This document shows, in pieces, positions 1-33,148 of a stretch of 33,148 nucleotides of DNA. Every line of letters starts with the position of its first letter. Position 1 is the stretch's first letter. The notes beneath the pieces are model-generated. The model searched no databases, had not been told where the DNA came from, and saw only the letters and a program-made list of their open reading frames with translations. A program made the position numbers and the translations under genes. The stretch covers positions 1-33,148 of the forward strand of contig CAZWTE010000002.1 of assembly GCA_964637465.1 (NCBI GenBank). Reading direction: 5' to 3'. Source of the stretch: an uncultured Gammaproteobacteria bacterium (GTDB lineage: Bacteria; Patescibacteriota; Microgenomatia; Daviesbacterales; UBA10151).

Positions 1-2
1 TG

Positions 3-761
3 CCGGCCGGAGTATACGGTATTGTGGAAAGTGTTGATCAGGCTAGGGGACAGGTAGTTATTAAGACTCAAGTCAGCCGCATTCATGGGGTATTGGGTTC
101 CGGCAGATCGCGTGATGGTATATTACATATATTAGGTGAAAAGGATGAGTTAATTTCTAAAGATTTAATCCAGATGAAATATGACGGGCATATCTTAGTG
201 GGCGGTTTATTTTTTAAGGAGGCAATTTCTTCATCCATTTCAACAGGAGTAAGCGGTATTATTGCCGGAGGGATTAATGCCGCAGATTACAGGGGGATGG
301 CAAGCGGCCGTTTAATTTTTCCTAAAAAACTGGATAATGATATCGGTATATCAGTGGTAGTTTGCGAAGGTTTTGGTTCAATTCCCATTGGTTCTGATAT
401 TTTTGAAATATTATCAGAATATGAAGGGAAATTTGTCTTTATTGACGGAAATAAAGCTTTAATGAGCCTGCCTTCATTTTCGTCATCAAGTCTAATTAAA
501 GTGAAAAATACCCGGTTACCAAAACTGGCAGCCTCAAATTTAGCGCAGACTTCAGAGGGCACTAAAACAATTGCAGAGTTAAAGGCTGGAGCGAGGGTCA
601 GGATCGTGGGGAATTCTTATCTGGGAGAACAAGGTAAACTTTTGGCAATTGATGATTGCCCGACACTGCTTCCTTCCAAAATTAAGACTTGTTTGGCTAC
701 GGTAGAGACTGCCAGAAGAAAGATTCAGGTACCGGTTGCTAATCTTGAAATGATGATATAA
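3..761 (+). CDS. conserved hypothetical protein, 5'-truncated at window edge
   Basis: The frame is open from nt 3, with no stop before the GTG at 24, to TAA at 759-761. I recognise no motif. The ctpA-like gene follows 12 nt downstream. Confidence 0.5.
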   Translation, partial: PAGVYGIVESVDQARGQVVIKTQVSRIHGVLGSGRSRDGILHILGEKDELISKDLIQMKYDGHILVGGLFFKEAISSSISTGVSGIIAGGINAADYRGMASGRLIFPKKLDNDIGISVVVCEGFGSIPIGSDIFEILSEYEGKFVFIDGNKALMSLPSFSSSSLIKVKNTRLPKLAASNLAQTSEGTKTIAELKAGARVRIVGNSYLGEQGKLLAIDDCPTLLPSKIKTCLATVETARRKIQVPVANLEMMI

Positions 762-773
762 TCTAGGCTTGCC

Positions 774-1994
774 ATGAAAGATTTTCTCCCAAGCATTAAT
801 GCCAGGATTGTTTTAATCATTATTTTATCCTTTTTGTTGGGTTGGCAATTAGGCCACCGTGATGTACAAGTTAAGCTATCGGCATACCGGCCAACAGTTT
901 CCATTACAGATAAAGAACCGCCTAAGAAGGTTAATGTTGACTTTAAATTGTTTTGGAATACCTGGGATTTGTTGTCCCGTTCGTATCTTGATAAGAAAAA
1001 CATTGATTCCTCCAGGTTGTTTTATGGCGCTATCTCCGGCATGGTTGCGGCGCTGGAAGACCCTTATACGTTTTTCCTGCCGCCTGAGCAACAAAAATTC
1101 TCTAAAGAAGAATTAAACGGCAGCTTTGAAGGGGTCGGTATACAACTTGGTTTTAACAAGGACAAAAGGTTGGTGGTAGTTGCGCCTTTAGGTGGTACAC
1201 CGGCCCAAAAAGCCGGCATTATGCCTCAGGATACGATTGTCAAAATTGGTGATAAGGATACTACTAACATGACACTGCCTGAGGCAGTGAATATGATAAG
1301 GGGTAAAAAAGGCACCACAGTTGGTTTAACCATCTTTAGGGAAGGAGACACTGATACCAGGTTATTTGAATTAACCCGGGATGATATTATTGTCAGAAGC
1401 GTGGAGGTAAATTACAAAAACACCGCATCCGGCAAAAAAGTGGCAATAATTAAATTATCGCGGTTTGGGGAAAGGACAGAAGATGAATGGAATGATGCTG
1501 TGACAGATCTGCTCTCGGCTAATGTCCAGGAAGTTGTTTTAGATGTCCGCAACAACCCGGGCGGATTTTTAACCGGGGCAGTATTTATTGCTTCGGAATT
1601 TTTGGACGGGGGAGATGTGGTTTTGCAGGAGAATAGCGAAGGGGAAAGGGTGTCTTTTGAAGTTACCAGAACCGGGAAATTGATCCAAATGCCAATGGTA
1701 GTTTTAATTAATAAAGGGTCGGCATCAGCTTCTGAAATTGTGGCGGGAGCGTTGCAGGATAGAAAGCGGGCAAGGCTAGTGGGAGAACAATCATTTGGTA
1801 AAGGCACTATTCAGGAAGCCCAAGATTTAGAAGGCGGAACAGGTATCCATATTACTGTGGCTAAGTGGTTGACGCCGGAAGGAAAGTGGGTTAACAGTAC
1901 CCAAGGTCTGGATCCGGATGTTAAAATAGAAAATGATAAAGAAGACCAAAGTAAGGATCCGCAACTGGAGAAGGCTTTGGAATTATTAGAGTGA
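774..1994 (+). CDS. ctpA: carboxyl-terminal processing (S41, tail-specific) protease with PDZ domain
   Basis: N-terminal TM segment and a PDZ-like block (GVGIQL...PAQKAGI). S41 blocks are present: RNNPGG, INKGSASASEI (Ser nucleophile region) and SFGKGT (Lys). The stop overlaps the next start (GTGATGG). Confidence 0.85.
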   Translation: MKDFLPSINARIVLIIILSFLLGWQLGHRDVQVKLSAYRPTVSITDKEPPKKVNVDFKLFWNTWDLLSRSYLDKKNIDSSRLFYGAISGMVAALEDPYTFFLPPEQQKFSKEELNGSFEGVGIQLGFNKDKRLVVVAPLGGTPAQKAGIMPQDTIVKIGDKDTTNMTLPEAVNMIRGKKGTTVGLTIFREGDTDTRLFELTRDDIIVRSVEVNYKNTASGKKVAIIKLSRFGERTEDEWNDAVTDLLSANVQEVVLDVRNNPGGFLTGAVFIASEFLDGGDVVLQENSEGERVSFEVTRTGKLIQMPMVVLINKGSASASEIVAGALQDRKRARLVGEQSFGKGTIQEAQDLEGGTGIHITVAKWLTPEGKWVNSTQGLDPDVKIENDKEDQSKDPQLEKALELLE

Positions 1995-3115
1995 TGGATT
2001 TTTCAAAACTGCCAAAACTTAATATTACCGCGATTATTGCAGCAATGAGTTTAGGGGTGGTTGCAGCCCTGTTGGTATACCAAGCCCAAGCCAGGGGTTT
2101 GATTCCGGTGTTAGGCAATCTGCCAAAATTAGAAACTAAGGAAACCCGGACTATTGTATCTGAGGAAAATGCGGTAGTTGCAGCAACGGAAAAAACTTCT
2201 GCTTCTGTGGTGGCGATTGGCGCCACTACCCGGATTTTTAATCCCTTTAACCCTTTTTCCGCCCCCAGAAGCCAAAATGCCACTATCGGGACCGGTTTTG
2301 TGGTTTCAGAAAAAGGCATTATTGTTACAAATAAGCATGTGGTAGATGATCCTGATATTAAATATAATGTTGTTACCAAAGATGAGAAAAAATATGAAGT
2401 CCGGAGAATTTATCGGGATCCGGTATTAGATTTAGCGGTTGTGCAAATTGACGCAAACGATTTAAAAGCGTTGGAATTAGGTGATTCTTCAAAACTAAAG
2501 CCCGGTAACACTGTCATTGCGATTGGAAATGCTTTGGGTAGATTTACTAATACCGTAACAACCGGTGTGGTTTCGGGACTTGGCAGGAGGGTAGTAGCGG
2601 GTGATCCTTTTTCCGGTTCTGCCGAAAGCCTTGATGATCTAATCCAAACAGATGCGGCAATTAACCCGGGTAACTCCGGAGGTCCTCTTTTAAACTCTGC
2701 CGGACAAGTAATTGGGGTGAATGTGGCTACCACAGAAGGGGCGCAAAATATCGGTTTTGCTATACCTATTAATTCGGTTAAAAAGATTGTGAATGAATTT
2801 ATAGAAAAAGGTTCTGTTTCCCGGCCTTTTTTGGGAATAAGTTACAAATTTATTTCTAAAGATGTGGCTATTATGTATGAAGTTCCGCCCGGGGCCTATG
2901 TTCAGGAAGTGATGCCGAATTCATCAGCCGGTAAAGCCGGAATTGAAGAGGGAGATATGATTACTAAAGTGGACGGGCAGGCGGTTGATTCCGAAACCAA
3001 AATCTCTCAAGCGATCGGGAATAAAAGACTAGGCGAAAGCTTGAATTTAACTGTTTGGAAAGATAGTAAGGAAAGATTAGTGACAGCTACTTTACAAGAA
3101 TTGCCGAATCAGTAA
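1991..3115 (+). CDS. htrA: HtrA/DegP-family trypsin-like serine protease with C-terminal PDZ
   Basis: N-terminal TM segment. Catalytic triad contexts are TNKHVV (His), DLAVVQI (Asp) and GNSGGPLLN (Ser). The C-terminal PDZ contains GAYV...SSAGKAGIEEGD. Confidence 0.88.
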   Translation: MMDFSKLPKLNITAIIAAMSLGVVAALLVYQAQARGLIPVLGNLPKLETKETRTIVSEENAVVAATEKTSASVVAIGATTRIFNPFNPFSAPRSQNATIGTGFVVSEKGIIVTNKHVVDDPDIKYNVVTKDEKKYEVRRIYRDPVLDLAVVQIDANDLKALELGDSSKLKPGNTVIAIGNALGRFTNTVTTGVVSGLGRRVVAGDPFSGSAESLDDLIQTDAAINPGNSGGPLLNSAGQVIGVNVATTEGAQNIGFAIPINSVKKIVNEFIEKGSVSRPFLGISYKFISKDVAIMYEVPPGAYVQEVMPNSSAGKAGIEEGDMITKVDGQAVDSETKISQAIGNKRLGESLNLTVWKDSKERLVTATLQELPNQ

Positions 3116-3766
3116 TATTCTTTGAAGGTGGGCTAAATCTTTTGTAACTTCCACTTCAGTTTTTGGGAAATATTTTTGGGCTTCTAGGGCGGCCAGTTCT
3201 CCGTGAGTATAATCAATTTCTCCGATGATGAGTTTAGGCTGCCAGCAGTTGTCTTTTATTTGTTGGAATAATTTCCGGTAAAGTTCAAAGCCGTCTTCTC
3301 CACCGTCCAAAGCAACATGCGGCTCAAAGTCTTTGACAGACGGATCAAGATAGGGGATCCGGGCAGAGGGAATATAAGGTAGATTAGTGACTACTATAGC
3401 GTTTTTTGACGATCGTTCAAATTTACTAAAGTCAACATTCTCTAAGAGGTTGCTTCGTAGAAAGGTAATTTTATTACTTACCCCATGTAATTTGGCATTT
3501 TGTTGGGCAATTTTAAGGGCTTTTAGGGAAATATCAGTGGCAATGATATTTACAGTAGGGTTATTTTTTACTATAGAAATAGCAATATTGCCTGTTCCTG
3601 TTCCGACATCCAGGATTAGAGTATTCTCCTCGATGTTTTTTAAGACCATATCTACCAGAAGTTCAGTTTCTTGACGAGGAATTAAAACATCAGGGGTAAC
3701 CCGGAATTTGAGTTTGTAGAATTCAACCCAGCCTTTAATGTACTGAGAGGGCTTGGATGATGTCAT
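3092..3766 (-). CDS. prmC: release-factor glutamine N5-methyltransferase (PrmC/HemK), N-terminally short form
   Basis: VLIPRQETE block, SAM site [12 protein letters not shown], and motif IV present as TNLPYI (canonical NPPY). It lies directly downstream of prfA and overlaps it by 32 nt. Confidence 0.8.
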
Positions 3767-4646
3767 CTAAATCTCCTTCTAAAATCCGGTCCAGATTATG
3801 CCAGGATTTATTAATCCGGTGGTCGGTGACCCGGTTTTGAGGAAAGTTATAAGTCCTGATTTTCTCCGACCTTTCTCCTGTTCCTACTTGAGTAGATCTT
3901 TGTTTTTCAATATTGCCCACATTCTTTTGTTGTTCCAGTTCCCATAATTTAGATCGGAGCAAGGTCATGGCGTTTTCCCGGTTTTGCAGTTGCGACCTTT
4001 CTGTTTGGCAGGTAACCACAATGCCGGTAGGGATATGTTTTAACCTGACGGCAGTAGACACCTTGTTAACATTTTGTCCTCCTGCCCCACCGGATCTAAA
4101 GGCTTCAAACTCAATATCTCCCTGGCTGATGGTGATTTGAGCTGCTGTTACTTGCGGTAAAACAGCTACAGTGGCGGTTGAAGTATGGATTCTGCCGGAA
4201 GATTCTGTTTCGGGTACTCTTTGTACCCGGTGGACACCAGATTCATATTTTAGGTTATTGTAGGCCTCTTTACCGGTAATTTTGAGTACAATTTCTTTGA
4301 TTTGTCCCAGTTTGCCTTCTGATCTGTCCAATTCTTCAATCTTCCAGCCCTTAGTTTGAGCAAATCTGGTATACATCCGGAGTAAGTCACCGGCAAACAG
4401 CCCTGCCTCATCGCCGCCGGCAGCAGACCTGACTTCCAGAATGGCCACGTTAGGATTAACAGAGGGTCCAGAGGATACAGAGGTGTCCTGACTATAATCT
4501 ATAGATAAAGCCGCTTTTTGCTTTTCCAAATCAGCAATTTCTTCCCTGGCTAGCTGCGCCATTTCCGGATCTTCAAGCAAAGGCTTGATCTCTTCAATCC
4601 TTTTGTTTATTTGATCAACTTGTTCTTTTAGGTAATCATTGTTCAT
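3735..4646 (-). CDS. prfA: peptide chain release factor 1
   Basis: GGQ motif ([10 protein letters not shown]). RF1-type tripeptide context [25 protein letters not shown] (PxT). At 303 aa it is shorter than the E. coli protein (360 aa). Confidence 0.92.
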
Positions 4647-4689
4647 ATGTTAAGTATAAAGTAAAAAGGTAAAAGTAATTGGAATTTAT

Positions 4690-5016
4690 CTAGGAAGGGA
4701 TTTGTTTGCGGGCTTGCAGGAGTAAATCTTTAAGGGATGGCCGTTCTTTCTTTTTTTCTTCCACCTTGGATTTTCTGGTTTCCAGGATTTTCTTTCTTTC
4801 CGCCTGCTTAACTTTGGAGGTTTCGGCCTTTTTGATAAACCTGTCCACCTGACCTAAGGTATCAATAAACTTTTGCTGTCCGGTAAAAAGGGGGTGGCAC
4901 TGGCTGCAAATATCCACGCGGATAGCCGGCAGGGTTGAACCTGTCGTAAATTTTGCTCCGCAAGCGCAAATGACTTGGGCTTCCGGATACCAGACTGGAT
5001 GAATGTTTACTTTCAT
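4690..5016 (-). CDS. rpmE: 50S ribosomal protein L31 (Zn-ribbon type) with Lys/Glu-rich C-terminal extension
   Basis: MKVNIHP...CACGAKF...CSQCHPLFTGQQK is a classic L31 sequence. I chose the ATG at 5016 over the track start at 5034, because MKxxIHP is the conserved N-terminus. Confidence 0.9.
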   Translation of the reverse strand: MKVNIHPVWYPEAQVICACGAKFTTGSTLPAIRVDICSQCHPLFTGQQKFIDTLGQVDRFIKKAETSKVKQAERKKILETRKSKVEEKKKERPSLKDLLLQARKQIPS

Positions 5017-5025
5017 AATCCATGT

Positions 5026-5054
5026 AGTATACAAAAAAATATCTCAAAACTCAA
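5026..5054 (-). promoter_or_regulatory. candidate sigma70-type promoter for rpmE (TTGAGT-17 nt-TATACT), implying a near-leaderless mRNA
   Basis: Minus strand reads TTGAGT (5054-5049), a 17-nt spacer ending in TG, then TATACT (5031-5026). The ATG at 5016 lies 9 nt downstream and has no Shine-Dalgarno. Confidence 0.35.
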
Positions 5055-5072
5055 ATCGCAAAACTCAAAACT
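5041..5072. repeat. 32-nt dispersed repeat, copy A (30/32 identical to 23082-23113)
   Basis: ATCTCAAAACtCAAATCGcAAAACTCAAAACT here versus ATCTCAAAACgCAAATCGtAAAACTCAAAACT at the other copy. Confidence 0.9.
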
Positions 5073-5093
5073 ACAACTCAAATTTCTTTGACA

Positions 5094-6032
5094 TTACATT
5101 CTATGTGCCTTGTGGTGTGTATGGTGAGCTTCTTTGGCTAAAGTTCCCAGGTATGCTCCGGCTGCAATCAGCGCAGCTCCTACCAGAAAAGAAGCCGATA
5201 CTCTTTCACTTAAAATTAACACAGCCAGGATTGTAGCCATAAACGGCTCAATATATTGGAAGAGGTTTGCTACTGCCACGGAGGTTTTAGAAAGTCCCCA
5301 TTCAAACAGGAAATAAGCCGATATAGAAGAAAGCAGGGTCATAAATATTAGCCCCAAAATACCCAGGATCGTGATTTGATTTATCCAATTGGGGTTCTGG
5401 ATATATTCAAAGCTGGCCGGGATAAAAAATGTAATGGTACCGATTAAAAAAGCTATTGCTGTTATAACTAAAGAAGAATACTTATTTAAGATTTTTTTAG
5501 AAACAGTTGCTCCTAAGACCCAAAAAACTGAAGCTAGAATTATTAGAATATTGCCTGCCAGCATTTGCGGGGAAGTTGTACCTGTGATCATTTGAGGCAA
5601 ACCTACAATCACCAAAGCCCCTAAAAAACCTAAAGCTATGCCGAAGAGATTAATTAGATAAACCTTTTCTTTTAAAAACCACCAGCCTAAAAGTACTGAC
5701 ATCATCGGTATTAGTAGGGTTAAAAATGAGGCATTAATGGCAGTAGTCCTTTTGATTCCTTCAAAGAAAAAAGTGATGTTTAAAGTAATCATGAAAATTC
5801 CAATGGTGATTAATTTCGGAAGGTCCTTTTTGTCAATCTTTATCTTTTTTGTTTCTGCAATAAAAAATGGAGCCAGCAGAAGAGAAGCAAAAGCAAAACG
5901 GAGAAGGGCTAAGCTCATAGGGGGAAATTCTTCTAAGGTAACTTTAGCCACTACAAAATTGGCACCCCAGATTAAGTGGGCGGCGATTAAGGCCATATAG
6001 GGAATAGGTTTTTTAAGAATTTGGGATGACAT
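5094..6032 (-). CDS. EamA/DMT-superfamily transporter (10 TM)
   Basis: Two tandem 5-TM EamA-like halves with ANFVVAK near the N-terminus. The start lies only 8 nt downstream of the hisS stop, so it is probably co-transcribed with the his operon. Confidence 0.8.
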   Translation of the reverse strand: MSSQILKKPIPYMALIAAHLIWGANFVVAKVTLEEFPPMSLALLRFAFASLLLAPFFIAETKKIKIDKKDLPKLITIGIFMITLNITFFFEGIKRTTAINASFLTLLIPMMSVLLGWWFLKEKVYLINLFGIALGFLGALVIVGLPQMITGTTSPQMLAGNILIILASVFWVLGATVSKKILNKYSSLVITAIAFLIGTITFFIPASFEYIQNPNWINQITILGILGLIFMTLLSSISAYFLFEWGLSKTSVAVANLFQYIEPFMATILAVLILSERVSASFLVGAALIAAGAYLGTLAKEAHHTHHKAHRM

Positions 6033-6040
6033 CCTTAAGC

Positions 6041-7255
6041 TTATGATGTCAGTTTTTGGATGGCGTCGTCAAGTGTAAGGGTTTCCTGGGTTTTGTTTTG
6101 AAGATTCTTTAAGGTGGCCTGGTTTTGCTGGCTCTCGTTTGGCCCAATAATTACCACAAAAGGAATGCCTTTTTGATCGGCATATTTTAATTGTTTTTCC
6201 AGTTTAGAATTCGGGTCCAGCCAGAGTTCAGTGTTGATATCGCTGGAACGGAGTTGAGAGCTGATTTTCAAGGATTTTTGTTTCAACTCCTTGGAAAATA
6301 CCGTCACTAAAACTTTGGAAGAGGTTTCAAATCTTGGTAATAATTTCAGTTCTTCTAAAGCCTCTAATGTTCTGTCAAAACCAATACCGATTCCGGTTCC
6401 GGGAATATCTCTTCCCGAAATTTTCTTGACAAGTCCATCGTATCTTTCGCCGCCGCCAACCGATCCGCCGGAATAGCCAGGTATTACTATTTCCCATATC
6501 GGTCCTTCAGAATATGAAAATGATCTGGCTAGGGTCGGTTCAAACTGATACCAGTCTTGAGTAAATCCTGATTGCTCCAGATAATTAAAAATTGTTTTTA
6601 TTGAGTCATTAGGTTCTAAATTTTTAATATACTCAAGATATTTTTTACCTTCATCAATAGCTATTCCTTTCGCTTGCATTTCATTTATGACTGCTTCCTC
6701 ACCAATCTTTTTAAGCTTATCAATAGAGGCAATTGCAGGATAAGGAATGCTGATAAGCAGATCCCGGCTATTTATTAAAGCTATTACTTCTTTAAAGCCT
6801 AAACTTCGGTAGAGATCGAGAGTTACCGCTATAATTTCTGCATCAGCTAGGGGAGAGGCAACCCCAAAAATATCAATATCACTTTGTAAGAACTCTCTGA
6901 ATCTGCCCTTTTGTGGTTTTTCAGCCCGGAATGCCGGTTGAATCTGATACCTTCTAAATGGGAAGATGATTTGACCGAAATACTCACCAATCACGCGACA
7001 CGTCGGGACTGTTTGATCATAACGCAGCGCAACATCCCTGTCACCGGCATCCTTAAACTTATAGAACAGTTTTTCGTCTTCTCCTATTTGTCCGGCAAAA
7101 AGCTCAAGAGGCTCTAAGGTAGGAGTTTCAAGTGGTTCGTATCCCCATTTTTCAAAGACTTTAACCATTTGCTTTTTTAACCAGTCTCTCTTCCTGACCT
7201 CTTCAGGCAAGAAATCCCTAAATCCTTTTAATGTCTGTACTTTGATGTTAGTCAT
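6041..7255 (-). CDS. hisS: histidyl-tRNA synthetase (class IIa); a HisZ-like moonlighting role cannot be excluded
   Basis: GFRDFLP; LRYDQTVP (His-A-like); motif 2 FRAEKPQKGRFREFLQSDIDIFG; GGGERYDGL (His-B); GIGFDR (motif 3). The C-terminal anticodon-binding-like domain contains YADQKGIPFVVIIGPNE. It overlaps hisE by 8 nt. Confidence 0.8.
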   Translation of the reverse strand: MTNIKVQTLKGFRDFLPEEVRKRDWLKKQMVKVFEKWGYEPLETPTLEPLELFAGQIGEDEKLFYKFKDAGDRDVALRYDQTVPTCRVIGEYFGQIIFPFRRYQIQPAFRAEKPQKGRFREFLQSDIDIFGVASPLADAEIIAVTLDLYRSLGFKEVIALINSRDLLISIPYPAIASIDKLKKIGEEAVINEMQAKGIAIDEGKKYLEYIKNLEPNDSIKTIFNYLEQSGFTQDWYQFEPTLARSFSYSEGPIWEIVIPGYSGGSVGGGERYDGLVKKISGRDIPGTGIGIGFDRTLEALEELKLLPRFETSSKVLVTVFSKELKQKSLKISSQLRSSDINTELWLDPNSKLEKQLKYADQKGIPFVVIIGPNESQQNQATLKNLQNKTQETLTLDDAIQKLTS

Positions 7256-7544
7256 TTTTTCCTTTACTCAAATGCTGTCTTTTACTTAACTCTTTTAAGA
7301 TATCAGAAGGCGTGATATTAAACAAGCTTAACATGACCAGCAAGTGAAAGATTAAATCTGCCACTTCTGAAATAATTCTTTCTCTGCTTTCATTTTTGGC
7401 AGCAATAATTACCTCTACAGCTTCTTCACCTACTTTTTGGACAATAGTATCCGGGCCCTCCTTAAAAAGAGAAGCTACGTAAGAGTCTTCCGGCATTTTC
7501 TTTTTCCGGTTCTCAATAATTGCATAGAGTTGTTTTAATGTCAT
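7248..7544 (-). CDS. hisE: phosphoribosyl-ATP pyrophosphohydrolase
   Basis: SYVASLF...GEEAVEVIIAAKNE...EVADLIFHLLVML. I placed the start at ATG 7544, which forms an ATGA overlap with the hisI stop, rather than at the track start 7583. Confidence 0.88.
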   Translation of the reverse strand: MTLKQLYAIIENRKKKMPEDSYVASLFKEGPDTIVQKVGEEAVEVIIAAKNESRERIISEVADLIFHLLVMLSLFNITPSDILKELSKRQHLSKGKND

Positions 7545-7828
7545 ACAACCTCCTTGAAACAGGTTCTGCTGCCGGTGTGGCAAACATTTTTTCCCGTTAG
7601 TTCAACTTTGATTAACAGCGTATCAGCATCACAATCAGTAAATATTTTTTTTACCCTCAGCTTATTACCTGATGTTTCACCCTTTAACCAAAGCTTTTTT
7701 CTGCTTCTGCTCCAAAAATAAACCCATTTAGAGACTTTGGTTTTTTCCAAGGCTTTTTTGTTCATATAGCCTAACATCAGAATCTCGCCGCTTTTATAGT
7801 CCTGAATAATAACCGGAGTAAGTTTCAT
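7541..7828 (-). CDS. hisI: phosphoribosyl-AMP cyclohydrolase
   Basis: IIQD...[17 protein letters not shown]...DCDADTLL...CHTGSRTCF. It forms an ATGA overlap with the hisF stop. Confidence 0.9.
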
Positions 7829-8589
7829 ATCTCGCTCCTGATGGAGATTTTTTTACCCCTTAAATAATCTTTCAAATCTTTAATGGTTAATTCTCCAAAG
7901 TGAAATAGGGAAGCAGCAAGTGCCGCATCGGCGAGGCCTCTATTAAAGATTTCCACAAAATCCTCCAGCCTGCCGGCTCCGCCTGAGGCAATTATTGGCA
8001 CAGTAACAACCCCAGATACTCGTTTTGTCAGTTCCACATTAAATCCCTGTTTTGTGCCGTCAGTATCAATACTGGTTAACAATATTTCCCCGGCGCCTAA
8101 TTTAACAGCCTTTTTGGCCCACTCAACCGCTGATACGCCAGTATCGGTCATGCCTCCGTTAATAAAGACATTCCATCTGTTTTTGCTGACCTGTTTGGCA
8201 TCAAGCGATAACACTACGCACTGGCTGCCGAATTCTTTGGCGCAATCCGAAATCAGCGAAGGATTTTTAAATGCCCCGGTATTAACCGATACTTTATCAG
8301 CGCCGGCCCGGAGTATCATTCGCATATCCTCAACGGTTCTGATGCCTCCGCCAACCGAGAAGGGGATAGTTACCACTTCAGCTGTTCTTCTAACCACATC
8401 CAGTAAAATATCCCGGTTTTCCACTGTGGCTGTAATATCCAAAAATACCAGCTCATCAGCGCCTTCGTCACTGTACTTTTTAGCAAGCTGTACAGGATCT
8501 CCGGCATCCCGGAAATTAACAAACTGTATTCCTTTAACTACTTTGCCTTGAGTCATATCCAGACAAGGAACAATTCTTTTAGCCAACAT
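7825..8589 (-). CDS. hisF: imidazole glycerol phosphate synthase, cyclase subunit
   Basis: [15 protein letters not shown]; [12 protein letters not shown]; SVGGGIR; IASGGAG. This is the HisF signature, not the HisA one. Confidence 0.93.
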
Positions 8590-9229
8590 AATTTTTTCCT
8601 CCCATAAAATTTTTCAGCAGCTGAAAACCTATTTTGCCGCTTTTTTCCGGGTGGAATTGCACCCCGATAACATTATCTTTGGCCACAACGCTGGTAAATG
8701 TTTCCCCGTAATCAGTCAACCCGGCAATAATACTTTTATCTTCTGGCATGCAATAATAACTATTAACAAAATAGAAAAAGCTATTATCAGGAATACCCTG
8801 AAAAACTTTGAATTTTGAACTTTGCCGCCTTTGGCGAGCCTCGCCTCTGGCGGGAATTTTGAACTTTACTTCGTTCCAGCCAATTTGCGGAATCTTCCGC
8901 ATTTTTCTAAACCGTCTCACCTTTCCTTTAAAAATGCCAAGGCAATTGACATTACCTTCTTCGCTTCCTTCAAACAAAAGCTGCATTCCTAAACAAATCC
9001 CCAGGAATGGTTTGCCTTTGTTAATTTCATCAACAATGATTTGGTCCAGCCCTTTGGCTTGTAAGTTTTTCATACCCTGGCCGGCTGCGCCGACACCTGG
9101 CAGGATCAATGCCGCAGCTTTTTTAATCACAGCAGGCTTACCGGAAATTTGACTTTCCGCTCCCAGTTTATCCAAAGCGTTTTTAACGCTGGCTAAATTT
9201 CCTACTCCATAGTCAATTATTACTATCAT
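8579..9229 (-). CDS. hisH: imidazole glycerol phosphate synthase, glutamine amidotransferase subunit, carrying an in-frame repeat insertion
   Basis: IIDYGVGNL; GICLGMQLL (Cys nucleophile); QFHPEKS. I placed the start at ATG 9229 (ATGA overlap with the hisB stop), not at 9283. Confidence 0.9.
8810..8867. repeat. short composite repeat inside hisH: a 14-nt direct repeat (8810-8823 and 8854-8867) flanking a 30-nt GC-rich hairpin core
   Basis: GAATTTTGAACTTT ... GCCGCCTTTGGCGAGCCTCGCCTCTGGCGG ... GAATTTTGAACTTT. On the coding strand this encodes [20 protein letters not shown]. Confidence 0.85.
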
Positions 9230-9816
9230 AGTTTTCCTTTCGTTGAAGGAATTTGATTGGCAATTTTCCGGTTTCTTTGACAAGCCATATTAATGGCCCG
9301 GGCCGTTGCTTTAAAAATTGCCTCAATTTTGTGATGCTCATTTTCCCCGTACTCCACCTTAATAAATAGATTTACCCTGGCATTTTGGGCAAAAGAGTCC
9401 CAAAAGTGTTTAACTAACTCTGTCGGTAAATCTCCGACTTTTTCTTTGTTTATTGGACACTCGAATCTAAAAGAGTACCTGCCGGCAAAATCTATCGCCA
9501 CCGTGGCAATTGCTTCATCCATAGGCAGGATAAAAAAGCCATAGCGGTTAATACCCTTCTTTTCTCCCAGGGCTTTTGCAAAGGTTTCCCCTAAAACAAT
9601 TGCGACATCCTCAACTGTGTGATGCTCGTCAACCCAAGTATCACCTATGGCTTTAATGTCCAAATCAAATAGTCCTTGTTTGCTAAATAAATCCAACATG
9701 TGGTTTAAAAAACCAATCGGTGTATCTATTTTTCTTTGGCCGGTGCCATCAATATTCAGAGCAATTTTGATATTGGTCTCGCTGGTTTTTCTTTGAACTA
9801 TTGCCTGGCGTTTCAT
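9226..9816 (-). CDS. hisB: imidazoleglycerol-phosphate dehydratase
   Basis: RKTSETNI; DEHHTVEDVAI; GENEHHKIEAIFKA. It forms an ATGA overlap with the stop of the upstream hisC fusion gene. Confidence 0.93.
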   Translation of the reverse strand: MKRQAIVQRKTSETNIKIALNIDGTGQRKIDTPIGFLNHMLDLFSKQGLFDLDIKAIGDTWVDEHHTVEDVAIVLGETFAKALGEKKGINRYGFFILPMDEAIATVAIDFAGRYSFRFECPINKEKVGDLPTELVKHFWDSFAQNARVNLFIKVEYGENEHHKIEAIFKATARAINMACQRNRKIANQIPSTKGKL

Positions 9817-11348
9817 TTTTTTACTCCCTGAGTTAGCGCCTGGTAAAAGTTACCGTTAGTTTGCATCGGGATAAACTTAATGCCGATATTTTCGGCAAAA
9901 AGTTTGTCAGTATTCCTGTCCCCACACATAAAAGAGTTGTTTTTATCTATTAGGTTTTCTCTTAAGAATTTTTTCAGCAAACCGGTTTTAGGTTTTCGGC
10001 AGCCGCAGTTTTTTTCCGGCAGGTGAGGGCAAACATAAATTCTGGTAAATTTAATGTTGTTTTGTTTAAAAATAGCGAGCATTTTATCCTGGGGCGCTTG
10101 AAAACTGGTTTTGGGAAATGAGGCAGTGCCAATGCCATTTTGATTGGTGACCATGATTAGTTCGTATCCGCTCCTAATCAGTTTTTGCAGGCCGGCAATA
10201 ACACCATCTAAGATTTTTAATTTCTTGATATTGTCAATTTGGAAGGTATCCTGTGGTTCAAAAATTAAGGTACCGTCCCTGTCCAGAAATGCGTATTTTT
10301 TTAACATTATTTTTTTATAAATCCTGATAAACTCCTTCATTTGGTTAACGGTTCCAATACTAACGCGCAGCATATCTTTATGAGGCCGTACTGAAATGCC
10401 GGTATCTTTTAAGCTCTTAATTATATTTTTTTGATCCGGTTCAAAAAGTAAAAAATTACCTGAGGACGGGTAAAAAATTATTTTTTCTTTGGCAAAAAAT
10501 TCTTCAACCAGCGGTTTTGCCTTATTCATAACTTCATCTACATACATTTGCATATTTTTCCGGTCATCTAGCGCAGCAGATGCAGCTGTATATGCAAACA
10601 TACTTACAGCATATGGGCCTCGGACTTTTAATAACTCACTGATATATTTTTCTGAAGCAATGATATAGCCTATCCGGAGCGACGAGAGGCCGAATGCTTT
10701 TGATAAAGTACGGACAATAATAATGTTGGGGTATTTTTTGATCAGAGGGATGGCGGTAACTTTGGAAAATTCAAAATATGCTTCATCTGCCAGGATGATG
10801 GCGTTTGGAGCTTTCTTGGCGATTGCTTCGATATCCGTAATGGGCACTAACGTTCCTGTTGGATTGTTGGGATTACAAATAACAATTAGCTTGACTGATT
10901 TATTAATCATGCCCAGTAACCGCTTTAAAGAAAATGATAAATCTGATTTTGCATATAAAGGGCGAAGTATTTTATTTCCAGCTATTTTAGCGCATTGATA
11001 AAACATGGCAAAGGAGGGGGTGGGAATAATGACAGTATTAGTTTTTTCAGTAAATGTCCGAAAGATAAGATCAATTGCCTGATCGGAGCCGTTAGTAATC
11101 ATGACTTGATTGGTATTCATACCAGCATACCTGGCTAACTTTTTTTCCAGTTTGCCATACTCGGGATAAAGTTGTAATTTGTCGGCGTTCAACAGATTTT
11201 GGATGGCTTGTTTAACTTTTGGTGAAGGAGGTGTTGTCCTTTCGTTAAAATCCAAAAGTAAGCCACGAAAATCCCGCCGGCCAGCCAGGGGCGGGTTATA
11301 TAGTTCCATTTTTTGTATTTTCAATAACGCCAAATTTTTCATTTTCAT
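9813..11348 (-). CDS. hisC: fusion protein: histidinol-phosphate aminotransferase (N-terminal, about aa 1-347) plus HAD-type histidinol-phosphatase domain (C-terminal, about aa 348-511)
   Basis: N-terminal domain: CNPNNPTG and TLSKAFGLSSLRIGY (PLP Lys). C-terminal domain: FLDRDGTLI (DxDGT), VTNQNGI and CPHLPEKNCGCRKP, a Zn motif typical of the HisB-N/GmhB family. The reading frame is continuous, with the domain junction near nt 10307. Confidence 0.85.
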   Translation of the reverse strand: MKMKNLALLKIQKMELYNPPLAGRRDFRGLLLDFNERTTPPSPKVKQAIQNLLNADKLQLYPEYGKLEKKLARYAGMNTNQVMITNGSDQAIDLIFRTFTEKTNTVIIPTPSFAMFYQCAKIAGNKILRPLYAKSDLSFSLKRLLGMINKSVKLIVICNPNNPTGTLVPITDIEAIAKKAPNAIILADEAYFEFSKVTAIPLIKKYPNIIIVRTLSKAFGLSSLRIGYIIASEKYISELLKVRGPYAVSMFAYTAASAALDDRKNMQMYVDEVMNKAKPLVEEFFAKEKIIFYPSSGNFLLFEPDQKNIIKSLKDTGISVRPHKDMLRVSIGTVNQMKEFIRIYKKIMLKKYAFLDRDGTLIFEPQDTFQIDNIKKLKILDGVIAGLQKLIRSGYELIMVTNQNGIGTASFPKTSFQAPQDKMLAIFKQNNIKFTRIYVCPHLPEKNCGCRKPKTGLLKKFLRENLIDKNNSFMCGDRNTDKLFAENIGIKFIPMQTNGNFYQALTQGVKK

Positions 11349-11352
11349 AGGT

Positions 11353-12639
11353 TTAAAATCTGACTAAAACAGAATTTTTGTGAGCCGGCAGTTGCTCTAC
11401 TTCTGCAATAGTTCCGATTGCTTCTTTAATTTCGAGTAATCCGTTTTTGGTACATTTTTGGACTTGCATCCACTTGCCAAAAGCCTCTATCCCTAAAGGC
11501 GGGTGCATTTTGGCTGTGCCGCCCGTTGGCAAGACATGATTTGCTCCGGTGGCATAATCACCGCTTGATTTGGTTGTATAATCACCCAGGAAAACAGAAC
11601 CGGCATTAGTAATCTTGTTAACTAATTGCTCAGGTTTTTTTGTCATGATTTCCAAGTGCTCGGAAGCATACCGGTTAGCAAATTCAACTGCTTCGTCTAG
11701 TGAACCAACAATGGCAAATAAGCCATATTTTTCTAAAGATGTTTTAGCTCTTTCTTGAGTAGCCAGTTTTGGTAATTGTTTAGTAATCTCTTTGATTGTT
11801 TCTTCCGCCAGCAGTTTTGATGTGGTTAACAGGATGCAAGCGGAATCTGGGCCGTGTTCAGCGTCTGCTAATAAATCTGCTGCAATGAATTTGGGGTTGG
11901 CTGTGTCGTCCGCAATAATCAATACTTCAGAAGGTCCGGCCGGCATATCAATACTGATAGTTTGCAAGGCCAGTATTTTTGCGGCTGTGACATAAAGATT
12001 TCCTGCTCCAAAAATTTTATAGACACTGGGAATAGTGTTCGTACCATAAACCATGGCAGCAATTGCTTCTGCGCCACCAACTTTATAGATCTTTTTTATT
12101 CCTAACATATCAGCTGCCATTAAAGTTGGGGCAGGAGTTTTACCATCTGACTTGGCAGGGGAGCACATAATAATTTCTTTACAGCCAGCTACTTGGGCCG
12201 GGATCGCTGTCATTAAAACAGAAGAAGGGTAAACTGCTTTGCCACCCGGCACATAAATGCCCACTTTTTCAATTGGCCGCCAAACTCTCCAGACTGAAAT
12301 GCCTTTTTCGGTCTTCACAACAGTGTCTTTTTTGTTTTTCAGTTGGGCTTTTTGGACAGCGGTTATATTTTTGATCATTTGGTTTATTGATTTAATGAAC
12401 TTTCTATCTACATTCTGATAAGCCTTTTTGATTTCATCCCCGGTAACTTGTATTGAAAAAGGGGTCGGGCTGCCGGAAAACTTTTGGGAATATTTAATCA
12501 AAGCTTGATCGCCATTTTGCTTAACATCTTCCATGATTTTTTTAACCACCGGGATTACCTCCAGATAATTTTCGGAGGATCGTTTCATTATTTTTTTGTA
12601 ATCCTTTTTTGATAAGTCTTTTAAGTTAATGATTTTCAT
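11353..12639 (-). CDS. hisD: histidinol dehydrogenase
   Basis: [10 protein letters not shown]; AEHGPDS; SEHLEI; [15 protein letters not shown]. It forms an ATGA overlap with the hisG stop. Confidence 0.93.
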
Positions 12640-13283
12640 ATGATTATTTTTTCAAATTGCGCCACTAGCTTGCCTAATAGGATTTTTCTGCCATTTAACA
12701 ATGATTGTTTGTTTGAAATAAGTACTGTTTCAGAATTATATATTTTGGTAAGTATTCTTAAATCATTTACAGCAAGCGTGCGACCGGTTGAAGTAATATC
12801 AACTATGGCTTGTGCTATACCTAAGGCAGGAGCAATTTCAACAGATCCGCCTATGCGGGTAATCTTCACGGTAATACGGTTTTCTTTAAAGAAATTTTTT
12901 GTGGATTTTGGGTAGGTTGTAGCGATAGTTTTATTTTCTAAATCACTTAATTTTGTAATTTTTGATTCTTTTGGAACTGCTAGAACCAGTGAGCAAAACC
13001 CATATTTTAGATTGAGCAGCTTTTTTACTTTTGGCTTTTTTTCATTAAGCATATTCTGACCCAAAATGCCCAAATCAACCACGCCGGAGGCAACATAACC
13101 AGGAATGTCGTTGTTGCGGACGTAAAGAATTTCCAGGGGGAAATTTCGGCATAGGGAAAACAGCCTTTGTTTATAGCTTTCAAACTCCAGGCCGGATTTG
13201 CGCAAAAATTCCAGCGTTTCTTCGGTCAAACGTCCTTCTTTTTGAATTGCCAATTTTAAATTTTTAATACTTAAACTTGTCAT
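12636..13283 (-). CDS. hisG: ATP phosphoribosyltransferase, short form (about 215 aa, no C-terminal regulatory domain)
   Basis: LKLAIQKEGRL...DIPGYVASGVVDLGILG...DITSTGRTL. I placed the start at ATG 13283, which follows GAAAGGAAGG; the track start at 13331 lies inside the terminator hairpin. Confidence 0.88.
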   Translation of the reverse strand: MTSLSIKNLKLAIQKEGRLTEETLEFLRKSGLEFESYKQRLFSLCRNFPLEILYVRNNDIPGYVASGVVDLGILGQNMLNEKKPKVKKLLNLKYGFCSLVLAVPKESKITKLSDLENKTIATTYPKSTKNFFKENRITVKITRIGGSVEIAPALGIAQAIVDITSTGRTLAVNDLRILTKIYNSETVLISNKQSLLNGRKILLGKLVAQFEKIII

Positions 13284-13295
13284 ACCTTCCTTTCT

Positions 13296-13632
13296 AAGCC
13301 AACAAAAAACCTTCCGTTCTTTGCCCACCACAAAACGTGATGAACAAGGAACGGAAGGTTCAAAAAAAGGACCCTTCGACTTAGCTCAGGGCTATAGCCT
13401 CCCGCGGTCCCATCCTTTGTTCCATGTACCGTTACTGGTACGTGGCTCTTAGTGGCGACTTTGGTTTTCCAACATCGTCTGTTTCATTTTACGGTTAAAC
13501 TTCCGGCAAGTATTTGGCTTGCAGCCATGAACCAGAATAAATTCGGTTCATGGTCCTGAAGTGAAACTTTGTTTCTACTTCATGGACTCCTGGATCGTGA
13601 CTCCAGTGAAACGCTTTTGAATATTTAGTTGT
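13296..13632 (-). promoter_or_regulatory. candidate T-box riboswitch leader specific for tRNA-His, controlling the his operon
   Basis: T-box core AAAGGAUGGGACCGCG (13420-13403) matches the consensus AGGGUGGNACCGCG at all but one position. Helix A1 is GAACAAAGGA (13422-13413) paired with UCCUUGUUC (13350-13342). The 7-nt bulge is UGGGACC (13412-13406). Helix A2 is GCGGGAGG (13405-13398) paired with CCUUCCGU (13358-13351). The 3' strand of the antiterminator is the 5' strand of the terminator. The first leader hairpin displays CAC in its loop (13599-13597). Confidence 0.65.
13301..13360 (-). terminator. intrinsic terminator (attenuator) immediately upstream of the hisG RBS
   Basis: Minus strand reads AACCUUCCGUUC CUUGUU CAUCAC GUUUU GUGGUG GGCAAA GAACGGAAGGUU, a roughly 23-bp near-continuous hairpin at 13360-13308. 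It is followed by UUUUUGUU. Confidence 0.75.
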
Positions 13633-13638
13633 GTAATT

Positions 13639-13666
13639 AGTATAACACAAAAATTATACCTGTCAA
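13639..13666 (-). promoter_or_regulatory. candidate sigma70-type promoter of the his leader (TTGACA-16 nt-TATACT)
   Basis: Minus strand reads TTGACA (13666-13661), a 16-nt spacer ending in TGT, then TATACT (13644-13639). Confidence 0.5.
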
Positions 13667-13793
13667 ATTTACTATCGGTTAGAGTACAGGCCTGATAAGG
13701 GGATTCGTTTTAGAACTTAATTTAATGCAAAGTGTTTAATGTTCACAAGTATGGGGATGCGGCGGATTTACAATATGTGGTATATTAAAAATT

Positions 13794-14876
13794 GTGAAAA
13801 TTGTTATTTTTGCGGGCGGAGTTGGGACCAGGCTGTGGCCGTTGTCTAGAAAGAATACCCCCAAACAGTTTGAGAAGATTATTAATGATCAGTCTTTACT
13901 GCAGATAGCTGTTTCCAAAGTCTTCCCTGATTTTACCTGGAATGATGTTTTTATCTCCACCAACAAGCAGTACGAAGATATTTTAAAAAAGCAATTTCCG
14001 GAGATTCCGCAAGAGAATCTCATTTTTGAACCGGCCATGCGGGATGTTGGCCCGGCCGTTGGGTTAATGGCGGCCAATTTTGTTAAAAGAAATCCTGATG
14101 AGCAAATAGCTATTTTGTGGGGGGATCATTTAATTAAAAAAGCTGAAGAATTTAGAAAAGCTTTGAAAATTGCCGAGAAATTAAGCCGGGAAGATACAGA
14201 TAGGATTATTTTTGTTGGCCAAAAGCCCCGTTTTGCCTCTGTTAATTTGGGTTATATTGAATTTGGTGAAGAGGTGAAGAAAGAAGGGGATGTGCCGGTG
14301 TATGAATTTAAGGGTTTTAAATACAGGCCCGATGAGGAAACAGCCAAAAGCTTTTTGGCAGATAATCAACATGCCTGGAATTTAGGTTATTTTGTGACTA
14401 CCCCTAAGTTTTTATGGCAGTCTTATAAACGGTTTGTCCCGGAGTTGTTTGTAAAATTAAAGCAGATTTCAGATTCAGTTGATACTCCTGATTATGAAAA
14501 GGTTTTGGATGAGGTTTATCCCCAAATGGAAAAGGTTTCTTTTGATAATGCCATTTTGGAAAACCTTGATCCCGTAAACGGCTTGGTTTTATCAGTTGAC
14601 ATTGGCTGGAGTGATGTAGGGGCTTGGGAAGCTTTGAAAGAGGCATTGGAAAATTCTCCTGAAGATAATGTCACTAAGGGAAATGTGGATCTGGTAGATT
14701 CAAAGGATAATTTAGTGTTTAATTACAACGACCCATTGGTGGTGGGGATTGATCTGGAAAATATGTTGGTGATTAATACCGGCGATGTGTTACTGGTTTG
14801 TCCCAAAACCTCTGTCCCCAAGATCAAAAAATATGTTGAGGGTTTAGCAGGAACTTCTAAAGAGAAGTTGGCCTAG
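13794..14876 (+). CDS. mannose-1-phosphate guanylyltransferase-like NDP-sugar pyrophosphorylase
   Basis: GTG start. N-terminal IFAGGVGTRLWPLSRKNTPKQF, the ManC/CpsB-type NTP-transferase signature. At 360 aa it lacks a PMI/cupin extension. Confidence 0.8.
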   Translation: MKIVIFAGGVGTRLWPLSRKNTPKQFEKIINDQSLLQIAVSKVFPDFTWNDVFISTNKQYEDILKKQFPEIPQENLIFEPAMRDVGPAVGLMAANFVKRNPDEQIAILWGDHLIKKAEEFRKALKIAEKLSREDTDRIIFVGQKPRFASVNLGYIEFGEEVKKEGDVPVYEFKGFKYRPDEETAKSFLADNQHAWNLGYFVTTPKFLWQSYKRFVPELFVKLKQISDSVDTPDYEKVLDEVYPQMEKVSFDNAILENLDPVNGLVLSVDIGWSDVGAWEALKEALENSPEDNVTKGNVDLVDSKDNLVFNYNDPLVVGIDLENMLVINTGDVLLVCPKTSVPKIKKYVEGLAGTSKEKLA

Positions 14877-15639
14877 GGGTTGCCCCAGCACCATTCGGTG
14901 CGGGGTAAACTGATTTGGTTGAAACTTGGGCTGAAGGAGTAGCAATCTTTTTAGGTTTTAAAATTGCACCTTGGGGTATGATATAAACAAAGCCGGCATC
15001 AAAAATACTATTTTTATCCTTATTTCCAGTCAAGATTACAAAATCATTCAGTTTGACTTTAGTTTGGGCAGGTAAATAAACAGCCACATTTTTAAATTCA
15101 TGATCTTTTAGAGTGGTTAATTGGTCAGAGACAGAAATAACTTGGCCCCAGAGGAAGGTTTTGGGCGGTAGTTTGGCAGGTGGCAGCAAGACAATTTTTT
15201 TAGCCGTTAATACCCCTGTCTCATCACTGTCACCTAAGGCAGCTATATAGTCTTCTTCGGCAACAGTTTTTAAAGAAACTTTTTGCTTTGATTTAATTTT
15301 TGTTTCAAAAACAGTGTCCTGATTTATGTTGACTATCTTGGGTCCTGACCCAGCCGCTAAAGTAATTGTAGTATCGGATTTTGATTTAATTTGTCCGGCA
15401 TAAGCTTTGTCTTTAAGCTTGCGGTTTACCTCCTGTTTTAACTTAGCAGCTTTGGAAGCGATCTCCTTTTTTAGCTCCTCAAGCTTAGCTTTGATATCGG
15501 CGGAGGGAGTGGATTCTGTTGCAGCAGCAGAAGTTAAAAGTAAAAAGTTAAAAGTTAAAAGTGCAATTAAAAAGTTAAAAGTTTTGAATTTTAAATTGAA
15601 TTTTTGAATTTTGAATTTTGATTTTTGACTTTTTATCAT
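14857..15639 (-). CDS. secreted/exported hypothetical protein (signal peptide, coiled-coil segment)
   Basis: The K/F-rich n-region and hydrophobic core (FLIALLTFNFLLLTSAAA) are followed by a KLEELKKEIASKAAKLKQE coil. The N-terminal roughly 45 aa are encoded by AT-rich oligo-repeats. The start forms an ATGA overlap with the stop of the upstream gene (15636-16070). Confidence 0.6.
   Translation of the reverse strand: MIKSQKSKFKIQKFNLKFKTFNFLIALLTFNFLLLTSAAATESTPSADIKAKLEELKKEIASKAAKLKQEVNRKLKDKAYAGQIKSKSDTTITLAAGSGPKIVNINQDTVFETKIKSKQKVSLKTVAEEDYIAALGDSDETGVLTAKKIVLLPPAKLPPKTFLWGQVISVSDQLTTLKDHEFKNVAVYLPAQTKVKLNDFVILTGNKDKNSIFDAGFVYIIPQGAILKPKKIATPSAQVSTKSVYPAPNGAGATPRPTSL
15531..15632. repeat. 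AT-rich tandem oligo-repeats (AAGTTAAAAGT units, then TTTTGAAT units)
   Basis: The sequence reads aagttaaaagtaaaaagttaaaagttaaaagtg...gttaaaagttttgaattttaaattgaatttttgaattttgaattttgattttt. The first 20 nt are 19/20 identical to 21281-21300 inside pepN. Confidence 0.85.
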
Positions 15640-16070
15640 ATTTTCTCCTTTGAATAATATACTGTTCTCGCAGTTGATTTGGAATCGCCTGTTAGGTCAA
15701 AAATTACAGCCGTAATTCTGTTTACTCCCTCATCTAAATTTAAAACAGTAGAGAAAGAGCCGTCAGTTTTGGATTTAATAACCAGGTCATTAGTGTTTGT
15801 GGAGATTAAAACATTTATTGCCGGGGCTGTCTGACCTGAAACCACAATGGAGGGGGTAAGGGTTAGGGAATCATCATCCGGTTGATCTAAATCCAGCCGG
15901 AGAGTTTTTGGCGGGGTAGTCACCGGACCGTTGGCAAACATGCCCTGTGGCTTTTGGTACTGGATATTTAAAATATAATAAAGCCCGGCCAAAAATGCCA
16001 AACTAATGGTTAATATTAAAGCCTGGGATAAAATAAATTGTTTGGCGGATAATTTTTTTCCCAGTTTCAT
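15636..16070 (-). CDS. membrane-anchored protein with a bacterial Ig-like domain
   Basis: N-terminal TM segment (ALILTISLAFLAGLYYIL). The C-terminal pattern SGQTAPAINVLI...DGSFSTVLNLDEGVNRITAVIFD is typical of Big-type domains. Confidence 0.6.
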   Translation of the reverse strand: MKLGKKLSAKQFILSQALILTISLAFLAGLYYILNIQYQKPQGMFANGPVTTPPKTLRLDLDQPDDDSLTLTPSIVVSGQTAPAINVLISTNTNDLVIKSKTDGSFSTVLNLDEGVNRITAVIFDLTGDSKSTARTVYYSKEKI

Positions 16071-16144
16071 GGCGAGGATTTAATTTTAACATAATGAATT
16101 GAGGGATTGTTTGGTCATAAACTTTTTGTTAATATCTTTTCGCG

Positions 16145-16804
16145 ATGGATATCTACTGGTATGGACAAGCATGCTTTAAAATAAAGGGCAAAAATGCCAG
16201 TGTAATGATTGACCTGTATAACCCGGATTATACCGGTTTAAAGCTTCCTAAGGATATACAAACTGATTTAGCTTTGGTCACCCATGACCACGAAGACCAT
16301 AATTTTGTTTCAGTAGTTAAATCACCTCAAGGTTCTGTCCCGATGGTTTTTGATAAACCGGGGGAATATGAGGTGGCCGGAGTAGTCATAACCGGTATTA
16401 ATTCTTTCCATGATGATTCGCAAGGCAGGGAGAGGGGGGCAAACCTTATTTACCATTTGCTCTTTGATGGTTTGGATATTGTCCATTTAGGGGATTTGGG
16501 GCAAGGTAAATTAACCGAAGAACAGGTGGCGGGAATTGGCCAGACCGATATTTTGCTTATTCCGGTGGGAGGAATTTATACCATAGATGCTAAGATGGCT
16601 TCGGATATTGTCTCCCAACTGGAACCTAAAATCATCATTCCCATGCACTATAAACTAGACGGATTAAAGTTTGAGCTGGAAGGGGTGGAAAACTTTTTGA
16701 AGGAGATGGGAGCAGAAGGGGTGGTGCCACAGCCTAAGTTTTCAATTACTAAAGATAAGCTGCCAGAGGAACCACAGGTGATTTTGCTCGCAAAATCATC
16801 CTGA
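16145..16804 (+). CDS. metallo-beta-lactamase-fold hydrolase (UPF0173-like)
   Basis: The THDHEDH metal-binding motif is present. The approximately 220 aa size and overall layout fit small MBL-fold hydrolases. Confidence 0.75.
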   Translation: MDIYWYGQACFKIKGKNASVMIDLYNPDYTGLKLPKDIQTDLALVTHDHEDHNFVSVVKSPQGSVPMVFDKPGEYEVAGVVITGINSFHDDSQGRERGANLIYHLLFDGLDIVHLGDLGQGKLTEEQVAGIGQTDILLIPVGGIYTIDAKMASDIVSQLEPKIIIPMHYKLDGLKFELEGVENFLKEMGAEGVVPQPKFSITKDKLPEEPQVILLAKSS

Positions 16805-16806
16805 GT

Positions 16807-16838
16807 GAAGCCTCGCCGAAGGCGGGCAAAGTCGAAGG
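16807..16838. repeat. GC-rich hairpin element in the 38-nt spacer between the MBL-hydrolase gene and dnaB
   Basis: GAAGCCTCGCCGAAGGCGGGCAAAGTCGAAGG. The GCCTCGCC-N-GGCGGG core is shared with the hisH insert. The ends GAAGCCyCGC...GCGGGGCAArG are shared with the pepN insert. Confidence 0.7.
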
Positions 16839-16842
16839 ATCT

Positions 16843-18195
16843 ATGGCGCAGCTAACAACCAAGCTTCCTCCACAAAATATAGAAGCAGAGCAGTCCCTTT
16901 TGGGAGCACTTTTAATTGATAAAGACGCAATAATTAGAATCTCCGAAATTTTACACCCTGCCAGTTTTTACCGGACTGAGCAACATGGCGCTATTTTTGA
17001 AGCGGTCCAAAGCCTGTTTGAAAGACGTGAACCAATTGATTTGGTAACCGTTACGGAAGAGCTTAAAAGGCGGGGATTTTATGACAAAATCGGCGGTTCG
17101 GCTTATCTGGTTTCCCTGGTTAATATTGTCCCGACTTCTGCCCATATTGAACAATATGCCAAGATTATTAAGGATCACGCTTTGAGGCGAAACTTAATTA
17201 CACAGGCTACCAGTTTGATCCAGCGGGCTTATGATGAAGGTGAAAGGGTGGAGGAGCTTTTGGAGTCGGCAGAGGCAGGAATCTTTTCGTTGTCACAAGC
17301 GCATGTTAACCGCGATTTTTTACCTATCAAAGATGCTTTAACAGAATCTTTTGACCGGCTTGATGAGCTGCAAAAGTCTTCAGGTAAATTGAGGGGCGTT
17401 CCGACCGGTTTTCGGGATCTGGACAATAAGCTGGCTGGCATGCAAAATTCCAACTTACTAATTTTAGCATCCCGTCCCGGCCAGGGAAAAACCTCCATGG
17501 CTTTAAATATCGCCCAGTATGTGGCAGTTTCTGCAGGATTGCCGGTGGGGATTTTCTCTTTGGAGATGAGCCAGGAAGAACTGGTGGATAGGTTGTTGGT
17601 TGGCCAGGCTGATATTGATGCCTGGAAATTGAAGACAGGCAGATTAGATGAGAGAGATTTTGATAAATTATCTTTGGCTATGGGGGAATTGGCTGAAGCG
17701 CCGATATTTATTGATGATACCCCGGGAATTACCATTTCCGAAATGAGGACAAAAGCCCGCCGATTACAGGTAGAACACGGATTAAAATTTTTAATTGTGG
17801 ATTATTTACAGCTGGTCCATGGCAGGAATTTGGAAAACCGGGTACAGGAAGTTTCAGAAATTTCCCAGAACTTAAAGAATTTGGCCAGGGAACTGAAGAT
17901 TCCGGTCCTGGCTATTTCCCAACTGTCCCGGGCGGTGGAGCAACGGGGGACCAGGAAACCGCAGTTGGCTGATTTAAGGGAATCAGGGGCAATTGAGCAG
18001 GATGCTGATGTAGTGATGTTTATCTGGCGGGAAGACCCGGAACATCCCGAGCAGGTAATATTGGATATCCAGAAGCACCGCAACGGCCCAATAGGGGAAA
18101 TTCATTTGATGTTTAGGGCTGACCGGACTAAGTTTTACGGTATGGAAAAAACCAGAACCAGGCCTGCTAAAGAAGAATCCAAGGAAGCTGCTTAA
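16843..18195 (+). CDS. dnaB: replicative DNA helicase DnaB
   Basis: PPQNIEAEQSLLGALL; Walker A SRPGQGKTS; IVDYLQL; ESGAIEQDADVVMF. There is no intein. Confidence 0.95.
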   Translation: MAQLTTKLPPQNIEAEQSLLGALLIDKDAIIRISEILHPASFYRTEQHGAIFEAVQSLFERREPIDLVTVTEELKRRGFYDKIGGSAYLVSLVNIVPTSAHIEQYAKIIKDHALRRNLITQATSLIQRAYDEGERVEELLESAEAGIFSLSQAHVNRDFLPIKDALTESFDRLDELQKSSGKLRGVPTGFRDLDNKLAGMQNSNLLILASRPGQGKTSMALNIAQYVAVSAGLPVGIFSLEMSQEELVDRLLVGQADIDAWKLKTGRLDERDFDKLSLAMGELAEAPIFIDDTPGITISEMRTKARRLQVEHGLKFLIVDYLQLVHGRNLENRVQEVSEISQNLKNLARELKIPVLAISQLSRAVEQRGTRKPQLADLRESGAIEQDADVVMFIWREDPEHPEQVILDIQKHRNGPIGEIHLMFRADRTKFYGMEKTRTRPAKEESKEAA

Positions 18196-18229
18196 AAAAT
18201 CACCCTTACTTATTTCTTTCGTTATTTTG

Positions 18230-18312
18230 TGCCGGAGGAGGGATTTGAACCCTCACGGCCTTGCGACCAATAGTTTTTGAGACTATCCTGTATACCGTTC
18301 CAGCACCCCGGC
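18230..18312 (-). tRNA. tRNA-Leu (anticodon CAA), type II with long variable arm, CCA not encoded
   Basis: Minus strand: acceptor stem GCCGGGG/CTCCGGC (one G-U pair) and discriminator A. Anticodon stem ATAGT/ACTAT with loop CTCAAAA. Variable arm GGTCGCAAGGCC. T arm GAGGG-TTCAAAT-CCCTC. Confidence 0.9.
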
Positions 18313-18445
18313 GTAAGAGATATTATACCAGCTTTAAAGGCTTCCTCAAAGACTGCGATTAATTAAAGTTTAATATCCAGCACTGCTAAGGGGATTAAGG
18401 GGTAAAATTATAAAGGGGGAAATTATAAATGAGAACATGTAGTAG

Positions 18446-19156
18446 TTAATGTAATGTCTCTCCCCAAGTTGCCATACCTTTACTTTTTTCTAGAATTCTC
18501 ACAATGTCATGAAGTTCCACTAATGTTGCAGGTTGTATAGCCACTCTTTCTGGTTCTGTTGGTACCCTCATCATTTTAGTTATAGCTCTATAAATTTGAG
18601 ATTCAGTTCGTTCTGAAAAAGATTCATATTTAAGATTAAATAGTTTACTACCCACATATTCCATTTCTGCCTCATTAGCTGGTCTTTGTGTAATAAACCA
18701 ATGGCCTTTGGGCGTAGATTCACAATCTCTTAAAACTAACATTAGGCCTGCTGTTGGAATAACAACTCTTGCAAATTTATCAAATACATAAGAACCTGCC
18801 CTAAACCCTTCTACAACAGAAGCTGATGTAAGTGTAATAGATATGTTTCCATTAGGGATATTAAGCCATAAGCTGATACTCTTCTCTTCGTCAACAGCAG
18901 CAGCCGGGTATTGTAAAGTGACAATATTTTGAATGTTTTTAGGAGTATCTTGCCAAGGAAACTGTTGTAAGGATACATTAGGTCTAGGATTATCTGGAGG
19001 AGTAAAAGGTAAATCAGGATAACTTAAGATTTTATGCCAACGGGAGGGTCTGGTTGCAATTACCTCAGTTCTGTATCCTACTAAATAGGGTACAAAAGTA
19101 TCAATATCAACAATTCCTTTGGTTGGATCATCAGCTTCAGGTTGCAGCATTTGCAT
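18446..19156 (-). CDS. hypothetical protein (236 aa, soluble, no recognisable domain)
   Basis: Long intact ORF that diverges from the PaaX-like regulator gene. I recognise no motifs. Confidence 0.55.
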   Translation of the reverse strand: MQMLQPEADDPTKGIVDIDTFVPYLVGYRTEVIATRPSRWHKILSYPDLPFTPPDNPRPNVSLQQFPWQDTPKNIQNIVTLQYPAAAVDEEKSISLWLNIPNGNISITLTSASVVEGFRAGSYVFDKFARVVIPTAGLMLVLRDCESTPKGHWFITQRPANEAEMEYVGSKLFNLKYESFSERTESQIYRAITKMMRVPTEPERVAIQPATLVELHDIVRILEKSKGMATWGETLH

Positions 19157-19237
19157 ATTATAAGATATTTCTTAAAGAAGAGCAAGGGTTCGTAGAGAAT
19201 ATAGGGAATAGGGAAATTAAAATAAATTAAATCCTGT

Positions 19238-19262
19238 ACAAATATCCTCCGGCCGTGGTACA
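19238..19262. repeat. 25-nt direct repeat, copy 1 (ACAAATaTCCTCCGGCCGTGGTACA)
   Basis: 24/25 identical to 19780-19804. It contains the CGGCCG palindrome, is flanked by ACAAAT/ATTTGT inverted hexamers, and lies 12 nt upstream of the regulator ATG. Confidence 0.9.
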
Positions 19263-19273
19263 TTTGTGATGTA

Positions 19274-19765
19274 ATGCCCAGGCCTCCAAGTAAAAGGAAA
19301 GCTTTAACAGATTTAGTGCTTTTGGCTATAGAGAAATCTATTGATGGTTATACAGTTTTTGAAGATTTTATTTATAATCCATTATTGGAAAGACCAGTTA
19401 AAAAAAATGAACTTGCCCAAGTGATCAAAAGGTTAAGAGAAAAAGGCCTTGTTGAATTAATAGATGATAAAGAGCTAATTTTGCGATTAACTGATTCCGG
19501 TAAAGATAGAGCATTGTGGGCAAAAATGATGGGCGGAGATGAAAAATGGGATGGGAAGTGGAGATTGGTAGTATGGGATATTCCAGAGAAGAGAAGGCAA
19601 GCCAGAGATCTTTTAAGATTTAAGCTTAAGCAGTTAGGGTTTAAACAATGGCAACAAAGTATTTGGGCTTCAAAAATTAATTGCACAAAGTTATTAAGAG
19701 ATTTTATTAAGAAGGTTGGAATAGAGGATTGGGTAATGGTAATTGAGTCTGATAACATTGGATAA
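19274..19765 (+). CDS. PaaX-family-like transcriptional regulator (wHTH plus Cas2/VapD-like middle domain)
   Basis: WDGKWRLVVWDIPEKRRQARDLLRFKLKQLGFKQWQQSIWAS matches the PaaX signature W-G-W...DIP...R..LR..L...GF..L..S.W. The N-terminal region is wHTH-like. Confidence 0.65.
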   Translation: MPRPPSKRKALTDLVLLAIEKSIDGYTVFEDFIYNPLLERPVKKNELAQVIKRLREKGLVELIDDKELILRLTDSGKDRALWAKMMGGDEKWDGKWRLVVWDIPEKRRQARDLLRFKLKQLGFKQWQQSIWASKINCTKLLRDFIKKVGIEDWVMVIESDNIG

Positions 19766-19779
19766 TATTGGAGATTGAA

Positions 19780-19804
19780 ACAAATGTCCTCCGGCCGTGG
19801 TACA
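19780..19804. repeat. 25-nt direct repeat, copy 2 (ACAAATgTCCTCCGGCCGTGGTACA)
   Basis: 24/25 identical to 19238-19262. It lies 15 nt after the regulator stop and 81 nt upstream of pepN. Confidence 0.9.
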
Positions 19805-19884
19805 AATGAAAAAAGGAGTTAAGCTGAATAAGGCTAGACAAGAAGTTGTAATTTAGGTAAAGTACCAAAGAAAGATAGCAAATT

Positions 19885-22443
19885 ATGAAAAATAAAATTA
19901 GGTTACCCTCTCATGTTAAGCCTGAGCGTTATAAGATCATGCTCAAGCCGGATTTGAATGAGTTTACTTTTACCGGGGAAGAAACAATTTACCTGACCTT
20001 AGATAAGCCCGCCAAAGAAATTACCCTGCATGCTGCTGAGTTGGAAATAGATTCTGCAGAATTTATCCACGGCAACAAAGAGGTCTGGGCTGGAAAAATC
20101 AGTTATGATACTAAAGCGGAAACTGCCACTTTTACTTTTCCAAAAATAATCCAAAAAGGCAAAGGCCAATTAAAGTTAGTTTTCAGGGGTATTTTAAATG
20201 ATAAGATGCGGGGTTTTTACCGATCCCGGTATGAAGTAAATGGCAAATCAAAGTATTTGGCCACCACCCAATTTGAATCAACAGATGCCAGAAGGGCTTT
20301 TCCTTGTTTTGACGAGCCCTCACAAAAAGCCATCTTTGATGTAACCCTGATGGTGCCGGCCGGCACCACAGCCATCTCAAACACTGTGGAATCCCAGGTT
20401 TTGGAGCATGACGCAGGCTTCCAGATAGTGGAATTTGCCCCCACCCCGAAAATGTCCACTTATCTTTTAGCCTTTATTATAGGTGAATTTGAATATATAG
20501 AAGCCCCGCTTCGCCAAGGTTTCGCGGGGCAAGGGAAAAGGATGGTAAGAGTTTTTACTACGTCGGGGAAAAAAGAACAAGCCAGATTTGCTTTAGATGT
20601 TGCCATAAAATGTATGGATTTTTATGAAAAATATTTTGGAATTAAGTATCCATTGCCAATAATGGATATGATTGCTATCCCGGACTTCGCGGCCGGGGCC
20701 ATGGAAAATTGGGGAGCGGTCACTTACCGGGAATCAACACTGTTAATTGATGAAGCCAAATCCTCTTCCGCCAACAAACAATGGGTGGCTTTGGTGATTG
20801 CCCATGAATTGGCCCACCAGTGGTTTGGCAATCTGGTCACTATGGAATGGTGGACCCACCTTTGGCTAAATGAAGGTTTTGCCTCATTTATTGAATATCT
20901 GGCAATAGATCATATTTTCCCCCAGTGGGATATCTGGACTCAATTTGTGGCTACTGAAACGGGAGATGCATACCAGCTGGATTCCTTAAAAAACACCCAC
21001 CCGATTGAAGTGGAAGTCAAACACCCGGCTGAGATTTCCGAGATTTTTGACAAGGTTAGTTATGCCAAAGGGGCGGCGGTTTTACGGATGCTCTGGAAAT
21101 ATTTAGGGGAAAAGGATTTTCAAAAAGGGCTGCAATATTATTTGAAAAAGCATGCCTATTCCAATGCCACGACTGAAGATTTATGGATAGCTTTAGAACA
21201 AGTATCAGGCAAGCCGGTCAAAGCAGTGATGAAAAATTGGACATCTAAGGCGGGACACCCGGTAATAAGTGTAAAGTGTAAAGTTAAAAGTGAAAAGTTA
21301 GAATTAACGCAAAGCAGGTTTTTCTCCAGCCCAATTTCCAAAAAGCAGACTACAGACCGGACAATCTGGAATATTCCGGTCAGAATTGGCCAGGAGCAGT
21401 TCTTAATGGATAAGAAGAATATCAGCATTCCTGATACCGGAGAAAAGTTAAATACCGGTGAGTCCAGTTTTGCGCGGGTTGACTATCCGCATGAGTATCT
21501 GAAAAAACTGGAAGAAGAAATTAAAAATGGGAAACTATCAGCACCGGACCGGCTTGGTTTAATCAGAGACTCTTTTTCTCTGGCTGAGTCAGGACAAAGC
21601 CCGGCTACTTTAGTCCTGGAACTGGTTCAAAGTTACAAAGGCGAAGAGGACTATACGGTTTGGGCGGAGATTACTTCCCGTTTGGCGCAACTTAATTCTC
21701 TTCTGGCATACGGGCCTTATTACCAGGATTTTCAAAATTACGGTAGGGAAATTTATGCCGGTATTGTTAAAAAGCTAGGTTGGGAGAAGAAAAAGGGAGA
21801 AAAACATACAGATTCGCTGCTTCGTGGTTTAGCTCTAAATATGCTGGGTGGTTTTGGGGATCAAGAAACTATTAAGAGGGCGCAAGAATTATTCGGTAAA
21901 AAGGCAGACCCGGATTTGAAGGGAGTTGTTTATAATTTAGTGGCAGAAAATGGTGGAAGCAAAGAATTCAAGACATTAATAAGGATGTACAAAGAGGAAG
22001 ACAACCAGCAGGAAAAAGACCGGATTGGCCGCAGCTTAGGCAAGTTTAAGGACAAAACCTTACTTTCACAAACTTTGGATTTTTCCATTTCCCAACATGT
22101 CAGGTACCAAAACAGTTTGCAAATTATCGCTTCGGTTTGGGGCAACCCGGAAGGCAGATATTTGGCCTGGGAATTTGTGAAAGCTAACTGGGAATTACTT
22201 AAGGAAAGATACGCCGGCGGACATTATTTTATTAGAGTTTTTGCTCCGGCCGGGGAGTTTATCAAAATTACAGATGCCAAAGACATTGAAAAGTTTACCA
22301 GGAAAAATCCGGTTCCTGAAGCCCAAAGAACCATCGCCCAGGTTTTAGAACAAATCTATTCCAATGCCGAGTGGCTAAAACGGGATAAAGTAAAGATTCA
22401 AAAGTTCCTAAATAATGCAGCTAAAAGGTCCAAAAACCCCTAG
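19885..22443 (+). CDS. pepN: M1-family aminopeptidase N
   Basis: GAMENWG exopeptidase motif and HELAHQWFGN...WLNEGFA zincin motif. The C-terminal domain is ERAP1-like and helical. Confidence 0.92.
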   Translation: MKNKIRLPSHVKPERYKIMLKPDLNEFTFTGEETIYLTLDKPAKEITLHAAELEIDSAEFIHGNKEVWAGKISYDTKAETATFTFPKIIQKGKGQLKLVFRGILNDKMRGFYRSRYEVNGKSKYLATTQFESTDARRAFPCFDEPSQKAIFDVTLMVPAGTTAISNTVESQVLEHDAGFQIVEFAPTPKMSTYLLAFIIGEFEYIEAPLRQGFAGQGKRMVRVFTTSGKKEQARFALDVAIKCMDFYEKYFGIKYPLPIMDMIAIPDFAAGAMENWGAVTYRESTLLIDEAKSSSANKQWVALVIAHELAHQWFGNLVTMEWWTHLWLNEGFASFIEYLAIDHIFPQWDIWTQFVATETGDAYQLDSLKNTHPIEVEVKHPAEISEIFDKVSYAKGAAVLRMLWKYLGEKDFQKGLQYYLKKHAYSNATTEDLWIALEQVSGKPVKAVMKNWTSKAGHPVISVKCKVKSEKLELTQSRFFSSPISKKQTTDRTIWNIPVRIGQEQFLMDKKNISIPDTGEKLNTGESSFARVDYPHEYLKKLEEEIKNGKLSAPDRLGLIRDSFSLAESGQSPATLVLELVQSYKGEEDYTVWAEITSRLAQLNSLLAYGPYYQDFQNYGREIYAGIVKKLGWEKKKGEKHTDSLLRGLALNMLGGFGDQETIKRAQELFGKKADPDLKGVVYNLVAENGGSKEFKTLIRMYKEEDNQQEKDRIGRSLGKFKDKTLLSQTLDFSISQHVRYQNSLQIIASVWGNPEGRYLAWEFVKANWELLKERYAGGHYFIRVFAPAGEFIKITDAKDIEKFTRKNPVPEAQRTIAQVLEQIYSNAEWLKRDKVKIQKFLNNAAKRSKNP
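20503..20530. repeat. GC-rich hairpin (7-bp stem GCCCCGC/GCGGGGC, 14-nt loop) in-frame inside pepN
   Basis: GAAGCCCCGCTTCGCCAAGGTTTCGCGGGGCAAGG encodes EAPLRQGFAGQG between FEYI and KRMVRVFT. Confidence 0.7.
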
Positions 22444-22518
22444 GAGTCGTATCTGGACCACCCCCCCCAGGTGGACAGTTCTAAGAAATAAAGAGCTAAT
22501 TTGTGGTAAAATCTTCCA

Positions 22519-23082
22519 ATGGCTTTAAATGTCACGGATTTAAGAAACGGGACTTTCTTTAAAGAAGGCAAGGATATTTTGCTGGTTTTGAATTACGAGC
22601 ATGTTAAAACAGGCAGGGGTTCCGGCAATATTAAGGTTAAAGTCCGCAATATTAGGAGCGGGGCAGTGACGGAAAAATCCTTTATTACGGGAGCCAGAGT
22701 AAATGAGGCTGATGTCAATAAAGTCAAAGGCCAATTCCTTTATCGGGACGGGGAAACTTTTAACTTTATGGATCCGATTTCTTTTGAACAATTTACTATT
22801 CCTGCCAATGTCATAGGTGACCAAGCTAAATTCTTAAAAGATGGTTTGGATGTGATTTTAATTGTATCTGAAGGTGAAGCTTTAGGGTTGGAGCTGCCAA
22901 TGAGCTTAGTGTATACCATTACCGAAACAGGTCCGGAAGAAAAAGGCAATACTGTATCTAATGTTTTCAAGGAAGCAGTTTTAGATAATGGTTTGGTAGT
23001 GAAAGTCCCCATGTTTATGAAAGTAGGAGAGAAAGTAAAGGTGGATACCAGGTCGGGAGAATATATTGAAAGAGTAAAATAA
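22519..23082 (+). CDS. efp: elongation factor P
   Basis: LRNGTFF...HVKTGRGSGNIKVKVRNIRSG...ETGPEEKG, with the three-domain EF-P layout. The tip of the beta3-beta4 loop is Arg33. Confidence 0.92.
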   Translation: MALNVTDLRNGTFFKEGKDILLVLNYEHVKTGRGSGNIKVKVRNIRSGAVTEKSFITGARVNEADVNKVKGQFLYRDGETFNFMDPISFEQFTIPANVIGDQAKFLKDGLDVILIVSEGEALGLELPMSLVYTITETGPEEKGNTVSNVFKEAVLDNGLVVKVPMFMKVGEKVKVDTRSGEYIERVK

Positions 23083-23113
23083 TCTCAAAACGCAAATCGT
23101 AAAACTCAAAACT
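23082..23113. repeat. 32-nt dispersed repeat, copy B (30/32 identical to 5041-5072), left arm of an imperfect palindrome extending to about 23150
   Basis: ATCTCAAAACGCAAATCGTAAAACTCAAAACT. The right arm TTTGACATTTGAGTTTTGACATTTGAGAT is partly complementary to it. Confidence 0.9.
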
Positions 23114-23129
23114 TATGTAGATTTGACAT

Positions 23130-23158
23130 TTGAGTTTTGACATTTGAGATATTATAGT
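23130..23158 (+). promoter_or_regulatory. candidate promoter for galU (TTGAGT-17 nt-TATAGT), 8 nt from the ATG
   Basis: TTGAGT (23130-23135), 17-nt spacer, TATAGT (23153-23158). This is the same architecture as the rpmE candidate promoter, and both are built from the same repeat family. Confidence 0.35.
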
Positions 23159-23166
23159 TAGAAGAC

Positions 23167-24054
23167 ATGAGTAAAAAGATTACAAAAGCCCTCATTCCTG
23201 CTGCCGGCTTCGGGACCCGTTTCCTTCCCCAAACCAAGGCCATGCCCAAAGAAATGCTGCCGATTGTGGACAAGCCGGTAATCCAGTATGTGGTGGAAGA
23301 GATAGTAAATTCCGGCATAAACGATATTGTGATTGTGACCGGGGCAACAAAGCGGGCGATTGAAGACCATTTTGATGTACCGAATGAGGATTTAGTACAG
23401 AATTTGATTAATGGCAACAAGATTGAAGCTTTGGCAAAAATTAAGCATATCTCAGAAATGGCAAATTTTATCTATGTCCGCCAGAAAGGCCCTTATGGTA
23501 ATGGGACGCCGGTACTTTCAGGGGAATCGGTGATAGGAAATGAACCGTTTGCAGTTTTGTGGGGAGATGAATTCATTTACTCCGAACCGCCAAGGCTTGC
23601 CCAGATGCTCAGGGTTCATGAAAAATACGGCGGTATTGTGATTTCCGGAGTCAGAATTGAAAAAAAAGCAGACCTGCGGCGTTATGGGATAGCTGATTTA
23701 GAACCTGTGGAAGGGAATGTTTTTAAAATCAAGGCAATTGTGGAAAAACCAGACCCTGATAAGGCTCCTTCTGATATTGCCACGCATGGAGCCTATATCC
23801 TACCTCCTGAAATTTTTGGGGCACTGAAAAGTTTAGAGTCCGGACATGGCGGAGAGATTTGGCTGGTTGATGCCATTAACTTTTTGAAGGATCAGGGTAT
23901 TCCCGTATATGCTGTGGAAATAGAAAATGGCAAATATTACGATACGGGCAATAAACTTGAATATATGAAAACCGTAGTTGATCTGGCTCGTCAGCATCCG
24001 GAAATAGGAAAAGGGTTTAGTGAATATTTAAAAGAGTTAGTGAATAACCCTTAA
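23167..24054 (+). CDS. galU: UTP--glucose-1-phosphate uridylyltransferase
   Basis: KALIPAAGFGTRFLPQTKAMPKEMLPIVDKPVIQYVVEE is a canonical GalU N-terminus; VLWGDE is also present. Confidence 0.92.
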   Translation: MSKKITKALIPAAGFGTRFLPQTKAMPKEMLPIVDKPVIQYVVEEIVNSGINDIVIVTGATKRAIEDHFDVPNEDLVQNLINGNKIEALAKIKHISEMANFIYVRQKGPYGNGTPVLSGESVIGNEPFAVLWGDEFIYSEPPRLAQMLRVHEKYGGIVISGVRIEKKADLRRYGIADLEPVEGNVFKIKAIVEKPDPDKAPSDIATHGAYILPPEIFGALKSLESGHGGEIWLVDAINFLKDQGIPVYAVEIENGKYYDTGNKLEYMKTVVDLARQHPEIGKGFSEYLKELVNNP

Positions 24055-24480
24055 AGCCAGTACCAAACCGGTGACTGTGGCTACTTGTGTCAAAATCCCC
24101 AGAGACATCTTGGCTTTTCCGTTAGTTTGGCTGCCGAAGTGGTAAAAAAGCGAAAAGGGAAAGAATTTCCAGTTAAAGAGCAAATACGGCATCTGCATTA
24201 GGTCCCAGGATTCGGAGATAAATATAGCCAAAAAAAGGTAGAGAGGATCAGTGCTGTTACCAAAAAGAAGGAAGGCTAAAACTACCCCAAAGATAAGGTC
24301 GGCAAAACTTTGTAAAAAAAGGATCAGTTTACTCTTTTTCTTCCAGCCGTAGCCAAAATCCCAGTGCGGGATCATATCAGCAATCGGGTGGGAGATGGCT
24401 GCAAGGGGTATGCCAATGGCAGGGTTGGGAATGGAAGCAGCAATTGCCCCTCCTATTAAAGCGTGTGCGGTTGCAGTCAT
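24037..24480 (-). CDS. small integral membrane protein (about 4 TM), function unknown
   Basis: Hydrophobic ORF with a His/Asp cluster (AISHPIADMIPHWD). It converges on galU and overlaps its end by 18 nt. Confidence 0.5.
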   Translation of the reverse strand: MTATAHALIGGAIAASIPNPAIGIPLAAISHPIADMIPHWDFGYGWKKKSKLILFLQSFADLIFGVVLAFLLFGNSTDPLYLFLAIFISESWDLMQMPYLLFNWKFFPFSLFYHFGSQTNGKAKMSLGILTQVATVTGLVLALRVIH

Positions 24481-24553
24481 AAGTTAGTAACTATTCAGTA
24501 TACCCCTTTCTGTCAATTTGATTCAAATATTATCTTATGATACTCTTACCTTT

Positions 24554-25444
24554 ATGTTTCGGGTACTTTTTTCTATTGGCAACTTATCTGTTTCTTCGTT
24601 TGGAGTTTTTTTGGCATTGGGATTTTTACTTGGCATATTTTTGATCTGGAGACTGGCCCGGGCTTGGGATTTAGATGAAGAGAGAGTTTTGGATTTGGTA
24701 TTGCTGGCCTTCTTGGGAGGGCTGGCAGGGGCGCGGGTTTATTTCGCGATAGAGAATTGGCAATATTTTGCCGTAAATCCGCTGAATTTGATTTTAATCA
24801 ACAAAATCCCCGGGTTTTCTTTTTGGGGCGGGTTTTTGGGCGGGTGGCTGACTCTATATCTGCTTGCCAGGCGGAAACGCCTGGACTTTTGGCAGCTGGC
24901 TGATATTGCCTCCATAGGACTGCTGGGAGGATTGGTATTATCCGGGGTGGGGTGTTTTTTAGGCAGTTGTAATACCGGCATCGTCTCAAAAGCTTTTTTT
25001 GCTGTCACCCAGGTGGGAGCTTTGGGTAAAAGATGGCCTGTCCAGATAATTGAAGCATTACTTTTGACGGTAGTTTTATCAAAAATTTGGTCACAAGCCA
25101 CCCGCTTTCATCAGAGAGGAAAAATAGTCAGCATGACGCTTATTTTAGTAGGCGGCACAAAGCTGATACTTGAGCCTTTAAAACAAAACCATTCAGAAAT
25201 CATTTTTTCCGGCATGTTTGTTATTTTAGGTATTGTTATTTTTTATCGGGTGACAAAACAAAATCCGGTTACACATCTTAAAGGATGGGGAATATTTTTG
25301 ATTAAGCTGTTAAACGATTCAAAGACCAGGACTTTGGTAGTGCAAAAAGTTAGTCAATACTGGTATAATCAGATAACCGGCATTGGCTGGAAGCTAAGGA
25401 ATTTGAAAAAATTACTAAGGAGATCCAATGTTAAGCTTTCCTAA
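24554..25444 (+). CDS. lgt: prolipoprotein diacylglyceryl transferase-like
   Basis: SFGVFLALGFLLG; GGLAGARVYF; WGGFLGGWL; RWPVQIIEAL (compare the Lgt block PtQLYE). I preferred the ATG at 24554 over the TTG at 24518. Confidence 0.7.
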   Translation: MFRVLFSIGNLSVSSFGVFLALGFLLGIFLIWRLARAWDLDEERVLDLVLLAFLGGLAGARVYFAIENWQYFAVNPLNLILINKIPGFSFWGGFLGGWLTLYLLARRKRLDFWQLADIASIGLLGGLVLSGVGCFLGSCNTGIVSKAFFAVTQVGALGKRWPVQIIEALLLTVVLSKIWSQATRFHQRGKIVSMTLILVGGTKLILEPLKQNHSEIIFSGMFVILGIVIFYRVTKQNPVTHLKGWGIFLIKLLNDSKTRTLVVQKVSQYWYNQITGIGWKLRNLKKLLRRSNVKLS

Positions 25445-25787
25445 AAAAACCCTGGAATTTATCAAAAGATACCTGCTAAGACAACAAAAAGAGGTAGAAA
25501 TGAACCTAAAAGGAGTTAGTGCGGACGATCCGGCTAAGAGTCCGGCTTTGGCAGAAAGTTCTGAACCGGGCACAGATTCCTATATTGCCGATACCCACAC
25601 CAGGACTGTAGTTTTAGAGCAGCAACTTAAAAGCGCAAAAACCAGTATTGCAACAGCCCTGGTAAAAATTAAAAAAGGCACTTATGGCAAGTGTGAAAAG
25701 TGTAACAACCAAATTCAGGTAGGCAGGCTTCTAGCCATGCCCACTGCCCAATATTGTGTGTCCTGCTCCAAGCAAAAGACTAAATAA
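25428..25787 (+). CDS. DksA/TraR-family C4 zinc-finger protein
   Basis: CEKCNNQI...AQYCVSCS four-Cys finger at the C-terminus, preceded by a coiled-coil-like region. The last roughly 64 nt contain repeat copy 1. Confidence 0.75.
   Translation: MLSFPKKTLEFIKRYLLRQQKEVEMNLKGVSADDPAKSPALAESSEPGTDSYIADTHTRTVVLEQQLKSAKTSIATALVKIKKGTYGKCEKCNNQIQVGRLLAMPTAQYCVSCSKQKTK
25724..25771 (+). repeat. 48-bp direct repeat, copy 1 (inside the 3' end of the DksA/TraR gene)
   Basis: CAGGCTTCTAGCCATGCCCACTGCCCAATATTGtGTGTCCTGCTCCAA is 47/48 identical to 32064-32111. Confidence 0.95.
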
Positions 25788-25862
25788 TTACCTCACGGGA
25801 TAAGGGTGTGGTATATTTCTATATGACTCAAACGGAGTTTTGAGTATTAATATTTCATCTTT

Positions 25863-26912
25863 ATGAATAAGCATATAATCAATCTTTCACGGAATGAAAA
25901 TCTTTACGGGTTCCCGAATAAAATATTACAAAAAACAGATAGGATATTAAATAGATTAGGACTAATTACTTATCGGAAAGAGAGTAACCTAAGAGAGAAA
26001 CTCAGTAAAAAACACAAAGTGAAAATAGACAATATTTTCATAGAAATGGGTGCTGAAGGTGCTTTACGTGAGATATTTGTTAATTTATCCCGTCTGACTG
26101 ATAGTAAAATATTATTAAGCGATATTTTGTGGGATTATTATAAGGAATTAGCAAAGCAGCAAAATTTGCTTACTGTTTTTTACCGGATCAAAAAAAATAA
26201 AAAAAAGAATACTTATGAATTTGATTTAGAAGAGATAAATACCGCAATTAAACAGGAAAAACCTACAGCCATAATAATAAATAATCCCCATAATCCTGCT
26301 GGCTATCAGATACCGGAAAAGAAGTTAGGCAGACTACTAAGAAAAATTAACAAAAAAATAATAGTTATTTTTGACGAAACTTATTTTGGATTCCGGAATA
26401 GTTATGATAATAGAGGTTTATTCATCAAACGATATCCTAATTTGATTGTCGTAAGAAGTTTTTCCAAACTTTACGCCGTAGCAGGTATTCGAATCGGTTA
26501 TTTGTTGATTGGAGATTATGCCCGCAAGAAACTAAATATCTATGCCCCTTACCTGGGGCATAATTTTATTGCAGAAGAGATTGCAAGTATGCTTTTGGAT
26601 GAAACAAAGTTCTATCAATCGATTAGAGAAGAAATTAATAGGCAGCGTGATGTTTTATACCATTATTTTAACCGCTTGAAGGGTTTTCAAGCCTATAAAT
26701 CAGTAGCAAATTTCTTATTAATTCGGATCAATTCAGAATTATATTCTCACATTGGATATAAACAATATATGGAACAGAATGGGTATATATTCAAATTATA
26801 TACAGAGGACAGATTGAAGAATTGTATAAGAATAACTATTCCTTTAAATGAACATATCCAGAAAATTATTAGACTGACTAACTCCTTTATAACAGGAAAA
26901 AACAATGAGTAA
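25863..26912 (+). CDS. PLP-dependent aminotransferase, class I/II (HisC-like family)
   Basis: LSRNENLYG; INNPHNPAG; RSFSKLYAVAGIRIGY (PLP Lys). The gene is very AT-rich and Lys/Asn-rich, and contains KKNKKKN. Confidence 0.8.
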   Translation: MNKHIINLSRNENLYGFPNKILQKTDRILNRLGLITYRKESNLREKLSKKHKVKIDNIFIEMGAEGALREIFVNLSRLTDSKILLSDILWDYYKELAKQQNLLTVFYRIKKNKKKNTYEFDLEEINTAIKQEKPTAIIINNPHNPAGYQIPEKKLGRLLRKINKKIIVIFDETYFGFRNSYDNRGLFIKRYPNLIVVRSFSKLYAVAGIRIGYLLIGDYARKKLNIYAPYLGHNFIAEEIASMLLDETKFYQSIREEINRQRDVLYHYFNRLKGFQAYKSVANFLLIRINSELYSHIGYKQYMEQNGYIFKLYTEDRLKNCIRITIPLNEHIQKIIRLTNSFITGKNNE

Positions 26913-27915
26913 AATTTTAGTCATGGGTGGTACTCAGTTTGTCGGTAAGGCTGTTGTTAAATATTTTATACAAAAAAACCATTCTGTAGACATCTTTACC
27001 AGAGGGAATATTGCAGTTGATTATGTTGGGATAAATCAACATATTAAGGGAGACAGAAAAAATAAGGATTTTGTAAGAAAAGCCTTAGCTGATAAAAAAT
27101 ATGATTTTGTAATAGATATATCTGCGTATACGGTAGAGGATACGGCCATTTTACTTCCTAATCTCAATAAAAGCCATCTGAAAAAATATATTTTCATCAG
27201 TTCCGGAGCAGTTTATAACAAGCCTAAATCTTCTATTCAGCCGGTGTTATTTAAAGAAAACTCTCCTGCGAAACTAATTCCTCATCCTGCTTGGGGGAAT
27301 TACGGTTTAGAAAAGAAAAAGGCTGAAAATTATATAAGGGAACAATCTAAAAAGAGGGCAATTAATTTTATTATTATTCGTCCGTCCTATATCTATGGAA
27401 TAGGGAATAATTTATTAAGAGAGCAATTTTATTTTTCCCGGATTGAATCAGGACAGGCAATATTTATCCCGGCAAATACCAGAACACATATCCAATTTAT
27501 TAATATTGATGATTTATATATTTTCATAGAACAATGCTTAATAAATCCAAAAGCGCGAAATCAAGTTTATAATGTGGCTCACCCCCAAATATTAACCTGG
27601 CGGGTTTTTGTAAATTTTATCATAAAAGCCTGTGGAAAAAAAACAAGAGTTTATGAAATATCCAATAAAATAGAACCAAATGCGCGGTTATATTCGCCTT
27701 TCCGCGATGAAAATATGGCATTAGATATTTCAAAATTACTAAAACATGGCTTTTCTTCGCCGGGGGTTGATCTTGAAGCAGGTTTAAATATAGCATACAC
27801 TTATTTTAAATTTACAAATGAAGGAAAAAATAAAAGATTTGTGGGATTTAAGGATCCAAAAATGACTAGACTGGATGAGATATCTGTTTTGATGAAAAAA
27901 CAAGATGATTTTTGA
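26905..27915 (+). CDS. NAD(P)-dependent epimerase/dehydratase (extended SDR)
   Basis: ILVMGGTQFVGKAV Rossmann motif, FISSGAVY, and a YGLEKKKAE YxxxK catalytic motif. It overlaps the upstream gene by 8 nt (ATGAGTAA). Confidence 0.8.
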   Translation: MSKILVMGGTQFVGKAVVKYFIQKNHSVDIFTRGNIAVDYVGINQHIKGDRKNKDFVRKALADKKYDFVIDISAYTVEDTAILLPNLNKSHLKKYIFISSGAVYNKPKSSIQPVLFKENSPAKLIPHPAWGNYGLEKKKAENYIREQSKKRAINFIIIRPSYIYGIGNNLLREQFYFSRIESGQAIFIPANTRTHIQFINIDDLYIFIEQCLINPKARNQVYNVAHPQILTWRVFVNFIIKACGKKTRVYEISNKIEPNARLYSPFRDENMALDISKLLKHGFSSPGVDLEAGLNIAYTYFKFTNEGKNKRFVGFKDPKMTRLDEISVLMKKQDDF

Positions 27916-28891
27916 GAGATTAAACAATAATTCAAGCATTGCCGAAATTACAGAGGCATTACTCGTAAGAGGAAGTGAACAGCAAAAGTTGTTTGAGAAA
28001 GCAAGCGAATTTCGCGGTGACAAGGTATATATCAGGGCAGCGATCGAACCCAGTAATATTTGCCGGCAAAATTGTACTTACTGCGGCATGAGAAGAGACA
28101 ACAAAGAACTCGCACGGTTCCGTATTACCGATACACCATTGGATAAATTGGTAGATGAGGCTATTTCTATACCTGAAGTTGATTTTGTGCATATTGCCCT
28201 TGGTGAAGATATCAAATTCCCCTTTAATCAAGTAGCTAATTTAATCAGAAGGGTGAATAGCGCCGGAAAAACAATCTCTCTTGTATTAGGAGAATTGCCC
28301 GAGGCTGTTTATTCAATGTTATATGATGCCGCGGAAGGCAACCCAGCCCGATTTACAATAAATTTGGAGACAACAGATAACGAATTATTCGAAAAGATTA
28401 AGCCAGGACACCGTTTCGCAAAAAGGCTTGGTAAGCTGGAAGCGATAGAAAGAATAGGTTTTCAACCTTGTTCCGGCATAATAGCAGGGTTACCGGACCA
28501 GACTTATGAAATAGTGGCAAAAGATTTATTATTTCTTGTAAACTATCACAGGCTTGTTGATATCAGCGCCAGTACGTTTATCCCTAGTCCCAGTTCTCCG
28601 CTTGAGGGTTGTTTTCGTGGTGACGATAATCTTACTTTAAATTTCTTAAGCCTGATTCGTTTAATTACAAAAAATCCATCGCTTACTATCAGCGCATCGA
28701 GTTCTCTTGCTGAAGACGCAAGGCAGACAGCTTTGCAGTTCTTTGCCAACTTGGTTACTATACATCTGTTGCCCAAGCAATACCAAGGTTTATATCTGAT
28801 ATATAACGGCGAAAACCGCAGCTTCCAACAGATTGATGCTATTCGGAAGCGCGTTTCGGATTTAGGCCTGAGGTTTAATAAGTCAGCATAA
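27905..28891 (+). CDS. radical SAM enzyme of the HydE/PylB/BioB clade
   Basis: IEPSNICRQNCTYCGMRRDN (CxxxCxxC). Downstream blocks are LGELPE, ETTDNELF, GLPDQT, DLLFL and FIPSPSSPL, in the order I recall for HydE/PylB-type enzymes. It overlaps the upstream gene by 11 nt. Confidence 0.8.
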   Translation: MIFERLNNNSSIAEITEALLVRGSEQQKLFEKASEFRGDKVYIRAAIEPSNICRQNCTYCGMRRDNKELARFRITDTPLDKLVDEAISIPEVDFVHIALGEDIKFPFNQVANLIRRVNSAGKTISLVLGELPEAVYSMLYDAAEGNPARFTINLETTDNELFEKIKPGHRFAKRLGKLEAIERIGFQPCSGIIAGLPDQTYEIVAKDLLFLVNYHRLVDISASTFIPSPSSPLEGCFRGDDNLTLNFLSLIRLITKNPSLTISASSSLAEDARQTALQFFANLVTIHLLPKQYQGLYLIYNGENRSFQQIDAIRKRVSDLGLRFNKSA

Positions 28892-28892
28892 T

Positions 28893-29996
28893 ATGTTTAA
28901 TATATTAGTACTAAATTCTGATAAATCCACGGGAATAAATTTTACTAAATCACTTCAGCTTGCGAAAAAAGAATATAATAGAGATTATTACATTATTGGT
29001 ACTTCAACCGATCTTATTCGTTCGAAGCTTTGCAATAACGATCAGACCATTTTGCTTAATCAGAGATTTAAATCTCCATTAGAAGTTATGAAATACATTG
29101 AGAAAAAATTACAGAAGAAAATTAATTTAGTGTATGAAACAAAGAGCGCGGAACGCATGTTGCAAATTAATTCTTACAGAGAAAGACTACCGGTTTTTAT
29201 CCCTTCTGCCAAATCAATTAGAATATTTGAAAATAAATTTAGAACTTATTACATCTTAAAAAAGAATGGATTTCCCGTACCGGAAACCCGGAAACCGAAA
29301 AATCGGCGGGAAGTAAAAAGAATTATATCCGAAATAGGACATCCAAATGTGTGGATTAGGCGCTCGGCTGGTCAAGGAGGTAAAGGGTCATTTATATCAA
29401 ATGATGCGGATTATATTGCTGATATAATTGATCGGGATAACAACGGTTGGGGAAATTATATTATTTCGGAAAGATTGCCTAAACAAGATCTTTCGAAGGG
29501 ATGGGGGCCTCATTTAAAAGATGATTTATTACCAGGGGAAATGGTTACTTGGATTGCTTTGTATGACAACGGAGATTTGGTTGCTTCTCAAACCCGGAAG
29601 AGATTGTATTGGGAACATTCTGATTTAACACCATCTGGAGTAACCGGATATTCCGGAGCCAATATGACAATTAAACTTGATAGCCTACACGATTTATGTG
29701 ATAAGATGATACGTTCGATCGATAATAAGCCGCAGGGTGCTATGGGGGCAGATTTTGTTGTTGATAGCGATGGTGCTCCAAAGTTAACCGAAATTCAATC
29801 CAGCAGGTTTTTTACCTCAACTTATCCGCTCACATTATTAGGTTTAAATTTTCCTGATTTATATATCAATTGTTTTAGAAAAAAAAGCATTCAAAAGGGA
29901 ATCATAAATCCATGTAAACCAGGTATGATTTATATTCAGAGATTTGGGGCTGATAGTGTTATGGTTGATAGAGATACTTTAAAAGACGGCATTTAG
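28893..29996 (+). CDS. ATP-grasp ligase
   Basis: KFRTYYILKKNGFPVPET...WIRRSAGQGGKGSF...GAMGADFVVDSDGAPKLTEIQSSRF is an ATP-grasp fold pattern. The start is 1 nt after the radical SAM stop. Confidence 0.75.
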   Translation: MFNILVLNSDKSTGINFTKSLQLAKKEYNRDYYIIGTSTDLIRSKLCNNDQTILLNQRFKSPLEVMKYIEKKLQKKINLVYETKSAERMLQINSYRERLPVFIPSAKSIRIFENKFRTYYILKKNGFPVPETRKPKNRREVKRIISEIGHPNVWIRRSAGQGGKGSFISNDADYIADIIDRDNNGWGNYIISERLPKQDLSKGWGPHLKDDLLPGEMVTWIALYDNGDLVASQTRKRLYWEHSDLTPSGVTGYSGANMTIKLDSLHDLCDKMIRSIDNKPQGAMGADFVVDSDGAPKLTEIQSSRFFTSTYPLTLLGLNFPDLYINCFRKKSIQKGIINPCKPGMIYIQRFGADSVMVDRDTLKDGI

Positions 29997-30068
29997 AGTT
30001 CACTTAAGAGATTAAAATATTTCGAAGTATTGACTTTAGTTTGGTATTATGCTAAAAACCAACACACT

Positions 30069-31979
30069 ATGAGTTTGGTTAAGGCGGAAGGAGAACCTGT
30101 AGGTATTACCTCTCCGGGGGACTTAGAGAAATTATCTAAGTTAGTCAGGTATTATATTTTAACTTCAACATCTGCGGCCGGTTCCGGACATCCTACATCC
30201 TCTTTATCCGCAGTAGAGCTTACATCAACACTCCTTTTTGGCGGTTTTTTCAGATTTGATCTGGGTAATAAAGATAATCCGCATAACGACCGTTTGATTT
30301 TTTCCAAAGGTCACGCTTCGCCGCTTTTTTACTCTTTGTTTGCGGCAGCCGGTACAATTTCTGAAGATGAACTTTTAACAATGCGTAAATTTGGCAGCCG
30401 TTTAGAAGGTCATCCAACTCTGGAGTTTCCTTATACAGAGGTACCTACCGGTTCTTTAGGTCAGGGTTTATCAGTAGGTTTGGGAATGGCGTTAAACAGT
30501 AAATATATTGATAAAACCGGATTTAGGACTTTTGTGCTTATGGGTGATTCTGAAGTGGCAGAAGGTTCTGTGTGGGAAGCAATGGGGGTTGCCTCTTTTT
30601 ATAAACTGGATAATTTAGTCGGCATTTTAGATGTTAACAGGTTGGGTCAAAGTAGGGAGACTATGCTGGGTCATGATATTAAAACTTATGAAAAAAGAAT
30701 TTCTTCTTTTGGTTGGGAAGCAGTAGTTTTAGAAGATGGCCATGATATAGGACAAATAATTGCTGCCTATGATAGAACCTTAGCCTGTAGGGACAAACCG
30801 ATTATGATTATTGCCAGAACCTTAAAAGGTAAGGGCATATCGTTTTTAGAAGATAAAGAAAACTGGCACGGAAAAGCCCTTTCTAAAGAAAAATTGAAAT
30901 TAGCGCTTGGAGAACTTGGGTATATTGATAGAGATCTGAGAGGCAGTATTACACCACCAGAAGAAATTAAGCATCAAGCAACAGAATTAAAAAGCGATCT
31001 GCAAGTTTCACCAACTCATCAAGTTGAGTCAACTACGGACTACTTAATAGGTAATTTACTTACGACAAGGAATGCATTTGGTAATGCGCTAGTAAGGCTT
31101 TTCCCAAGATACCCTAATATGGTTGTCATGGATGGGGAAACTTCAAATTCCACATTTTCTGAATTATTTGCCAAAGCTTATCCACAGAATTATTTTGAGA
31201 TGTTTATTGCGGAACAAAATATGGCAGGAGCTGCCCTAGGTTTGGCAAAACAGGGTAAAATACCCTTTATTACCGCGTTTGCAGCTTTTTTTAGCCGTGC
31301 TTTTGATCAGATTAGGATGGCGCAATACGCTGATGCCAATATTAAATATTGCGGCTCTCATGCTGGAGTTTCAATAGGTGAAGACGGATCATCTCAAATG
31401 GGACTGGAGGATATAGCAATGTTCCGTTCACTCCTAGGAAGTGTTGTATTATATCCTTCCGATGCTGTCTCGGCTGAAAAGTTAACCGAAGAGGCCATCA
31501 AACACCGCGGCATCGTTTATATCCGAACGACCAGAAAAGATACACCTGTTATTTACCGTGCAGACGAAGAATTCCCAATAGGGGGCAGCAAGATTTTACG
31601 CGAAAGTCCGCTTGATAAAGTTACTGTAATCGGTGCAGGTGTTACACTACATGAAGCGCTAAAAGCTTATGATTTGTGTAAGGACAAAGGTATCTCAATC
31701 AGAGTAATTGATTTATATTCAATAAGTCCACTGGATGTAAAAACATTAAGGCGGTCTGCTGAAGACACAAAAGCCGTAATTACTGTTGAAGATCATCATA
31801 AGGCCGGAGGGTTGGGGGAAGCTGTTGCGGCGACATTATCGGGTACAGGTAAAAGCGTAAATATTATGGCTGTAGAAAAAATACCGCACAGCGGCAAACC
31901 GGATGAATTGCTTGAATATGAAGGGATTAATGCTGAGGCTATTTATTCGAAAGTAACACAATTGCTATCTTCAAAATAA
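30069..31979 (+). CDS. tkt: transketolase (single-chain, about 636 aa)
   Basis: SGHPTSSLSAVEL; DRLIFSKGHASPLFYS; LEGHP; GSLGQGLSVGLG; MGDSEVAEGSVWEA. The C-terminal Pyr and TKC domains are present. I preferred the ATG at 30069 over the TTG at 30030. Confidence 0.88.
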   Translation: MSLVKAEGEPVGITSPGDLEKLSKLVRYYILTSTSAAGSGHPTSSLSAVELTSTLLFGGFFRFDLGNKDNPHNDRLIFSKGHASPLFYSLFAAAGTISEDELLTMRKFGSRLEGHPTLEFPYTEVPTGSLGQGLSVGLGMALNSKYIDKTGFRTFVLMGDSEVAEGSVWEAMGVASFYKLDNLVGILDVNRLGQSRETMLGHDIKTYEKRISSFGWEAVVLEDGHDIGQIIAAYDRTLACRDKPIMIIARTLKGKGISFLEDKENWHGKALSKEKLKLALGELGYIDRDLRGSITPPEEIKHQATELKSDLQVSPTHQVESTTDYLIGNLLTTRNAFGNALVRLFPRYPNMVVMDGETSNSTFSELFAKAYPQNYFEMFIAEQNMAGAALGLAKQGKIPFITAFAAFFSRAFDQIRMAQYADANIKYCGSHAGVSIGEDGSSQMGLEDIAMFRSLLGSVVLYPSDAVSAEKLTEEAIKHRGIVYIRTTRKDTPVIYRADEEFPIGGSKILRESPLDKVTVIGAGVTLHEALKAYDLCKDKGISIRVIDLYSISPLDVKTLRRSAEDTKAVITVEDHHKAGGLGEAVAATLSGTGKSVNIMAVEKIPHSGKPDELLEYEGINAEAIYSKVTQLLSSK

Positions 31980-32063
31980 CAATATTTTTAATACCCTGTT
32001 TTGTACTGATAACTTTAGTAAAACACTATTTGTGAATTGCTCAAATTACTCTGGTTTGTTGGA

Positions 32064-32111
32064 CAGGCTTCTAGCCATGCCCACTGCCCAATATTGCGTG
32101 TCCTGCTCCAA
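32064..32111 (+). repeat. 48-bp direct repeat, copy 2
   Basis: 47/48 identical to 25724-25771, with a single T/C difference at 25754 versus 32094. Confidence 0.95.
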
Positions 32112-32136
32112 AAAAACTTCCAAAAAATCCAGATAA
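32065..32136 (+). pseudogene. displaced 3'-end remnant of a DksA/TraR zinc-finger gene
   Basis: In the frame of copy 1 it reads RLLAMPTAQYCVSCSKKTSKKSR-stop (TAA 32134-32136). There is no start codon or N-terminal portion upstream. Confidence 0.7.
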
Positions 32137-32140
32137 CATT

Positions 32141-32974
32141 CTAAACTTTTTGTGCAGTAAGTATGTAATATCCCGCTTTACCGTCCCTAAGAAGGTTTTG
32201 TAGACCAGTAAGCAATGCCTCGATGTCTTGAGGTGGATCTTTTGCACCTATATTTTGACTATCAGAAGGAAAATAATGTTGTGGTGCGATTACATTTTCG
32301 GTTACATCTCTTGGATTTATACAAGAGAAGTCATTTAAGAATAAGAGAATGATTAATTCTTGGATATGAATGATATTGGGAATATACATATGTGCTTTGA
32401 GTCCTTCGATGATGTCAGTTTCTTCTTTTGTTAATTTATCTGTATGCATTAGTATATCTGCTATTGTGATTCTGCCTTTGGATTTTAAAGTTCTATTTGA
32501 TTCTTGTATTAAACCTTTCTTGTTTTGAGAGTGGATAAAACTTTCACAGAAAATAATTCTATCGAAAATTTCACTCCGAAAAGCAATATGTTCGTAGTCT
32601 TGGACAGAGAATATAGGATAAGGAGATCTTTCGTGTTCATTATATTGATTTGCGAGATGAATATTATTTATTAATATATCTATTCCATATACTTTTGCCG
32701 CTGGTTCGATGCTGTTAATCTCGAATGCTAAAATTCCTACGCCACACCCCGCATCGAGGATGGATTGTTCAGGTTTAATTTCGCTAAGTTCTACGATTTT
32801 CTGAGACATTTGTAAAGCTGCATTAGAACTGCTTACAGGATTTTGCCAGTCTTGATAGCCGATATGCATAGCATAAAGACCTTTCTTTTTTAGATCAGGT
32901 GACCACCGCAAGAAAAGAGGTTCTGTTTCCCGATAGAAGTTTTCTACTCCGTGATACTTTTCATTTTTGATCAT
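32141..32974 (-). CDS. class I SAM-dependent methyltransferase
   Basis: ILDAGCGVGILAFE (motif I), with downstream acidic and hydrophobic motifs (VYGIDI, DRIIFCESF). It converges on tkt. Confidence 0.75.
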   Translation of the reverse strand: MIKNEKYHGVENFYRETEPLFLRWSPDLKKKGLYAMHIGYQDWQNPVSSSNAALQMSQKIVELSEIKPEQSILDAGCGVGILAFEINSIEPAAKVYGIDILINNIHLANQYNEHERSPYPIFSVQDYEHIAFRSEIFDRIIFCESFIHSQNKKGLIQESNRTLKSKGRITIADILMHTDKLTKEETDIIEGLKAHMYIPNIIHIQELIILLFLNDFSCINPRDVTENVIAPQHYFPSDSQNIGAKDPPQDIEALLTGLQNLLRDGKAGYYILTAQKV

Positions 32975-33148
32975 AATTAAAATAGTATTTTAGCATAATG
33001 ATTTCTGTTATGAGCTCAAATTAGTATATTGCTTTGATAATTAATTCGATATAGAATCGATATAGAATAAGAAAATCTTAGTTAATTCTTGAGAGACTAG
33101 CTATTAAATGTCAAGAACCGAAATGAATACAACTAAAAGTCCTGAAAA

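Follow-up and report, generated by a model that had tools for sequence, protein, structure and literature searches.

The stretch of DNA analysed here, referred to as the window, is 33,148 nt long and carries on its minus strand a histidine biosynthesis (his) operon preceded by a highly structured leader. The operon, recognised by NCBIfam and Pfam matches, comprises hisG (short form), hisD, a hisC-HAD histidinol-phosphatase fusion, hisB, hisH, hisF, hisI, hisE and a hisS-type gene. These genes lie close together and point the same way, which suggests that they are co-transcribed, and the gene arrangement is consistent with control of the entire operon by the leader. According to its hisG relatives, the lineage is Microgenomates-type, and the DNA of the promoter region is similar to that of a Daviesbacteria MAG. 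The features discussed below are as follows, in the order of transcription:

13639-13666, minus strand: sigma-70-type promoter, with TTGACA at 13666-13661, a 16-nt spacer and the -10 hexamer TATACT at 13644-13639
13613-13615, minus strand: 5' strand (AGC) of the 3-bp Stem I basal helix, with its partner GCU at 13525-13523
13590-13606, minus strand: ultrashort Stem I specifier hairpin, CUGGA and UCCAG closing the loop GUCACGA
13526-13587, minus strand: two window-specific inserted hairpins, 13587-13553 (z = -5.4) and 13552-13526 (z = -4.8)
13506-13522, minus strand: mini Stem II, GCAAG and CUUGC closing the loop CCAAAUA
13481-13505, minus strand: Stem IIA/B pseudoknot and F-box, CGG 13505-13503 with CCG 13494-13492 and GUUU 13500-13497 with AAAC 13484-13481
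13454-13479, minus strand: linker helix, GACGA with UCGCC around the hairpin UUGG-AAAA-CCAA
13420-13450, minus strand: 5' part of the discriminator, with the purine string AAGAG 13450-13446, Stem III 13445-13422 and AA 13421-13420
13398-13417, minus strand: T-box core, with the A1 5' strand AAGGA 13417-13413, the bulge UGGGACC 13412-13406 and the A2 5' strand GCGGGAGG 13405-13398
13362-13397, minus strand: A2 loop with part of an inner hairpin, consisting of a 23-nt window-specific insert 13397-13375, GGGUCC 13374-13369 and U7 13368-13362
13342-13358, minus strand: A2 3' strand CCUUCCGU 13358-13351 and A1 3' strand UCCUU 13350-13346, possibly extending to 13342
13304-13361, minus strand: intrinsic terminator, a 24-pair interrupted hairpin 13361-13307 with a G-C-closed core 13358-13310, followed by U6 13309-13304
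13281-13294, minus strand: hisG ribosome-binding site (RBS) GAAAGGAAGG 13294-13285 and ATG start at 13283
6041-13283, minus strand: his operon

For comparison, we used a family set of 106 related leaders, all unique, that were drawn from Microgenomates-type genomes and metagenomes; 7 of 120 metagenome pattern matches had been dropped as chance matches in GC-rich coding sequences. The motif UGGGACCGCG lies upstream of hisG at 16 of 25 related loci. The promoter of the window matches the consensus hexamers at 11 of 12 positions and has a TG extension (TGnTATACT) upstream of the -10, and promoters of the relatives occupy the same relative position. Transcription would begin near 13632, about 7 nt past the -10 hexamer. 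The leader is about 349 nt long, and its whole-leader fold has z = -7.5.

The core GGAUGGGACCGCG at 13415-13403 departs from GGGUGGNACCGCG by a single mismatch and is unique in the window, where 0.01 chance matches are expected. Helix A1 pairs AAGGA (13417-13413) with UCCUU (13350-13346), helix A2 pairs GCGGGAGG with CCUUCCGU, and at its end next to the bulge A2 has the G•U wobble G13405 • U13351. The 5' strands of this antiterminator are joined to the 3' strands by a 39-nt A2 loop that is structured in itself. Among the relatives, 105 of 106 carry CUCUCGUUCCU or wobble-compatible variants as the antiterminator 3' strand. The first-pass annotation, made from the sequence before any search, had already named the promoter, the near-consensus core, the 7-nt bulge and helix A2, and all of them are present as described. 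Its longer version of helix A1, GAACAA(A)GGA paired with UCCUUGUUC, survives in part: of the 9 bp proposed, 5 are fixed family-wide, about 60% of members show a covarying sixth pair, and pairing past that point is not supported. The conserved AA that follows Stem III is paired no more often than expected by chance.

The terminator has a computed energy of -35.7 kcal/mol (z = -7.9), and 0 of 200 shuffles were equally stable; its 24 pairs agree with the first estimate of about 23 bp. Its 5' strand includes the antiterminator 3' strands (13358-13346), which makes the two folds mutually exclusive, in the arrangement of a T-box that the first reading had proposed. The RBS in the window is unsequestered, and the terminator and its U6 lie directly ahead of it. 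Among the relatives, 75 of 106 have an equivalent terminator and about 27 of 106 have a Shine-Dalgarno (SD) sequestrator. In the nascent transcript the antiterminator and the alternative fold are nearly equal in energy (-32.4 versus -33.7 kcal/mol), while in the full transcript the OFF fold is favoured (-66.8 versus -47.4 kcal/mol).

Inside the A2 loop lies an element that the first reading had passed over. In minimum-free-energy folds (-21 kcal/mol), GGGACC of the bulge is bound by GGUCCU and the A1 5' strand by the U-run. This inner hairpin, together with a pure run of 5 to 9 U, is found in 104 of 106 family members, and an independent scan labelled that of L011 terminator-like. No member other than the window has an insert within the inner hairpin.

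The decoding arm is an ultrashort Stem I of 5 bp with a 7-nt apical loop (9 nt in the L032 group). The loop presents the His codon CAC (13599-13597) followed by G (13596), so that the codon fits the downstream his genes and the next base is a purine, as in T-box specifiers. The first-pass annotation had proposed this specifier, and the loop proved invariant in 69 of 69 strict matches, which carry at least 19 covarying stem variants; each stem pair shows 13-33 double changes, and none is broken. The basal helix, located with a motif anchor, is fully paired in 54 of 60 relatives (shuffled mean 34, maximum 44) and occurs as AGC/GCU, UCC/GGA, GGC/GCC, GAC/GUC and UUC/GGA; the identical bases are paired when L002 is aligned to the Rfam model. 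The elbow-binding platform of Class I and II T-boxes (IDTM, i.e. long Stem I, AG bulge and distal loop) is missing from the window. The first-pass annotation had likewise found no AG bulge or distal loop, and its comparison with the actinobacterial ultrashort Stem I fits. A long Stem I is likewise absent in 106 of 106 members, which follows from how the family was constructed and is also seen in the alignment.

At the K-turn position the window has CA/GA, not GA/GA, and a 62-nt insert in the non-bulged strand. Family-wide, the two flanking adenines are invariant, and a tandem GA/GA occurs in about one third of members. The insert consists of the two window-specific hairpins, which were newly recognised here; they follow the 'GA' behind Stem I and precede 'GCUG', where Stem I meets Stem II, and L001, L004 and L009 carry inserts at the same site. 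Read as its reverse complement, the second inserted hairpin corresponds to Stem III of L015. A check for a mobile-element origin of the hairpins turned up this one inverted match and no repeats in the window.

Several elements downstream of the decoding arm were absent from the first-pass annotation: a mini Stem II, the Stem IIA/B pseudoknot and its F-box, the linker helix, and Stem III together with its purine string. Mini Stem II shows double changes at 5 of 5 pairs and is 93% paired, with a family-invariant AAA in its loop. Its loops, CAAAAU or CCAAAUA, contain no recognisable S-turn, that is, no AGUA/GAA-type internal loop. The Stem IIA/B pseudoknot and F-box, an element expected of T-boxes, are supported by covariation: Stem IIA occurs as CGG/CCG, CAG/CUG, CGC/GCG and CAC/GUG, and the pseudoknot as GUUG/CAAC, GUUU/AAAC, GUGA/UCAC and others. 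The F-box-like CCGUAA at 13494-13489 (canonical CCGUUA) is aligned by RF00230 in L002. The linker helix, which is also found in canonical Chloroflexi His T-boxes, has a conserved UG/AG internal loop, double changes at 8 of 9 pairs and 84% pairing. In Stem III, 7 of 7 pairs show double changes, and AGAG is nearly invariant in the alignment. The leader thus contains the discriminator as defined in PMC7583486, namely RRRxG-Stem III-AA together with the G•U wobble of A2.

In the 61-sequence alignment, 89.9% of cells pair, compared with 29-41% when the partners are slid, and there are 552 double-change cells against 155 in shuffles; 0 of 500 shuffles reached the alignment's score. RNAalifold independently recovered Stems I, II, IIA and III, with 18 of 21 pairs compensatory. 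Strong covariation is seen in Stem I, in mini Stem II, in the Stem IIA/B pseudoknot and its F-box, in the linker helix and in Stem III. With the window left out of its training set, a covariance model of the family (R1) matches the window at 104.8 bits (E ~7e-31). A second R1 match, 16.3 bits at 13622-13558, covers the Stem I hairpin; the two inserted hairpins are the reason for this split. They also break the Rfam match: RF00230, run on 801 nt of the window and on the leader alone, gave no match at the gathering score or at E<=10, and Rfam returned only spurious miRNA-type matches to the terminator hairpin. An Rfam scan is therefore no arbiter of membership for the copy in the window. On orthologous Microgenomates leaders RF00230 scores 32-48 bits (E 1e-7 to 2e-3), and on Chloroflexi leaders 50-69 bits, all below the gathering score of 93 (release 15); matches to orthologues in which Stem I is truncated have E 1e-7 to 7e-10. 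In its alignment of L002, exactly 75 distal Stem I consensus positions are deleted. The short-Stem-I model of TBDB has reportedly been run on Actinobacteria only.

The first-pass annotation had suggested an RF00230 search and a comparison of orthologous leaders, and would have given up its T-box reading if both a covariance-model match and covariation were missing. The Rfam search of the window came back empty, but conservation and covariation among the orthologous leaders are very strong, and the T-box reading stands. On the comparative data, the window leader is a member of a Microgenomates-type (Patescibacteria/CPR) family of minimal T-boxes that is Class III-like, His-specific and mostly transcriptional. 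This minimal type was previously unannotated and is common in Microgenomates. Compared with the family consensus, the window shows three departures, i.e., CA/GA at the K-turn position, the 62-nt junction insert and the 23-nt inner-hairpin insert, any of which could impair function.

The tRNA that would be sensed can be examined in the relatives. The tRNA-His genes found beside related leaders (25 by ARAGORN and 4 by a relaxed scan) all have anticodon GUG, G-1 and C73; there is none within the window itself. The bulge UGGG is complementary to C73 in all of them, so that the match between the variable bulge base G and C73, predicted at first pass, is borne out in all 25-29 of the relatives' genes.

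Taken together, we consider it highly probable that the leader is a tRNA-His-responsive T-box riboswitch that attenuates transcription of the his operon and belongs to a lineage-specific minimal Microgenomates family. We infer tRNA binding and readthrough as follows. The anticodon GUG of tRNA-His would pair with CAC in the 7-nt apical loop, with no elbow-binding platform. An uncharged tRNA would pair its 3' end, C73-C-C-A, with the bulge UGGG and stabilise the antiterminator, composed of A1, A2 and the Stem III purine string. The antiterminator would keep 13358-13346 from the terminator, so that RNA polymerase continues into hisG. When the tRNA is charged or absent, 13358-13346 would instead join the 24-pair terminator, and the freed A1 5' strand and bulge would fold with GGUCC-U7 into the inner hairpin, locking the OFF state. 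Since a pure U-tract lies directly behind it, the inner hairpin probably also acts as a polymerase pause just before the decision point.

The same hairpin and its U7 (13411-13362) might instead be the primary regulated terminator, with the tRNA 3' end competing with GGUCC and the downstream terminator serving as a backup. Its near-universal occurrence would suit such a role, as would its retention in translational members lacking a second terminator, the fact that in L011 it satisfies a generic terminator definition, and its being the sole element left in L003. We nevertheless think this unlikely. Its U-tract is transcribed before the A2 and A1 3' strands exist, the tRNA end offers 4 bp against a 6-bp hairpin, and its stem is short, at -8 to -12 kcal/mol, while a far stronger downstream terminator overlaps the antiterminator in 75 of 106 members. 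In addition, an isolated bulge without Stem III, A1 and A2 does not bind tRNA appreciably (PMC7583486). Partial loss, as seen in L003, also raises the question of whether the window copy is a decaying relic that has lost tRNA decoding through its insertions and non-canonical K-turn, leaving a constitutive leaky attenuator. The missing RF00230 match, the R1 match interrupted by 62 inserted nt where the strand is expected to form the K-turn, the 5' side CA in place of GA and the unique insert in the inner hairpin all fit decay. However, all family helices and invariant nucleotides are intact in the window, the inserts are self-contained stable hairpins at a site also occupied in L001, L004 and L009, GA/GA is found in only about one third of members anyway, and the his operon is intact; we therefore regard a relic as quite improbable.

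Attenuation through a ribosome that translates a leader peptide with His codons, as happens in sister lineages and proteobacteria, is effectively refuted by the comparative data and has almost no probability left. It comes to mind because the T-box-less Microgenomates hisG loci L005, L010, L012, L013 and L020 have short ORFs with HH or HHH together with a terminator, and because the window contains a 12-codon ORF ending in His (13487-13449). But that ORF has a single His codon and no convincing RBS, its AUG is not kept in relatives, which have AAAAUACAAC, and the ORF shares sequence with the covarying pseudoknot and linker helix. The window leader has no ORF with tandem His codons (RF00514-type attenuator) and no Rfam match of that kind, and the sister loci look different.

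Beyond the T-box reading itself, we put forward only tentatively, as a possibility that we would stop short of calling probable, that Microgenomates/CPR bacteria have a distinct T-box class, widespread among them. Its members would act co-transcriptionally without an elbow platform or S-turn, and would compensate with the bulge-pairing inner hairpin and U-tract, serving as a programmed pause and/or an anti-antiterminator. In about a quarter of genomes a tRNA-His gene behind the riboswitch terminator would close a feedback loop. Our literature search found no report of a T-box in CPR/Patescibacteria and none of a T-box upstream of a tRNA gene, which is no proof of novelty.

T-box riboswitches are a model system for RNA-RNA recognition of tRNA. 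According to reviews, a long Stem I platform is needed for fast tRNA capture in transcriptional T-boxes, and the ultrashort form is translational, mostly actinobacterial and S-turn-dependent (PMC7583486, PMC10482949). The minimal family goes against this pairing by joining an ultrashort Stem I with a transcription terminator, and it has at least 106 distinct members that are invisible to Rfam at the curated threshold. Its members could serve as natural test cases for the minimal RNA needed for co-transcriptional tRNA decoding, for the dispensability of the K-turn and for a programmed pause that replaces the platform. The family would also mean that some CPR bacteria retain a complete histidine pathway and regulate it tightly. 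With a dedicated covariance model, annotation would pick up these minimal T-box elements.

Among the closest known systems are the Class III T-boxes with ultrashort Stem I, described for actinobacterial ileS in Mycobacterium and Nocardia (Sherwood et al. 2015, per PMC7583486 and PMC10482949). The window family shares with them a short Stem I without AG bulge, distal loop or IDTM, an apical-loop specifier followed by a purine, and a canonical discriminator (Stem III purine string, UGGN bulge, A1/A2 and G•U wobble); helix A2 often carries insertions. The differences are also considerable. The specifier is His (CAC) instead of Ile, and the hosts are Microgenomates/CPR instead of Actinobacteria. 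The apical loop is 7 nt long (9 in some members), whereas Class III loops have 5-6 nt (PMC10482949). According to the literature, transcriptional T-boxes need the elbow-binding IDTM, and T-boxes with a short Stem I need the Stem II S-turn (PMC7583486, PMC10482949); that neither is evident in the window counts against the T-box reading. Class III has an elongated Stem II with an S-turn (5-purine string), compared with a 5-bp Stem II and CAAAAU loop here. Class III works by SD sequestration, in contrast to the intrinsic terminator of the window and 75 of 106 relatives. The window family further adds the bulge-pairing inner hairpin with its U-tract and a linker helix after the pseudoknot.

Canonical Class I His T-boxes lie upstream of his operons in Lactococcus, Corynebacterium and Lactobacillales (PMC9413887), and have in common with the window the CAC specifier, the UGGG bulge, the his-operon target and a terminator overlapping the antiterminator. 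The long-Stem-I versions of Chloroflexi (L016-L019) have the GGAUGGGACC core, the linker helix and the GAGAGC-Stem III context, and because these are shared, common ancestry with the window family is suggested. The Class I and Chloroflexi versions differ from the window family in that Stem I is long and bears an AG bulge and a distal loop, the specifier sits in an internal loop, Stem II is long too, and there is no inner GGUCC-U hairpin; RF00230 gives 50-69 bits for the Chloroflexi versions and none for the window. A further parallel is stem Sa in the glyS T-box of staphylococci, a stem-loop appended to A2 that modulates the choice of tRNA isoacceptor (PMC9177973). Like the inner hairpin, it is a lineage-specific, conserved and structured insertion in the apical part of A2 of a transcriptional T-box. 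The element of the window family differs in being complementary to the T-box bulge and in ending with a U-tract, which implies an alternative pairing (OFF or pause) rather than an appended arm.

The leader under study, on the minus strand, extends over about 349 nt from the promoter to the hisG ribosome-binding site and ATG, and contains the following features.

13666-13661, minus strand: promoter TTGACA, near-consensus, followed by a 16-nt spacer
13644-13639, minus strand: -10 hexamer within TGnTATACT, as read from the sequence
13606-13590, minus strand: specifier hairpin CUGGA-GUCACGA-UCCAG
13587-13553 and 13552-13526, minus strand: two self-contained inserted hairpins (z = -5.4 and -4.8)
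13415-13403, minus strand: T-box core match GGAUGGGACCGCG
13361-13307, minus strand: terminator hairpin (-35.7 kcal/mol, z = -7.9), then U6
13294-13285, minus strand: hisG ribosome-binding site GAAAGGAAGG, with the ATG at 13283

The first-pass annotation had proposed a tRNA-His T-box upstream of the his operon; the promoter, T-box core, terminator overlap and specifier hairpin are all found in the sequence as it described them, so its observation was accurate. The leader folds at -127 kcal/mol (z = -7.5), far more stably than shuffled sequence. The core match occurs once in the 33 kb, where 0.01 chance matches are expected, and the 5' strand of the terminator includes the 3' strands of A2 (13358-13351) and A1 (13350-13346), the antiterminator helices flanking the 7-nt T-box bulge UGGGACC. 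At the promoter, ACCGATAGTAAATTTGACA (13661-13679) spans the -35 hexamer and 13 nt upstream of it, and is conserved as DNA in the window, in L003 (a Daviesbacteria MAG) and in L045 (a metagenome contig), with flanking genes that differ among the loci; it may represent an UP element or the site of a regulator.

The genes 3' of the leader are hisG (short form), hisD, a hisC-histidinol-phosphatase fusion, hisB, hisH, hisF, hisI, hisE and a hisS-type gene. The fusion joins hisC to a HAD-type phosphatase (511 aa, 9813-11348), hisI (7541-7828) and hisE (7248-7583) are separate overlapping frames, and hisA is absent between hisH (8579-9283) and hisF (7825-8589) in the window operon (6041-11348). Short-form hisG normally needs HisZ; the sole candidate here (6041-7255) contains an anticodon-binding domain and passes the hisS cutoff.

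At the gathering score, Rfam 15 found no T-box in the whole window, the only match being a tRNA-Leu(CAA) with a long variable arm (18229-18312, minus strand), and its permissive mode gave no T-box match either, whether given 801 nt or just the leader. The gathering score of the Rfam T-box model, RF00230, is now 93 bits, and canonical-looking Chloroflexi His T-boxes before hisG reach merely 50-69 bits with it. Three orthologous Microgenomates leaders score 32-48 bits (E 2e-3 to 1e-7), with E down to 7e-10 for an orthologous leader searched alone. On the related leader L002, the model deletes 75 consensus Stem I positions, corresponding to the AG bulge and distal platform. The parts that it does align, at high posterior probability, are AAAAGCG...GAGCU, a short Stem II, the F-box (CCGUUA), Stem III and the T-box together with A1/A2. 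The minimal His T-box family sits below the curated Rfam detection threshold.

This family was assembled from two scans. The hisG-based scan of species-representative genomes gave 25 loci, mostly MAGs that carry the labels Daviesbacteria, Gottesmanbacteria, Levybacteria, Microgenomates or Patescibacteria; some go by 'uncultured Gammaproteobacteria', and Chloroflexi account for four. In 16 of these 25, UGGGACCGCG is found 70-360 nt ahead of hisG. The metagenome scan, with the lineage-specific 18-mer AGGATGGGACCGCGGGAG, gave at least 120 contigs. Seven metagenome matches were discarded as GC-rich chance matches and four canonical long-Stem-I leaders were also set aside, after which one family of at least 106 unique leaders is left. 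T-box-less sister hisG loci carry short leader ORFs with HH/HHH (e.g., ...SLHHHN*), then a terminator, and in some of them a TrpR/YerC-like ORF, which is a HisR candidate, lies upstream. The loci for these two features are L005, L006, L010, L012, L013 and L020 (upstream of hisG), and L008, L010, L021 and L023. Three his-regulation mechanisms therefore alternate among close relatives.

The structure was derived from MAFFT alignment A1 (distinct from helix A1) of 61 compact members, with the window excluded. In this alignment, a 3-bp basal helix and an asymmetric internal loop form the 5' end, Stem I has 5 bp and an invariant GUCACGA cap, and Stem II has 5 bp and the loop C(C)AAAAU(A) with its invariant AAA. 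Next come Stem IIA, an F-box-like CCGUWA, a pseudoknot of 4 bp and a linker helix enclosing a variable hairpin; the 3' part consists of RRGAG, Stem III, AA and AAGGA-UGGGACC-GCGGGAGG. Unguided RNAalifold recovered Stems I, II, IIA and III, with compensatory changes in 18 of 21 pairs. When the full structure including the pseudoknot is scored, 89.9% of cells are paired, against 62.8% in column shuffles and 29-41% with partners slid by 1-3 columns; double-change cells number 552 against 155 in shuffles, and none of 500 shuffles reached the covariation score. The basal helix is paired in 54 of 60 rows (shuffled mean 34, maximum 44), as AGC/GCU, UCC/GGA, GGC/GCC, GAC/GUC or UUC/GGA. Among the leaders listed, 69 unique ones have the specifier hairpin in its strict form (5 bp + 7 nt), always with the loop GUCACGA and on 19 different stems; other members listed have a 9-nt loop (e.g., AGUCACGCC), and CAC is unchanged in every one.

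The covariance model R1, built from alignment A1 without the window, matches the window at 13554-13394 with 104.8 bits (E about 7e-31), from Stem II through the T-box, and at 13622-13558, the Stem I hairpin, with 16.3 bits; elsewhere in the window it finds nothing above 10.5 bits. The match is split because of the two inserted hairpins, which sit exactly between the 'GA' 3' of Stem I and the 'GCUG' 5' of Stem II. These and a further 23-nt insert in the A2 loop are also why Rfam missed the window. Same-site inserts occur in L001, L004 and L009. On the non-seed relatives L001, L004, L015 and L007, R1 gives 83-144 bits, and on canonical His T-boxes just 20-41 bits; the window leader is a member of the family. 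Over 27 nt, the second inserted hairpin (13526-13552) matches the reverse complement of L015 Stem III (2266-2292) at 96% identity; the two riboswitches carry one small palindromic hairpin at different positions and in opposite orientations. GAGC(N)AAGUCGAA recurs in independent insertions: window 13375-13387, the A2 loops of L004 and L120, and the linker hairpin of L130.

T-boxes require a purine string of the form 5'-RRRxG-Stem III-AA-3' and, where A2 adjoins the bulge, a G•U wobble (PMC7583486), and the window has both, as AAGAG-[13445-13422]-AA and G13405•U13351. In the leaders listed, the A2 3' strand changes by U/C opposite G alone (CUCUCGU, CUUCCGU, CUCCCGU), plus one CCCUCGU variant. 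Across the family, helix A1 consists of 5 bp (AAGGA/UCCUU); about 60% of members show covariation at a sixth pair, and pairing of the AA 3' of Stem III is at chance level, so the 9-bp A1 first proposed is too long. No tRNA-His gene is present in the window. Beside related leaders, ARAGORN found at least 25 tRNA genes, every one tRNA-His(GUG), and a relaxed scan at least 4 more tRNA-His genes with unusual T-arms; all those listed encode G-1 and C73, which fits the UGGG bulge.

At several loci the T-box terminator is immediately followed, on its own strand, by a tRNA-His(GUG) gene: L011 (2880-2952), L014, L015, L022, L002, L025 and at least about 23 metagenome loci (e.g., L028, L041, L055, L077). 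In L011 this gene begins 1 nt past the U-run, with hisG or other genes behind it; tRNA-His also follows two canonical long-Stem-I His T-boxes (L049, L121). Given this position, the riboswitch appears to control the gene of its own ligand; if the linked copy is the only one, this would be a positive feedback loop with a risk of lock-out. Our search of a limited literature turned up no paper on a T-box with a downstream tRNA gene. The tRNA-His-like genes of L002 (2911-2982), L014 (2905-2978) and L025 (about 2520-2570) have an aberrant T-arm, GCGAGAGCAUUACUCGU in place of GGUUCGAAUCC; ARAGORN misses those of L002 and L025, and the Rfam tRNA model gives L002 and L014 merely 46-49 bits.

In 75 of the 106 leaders listed, as in the window, the expression platform is a terminator that takes the A2/A1 3' strand as its own 5' strand. 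In about 27, UUCCUU pairs with the SD (GAGGAG or AAGGAGG), 5-9 nt before the start codon, with no U-tract at this pairing; these are translational versions. For the full window transcript, the OFF fold reaches -66.8 kcal/mol against -47.4 with A1 and A2 forced. For the nascent RNA to 13337, the values are nearly equal (-33.7 OFF, -32.4 antiterminator), which is the balance needed by a ligand-tipped kinetic switch.

The first-pass annotation overlooked an inner hairpin. Directly 3' of the A2 5' strand, 104 of the 106 leaders listed have GGUCC, GGUCUC or GCGGUC, each able to pair with the bulge GGGACC (GCGGUC also with the first A2 bases), and a pure U5-9 run (mode 6) follows. The element occurs in both terminator-type and SD-type leaders; the eight canonical long-Stem-I His T-boxes in the collected set lack it, save for a partial version in L121. 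In the window it has the internal 23-nt insert and reaches -21 kcal/mol, including pairing of the U-run to the A1 5' strand; in L011 it is terminator-like by a generic scan (6 pairs, 4 G-C, loop of 6). When polymerase arrives at this U-tract, the A2/A1 3' strands have yet to be made, and the canonical antiterminator therefore cannot block the inner hairpin. It is possible that the inner hairpin is itself the primary regulated terminator, but this is less likely than sequestration combined with a pause. In the preferred reading, sequestration with a pause, the inner hairpin would sequester the antiterminator 5' half in the OFF state, its loop GCGGGA may give the incoming A2 3' strand a toehold, and its U-tract may pause polymerase, giving time for tRNA capture without the elbow platform. 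L003 (2931-3000, Daviesbacteria) keeps the full decoding module, T-box core and inner hairpin with U6, and has neither A1/A2 3' strands nor a second terminator ahead of hisG; either this copy has decayed or the inner hairpin may be able to work by itself.

Leader copies are also found before other genes. L032, L039, L042, L043 and L085 have two convergent matches each, about 3.5 kb apart, and one clade has near-identical SD-sequestering copies before several genes per contig (hisG, an M15 VanX-like dipeptidase, a SLOG cluster-4 protein); L046, L050, L063, L092 and L119 are also listed as loci with leader copies or other targets. Elsewhere, the family leader precedes M20 peptidases, a GNAT and an AstE/AspA-type deacylase. 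Together these targets suggest a regulon for His starvation, including peptide or acyl-amino-acid salvage.

The covariation, the R1 score of 104.8 bits and the C73 match in relatives uphold the T-box reading, and we consider it highly probable that the window leader is a tRNA-His T-box attenuator. The main residual doubt concerns the full function of this copy, given its inserts and a non-canonical K-turn position (CA/GA).

A T-box before a his operon is functionally ordinary; the architecture is new as a variant of known T-boxes and conflicts with a generalisation that the field has stated. As a rule, transcriptional T-boxes require the IDTM, which is expendable in translational ones because of relaxed kinetic demands (PMC7583486). 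Four T-box classes have been defined; in Class III, Stem I is short and lacks the IDTM, the specifier lies in an apical loop of 5-6 nt, and the Stem II S-turn is needed. Class III is mostly translational, as in actinobacterial ileS (PMC10482949). The TBDB short-Stem-I model was applied solely to Actinobacteria and to class I matches with truncated Stem I, a survey of histidine regulation covered Firmicutes using RF00230, and our search of a limited literature turned up no paper on T-boxes in CPR/Patescibacteria. The family resembles Class III in its decoding arm. Unlike Class III, it is His-specific, comes from Microgenomates-type genomes and is mostly transcriptional; no S-turn is recognisable in its minimal Stem II, and it has an extra linker helix and the inner hairpin. 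The linker helix is common to Chloroflexi His T-boxes, which suggests that the family arose from a canonical ancestor by truncation.

Follow-up and report, generated by a model that had tools for sequence, protein, structure and literature searches.

On balance, the 6.3-kb insertion behind a DksA/TraR-family gene in the genome of a Candidatus Daviesbacteria (CPR), an uncultivated groundwater bacterium, probably arose through homology-anchored capture, with a related lineage as the donor. Comparison with related loci shows that a segment of a related Daviesbacteria lineage, made up of that lineage's own DksA 3′ end and a five-gene operon, entered downstream of lgt-dksA, and that the recipient's own 3′ end (R100 to the stop codon) was left as a non-functional remnant beside the old convergent neighbor. 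The operon is predicted to consist of a four-gene amino-acid-modifying cassette and a transketolase. We infer that general recombination, anchored in homology, produced the join, and not a cassette-encoded or site-specific recombinase. The window, i.e., the whole stretch of DNA analysed, is 33,148 nt long, and the features that define the scar are as follows.

25428..25787, + strand: live DksA/TraR-family C4 zinc-finger gene, 119 aa (ORF, Pfam, NCBIfam)
25724..25771, + strand: repeat copy 1 (attL-like), codons R100–K116 of the live gene, including the second CxxC
25772..25787, + strand: incoming gene tail, which completes K-Q-K-T-K-stop and is unlike the native tail
25788..32063, + strand: inserted cargo segment, 6276 bp, five co-oriented and tightly packed genes (composition, absence in relatives)
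32064..32111, + strand: repeat copy 2 (attR-like; repeat comparison)
32065..32136, + strand: displaced native DksA 3′ end, 5′-truncated at codon 100, read in frame as RLLAMPTAQYCVSCSKKTSKKSR-stop
32141..32974, − strand: convergent class I SAM methyltransferase (Pfam Methyltransf_31/11/25; GC3 0.273)

The repeat pair and the two gene ends

The direct repeats at 25724–25771 and 32064–32111 lie on the same strand and match at 47 of 48 positions, exactly as an earlier note on this DNA had described. Their sole mismatch (T at 25757, C at 32097) is a synonymous third-position change, TGT/TGC, and the exact part of the repeat is 33 nt long. Similarity is lost sharply at either side of the pair. Just these two copies were found in the window by a search allowing up to three mismatches, and no match occurred in 100 dinucleotide-preserving shuffles. 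The earlier note had also considered that the repeat could be a widespread dispersed element; in the window and 140 related loci, it was seen only in DksA genes and their remnants.

Copy 1 forms part of an intact gene, whose product gave matches to Pfam zf-dskA_traR (E = 3.4e-10) and NCBIfam DksA_like (E = 4.8e-17). The second CxxC of the zinc finger is C110/C113 and the C-terminus is CSKQKTK-stop, which agrees with the earlier reading of this copy. Its 812 homologues are mostly from Candidatus Daviesbacteria and are 70–84% identical, and the gene order upstream, galU-hyp147-lgt-dksA, is conserved among relatives. Exact-sequence look-ups of the DksA and the methyltransferase of the window matched no record.

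Copy 2 had been claimed to be in frame and to have no gene body. It is indeed read as RLLAMPTAQYCVSCSKKTSKKSR-stop, with the stop codon at 32134–32136, and neither DksA-like sequence nor a + strand ORF of at least 50 aa was found upstream of it. The tail of this remnant (32101–32129) matches the DksA tails of L005 and L006, the nearest relatives, at 28 of 29 nt, and the remnant is therefore the native gene end. In addition, it shares the TGC variant with the nearest relatives, and its stop codon lies 4 nt from that of the convergent methyltransferase gene, the tight convergent spacing being kept. The methyltransferase gene is the original downstream neighbor of the DksA gene and is itself accessory, since in relatives it is part of a YcaO/nitroreductase/small-peptide cluster.

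Beyond position 25771, the live and remnant tails are dissimilar, and the DksA genes of the closest relatives end in the remnant-type tail, not the live-type. On the evidence of these comparisons, the live gene is a hybrid of a native body and an incoming 3′ tail, and the KQKTK-stop tail was brought in with the cargo DNA. The earlier proposal that the insert supplied its own replacement gene end is thus upheld, the remnant tail being native and the live tail foreign.

The inserted segment and its genes

The cargo is compositionally foreign. Its GC content is 0.360, compared with 0.404 for the rest of the window, and all other 6.3-kb segments are higher (0.385–0.416). Its tetranucleotide distance is 0.0215, about 4 sd above that of the other segments (0.0130 ± 0.0020). 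Both measures, which the earlier note had put forward as a check, mark out the 6.3-kb segment. The GC3 values of the cargo genes are 0.25–0.37, and those of the core genes are mostly 0.35–0.50. The five cargo genes are as follows.

25863..26912, + strand: gene 1, PLP enzyme, aminotransferase class I/II, HisC/threonine-phosphate-decarboxylase-like (Pfam Aminotran_1_2, E = 4.6e-39)
26905..27915, + strand: gene 2, NAD-dependent epimerase/dehydratase-family (SDR) protein (Pfam Epimerase, E = 2.9e-19)
27905..28891, + strand: gene 3, radical SAM enzyme, HydE/PylB/BioB group (Pfam Radical_SAM, E = 6e-14)
28893..29996, + strand: gene 4, ATP-grasp ligase of a rare family (weak Pfam ATP-grasp matches only)
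30030..31979, + strand: gene 5, transketolase (NCBIfam NF004559, 833 bits against a cut-off of 488; three Pfam transketolase domains)

The gene 1 product matched HisC in the PDB (E = 1.6e-23), and its scores for TIGR01141 and TIGR01140 were both below the cut-off. A genuine hisC is located elsewhere in the window (9813–11348). The gene 2 product had a weak PDB match to UDP-glucose 4-epimerase. The gene 3 product scored 137 bits with TIGR03956 (HydE) and 83 bits with PylB, neither of which reaches the cut-off; its PDB matches were HydE (E = 3.9e-44) and PylB (E = 5.5e-13). The ATP-grasp ligase has 26 homologues among 5.8 billion proteins, the best of them 64% identical. In L141, L142, and a phage-like contig, these homologues have the same kinds of neighbor (radical SAM, epimerase, or aminotransferase) as in the window. 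A homologue of the cassette (epimerase, radical SAM, ATP-grasp, and aminotransferase) was present on one contig together with Phage_integrase and phage tail genes. The product of the cargo is probably a small amino-acid-derived metabolite. The rare radical-SAM/ATP-grasp/PLP/SDR cassette, also present in the phage-like contig and in one biosynthetic cluster, may encode a novel small-molecule pathway.

Between dksA and the first cargo gene there is a gap of 75 nt with no terminator-like site, and the cargo is probably co-transcribed with lgt-dksA. A scan for promoters and terminators at the junctions gave no signal above shuffle expectation.

The absence of an integrase, a transposase, and a tRNA from the junctions, stated in the earlier note, was confirmed, and Pfam/NCBIfam searches extended the absence of integrase and transposase genes to the entire 33-kb window. 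Non-recombinase assignments were obtained for every gene of the window, the five of the cargo included. An Rfam search of the window returned one tRNA and no other structured element. The search was widened to 1.57 Mb of related sequence (140 loci), in which a crude regular expression found no tyrosine-recombinase box II motif; the sole match, 7 kb upstream in L045, may be a serine-recombinase motif. Pfam/PHROG summaries of 68 representative downstream proteins showed no clear recombinase beside DksA among the top 25 families listed. One representative downstream protein was IS transposase-like in appearance. No match to the conserved DksA-end DNA pattern, the DksA alignment, or the ATP-grasp alignment was found in viral contigs.

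Three known kinds of element were considered and rejected. A transposon or insertion sequence was dismissed on the lack of a transposase and of inverted repeats at the cargo ends, the duplications at this and two related loci being 48, 62, and 108 nt. For an integron gene cassette, there was no integrase gene in the window and no shared or palindromic end motif. For a dif/Xer site, no dif-like 28-mer was seen in the repeat and no GC-skew turn at the site.

Parallel insertions and the origin of the scar

Approximately 140 different gene clusters occur downstream of DksA, which makes this region a plasticity zone. Among approximately 90 related loci, the cargo was beside DksA in none: in the first 55 loci, tblastn placed no cargo gene closer than 10 kb to DksA, and clustering of the downstream ORFs of 86 loci revealed nothing similar. 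The same scar, however, was found in two further independent insertions among the approximately 90 loci (L029 with L090, and L039), both with VapBC-type toxin-antitoxin cargo. In L029, a 62-nt remnant starts at codon L102 and the cargo consists of MazE-like and PIN genes; the remnant of L090 is decayed. In L039, whose contig is also present in a second collection as L112, the remnant is 108 nt long, starts near codon K80, and accompanies an inverted PIN/antitoxin pair. The inserts of L029 and L039 are approximately 0.75 kb each and contain only the toxin-antitoxin pair, which is intact. The L029 junction extends into the last codons of the toxin gene, and L079 has an uninterrupted arrangement matching the L029 insertion, equivalent to an empty site. 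The repeats of the three events overlap in codons L102–S115.

The live ends and the remnants differ at 7 positions in L029 and at 23 in L039, mostly at third-codon or synonymous positions. Over all three events, the 31 differences fall on codon positions 1, 2, and 3 in the proportion 8/2/21 (chi-square against equal thirds approximately 18, by our own calculation), with 17 synonymous and 7 non-synonymous codon changes. Since the differences are mostly at third positions, the copies diverged as functional gene ends in separate lineages. Such a pattern would be predicted by capture from a related donor and not by duplication in situ.

Methyltransferase homologues, the best of which are at most 72% identical and lie in YcaO clusters elsewhere, revealed no empty site for the locus of the window. 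Similarly, no donor arrangement, that is, a DksA gene ending in KQKTK followed by the aminotransferase gene, was present in the 55 loci searched by tblastn, the 86 clustered loci, or the contexts of the ATP-grasp homologues. Among the homologues, P0020 has the tail most like the live one, but its neighbors are different from the cargo. These searches were made with poor sampling of close relatives, the best DksA identity being 84%.

Capture from a related donor could have followed either of two routes. In one, linear DNA taken up by transformation would have been joined by homology-facilitated illegitimate recombination (HFIR): homologous crossover in lgt/dksA would account for the left side, and the right side would be an illegitimate join at 32063/32064. 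In the other, a circularised donor fragment would have recombined with the 48-nt DksA homology by a single (Campbell-type) crossover. Both routes would yield a complete gene and a 5′-truncated remnant whose length is set by a random break or join point. The incoming DNA is homologous to the recipient on one side, where the live end and the remnant are orthologous gene ends, and the position of the non-homologous junction varies among the events (R100 in the window, L102 in L029, and approximately K80 in L039). Microhomology at the right junction is weak (4 of 5 nt, GTTGG against GTAGG); HFIR junctions typically have a microhomology of 3–10 bp, with a range of 0–10 bp, and in laboratory experiments the single crossover of partly degraded, recircularised DNA generated gene-end duplications of 109–950 bp (PMC3240628). 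Natural competence has been demonstrated in cultivated Patescibacteria, namely Saccharibacteria (PMC10633639).

Several points weigh against capture. Neither a donor arrangement nor an empty site for this locus was found, the microhomology is weak, and the recombinase screens of related loci were crude. A 47/48 identity beside an unalignable tail is an abrupt mosaic, which also fits an att core or else has to be explained by heteroduplex repair or gene conversion. For a RecA-dependent crossover, 48 nt is a short tract, and the clustering of three independent insertions within the final 40 codons of a single gene could point to targeting. Among the mechanisms that the earlier note had left open, homologous capture nevertheless fits best. 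The strict attL/attR site-specific reading is weakened because the truncation points vary, the cargo differs, no recombinase was found, and the site has no extra conservation.

A looser site-specific reading, in which the DksA 3′ end is an attachment site for a recombinase acting in trans from elsewhere in the genome or from a helper element, is unlikely. The toxin-antitoxin pairs and the five-gene block would then be recombinase-less cassettes with an att mimic, as in CIMEs, IMEX elements, and the H47 island. It would explain why all three insertions lie within the same stretch of approximately 40 codons with the gene intact each time, why their repeats overlap, and why the 48-nt identity of the window is so sharply bounded at both sides; recombinase-less islands that have imperfect direct repeats and move by unidentified host functions are known (PMC3191183, PMC5426353). 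The unequal left boundaries and the entry of the L029 junction into the toxin gene count against this reading, and no motif common to the ends of the three cargo types was found. Furthermore, the repeat region shows no extra nucleotide conservation: synonymous sites vary freely and are not unusually conserved in 107 DksA orthologues, which makes a common DNA site across the clade improbable. The negative recombinase-motif search of the 140 loci, crude as its regular expression was, and the lack of viral contigs with the site also argue against a recombinase in trans. The more specific proposal that the DksA-like 3′ end is a dedicated Daviesbacteria docking site for gene-end-mimic cassettes moved by a host or helper recombinase is doubtful. 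If true, it would represent a CPR-specific cassette system with an integron- or Xer-exploiting logic that uses coding sequence as its att site.

It is still less probable that a prophage or island with its own integrase entered the DksA 3′ end and later lost its element genes. The architecture is that of e14 in icd (PMC6379469), and the cassette homologue next to Phage_integrase and phage tail genes lends this idea some substance. It requires, however, the independent and complete loss of recombination genes in three events, two of them only approximately 0.75 kb in size; the cargo of the window is a compact operon that fills the interval with no pseudogene debris, and neither the 47/48 identity nor the intact frame of the remnant suggests great age. 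An artefact, in which the chromosome has an empty site and the 6.3-kb segment is a circle or belongs to another strain joined via the repeat, is very improbable. Independent Logan contigs from four groundwater metagenome runs confirmed the sequence and covered both flanks, and one of them (X3 record 23, 31196–32093) carried the transketolase-to-remnant junction with no mismatch. The Logan unitigs (k=31) end where the two repeat copies are identical over 33 nt, with no joint reported there; they do not prove the pairing of flank and tail and are equally compatible with the integrated form and with an empty site plus a circle. On the other hand, the repeat is far shorter than a read, and an assembler with k>35 would need real attL and attR k-mers. 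The depths of flank and cargo were similar within each run (in X3: 16.7, 13–14.5, and 13.5), and other species (L029 and L039), whose genomes were assembled independently, show the same architecture. An origin in situ, by which the insertion duplicated the recipient's own 48 nt through a long target-site duplication or replication slippage and the tail is fortuitous read-through, is scarcely credible. The near-identity of the two copies in the window would suit it, and a Lys-rich tail is easily encoded by A-rich DNA. Yet the mostly third-codon or synonymous differences in L029 and L039 are unlike the decay of a non-functional duplicate, the three duplication lengths fit no transposase, terminal inverted repeats and a transposase are lacking, and the live K-Q-K-T-K tail can be aligned with natural DksA tails such as KKKTK of P0020.

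Comparison with known systems

In E. coli, e14 supplies the 3′ end of icd and leaves a pseudo-remnant, icd′, of 163 bp (PMC6379469). The present locus resembles e14 and phage 21 in icd in that the target is the 3′ end of a protein gene, a replacement end restores the gene, the native remnant is 5′-truncated, and the repeats are attL/attR-like. It differs in that e14 has its own integrase and a fixed att core, whereas the insert of the window is a metabolic operon with no recombinase found, and the truncation points of its relatives differ. With laboratory HFIR and recircularised single-crossover events, the locus shares one-sided homology and variable duplications, the remnants being 48, 62, and 108 nt. 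Those events were obtained under laboratory selection in S. pneumoniae, A. baylyi, P. stutzeri, and E. coli, whereas here they are deduced from natural CPR genomes and the surviving homologous tract, 48 nt, is very short.

The H47 genomic island of E. coli is likewise a small recombinase-less island between imperfect direct repeats, and it is biosynthetic. It moves without RecA but relies on host functions as yet unidentified, and both excision and integration have been shown experimentally (PMC3191183, PMC5426353). Unlike the present repeats, those of H47 are not a disrupted and restored gene end.

The insertions described here look like ordinary recombination-driven gene capture and not a new mobile element. 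Chromosomal integron cassettes are also small and recombinase-less, are often toxin-antitoxin pairs with their own promoter, and accumulate at one site. The present loci differ from them in having no intI, attI, or attC-like imperfect palindromes, and their repeats are coding sequence of the target gene.

The locus offers a clean natural example of an ultrasmall uncultivated CPR bacterium gaining a whole operon beside a core gene, with the incoming DNA repairing that gene. A donor of related lineage, as shown by the codon-position signature, is in keeping with gene exchange through DNA uptake followed by general recombination, and competence in the Patescibacteria group has been demonstrated in culture only recently. 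Repeated insertion at this one gene identifies the lgt-dksA boundary as a hotspot of plasticity in Daviesbacteria, which is useful for finding accessory genes and, if genetics becomes possible, for the choice of neutral insertion sites.

Duplicated dksA end and the segment it encloses

A 48-nt direct repeat was found on the same strand and in the same reading frame at 25724-25771 (copy 1) and 32064-32111 (copy 2), as described in the earlier note, and the copies differ at a single base (T/C at 25757/32097). With ≤3 mismatches allowed, the window contains no further copy, and 100 dinucleotide-preserving shuffles contain none at all; the dispersed element that the note had considered as a refutation was thus not seen within the window. 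Copy 1 lies inside the intact ORF of a DksA/TraR-like gene (dksA), whose product ends in CVSCSKQKTK-stop. Copy 2 translates as RLLAMPTAQYCVSCSKKTSKKSR-stop (stop codon at 32134-32136), and no DksA-like sequence was found upstream of 32064, in agreement with the claim that it has no gene body. Similarity between the copies breaks off sharply at both edges. This displaced, 5'-truncated end is referred to as the remnant, and the five genes before it as the cargo.

Features of the locus
18229-18312, tRNA-Leu, the sole tRNA of the window, 7 kb away
25428-25787, DksA/TraR-like gene, intact (119 aa; Pfam zf-dskA_traR, E=3.4e-10; NCBIfam DksA_like)
25863-26912, cargo gene 1, HisC/threonine-phosphate-decarboxylase-like PLP enzyme
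26905-27915, cargo gene 2, NAD epimerase/dehydratase-family protein
27905-28891, cargo gene 3, radical SAM enzyme, nearest HydE and PylB (PDB HydE, E=3.9e-44)
28893-29996, cargo gene 4, ATP-grasp ligase
30030-31979, cargo gene 5, transketolase
32141-32974 (minus strand), convergent class I SAM methyltransferase, its stop 4 nt from the remnant stop

Integrase, transposase and resolvase genes were absent from the whole window, so the reported lack of an integrase, transposase or tRNA at the junctions holds. The cargo genes run in the same direction, and neighbors overlap or almost touch. The 75-nt gap between dksA and the cargo contains no terminator-like site, which makes co-transcription with lgt-dksA likely. 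The comparison of composition proposed in the note was carried out, and the cargo is compositionally foreign: its GC content is 0.360 versus 0.404 in the rest, below all other 6.3-kb window segments (0.385-0.416), GC3 of its genes is 0.25-0.37 versus mostly 0.35-0.50 in core genes, and its tetranucleotide distance is 0.0215 versus 0.0130 ± 0.0020 in 40 control segments.

The ATP-grasp ligase has 26 homologues among 5.8 billion proteins (top identity 64%) and so belongs to a rare family, whose members retain cargo partners in three other contexts: radical SAM plus ATP-grasp (55% and 59% identity) in L141; aminotransferase, epimerase and ATP-grasp within a bigger biosynthetic cluster in L142; and epimerase, radical SAM, P-loop kinase, ATP-grasp, APH-like kinase, aminotransferase and HAD genes on the contig encoding the homologue P0143 (ENA ERZ1426633). 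The first four cargo genes thus form a functional module that recurs and moves horizontally. Its enzymes (radical-SAM rearrangement enzyme, ATP-grasp ligase, NAD enzyme and PLP enzyme) point to a small product derived from an amino acid, and we take this set, predicted from gene content, to be loosely reminiscent of PylB/PylC/PylD chemistry. The P0143 contig is phage-like, with Phage_integrase, HU and tail-protein genes beside the cassette, and a virus may therefore carry the pathway.

Related loci and the origin of the two gene ends

The DksA-like protein had 812 homologues, the nearest 80-84% identical and the named ones from Candidatus Daviesbacteria (CPR/Patescibacteria). The upstream gene order (DnaB, PaaX-like, peptidase M1, EF-P, GalU, 147-aa protein, Lgt, DksA) is kept in relatives. 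Scanning with a DksA alignment covered one genome per species (49 loci) as well as metagenome contigs (80 loci) and gave ~90 non-redundant loci with downstream sequence. Neither the cargo genes nor the methyltransferase occurred near DksA in any related locus searched, and when the downstream ORFs of 86 loci were clustered, none of the clusters corresponded to the cargo. Gene content beyond DksA is extremely variable, the first four downstream ORFs falling into ~140 clusters, and toxin-antitoxin pairs are common. Pairs of several families recur within ~1.5 kb downstream of Daviesbacteria DksA, mostly without a detectable remnant:
NTP_transf_2 + HEPN pair, loci L005/L006, L031, L033 and L115
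RHH + 146-aa partner, loci L095/L096
PIN pairs, loci L029/L090 and L039

A true empty site, with DksA directly convergent with this methyltransferase, was not found via the methyltransferase homologues, the nearest of which (≤72% identical) sit elsewhere, in YcaO/nitroreductase/small-peptide clusters. The methyltransferase has a low GC3 (0.273) and is itself probably an earlier acquisition. In L058, L059 and L060 it forms a divergent pair with an ORF of 56-61 aa and is accompanied by a YcaO protein and a nitroreductase-family protein (plus an M16 peptidase in L059/L060), the layout of a thiazole/oxazole-type RiPP cluster. At the matching position, from 33106 on, the window covers the first codons of a small ORF (MSRTEMNTTKSPE…).

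The closest homologues, P0003 and P0004, end in CSKKTSKKSIK, resembling the remnant and not the intact gene. The remnant tail (32101-32129) is identical at 28 of 29 nt to the DksA tails of L005/L006, and the TGC codon at the single mismatch between the repeat copies is common to the remnant and these loci, whereas the intact gene's tail and the 75-nt spacer matched nothing in related loci. The remnant is thus the recipient's original DksA end, still closely convergent with its old neighbor, and the present tail of the intact gene arrived with the cargo.

When each locus was searched at high sensitivity with its own DksA end, a second copy turned up four times: in the window (z=25), L029 (z=28), L039 (z=10; L112 is the same contig) and L090 (z=7). 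Downstream of the intact gene of L029 (9764-10123) come a promoter, a MazE/AbrB-type antitoxin, a PIN toxin and a remnant of 62 nt (10850-10911; 87% identical; codon L102 through the stop), and then a GreA-like gene and a regulator of the HTH type. The toxin ORF stops at a TAG made by the first remnant bases (TTAGCC, 10850-10853), and its homologue in L090 ends two codons sooner, so that the insertion junction either adjoins or trims the end of the toxin gene. In L079, from a different species, the same GreA-like gene and regulator directly follow DksA, whose end shows 84% alignment identity to the L029 remnant, and this locus is an empty-site equivalent for the L029 event. L090 contains the same toxin-antitoxin pair and a mostly decayed remnant. 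In L039, the remnant spans at least 108 nt at 79% identity; it begins near codon K80, lacks one zinc-finger cysteine and is separated from the intact gene by an inverted PIN/antitoxin pair. At least three independent events thus occurred at one gene end, and they vary in truncation point as well as in the cargo and its orientation. None of the three inserts encloses a recombinase gene, and no motif was common to their cassette ends.

Across the three events, intact ends and remnants differ at 31 nt, distributed 8/2/21 over codon positions (chi-square against equal thirds ~18; p ~1e-4; n=31); of the codon changes, 17 are synonymous and 7 non-synonymous. This third-position excess means that both copies diverged mostly as functional gene ends in different lineages; in-situ duplication followed by decay, contradicted by the pattern, is hardly credible. 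The incoming DNA thus carried the DksA-orthologue 3' end of a related donor and whatever followed it there.

Proposed homology-anchored capture and competing explanations

The hedged reading of the locus as an insertion scar is supported by these results, and homology-anchored capture is, by a modest preference, our explanation of it. Two documented routes, inseparable here, give this product without an element-encoded enzyme. In homology-facilitated illegitimate recombination (HFIR), linear DNA would enter by a homologous crossover in lgt/dksA and be joined illegitimately at its far end; a join inside the recipient dksA would leave its 3' piece as the remnant, and one further downstream, possibly the usual outcome, would leave none. 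Alternatively, a circularised, partly degraded fragment would integrate by a single crossover, which in E. coli gave 109-950 bp duplications of the homologous gene end (PMC3240628). Natural competence has been demonstrated in cultivated Patescibacteria (PMC10633639). Both routes predict that truncation points vary, that the cargo is arbitrary and comes from a related donor, and that a recombinase is absent, and all of this was observed. The least comfortable fact is the 47/48 identity next to an unalignable tail, which could reflect heteroduplex repair or gene conversion over a short homologous tract, or hypervariable Lys-rich tails.

That abrupt switch would also fit the core of an attachment site (att). 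A site-specific recombinase acting in trans on the DksA gene end would account for the single target and the sharply bounded identity block, and recombinase-less islands such as H47 provide a precedent (PMC3191183, PMC5426353). However, boundaries vary between events, synonymous sites of the region vary freely in 107 orthologues, cassette ends share no motif, a crude screen of 1.57 Mb of related loci revealed no recombinase motif, and the site was present in no viral contig scanned; this explanation is accordingly rather unlikely. The e14/phage 21-icd system also has a replacement gene end and a displaced pseudo-end (PMC6379469). The window is alike in this architecture but lacks the element-borne integrase that defines that family, and a decayed e14-like element, which needs three independent clean integrase losses, is still less probable. 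A mis-join or an episome is compatible with the k=31 contigs but very improbable, since flanks and cargo are of equal depth and other, independently assembled genomes have the same architecture. A transposon, an integron cassette and a tRNA-targeting island were also considered, and none fits the scar.

The scar fits best among the natural traces of homology-anchored gene capture, left here at a hotspot of plasticity. This kind of event is already known and the structure would not surprise a specialist; the lineage and locus are new. Its value lies in the recurrence at one gene across CPR genomes, the evidence of recombination-driven operon gain from related donors, and the rare biosynthetic cassette.

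Other features of the window

The window sequence is present in four groundwater metagenome runs. At 24510, contigs lacking one nucleotide account for most of the depth in every run (36.7/48.3, up to 282.9/282.9), which suggests that more abundant related strains share a short stretch just upstream of lgt. An imperfect palindromic element (…ATCTCAAAACGCAAATCGTAAAACTCAAAAC…GTTTTGACATTTGAGAT…) occupies 23076-23153 in the intergenic region that separates the EF-P gene from galU, and half of it recurs at 5035-5075 downstream of the L31 gene. In the bin 23000-23338, contig depth is 90-446 versus roughly 1-50 elsewhere in these runs, with many loose ends at 23110-23150; the element is probably a multi-copy repeat in the community. 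Short A-rich tandem motifs (AAGTTAAAAGT-like) at 15531-15589, 21267-21312 and 4645-4676 could have a regulatory role or be of low complexity only. Genes for histidine biosynthesis (HisG, histidinol dehydrogenase, HisC-HAD phosphatase fusion, IGP dehydratase, glutamine amidotransferase and HisA/F-type barrel) stand in a row at 7825-13331 on the minus strand, adjoining a histidyl-tRNA synthetase gene (6041-7255); operons for making amino acids are uncommon in CPR genomes.

What the first reader, a model, noticed from the sequence alone, without database searches (positions are those of the whole stretch)
25863..32974. Orphan biosynthetic cassette: aminotransferase - SDR - HydE/PylB-like radical SAM - ATP-grasp - transketolase (+ convergent methyltransferase)
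Five co-directional genes are packed with 8-nt and 11-nt overlaps, a 1-nt gap and one 72-nt gap. That packing argues for a single translationally coupled unit. The enzyme set comprises PLP transamination, NAD(P)-dependent redox or epimerisation, radical C-H chemistry, ATP-dependent amide-bond ligation, C2-ketol transfer and methylation. I know of no characterised pathway with this combination. It lacks the sugar-phosphate cyclase of C7-cyclitol and mycosporine clusters. It lacks the DegT-type aminotransferase of deoxysugar clusters. It also lacks any NRPS/PKS, regulator or exporter. The cassette sits in an otherwise housekeeping neighbourhood, and repeats bracket the first five genes. The likely product is a modified amino acid, pseudopeptide or amino-sugar derivative. 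I consider this the best candidate in the window for an undescribed system.
Basis: partly seen in the sequence, partly recalled or inferred. Interest (0 to 1): 0.8.

Follow-up and report, generated by a model that had tools for sequence, protein, structure and literature searches.

The report
Rare aminotransferase–radical SAM–ATP-grasp biosynthetic cassette
A small operon in a Candidate-Phyla-Radiation-type bacterium belongs to a very rare gene module, scattered across distant phyla, that probably makes an amine from a phosphorylated precursor and joins it to an acid through an amide bond; its product is unknown and no member has been studied.

Summary

**What holds up**
- The core is four genes (25863-29996): a HisC/CobD-like PLP enzyme, an extended SDR, a HydE-clade radical SAM enzyme and an ATP-grasp ligase.
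- It is not a chance adjacency. The ATP-grasp family is tiny, with 20 hits at E ≤ 1e-30 among 1.84 billion representatives.
- A HisC-like PLP gene lies beside it in 15 of 16 loci that have enough flank.
- These loci come from Patescibacteria, Alphaproteobacteria, Acidimicrobiia, Actinomadura and other sources.
- The partner is either a HydE-like rSAM (one monophyletic subclade) or a GMC flavoprotein, never both. An APH-type kinase and a HAD phosphatase are frequent additions.

**What does not hold up**
- The transketolase is a genuine, Daviesbacteria-type enzyme. It is linked to the cassette only in the closest relative and has its own promoter-like element.
- The methyltransferase lies outside the repeat and is not conserved.

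**Likely logic (inferred):** oxidise a phospho-substrate, transaminate it, then ligate the amine to a carboxylate.

**Closest analogues:** the *Campylobacter* serinol-phosphate glucuronamide system and methanofuran MfnC/MfnD. These are analogous, not homologous gene for gene.

**Verdict:** a real, undescribed variant of a known kind of pathway. Interest is moderate.

The parts
25724..25788 (+). Direct repeat, copy 1. It is the 3' end of the dksA/traR-type zinc-finger gene (25428-25787) and the putative left junction of the inserted block.
   Evidence: 65 nt at 88% identity, with the first 33 nt identical; 0 copies expected by chance. Pfam zf-dskA_traR.
25863..26912 (+). HisC/CobD-family PLP enzyme (349 aa). 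It is a paralogue of the window's own HisC and is predicted to aminate (or decarboxylate) a phosphorylated substrate.
   Evidence: PF00155 at 135 bits. TIGR01141 hisC at 183.2, below the cutoff of 276.55; CobD at 125.9, below 290.55. It is 29% identical to the window's true HisC. The PLP Lys and the C-terminal Arg are conserved across the module ATs.
26905..27915 (+). Extended SDR (NAD-dependent epimerase/dehydratase type, 336 aa). It is an accessory partner of the rSAM.
   Evidence: PF01370 at 69.9 bits; no equivalog passes its cutoff. The GxxGxxG and YxxxK motifs can be read in the sequence. It is adjacent to the rSAM in L001, L009 and L011.
27905..28891 (+). Radical SAM enzyme of a distinct HydE-like subclade (328 aa).
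   Evidence: CX3CX2C at C53/C57/C60. TIGR03956 at 136.8, below 254.6; PylB at 82.8, below 348.2. Model pLDDT 94; HydE TM 0.87-0.90 at 31% identity; PylB TM 0.83. Only 5 close homologues exist. The module-associated rSAMs are monophyletic.
28893..29996 (+). ATP-grasp ligase of a very small, uncharacterised family (367 aa). It is the signature gene of the module.
   Evidence: Only sub-threshold Pfam hits; the best is ATPgrasp_ST at 22.9, below 31.4. Model pLDDT 91.7, a generic ATP-grasp fold. RizA, BacD, PylC and PurK match at TM 0.6-0.7 with no more than 16% identity. 20 hits at E ≤ 1e-30 among 1.84e9 representatives.
30030..30060 (+). Promoter-like element (TTGACT, 17 nt, TGCTAAAAA) in the 72-nt gap upstream of the transketolase. 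It is conserved in L001.
   Evidence: Read directly from the sequence. It is a consensus match only and the automatic scan did not list it.
30069..31979 (+). Bona fide transketolase. It is linked to the cassette in this lineage only, so it is either a passenger or a lineage-specific supplier of sugar phosphate.
   Evidence: NF004559 at 832.8, above 488. The nearest homologues are Ca. Daviesbacteria TKs at 70-74% identity. Those sit next to transaldolase and have no cassette. The TK is co-linear in L001-L004 and absent in L116.
32064..32128 (+). Direct repeat, copy 2. It is an orphan 3' fragment of the dksA-like gene and the putative right junction.

Best explanation
**What it is**
- A four-gene operon (HisC/CobD-like PLP enzyme, extended SDR, HydE-clade radical SAM enzyme, ATP-grasp ligase) sits on a 6.3-kb block that also carries a transketolase.
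- The block was inserted into the 3' end of a dksA-like gene in a Daviesbacteria-type (Patescibacteria) genome.

**Shown**
- The operon is one version of a rare, horizontally scattered module built around a dedicated ATP-grasp ligase and a HisC-like PLP enzyme.
- These two are joined by either a HydE-like rSAM (with or without an SDR) or a GMC flavoprotein oxidoreductase.
- An APH-type kinase and a NagD-type HAD phosphatase are frequently present.

**Inferred chemistry**
1. A phosphorylated alcohol (sugar or polyol phosphate) is converted to a keto-phosphate. The rSAM/SDR pair does this here. I propose this pair as an oxygen-independent alternative to the flavoprotein; oxygen independence was not tested.
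2. The HisC-like enzyme transaminates the keto-phosphate to an amino-phosphate, as HisC does with imidazole-acetol phosphate.
3. The ATP-grasp enzyme activates a carboxylate as an acyl phosphate and couples it to that amine, forming an amide.
4. In relatives, a HAD phosphatase then removes the phosphate handle.

**Open points**
- The product is an unknown amino-polyol or amino-sugar amide (pseudopeptide).
- The transketolase is most likely a co-resident, separately promoted gene that at most feeds sugar phosphates into the pathway.
- The methyltransferase is unrelated.
For: **Conservation of the block**
- The block 25862-31946 is 75% identical in nucleotide sequence to L001, with unrelated flanks. 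The same 8-nt and 11-nt overlaps recur there.

**Co-occurrence**
- AT, rSAM and ATP-grasp also occur together in L005-7, L011, L036-L039, L042 and L061. L009 (AT-SDR-rSAM), L010 and L116 (rSAM-ATP-grasp) show part of the set on truncated contigs.
- The AT is present in 15 of 16 loci with adequate flank.
- The rSAM is present in 12 loci and a GMC oxidoreductase in 4, never both.

**Matching gene frames**
- L036: rSAM-HAD-ATPgrasp-APH-AT. L013: HAD-ATPgrasp-APH-GMC-AT.
- L021 carries an ATP-grasp::APH fusion protein.

**Specificity of the partners**
- The module rSAMs form one clade apart from generic HydE-like proteins.
- All module ATs hit hisC best and CobD next, all below threshold.
- They keep the PLP Lys and the basic pair at the positions I recall as HisC's phosphate-binding residues (residue roles are from memory of E. 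coli HisC).
- The window has its own HisC fused to a histidinol phosphatase, so the cassette AT is not needed for histidine synthesis.

**Hint at the substrate type**
- The more distant ATP-grasp relatives (~30% identity) sit between a DegT aminotransferase and a Gfo/Idh/MocA oxidoreductase. An SDR, a HAD and glycosyltransferases are alongside. The wider family is therefore tied to oxidation/transamination of sugars.

**Precedents**
- ATP-grasp enzymes ligate a carboxylate to an amine through an acyl phosphate (PMC8141765).
- Characterised analogue: Cj1437 transaminates DHAP to serinol phosphate. The Cj1438 C-terminal domain forms the amide with ATP. The Cj1435 HAD phosphatase then removes the phosphate (PMC11800397).

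**Insertion**
- Direct repeat and low GC in AT, SDR and ATP-grasp.
Against: - No substrate or product is known for any member, so every chemical step is inferred from family membership and gene context.
- The window cassette itself has neither a kinase nor a HAD phosphatase, so the 'phosphate handle' idea rests on relatives.
- HydE-like enzymes are not known alcohol oxidases. The rSAM could instead carry out a rearrangement (as PylB does) or C-S/C-C chemistry.
- rSAM and GMC being alternatives in the same frame does not prove that they catalyse the same step.
- The AT could be a decarboxylase of the CobD type.
- One close ATP-grasp locus (L035) has no AT.
- The block contains no integrase, and no empty site was found, so the insertion mechanism is unproven.
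Confidence: 0.5

Rival explanations
1. All five genes form one pathway, and the transketolase is an obligatory enzyme. It builds the 2-ketose phosphate that the aminotransferase then aminates, which would replace the kinase and oxidoreductase found in other versions of the module.
For: - The TK lies inside the repeat-bounded block.
- It stays co-linear with the cassette in L001-L004 although both flanks differ.
- In other Daviesbacteria the TK sits with transaldolase, so here it has been displaced or duplicated.
- The window and L001 TKs form their own branch.
- The window version lacks the kinase and GMC oxidoreductase.
Against: - The TK scores as an ordinary equivalog. It is 70-74% identical to housekeeping Daviesbacteria TKs, against 76% to the L001 TK.
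- Its GC content matches the host.
- It follows a 72-nt gap that holds a conserved promoter-like element.
- No TK is present in L116, L005, L011, L036-39 or any other module locus.
- The 'TK' hit in L035 is a housekeeping DXS.
Confidence: 0.3
2. The module decorates a cell-surface polymer or lipid rather than making a free small molecule. It would attach an amino-alcohol or amino-sugar to a uronic acid, peptidoglycan or glycolipid carboxylate, as the Campylobacter capsule serinol/ethanolamine glucuronamide system does.
For: - The best Pfam hit of the ATP-grasp is the 'sugar-transfer associated ATP-grasp' family, though below threshold.
- Distant relatives lie in DegT/SDR/GT2/GtrA/RmlA glycan clusters.
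- L021 has a GT2 and a CrtO-type acyltransferase directly upstream.
- In Cj1438C the amidation takes place on the growing polysaccharide (PMC11800397).
Against: - Most close loci, including the window, contain no glycosyltransferase, flippase or polymerase.
- L005-7 instead carries an ABC exporter, an alpha-oxoamine synthase and a nucleotidyltransferase, like a small-molecule cluster.
Confidence: 0.3
3. It is a pyrrolysine-like route to a non-canonical amino acid. The rSAM would be a PylB-type mutase and the ATP-grasp a PylC-type ligase. The SDR/AT pair would replace PylD to form an imine ring.
For: - PylB is the second-best match for the rSAM.
- PylC is among the structural neighbours of the ATP-grasp.
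- The enzyme classes line up one to one.
Against: - PylB scores 82.8 against a cutoff of 348.2, and HydE is clearly the closer match.
- No PylC or PylD model hits at E ≤ 0.01.
- PylC reaches only TM 0.62, no better than PurK or biotin carboxylase.
- The window holds only one tRNA, tRNA-Leu.
- Kinase, phosphatase and HisC-type partners in relatives point to phospho-substrates.
Confidence: 0.06
4. The adjacency is fortuitous: housekeeping genes (HisC, a GalE-like epimerase, BioB/HydE, a PurK-like enzyme, TK) happen to lie together.
For: - The surrounding window is housekeeping: his operon, EF-P, GalU, Lgt and DnaB.
- The TK is ordinary.
Against: - None of the four core proteins reaches any equivalog cut-off.
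- A true HisC is encoded elsewhere in the window.
- The ATP-grasp and rSAM clades are extremely rare.
- The same genes recur together in unrelated phyla.
- No hydA, hydF or hydG was seen in the window.
Confidence: 0.03

Closest known systems
Campylobacter jejuni HS:2 capsule glucuronamide system (Cj1437 DHAP-to-serinol-P transaminase, Cj1436 Ser-P decarboxylase, Cj1438 C-terminal ATP-dependent amidoligase, Cj1435 HAD phosphatase; PMC11800397)
   Same: - Same logic and enzyme classes. A PLP enzyme makes a phosphorylated amine, and an ATP-grasp-fold ligase joins it to a carboxylate.
- A HAD phosphatase then removes the phosphate.
- Related loci here have exactly AT + ATP-grasp + HAD.
   Different: - Cj1438C is a TupA-like ATP-grasp (PF14305). 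It shows no profile similarity to this family (hhalign probability 0.2%).
- The Campylobacter system has no rSAM, SDR, GMC oxidoreductase or kinase.
- The window cassette has no HAD and no glycosyltransferase context.
- I could not compare the sequences of Cj1436 and Cj1437.
HydE, the [FeFe]-hydrogenase H-cluster maturase (radical SAM)
   Same: HydE is the best sequence and structure match to the rSAM: PDB E = 4e-44, TM 0.87-0.90, 31% identity. Both have a CX3CX2C motif and a full TIM-barrel.
   Different: - The score is below the equivalog cut-off (136.8 against 254.6).
- The rSAM has no C-terminal Cys triad.
- No hydrogenase or hydF/hydG genes are nearby.
- It belongs to a separate clade that always travels with an ATP-grasp ligase.
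Histidine pathway pair HisC + histidinol-phosphate phosphatase
   Same: The PLP fold and motifs are shared. A keto-phosphate becomes an amino-phosphate, and a HAD phosphatase follows. The window itself encodes these two as one fused protein at 9813-11348.
   Different: The cassette AT is only 29% identical to that HisC and falls below the hisC cut-off. Its partners are a ligase and an rSAM, not his genes.
Pyrrolysine biosynthesis PylB-PylC-PylD
   Same: The enzyme classes line up: an rSAM of the same superfamily branch, an ATP-grasp ligase and a dehydrogenase.
   Different: No Pyl model is passed and there is no pylS/pylT. The extra HisC-like enzyme and the kinase/phosphatase in relatives do not fit.
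Methanofuran biosynthesis MfnC (transaminase acting on a phosphorylated furan aldehyde) and MfnD (ATP-grasp tyramine-glutamate ligase) (PMC8141765)
   Same: A transaminase that acts on a sugar-phosphate-derived carbonyl is combined with an ATP-grasp amide ligase and a kinase.
   Different: No sequence-level link was tested. MfnD does not ligate the MfnC product directly. There is no MfnB/E/F and no methanogen or methylotroph context.
Aminoglycoside/aminonucleoside logic (dehydrogenase or rSAM dehydrogenase followed by an aminotransferase, e.g. BtrN/BtrS; puromycin Pur10/Pur4/Pur3, PMC11641026)
   Same: An alcohol is oxidised and then transaminated. A phosphatase is present, and kinases or nucleotidyltransferases act as possible self-protection. 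There is precedent (from my own knowledge) for an rSAM enzyme replacing an NAD or flavin dehydrogenase in anaerobes.
   Different: BtrN belongs to a different rSAM class (SPASM/twitch). Those aminotransferases are DegT-type. Pur6 is not an ATP-grasp enzyme. No cyclitol synthase is present.

Membership tests
HydE ([FeFe]-hydrogenase maturase) | Score at or above the NCBIfam TIGR03956 equivalog cut-off (254.6 bits) | tested here: not met
   136.8 bits. The rSAMs of related modules score 166-205, also below the cut-off.
HydE ([FeFe]-hydrogenase maturase) | Radical SAM CX3CX2C cluster and a HydE-type full TIM-barrel fold | tested here: met
   C53/C57/C60. Foldseek TM 0.87-0.90 to T. maritima HydE.
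HydE ([FeFe]-hydrogenase maturase) | Genomic association with hydA, hydF and hydG | tested here: not met
   None appears among the annotated ORFs of the 33-kb window or in any related locus. The rest of the genome was not seen.
Pyrrolysine biosynthesis (PylB/PylC/PylD) | PylB equivalog score at or above 348.2, plus PylC and PylD models and pylS/pylT | tested here: not met
   PylB scores 82.8. No PylC or PylD hit at E ≤ 0.01. The only tRNA is tRNA-Leu(CAA).
Histidinol-phosphate aminotransferase HisC | TIGR01141 score at or above 276.55, and location in a his operon | tested here: not met
   183.2 bits. The window's real HisC (9813-11348) scores 284.4 and lies between hisD and hisB.
HisC/CobD clade of fold-type I PLP enzymes | PLP lysine (SxSK), the Asp/Asn/Arg cofactor contacts and the C-terminal substrate-binding Arg | tested here: met
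   The alignment of 14 module ATs with the window HisC conserves these residues. The second basic residue is R or K.
Threonine-phosphate decarboxylase CobD | TIGR01140 score at or above 290.55 | tested here: not met
   125.9 bits.
Transketolase | NF004559 equivalog at or above 488 bits, with three TK domains | tested here: met
   832.8 bits; Transketolase_N, Transket_pyr and Transketolase_C are all present.
TupA-like ATP-grasp amidoligase (Cj1438C type) | Membership of PF14305, or profile similarity to Cj1438C | tested here: not met
   Cj1438C matches PF14305 at 130 bits. hhalign of the A3 family profile against Cj1438C gives probability 0.2%. The window protein has no PF14305 hit.
ATP-grasp superfamily | ATP-grasp fold with the conserved ATP-binding Lys and the Mg-binding acidic/Asn residues | tested here: met
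   Model pLDDT 91.7. Foldseek probability 1.0 to RizA, BacD, PurK, PylC and biotin carboxylase. K115, D287, E300 and Q302 are invariant in the family alignment; their roles in ATP and Mg binding are my assignment, not tested here.
Sugar-transfer associated ATP-grasp (PF14397) | Pfam gathering score of 31.4 | tested here: not met
   22.9 bits. Some homologues carry a precomputed PF14397 hit.
Integrative genomic island | Direct repeats at both borders that duplicate the 3' end of the target gene | tested here: met
   25724-25788 and 32064-32128.
Integrative genomic island | An integrase/recombinase, and an empty site in relatives | tested here: inconclusive
   All five ORFs between the repeats are enzymes. 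The look-up of the neighbouring methyltransferase found no other contig. L001 has no flanking repeat.
Known anti-phage defence systems (PADLOC) | A match of any cassette protein to a PADLOC model | tested here: not met
   No hit for AT, SDR, rSAM or ATP-grasp at E ≤ 1e-3.

The most novel reading that the evidence does not exclude
The HydE-clade radical SAM enzyme is an oxygen-independent replacement for a GMC flavoprotein oxidoreductase inside an otherwise conserved kinase/phosphatase/HisC-like/ATP-grasp pathway. That would be a new reaction type for the HydE/PylB/BioB branch: oxidation, dehydration or rearrangement of a phosphorylated polyol or amino compound. It would also imply a new class of amino-polyol amide metabolite made by organisms that include genome-reduced Patescibacteria.
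Probability: 0.3. Interest if true: 0.75.

Novelty: new variant of a known kind. Interest (0 to 1): 0.55.

Why it matters
- **Orphan HydE-like enzymes.** These radical SAM enzymes are common in genomes without hydrogenases, and their functions are unknown. This cassette places one subclade in a fixed, small set of partners: a HisC-like PLP enzyme and a dedicated ATP-grasp ligase. It also has a natural 'swap' against a flavoprotein oxidoreductase. That narrows the possible substrates and makes the enzyme testable in vitro.
- **Specialised metabolism in the Candidate Phyla Radiation.** It is one of few candidate specialised-metabolite operons in a Candidate-Phyla-Radiation-type genome, where biosynthetic capacity is thought to be minimal (a general impression, not tested here).
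- **A new ligase family.** It defines an ATP-grasp family with no characterised or structurally solved member.
- **Limits.** The practical consequence is modest until a product is identified.

Tried and rejected
- **Promoter/terminator scan of 25300-33148.** Counts were no higher than in shuffled sequence.
- **Viral contigs.** No relative of the ATP-grasp was found, so there is no evidence for a phage origin.
- **PADLOC defence models.** No hit for any cassette protein.
- **Empty insertion site.** The methyltransferase is not on record elsewhere. The identical rSAM occurs only on two short contigs.
- **Flanking repeats in L001/L002.** None found.
- **Literature.** Searches for rSAM + ATP-grasp + HisC-type clusters and for HydE-like/PylB-like enzymes found nothing relevant. 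Three Campylobacter papers are not held.
- **Puromycin Pur6 as a homologue of the ligase.** Rejected, because Pur6 is not an ATP-grasp enzyme.
- **EF-P modification.** The EF-P gene lies 3 kb upstream (22519-23082). I dropped the idea because no related locus shown to carry an EF-P gene.
- **L003 ATP-grasp-TK fusion ORF as Rosetta-stone evidence.** Rejected. It is a 156-bp deletion of an otherwise 100% identical sequence and removes invariant C-terminal residues of the ligase.
- **TK-like gene in L035.** It is a housekeeping DXS.
- **PDB profile search with the ATP-grasp family.** It matched only the generic nucleotide-binding segment.

Full report
**1. Observation**

The six ORFs sit at the stated coordinates with the stated spacing:
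- AT 25863-26912
- SDR 26905-27915 (8-nt overlap)
- rSAM 27905-28891 (11-nt overlap)
- ATP-grasp 28893-29996 (1-nt gap)
- TK from the ATG at 30069 (72-nt gap) to 31979
- a convergent methyltransferase at 32141-32974

Pfam and NCBIfam confirm the enzyme classes.

The bracketing repeat is real. A 65-nt direct repeat lies at 25724-25788 and 32064-32128. Its first 33 nt are identical, and it occurs twice in the window against zero expected. Copy 1 is the 3' end of a dksA/traR zinc-finger gene. Copy 2 is an orphan fragment that still reads in frame to a stop codon.

GC content differs between the genes:

| Gene or region | GC |
|---|---|
| AT | 0.30 |
| SDR | 0.32 |
| ATP-grasp | 0.35 |
| rSAM | 0.41 |
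| TK | 0.40 |
| Rest of window | 0.41 |

The simplest reading is that a 6.3-kb block inserted by recombination within the dksA 3' end. This is an inference: the block holds no integrase, and I could not find an empty site.

**2. Host and neighbourhood**

- The nearest named relatives of the TK are Candidatus Daviesbacteria / Patescibacteria enzymes at 70-74% identity.
- The rest of the window is housekeeping. It includes proteases, RF, HisS, DnaB, an M1 peptidase, EF-P, GalU and Lgt.
- It also holds a full his operon, in which HisC is fused to a histidinol-phosphate phosphatase (9813-11348).
- That HisC passes the hisC equivalog cut-off (284.4 against 276.55).
- The cassette AT scores 183.2 and is 29% identical to it. 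The cassette AT is therefore a divergent paralogue and not the histidine enzyme.

**3. The individual proteins**

*rSAM*
- It has the CX3CX2C motif and a confidently modelled fold (pLDDT 94).
- HydE is the closest match (TM 0.87-0.90, 31% identity), then PylB (TM 0.83) and BioB.
- It fails both the HydE and PylB equivalog cut-offs and lacks a C-terminal cysteine triad.
- Among 5.8 billion proteins only five close homologues exist, at 48-79% identity. After them, identity drops to 37% or less.

*ATP-grasp*
- Only sub-threshold Pfam hits were found. The best is 'sugar-transfer associated ATP-grasp'.
- The model has pLDDT 91.7. It matches RizA, BacD, PylC, PurK, PurD and biotin carboxylases at TM 0.6-0.7 with 16% identity or less.
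- A family profile finds only the nucleotide-binding segment in the PDB.
- The family is tiny. There are about 25 clusters in the word-indexed search.
- The exhaustive search of 1.84 billion representatives gave 390 hits at E ≤ 1e-3, 190 at ≤ 1e-10 and 20 at ≤ 1e-30.
- The close subfamily occurs in 6 of 185,579 species representatives.

*SDR*
- It is an extended epimerase/dehydratase-type enzyme with intact GxxGxxG and YxxxK motifs. No equivalog is matched.

*TK*
- It is a bona fide transketolase (832.8 bits against a cutoff of 488).

**4.

*Nearest relatives*
- Locus L001 and near-identical L002-L004 (rSAM 79% identical) carry AT-SDR-rSAM-ATPgrasp-TK with the same overlaps.
- DNA similarity to the window runs exactly from 25862 to 31946, at 75% identity. 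Both flanks are unrelated: an antitoxin-like gene lies upstream and a HAD hydrolase downstream.
- L009 shows AT-SDR-rSAM.
- L116 (ATP-grasp 60% identical) shows rSAM-ATPgrasp followed by unrelated convergent genes, with no TK.

*More distant loci*
- L005-L007 come from a low-GC organism. They embed AT-rSAM-ATPgrasp in a larger cluster with an ABC exporter, an alpha-oxoamine synthase, a nucleotidyltransferase and a classical SDR.
- I scanned the genome and metagenome collections with the ATP-grasp alignment. I then ran phmmer and Pfam on the neighbouring ORFs.
- This gave 21 distinct loci with close or intermediate ATP-grasp homologues.

*Co-occurrence counts*
- A HisC-like AT is present in 15 of the 16 loci that have enough flank.
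- A HydE-like rSAM is present in 12 loci and a GMC oxidoreductase in 4, never both.
- An APH-type kinase and a NagD-type HAD phosphatase are frequent.

*Representative gene orders*

| Locus | Source | Gene order |
|---|---|---|
| L036 | metagenome | rSAM-HAD-ATPgrasp-APH-AT |
| L011 | Alphaproteobacteria | SDR-rSAM-HAD-ATPgrasp-AT |
| L013 | NCBI assembly GCA_040384205.1 | HAD-ATPgrasp-APH-GMC-AT |
| L020 | Saccharimonadales | ATPgrasp-AT-HAD-GMC-APH |
| L022 | Actinomadura sp. BRA 177 | HAD-ATPgrasp-APH-AT-GMC |
| L021 | Acidimicrobiia | ATPgrasp::APH fusion protein |

*Specificity*
- All module rSAMs are HydE-like and sub-threshold.
- They form a single clade separate from generic HydE-like proteins.

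The co-localisation is therefore far beyond chance. The conserved core is ATP-grasp + HisC-like AT, with rSAM (± SDR) or GMC as alternatives.

**5. Transketolase and methyltransferase**

*Transketolase*
- In other Daviesbacteria the TK lies in a malic enzyme-GDH-(Rpe)-TK-transaldolase cluster without the cassette.
- The window and L001 TKs form a sister branch to those enzymes.
- The TK is absent from every module locus outside the window/L001 lineage.
- The gap upstream of it contains TTGACT-17/18 nt-TGCTAAAAA, conserved between the window and L001.
- I conclude that the TK is linked to the cassette in this lineage but is not part of the conserved core. I put the chance that it is functionally required at about 0.3.

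*Methyltransferase*
- It lies outside the repeat and is replaced by a HAD hydrolase in L001. It is not part of the unit.

**6. Mechanism**

*What is established for the families*
- ATP-grasp enzymes couple a carboxylate to an amine or thiol through an acyl phosphate (PMC8141765).
- To my knowledge, the characterised HisC/CobD-clade enzymes act on phosphate esters (histidinol-P, Thr-P, Ser-P).
- The module ATs keep the PLP lysine, the invariant C-terminal Arg and a preceding Arg/Lys. I recall this basic pair as the phosphate-binding residues of E. coli HisC; that assignment is from memory and was not tested here.

*What the contexts add*
- A kinase and a HAD phosphatase travel with the module, and one kinase is fused to the ligase.
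- The more distant ATP-grasp relatives (~30% identity) sit between a DegT aminotransferase and a Gfo/Idh/MocA oxidoreductase. An SDR, a HAD, GT2, GtrA and RmlA lie alongside.
- The wider family is thus tied to oxidise-then-transaminate chemistry on sugars.

*Inferred scheme*
1. Phospho-alcohol to keto-phosphate, by rSAM/SDR here and by GMC (after the kinase) elsewhere.
2. Keto-phosphate to amino-phosphate, by the AT.
3. Amino-phosphate to amide, by the ATP-grasp ligase.
4. Dephosphorylation by the HAD phosphatase in relatives.

*What is not shown*
- The substrate and the acid partner are unknown.
- The rSAM may oxidise, dehydrate or rearrange its substrate.
- The AT may transaminate or decarboxylate.
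- The product may be a free metabolite or a surface decoration.

**7. Comparison with known systems**

- The closest functional analogue is the C. jejuni HS:2 glucuronamide pathway (PMC11800397, PMC13276843):
  - Cj1437 transaminates DHAP to serinol-P.
  - Cj1436 decarboxylates Ser-P.
  - The C-terminal domain of Cj1438 performs the ATP-dependent amidation.
  - Cj1435, a HAD phosphatase, removes the phosphate.
- Cj1438C, however, is a TupA-like ATP-grasp with no profile similarity to this family. The resemblance is analogy, not membership.
- Other analogies: methanofuran MfnC/MfnD (PMC8141765), HisC plus histidinol phosphatase, PylBCD, and the dehydrogenase/aminotransferase logic of aminoglycosides and puromycin (PMC11641026). 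In puromycin the ligase Pur6 is not an ATP-grasp enzyme.
- The membership tests for HydE, PylB/C/D, HisC, CobD and PF14305 all fail. Transketolase passes.

**8. Verdict**

This is a real, horizontally mobile and previously undescribed module. I could not run curated BGC databases against it. It is built from known enzyme superfamilies and follows a recognisable chemical logic, so I rate it a new variant of a known kind and not categorically new.

Interest is moderate, at 0.55.

Noticed in passing
window 6041-13331 (minus strand): A complete-looking histidine operon lies in a Patescibacteria-type genome: hisG 12636-13331, hisD 11353-12639, hisC fused to a histidinol-phosphate phosphatase domain 9813-11348 (511 aa), hisB 9226-9816, hisH 8579-9283, hisA/F 7825-8589. 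hisS follows at 6041-7255. Such genomes usually lack amino-acid biosynthesis, and I have not seen the HisC::HisN fusion described.
   Followed up: partly
L003:4439-4440 (compared with L001:4603-4758): L003 is 100% identical to L001 except for a 156-bp deletion. The deletion removes the last ~36 codons of the ATP-grasp gene and the intergenic region, and creates a 955-aa ATP-grasp-TK fusion ORF. It removes invariant ligase residues, so it looks like a loss-of-function population variant or an assembly artefact, not a functional fusion.
   Followed up: partly
L021:6994-9102: In an Acidimicrobiia MAG the ATP-grasp ligase is fused to an APH-type kinase in one 702-aa protein. A GT2 glycosyltransferase and a CrtO-like acyltransferase precede it. 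The fusion argues that kinase and ligase act in the same pathway.
   Followed up: partly
L045-L113 (e.g. L050:5118-17724): A much larger family of ATP-grasp proteins, about 30% identical and sharing the QxRKRLY[WF]E motif, sits in a strongly conserved cluster. The order is DegT aminotransferase, Gfo/Idh/MocA oxidoreductase, ATP-grasp, SDR, HAD, GT2, GtrA, a large membrane protein and RmlA. It looks like an uncharacterised N-acylated amino-sugar surface modification.
   Followed up: partly
L005:687-11326 (also L006, L007): A low-GC organism carries AT-rSAM-ATPgrasp inside a bigger putative biosynthetic cluster. It holds a 73-aa lipoprotein-like ORF, an ABC exporter, a 450-aa protein and a 380-aa P-loop protein without Pfam families. 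An alpha-oxoamine synthase, an NTP_transf_2 nucleotidyltransferase and a classical SDR are also present.
   Followed up: partly
window 30030-30060 and L001:4724-4755: A promoter-like element with an extended -10 (TTGACT, 17/18 nt, TGCTAAAAA) is conserved upstream of the transketolase in both genomes, although overall nucleotide identity is only 75%.
   Followed up: partly
window 32141-32974 (minus strand): The convergent class I methyltransferase gives a weak match to the PADLOC model mad2 (47.6 bits) over its generic methyltransferase domain. This is probably not meaningful.
   Followed up: no
L035:4939-7214: This is the one close ATP-grasp homologue (49% identity) without a HisC-like neighbour. 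It is preceded instead by an MDH/LDH-like 2-hydroxyacid dehydrogenase, and a housekeeping DXS lies nearby.
   Followed up: partly
window 18229-18312 (minus strand): A single tRNA-Leu(CAA) gene is the only tRNA in the window.
   Followed up: no

What the first reader, a model, noticed from the sequence alone, without database searches (positions are those of the whole stretch)
27905..29996. HydE/PylB-clade radical SAM gene followed 1 nt later by an ATP-grasp ligase gene: pylB-pylC-like logic without pylS/pylT
The rSAM protein has the clade-typical block IE-x-SN-x-C-x-x-NC-x-YCG-x-RRDN. It also has the downstream LGE-P, GLP-QT, DLLFL and FIP-P-PL blocks that I associate with HydE and PylB. In pyrrolysine biosynthesis, PylB makes 3-methyl-D-ornithine from lysine, and the ATP-grasp enzyme PylC ligates it to a second lysine. 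PylD, a Rossmann-fold dehydrogenase, then oxidises an amine. This locus has the same rSAM-then-ATP-grasp order. A Rossmann-fold SDR and an aminotransferase precede the pair and could supply the amine-oxidation or amine-exchange step. No hydrogenase maturation partners (HydF, HydG) are present, which argues against a HydE role. This suggests that a rearranged amino acid is made and then ligated.
Basis: inference. Interest (0 to 1): 0.72.

Follow-up and report, generated by a model that had tools for sequence, protein, structure and literature searches.

The report
HydE-like radical SAM / ATP-grasp biosynthetic cassette
The two genes are real and end a four-gene operon (aminotransferase, dehydrogenase, radical SAM enzyme, ATP-grasp ligase) that recurs in many bacterial phyla and probably makes an unknown amide-linked amino-sugar-like compound, not a pyrrolysine-type amino acid.

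Summary
A 328-aa radical SAM (rSAM) gene (27905-28891) is followed after 1 nt by a 367-aa ATP-grasp gene (28893-29996). A HisC-like aminotransferase and an extended SDR precede them with overlapping stop/start codons.

The rSAM protein belongs to the HydE/PylB/BioB clade but is closest to HydE (NCBIfam 137 bits, against PylB 83). It passes no family cut-off and lacks HydE's conserved Met224 and Met291. The ATP-grasp founds a small unannotated family with no specific tie to PylC.

A HydE-like rSAM gene lies within 7 kb of this ATP-grasp family in 16 of 26 non-redundant related loci, directly upstream in most. The usual companions are a HisC-like aminotransferase, an APH-type kinase and a HAD phosphatase. 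Some relatives have the ATP-grasp fused to the kinase or to the phosphatase. In five loci a sugar-type GMC oxidase is present and the rSAM is absent; the two never co-occur.

Best reading: a phosphorylated sugar- or polyol-like scaffold gains a carbonyl, is transaminated, and the new amine is joined to a carboxylate by the ATP-grasp. The cassette is a low-GC accessory insert in a Daviesbacteria-like genome. The pylB-pylC analogy holds only for gene order and superfamily. The product is unknown.

The parts
25863..26912 (+). HisC/CobD-like class I/II PLP aminotransferase, 349 aa. It is the first gene of the cassette and a paralogue of the housekeeping HisC.
   Evidence: Pfam Aminotran_1_2 scores 135 bits. 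NCBIfam hisC scores 183 bits against a cut-off of 277, and CobD scores 126 bits. The best PDB matches are histidinol-phosphate aminotransferases and a threonine-phosphate-decarboxylase-like enzyme. The SFSK lysine motif and the GIRIGY motif are present. The genuine HisC, fused to a phosphatase, sits in a his operon at 9813-11348(-) and is only about 29% identical. A homologous aminotransferase is near the ATP-grasp in 18 of 26 related loci.
26905..27915 (+). Extended short-chain dehydrogenase (NAD-dependent epimerase/dehydratase family), 336 aa.
   Evidence: Pfam Epimerase scores 69.9 bits. The GxxGxxG and YxxxK motifs are readable in the translation. It overlaps the aminotransferase gene by 8 nt and the rSAM gene by 11 nt. 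Homologues at 27-34% identity lie directly upstream of the HydE-like rSAM gene in L007, L018, L020, L021, L023 and L117.
27905..28891 (+). HydE-like radical SAM enzyme, 328 aa. It belongs to a small distinct subfamily of six 90%-identity clusters.
   Evidence: The CX3CX2C motif is at C53, C57 and C60. NCBIfam HydE scores 136.8 bits, below the 254.6 cut-off, and PylB scores 82.8. TmHydE in the PDB gives E = 4e-44. Close relatives are only P0002-P0006 at 48-79% identity; the next hits are near 35%. HydE Met224 aligns to Asp/Asn and Met291 to Thr/Ser. There are no C-terminal auxiliary-cluster cysteines. Against L001, dN/dS is 0.08.
28893..29996 (+). ATP-grasp carboxylate-amine ligase of an unannotated family, 367 aa. 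It is the last gene of the cassette.
   Evidence: Pfam and NCBIfam hits are sub-threshold only. The AlphaFold model has pLDDT 91.7. Foldseek gives probability 1.0 to RizA, biotin carboxylases, PurD, PurK, BacD and PylC, all at 10-16% identity. The family alignment has invariant residues K115, R156, Q233-RKRLY-E241, D287, E300 and R305. An exhaustive search found 189 50%-identity clusters at E<=1e-30, of which only about 5 form the close subfamily. Relatives are fused to an APH kinase (P0131) or to HAD phosphatases (P0166, P0250).
30069..31979 (+). Transketolase. It is an adjacent housekeeping gene and probably not part of the cassette. The ORF tool calls a TTG start at 30030; the first ATG is at 30069.
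   Evidence: NCBIfam transketolase NF004559 scores 833 bits, above the 488 cut-off. Named relatives at 63-73% identity are Candidatus Daviesbacteria and other Patescibacteria. In Daviesbacteria genomes the orthologue sits beside transaldolase with no cassette nearby. It is listed because ThDP enzymes recur near some related cassettes: a divergent transketolase-like gene in L024 and a fragment in L020.

Best explanation
Genes 25863-29996 form one accessory operon: a HisC-like aminotransferase, an extended SDR, a HydE-like rSAM enzyme and an ATP-grasp ligase. The operon was probably acquired horizontally by a Daviesbacteria-like (Patescibacteria) bacterium.

It is a minimal version of a widespread but uncharacterised biosynthetic cassette. 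The proposed pathway has four steps.
1. A hydroxyl of a phosphate-bearing sugar-, polyol- or nucleoside-like scaffold is turned into a carbonyl. Here the rSAM enzyme, working with the SDR, would do this. Other lineages would use a GMC flavin oxidase.
2. The HisC-like PLP enzyme converts the carbonyl into an amine.
3. The ATP-grasp joins that amine to a carboxylate, probably an amino acid, through an acyl-phosphate intermediate.
4. Where kinase and phosphatase genes are present, the phosphate handle is installed before these steps and removed after them.

The product would be an N-acylated or aminoacylated amino-sugar-like compound. It could be a free metabolite or a cell-surface decoration.

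Shown: the gene family assignments, the operon structure, the conserved linkage, the gene fusions, and the mutual exclusion of rSAM and GMC genes. Inferred: the substrate class, the order of steps, and above all the reaction catalysed by the rSAM enzyme.
For: **Operon and selection.** The genes overlap or are spaced by 1 nt. dN/dS is 0.08-0.18.

**Every relative of the window-type rSAM with usable context keeps the partners.**
- L001-L003 carry aminotransferase, SDR, rSAM and ATP-grasp.
- L004-L006 carry aminotransferase, rSAM and ATP-grasp.
- L117 carries aminotransferase, SDR and rSAM.
- L118 carries rSAM and ATP-grasp.

**Other HydE-like clades show the same linkage.** Members about 30-36% identical to the window protein sit beside the same ATP-grasp family in Alphaproteobacteria, Verrucomicrobia, Chitinophagales, Eubacteriaceae, Bdellovibrionales, Planctomycetaceae and others.

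**Gene tally.** Among 26 non-redundant loci of this type the counts are aminotransferase 18, rSAM 16, APH kinase 16, HAD-IIA 12 and GMC 5. rSAM and GMC occur together in 0 loci (Fisher one-sided p = 0.004). The gene set {rSAM, HAD, ATP-grasp, APH, aminotransferase} in L037 mirrors {GMC, HAD, ATP-grasp, APH, aminotransferase} in L009, L013 and L014; L038 and L040 carry subsets of the rSAM version.

**Fusions.** The ATP-grasp is fused to an APH kinase (P0131 and L014) or to HAD phosphatases (P0166, P0250).

**Sugar-type relatives.** The GMC partner is closest to FAD glucose and fructose dehydrogenases and to 6'''-hydroxyparomomycin C oxidase. More distant ATP-grasp relatives lie between DegT aminotransferase, epimerase, UDP-sugar dehydrogenase, GFO oxidoreductase and glycosyltransferase genes.

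**Secondary-metabolite accessories.** Related loci carry exporters, BtrH_N, nucleotidyltransferases, an A-T didomain and a sulfotransferase.

**Published precedents for the logic.**
- In C. jejuni, Cj1437 makes an amine phosphate, the Cj1438 C-terminal domain amidates a carboxylate with it using ATP, and the HAD phosphatase Cj1435 removes the phosphate (PMC11800397).
- In pseudouridimycin biosynthesis, a GMC oxidase, a transaminase and an ATP-grasp ligase act in series (PMC10127198).

**Accessory status.** GC is 0.31-0.32 across 26-28 kb, against about 0.40-0.44 in the flanks. Daviesbacteria genomes lack the cassette next to transketolase.
Against: - The window cassette has no kinase or phosphatase gene, so the phosphate-handle idea rests on relatives.
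- The aminotransferase is absent from 8 of the 26 loci.
- The window also encodes an SDR that could make the carbonyl by itself. The rSAM enzyme may therefore do something else.
- Three rSAM-type loci (L018, L021, L024) also carry an O2-dependent 2OG oxygenase, and two of them are from taxa that are usually aerobic. rSAM is therefore not simply the anaerobic substitute for GMC.
- To my knowledge, no member of the HydE/PylB/BioB clade is known to act as an alcohol dehydrogenase or dehydratase.
- The protein has no auxiliary-cluster cysteines of the kind used by the rSAM dehydrogenases BtrN and anSME (own knowledge).
- The exclusivity test is not corrected for shared ancestry, and only 5 loci carry GMC.
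- No substrate or product has been identified for any member.
Confidence: 0.45

Rival explanations
1. The rSAM enzyme rearranges an amino acid (lysine or ornithine type, as PylB does). The ATP-grasp ligates it to a second amino acid, as PylC does. The SDR and aminotransferase play a PylD-like amine oxidation or exchange role.
For: The rSAM protein is in the same clade as PylB (PylB model 82.8 bits; PDB 3T7V E = 5.5e-13). The rSAM-then-ATP-grasp order is the same, and a Rossmann dehydrogenase is nearby. Distant members of the ATP-grasp family pass the Pfam PylC-like_N threshold: P0129, P0130 and P0133. PylC appears among the structural matches with TM-score 0.62-0.66.
Against: HydE scores far higher than PylB. 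PylC is not distinguished from RizA, PurK, PurD or biotin carboxylases, and is absent from the sequence hits. PylC-like_N is not detected in the window protein or in the 22 close family members. The partner genes in related loci are kinases, HAD phosphatases, a phosphate-ester-type aminotransferase, sugar-type GMC oxidases and glycan genes. A GMC oxidase is present where the rSAM is absent, which makes little sense for an amino-acid mutase. The window has no tRNA-Pyl.
Confidence: 0.12
2. The rSAM enzyme acts like HydE, MqnE or HpnH. The 5'-deoxyadenosyl radical adds to a sulfur or an unsaturated carbon, building an adenosylated (nucleoside-like) scaffold. This scaffold is then oxidised or reduced by the SDR, transaminated, and aminoacylated by the ATP-grasp. 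The product would be a peptidyl-nucleoside-type antimetabolite.
For: The nearest characterised relative, HydE, adds 5'-dA to a sulfur (PMC10114646). The enzyme set across related loci is rSAM, HisC-like aminotransferase, kinase, phosphatase, 2OG oxygenase and ATP-grasp. It parallels nucleoside-antibiotic pathways that use a rSAM enzyme plus a phosphatase and aminotransferase (polyoxin PolH, PolJ and PolI; PMC5365060) and cryptic phosphorylation. HAD-IIA and APH-type enzymes often act on nucleotides or nucleosides (own knowledge).
Against: HydE's metal-binding Met224 and Met291 are not conserved. No nucleoside-specific genes (enolpyruvyl transferase, pseudouridine synthase, phosphoribosyltransferase) were seen in the cassettes. 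The GMC-for-rSAM swap is hard to explain if the rSAM enzyme builds the scaffold itself.
Confidence: 0.1
3. The rSAM protein is a true HydE that matures an [FeFe] hydrogenase encoded elsewhere in the genome. Its adjacency to the ATP-grasp gene is incidental.
For: HydE is the best family hit and the best PDB match, at about 32-33% identity.
Against: The score of 136.8 bits is far below the 254.6 cut-off. Met224 is replaced by Asp and Met291 by Thr, and the auxiliary-cluster cysteines are absent. No hydF, hydG or hydA was found in the window or in the related loci whose genes were annotated. Adjacency to the ATP-grasp is conserved in many phyla. The genes are translationally coupled.
Confidence: 0.02

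Closest known systems
HydE, the [FeFe]-hydrogenase H-cluster maturase (TIGR03956; Thermotoga maritima HydE, PDB 3CIW/5FEW/7O1O)
   Same: It is the best sequence match: E = 4e-44 and about 32-33% identity over nearly the full length. It shares the CX3CX2C-RRDN block and many motifs.
   Different: The window protein scores below the family cut-off. HydE's conserved Met224 and Met291 are Asp and Thr here, and there are no C-terminal cluster cysteines. The gene context is aminotransferase, SDR and ATP-grasp instead of HydF, HydG and HydA.
PylB-PylC-PylD (pyrrolysine biosynthesis)
   Same: The order is the same, a rSAM gene of the same broad clade followed by an ATP-grasp gene, with a Rossmann dehydrogenase in the cluster. 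Distant ATP-grasp family members carry the Pfam PylC-like_N domain.
   Different: PylB scores 82.8 bits against a cut-off of 348. PylC is only a generic structural match at 13-14% identity. There is no pylS or pylT in the window. An aminotransferase is present, and related loci add kinases, phosphatases and GMC oxidases.
Campylobacter jejuni capsule amidation set: Cj1437/Cj1436 (PLP enzymes making serinol-P and ethanolamine-P), the Cj1438 C-terminal ATP-dependent amidoligase, and the Cj1435 HAD phosphatase (PMC11800397)
   Same: The enzyme logic is the same. A HisC/CobD-like PLP enzyme makes an amine phosphate, an ATP-dependent ligase forms the amide, and a HAD phosphatase removes the phosphate. 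Fusion of the ATP-grasp to HAD or kinase in relatives fits this logic.
   Different: The window has no HAD gene and no glycosyltransferases, and the C. jejuni system has no rSAM enzyme.
Pseudouridimycin early steps: the GMC oxidase SapB/PumI, the transaminase SapH/PumG, the ATP-grasp ligase PumK and the kinase PumH (PMC10127198). A similar GMC oxidase plus aminotransferase pair occurs in aminoglycoside pathways.
   Same: Oxidise an alcohol, transaminate it, then aminoacylate the new amine with an ATP-grasp. The GMC-type sister cassettes (L009, L013, L014) have exactly these enzyme classes.
   Different: The aminotransferase here is HisC-like, not LipO/SapH-like. There is no pseudouridine synthase. 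In the window a HydE-like rSAM enzyme and an SDR stand where the GMC oxidase would be.
Polyoxin/nikkomycin core pathway: the rSAM enzyme PolH, the phosphatase PolJ, the 2OG oxygenases PolD and PolK, and the aminotransferase PolI (PMC5365060)
   Same: It combines a rSAM enzyme, a phosphatase, 2OG oxygenases and a PLP aminotransferase on a phosphorylated scaffold. Loci L018, L021 and L024 have rSAM, 2OG oxygenase, kinase, HAD and ATP-grasp genes.
   Different: The loci have no enolpyruvyl transferase or other nucleoside-specific gene. Whether PolH is related to this rSAM clade was not tested.

Membership tests
HydE (TIGR03956) | Score at or above the curated equivalog cut-off of 254.6 bits | tested here: not met
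   The score is 136.8 bits. The L007 cassette rSAM scores 178.7 bits, also below the cut-off.
HydE (TIGR03956) | Radical SAM CX3CX2C cluster motif with full-length similarity to HydE | tested here: met
   C53, C57 and C60 are present. The alignment to TmHydE covers residues 4-311 with E = 4e-44.
HydE (TIGR03956) | The conserved methionines Met224 and Met291, which handle the Fe(CO)2CN species (PMC10114646) | tested here: not met
   Met224 aligns to Asp219 and Met291 to Thr in the window protein. The six family members have D/N and T/S at these positions.
HydE (TIGR03956) | Co-occurrence with hydF, hydG and hydA | tested here: inconclusive
   None was found in the 33-kb window or in the related loci whose genes were annotated. 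The complete genome is not available.
PylB (TIGR03910) / pyl operon | Score at or above the 348.2-bit cut-off, and closer to PylB than to other clade members | tested here: not met
   The score is 82.8 bits, below the HydE score. PDB PylB gives E = 5.5e-13 against HydE at 4e-44.
PylB (TIGR03910) / pyl operon | Presence of pylS, pylT and pylD nearby | tested here: not met
   The only tRNA in the window is tRNA-Leu(CAA). No PylS- or PylD-like gene appears among the annotated ORFs. The rest of the genome is not testable.
PylC-type ATP-grasp | Specific similarity to PylC (Pfam PylC-like_N domain, or PylC as the best structural or sequence match) | tested here: not met
   The window protein and 22 close relatives have no PylC-like_N hit; only P0129 and P0130 do. 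PylC is absent from the PDB sequence hits. It ranks 13th and 22nd by Foldseek at 13-14% identity.
ATP-grasp superfamily | Three-domain ATP-grasp fold with conserved nucleotide- and Mg-binding residues | tested here: met
   The model has pLDDT 91.7 and pTM 0.90. Foldseek gives 693 PDB matches at E<=0.001, and the top 50 listed are all ATP-grasp enzymes at probability 1.0. Invariant K115, R156, D287, E300 and R305 are seen in the family alignment; their roles are inferred.
BioB (TIGR00433) | Score at or above the 225-bit cut-off, in a biotin gene context | tested here: not met
   The score is 61.5 bits. The window has no biotin genes.
Housekeeping HisC (TIGR01141) | Score at or above 276.55 bits, and location in a his operon | tested here: not met
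   The cassette aminotransferase scores 183 bits. The genuine HisC-phosphatase fusion lies in the his operon at 9813-11348(-) and is about 29% identical.
Oxidase-transaminase-ATP-grasp amide pathways (pseudouridimycin-like or Cj1435-1438-like logic) | Co-located carbonyl-forming enzyme, PLP aminotransferase and ATP-dependent amide ligase, often with a kinase and phosphatase | tested here: met
   The window has SDR plus rSAM, an aminotransferase and an ATP-grasp. Relatives add APH, HAD and GMC genes. Membership is by enzyme classes only. Orthology to the characterised enzymes was not tested, and the chemistry cannot be tested with these tools.

The most novel reading that the evidence does not exclude
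A subfamily of HydE-like rSAM enzymes has been recruited away from metal-cluster chemistry to act on a sugar- or polyol-phosphate scaffold. Its step would be functionally interchangeable with that of a GMC flavin alcohol oxidase: an O2-independent alcohol-to-carbonyl oxidation or a diol dehydration. This would feed a transaminase and a new ATP-grasp ligase, which together make a previously unseen class of aminoacylated amino-sugar-like metabolites. The producers would include candidate-phyla-radiation bacteria, which are thought to have almost no secondary metabolism.
Probability: 0.3. Interest if true: 0.75.

Novelty: new variant of a known kind. Interest (0 to 1): 0.55.

Why it matters
- HydE-like proteins outside hydrogenase operons are usually mislabelled 'biotin synthase' or 'HydE', and none has a known reaction. 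This cassette supplies a defined, recurrent genetic context and a natural replacement by a GMC oxidase. The function of one such subfamily therefore becomes directly testable.
- The work defines an unannotated ATP-grasp family. It comprises about 190 clusters at 50% identity, of which about 5 form the close subfamily.
- It places a compact small-molecule biosynthetic operon in a Daviesbacteria-like Patescibacterium, a group with very reduced metabolism.
- Cultured carriers of sister cassettes make experiments feasible: Actinomadura sp. BRA 177, Roseibium sp. AS2 and Fumia xinanensis.

Tried and rejected
1. **Genuine HydE, BioB or HmdB.** Rejected on family cut-offs, missing signature methionines and gene context.
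2. **PylC orthology.** Rejected on sequence and structure searches.
3. **The aminotransferase as housekeeping HisC.** Rejected because the real HisC is in the his operon of the same window.
4. **Transketolase as a cassette member.** In the window it is a lineage-typical pentose-phosphate gene; Daviesbacteria orthologues sit beside transaldolase with no cassette. A divergent transketolase-like gene does head L024, a fragment ends L020, and DXS lies near L008. These are kept as an open lead only.
5. **The about 100 best non-family rSAM hits ('biotin synthase', about 35% identity) as a guide to function.** They form a separate family with Gly224/Thr291, next to a FAD/Trp-halogenase-like gene and with no ATP-grasp.
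6. **Puromycin Pur6 as an ATP-grasp analogue.** Pur6 has no ATP-grasp domain.
7. **Sinefungin pathway.** It uses a B12-dependent rSAM enzyme, so it is not related.
8. **Simple 'anaerobic rSAM versus aerobic GMC' split.** It is weakened by rSAM loci that also encode a 2OG oxygenase.
9. **Literature searches.** Searches for a described HydE-like/ATP-grasp cluster found nothing relevant.
10. **Promoter and terminator scan of the operon region.** It gave no signal above the shuffled expectation.

Full report
**1. Observation**

The rSAM gene ends with TAA at 28889-28891 and a single T precedes the ATP-grasp ATG.

The two upstream genes overlap their neighbours. The aminotransferase (25863-26912) overlaps the SDR (26905-27915) by 8 nt, and the SDR overlaps the rSAM gene by 11 nt. 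The four genes are therefore one tightly packed operon. A consensus scan found no convincing internal promoter or terminator above the shuffled expectation.

All four genes show strong purifying selection against their 67-79%-identical counterparts in L001, with dN/dS of 0.08-0.18.

**2. What the two proteins are**

*The rSAM protein.*
- It matches Pfam Radical_SAM.
- Among curated NCBIfam models it scores HydE 136.8, PylB 82.8, BioB 61.5 and HmdB 57.3 bits. All are far below the family cut-offs.
- Against solved structures, Thermotoga HydE gives E = 4e-44 and PylB gives E = 5.5e-13.
- It is therefore a member of the HydE/PylB/BioB clade, nearest HydE, but not a member of any characterised family.
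- A review of HydE structures names Met224 and Met291 as conserved residues that handle the Fe(CO)2CN species (PMC10114646). In the alignment these positions are Asp219 and Thr in the window protein. Across its six-member family they are D/N and T/S.
- Outside the CX3CX2C motif there are only two cysteines, so no auxiliary cluster is likely.
- In a 5.8-billion-protein collection only five other 90%-identity clusters are close, at 48-79% identity. Identity then drops to about 35%.

*The ATP-grasp protein.*
- It has only sub-threshold sequence hits: ATPgrasp_ST, ATP-grasp_3, CPSase and RimK.
- An AlphaFold model built on 24 relatives is confident (pLDDT 91.7).
- Foldseek matches hundreds of ATP-grasp enzymes at probability 1.0 and 10-16% identity. 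RizA, biotin carboxylases, PurD, PurK and BacD are at the top. PylC is at ranks 13 and 22.
- Nothing singles out PylC. The Pfam PylC-like_N domain is found only in the two most distant members of the family alignment.
- An exhaustive HMM search of 1.84 billion cluster representatives gives 189 clusters at E<=1e-30. Only about five belong to the close subfamily.

**3. Genomic setting in the window**

The window also carries a histidine operon with a genuine HisC fused to a phosphatase domain at 9813-11348(-). The cassette aminotransferase is therefore a divergent paralogue, about 29% identical.

The transketolase downstream passes its NCBIfam cut-off. Its named relatives at 63-73% identity are Candidatus Daviesbacteria and other Patescibacteria. 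In Daviesbacteria genomes that gene sits beside transaldolase without any cassette.

GC falls to 0.31-0.32 over 26-28 kb, against about 0.40-0.44 in the flanks. The cassette is best read as an accessory, probably horizontally acquired, insertion in a Daviesbacteria-like genome. The transketolase is a bystander.

No hydF, hydG or hydA and no tRNA-Pyl occur in the window.

**4. Comparative evidence**

*Relatives of the window-type rSAM.* Every relative with enough flanking DNA keeps the partner genes.

| Locus | Genes present |
|---|---|
| L001-L003 | aminotransferase, SDR, rSAM, ATP-grasp |
| L004-L006 | aminotransferase, rSAM, ATP-grasp, then further biosynthetic and export genes |
| L117 | aminotransferase, SDR, rSAM |
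| L118 | rSAM, ATP-grasp |

*Searches seeded with the ATP-grasp family.* Scans of reference genomes and metagenomes gave more than 100 loci. Mapping homologues of all neighbouring genes onto them and removing near-duplicates left 67 loci.

- 26 loci are of a 'HisC/phospho' type. Within 7 kb of the ATP-grasp the counts are HisC-like aminotransferase 18, HydE-like rSAM 16, APH-family kinase 16, HAD-IIA phosphatase 12, extended SDR 9 and GMC oxidoreductase 5.
- The rSAM gene usually lies immediately upstream of the ATP-grasp, or one gene away.
- These rSAM proteins fall into at least two further HydE-like clades, about 30-36% identical to the window protein. Some occur as tandem pairs.
- The hosts span Alphaproteobacteria, Verrucomicrobia, Chitinophagales, Eubacteriaceae, Bdellovibrionales, Planctomycetaceae and Patescibacteria.
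- rSAM and GMC genes never co-occur: 0, 16, 5 and 5 loci for both, rSAM only, GMC only and neither. Fisher one-sided p = 0.004, uncorrected for phylogeny.
- The gene set {rSAM, HAD, ATP-grasp, APH, aminotransferase} in L037 mirrors {GMC, HAD, ATP-grasp, APH, aminotransferase} in L009, L013 and L014. L038 and L040 carry subsets of the rSAM version.
- The ATP-grasp is fused to the kinase in an Acidimicrobiia locus (P0131, L014). It is fused to HAD phosphatases in P0166 and P0250.
- The GMC partner resembles FAD-dependent glucose and fructose dehydrogenases and the aminoglycoside enzyme 6'''-hydroxyparomomycin C oxidase.
- Accessory genes are those of small-molecule clusters: ABC and MFS exporters, a BtrH_N-domain protein, nucleotidyltransferases, an adenylation-carrier didomain, a sulfotransferase, a histidine-phosphatase and 2OG oxygenases.
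- A more distant ATP-grasp branch (26-30% identity, 20 loci) lies among DegT aminotransferase, epimerase, UDP-sugar dehydrogenase, GFO oxidoreductase and glycosyltransferase genes. It never has a rSAM gene nearby.

**5. Mechanism proposed**

*What is shown.* There is a conserved operon. A PLP enzyme of the class that works on phosphate esters is linked to an ATP-dependent carboxylate-amine ligase. The ligase is physically fused in some lineages to a kinase or a phosphatase. A HydE-like rSAM or a sugar-type flavin oxidase occur as mutually exclusive partners.

*What is inferred.* A phosphorylated sugar-, polyol- or nucleoside-like scaffold gains a carbonyl. The HisC-like enzyme converts it to an amine. 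The ATP-grasp acylates that amine with a carboxylate, probably an amino acid. A phosphatase removes the phosphate handle where one is encoded.

*Published precedents for the logic.*
- In the C. jejuni capsule pathway, Cj1437 makes serinol phosphate. The Cj1438 C-terminal domain forms the amide with ATP, and the HAD phosphatase Cj1435 removes the phosphate (PMC11800397).
- In pseudouridimycin biosynthesis, a GMC oxidase, a transaminase and an ATP-grasp ligase act in series, with a kinase of unclear role (PMC10127198).
- Polyoxin biosynthesis combines a rSAM enzyme, a phosphatase, 2OG oxygenases and an aminotransferase on a phosphorylated nucleoside (PMC5365060).

*The weakest step is the rSAM reaction.* The swap with GMC suggests it makes the carbonyl, by oxidation or by diol dehydration with the adjacent SDR as redox partner. 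Four points count against this.
- The window's SDR could provide the carbonyl alone.
- To my knowledge, no member of this rSAM clade is known to do such chemistry.
- Some rSAM loci also encode O2-dependent oxygenases.
- The window cassette has no kinase or phosphatase.

I put 0.45 on the overall statement and about 0.3 on the specific rSAM role.

**6. Rivals**

- *Pyrrolysine-like reading.* It keeps gene order, clade membership and the PylC-like_N domain of distant relatives in its favour. It does not explain the phosphate-handling partners, the sugar-type oxidase swap or the stronger HydE affinity (0.12).
- *HydE/MqnE-style adenosyl addition building a nucleoside scaffold.* This is possible and would be the more exotic outcome (0.10).
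- *True hydrogenase maturation.* This is very unlikely (0.02).
- *Free metabolite or surface-glycan decoration.* Left open. The distant branch of the family favours glycans. The exporters, resistance-like kinases and carrier-protein genes of nearer loci favour a secreted small molecule.

**7. Comparison with the known, and novelty**

The cassette works like known oxidise-transaminate-ligate pathways but is not a member of any of them. Neither the rSAM subfamily nor the ATP-grasp family has a curated model or a characterised member. Source annotations are 'hypothetical protein', 'ATP-grasp domain-containing protein' or 'radical SAM protein'.

I class it as a new variant of a known kind. It is moderately interesting for three reasons.
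- It gives a testable function for an orphan HydE-like subfamily.
- It defines a new ATP-grasp family.
- It shows a compact biosynthetic operon in a candidate-phyla-radiation genome.

Neither is met, but the specific PylB/PylC interpretation is not borne out either.

Noticed in passing
window 7825-13331 (- strand): A histidine biosynthesis operon is present in this Patescibacteria-like window: HisG, HisD, a 511-aa fusion of HisC with a HAD/PNK3P-type phosphatase domain at 9813-11348, IGP dehydratase, HisH and HisF. The aminotransferase-phosphatase fusion echoes the aminotransferase plus HAD logic of the cassette family.
   Followed up: partly
L003:3454-6321: In one close relative the ATP-grasp and the transketolase are called as a single 955-aa ORF. 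It looks like an in-frame deletion that removes the ATP-grasp C-terminus, the spacer and the transketolase N-terminus. It may be a real deletion or an assembly artefact.
   Followed up: partly
L014:6994-9102; proteins P0131, P0166, P0250, P0163, P0165: Relatives of the ATP-grasp are fused to other domains: an APH-family kinase (702 aa), HAD phosphatases, an Amidohydro_2 domain and a WbmS-like polysaccharide deacetylase domain.
   Followed up: partly
L017:5232-7251, L020:5274-7235, L039:5501-7493, L043:2253-4330: Two divergent HydE-like rSAM genes lie in tandem directly upstream of the ATP-grasp, or of a classical SDR plus the ATP-grasp. This suggests two successive radical steps or a heteromeric enzyme.
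   Followed up: no
proteins P0007-P0104; loci L033:8001-9104 and L034:1808-2746: A large, tight HydE-like family is labelled 'biotin synthase' by JGI and includes Verrucomicrobiota members. It has Gly and Thr at the HydE Met224 and Met291 positions. It sits next to a FAD-binding/Trp-halogenase-like gene and has no ATP-grasp nearby. It is another orphan HydE-like family.
   Followed up: partly
L024:702-2621; L020:12520-12942; L008:834-2867: ThDP enzymes recur near related cassettes. A divergent transketolase-like gene (218 bits against a cut-off of 575) heads the L024 cassette. A 140-aa transketolase N-terminal fragment ends the L020 cassette. A genuine DXS lies on the opposite strand near L008. 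This may hint at a ketose-phosphate substrate.
   Followed up: partly
L004:6944-8086 and homologues in L016, L019, L020, L062: A conserved protein of about 380 aa has no family assignment apart from a weak AAA_14 hit. It recurs in five cassettes. L004 also has a 450-aa protein with no hits.
   Followed up: no
window 3735-4646 (- strand): The release-factor ORF (PCRF plus RF-1 domains) is only 303 aa, and its match starts at profile position 42. The N-terminus may be encoded in another frame, which would suggest a prfB-type programmed frameshift.
   Followed up: no
window 19274-19765 (+): A small protein carries a PaaX central Cas2-like domain (77 bits). It lies next to an unannotated 236-aa ORF on the opposite strand.
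   Followed up: no
window 26000-28000: GC drops to 0.31-0.32 across the aminotransferase and SDR genes, against about 0.40-0.44 in the flanks. This is consistent with foreign origin of the cassette.
   Followed up: partly
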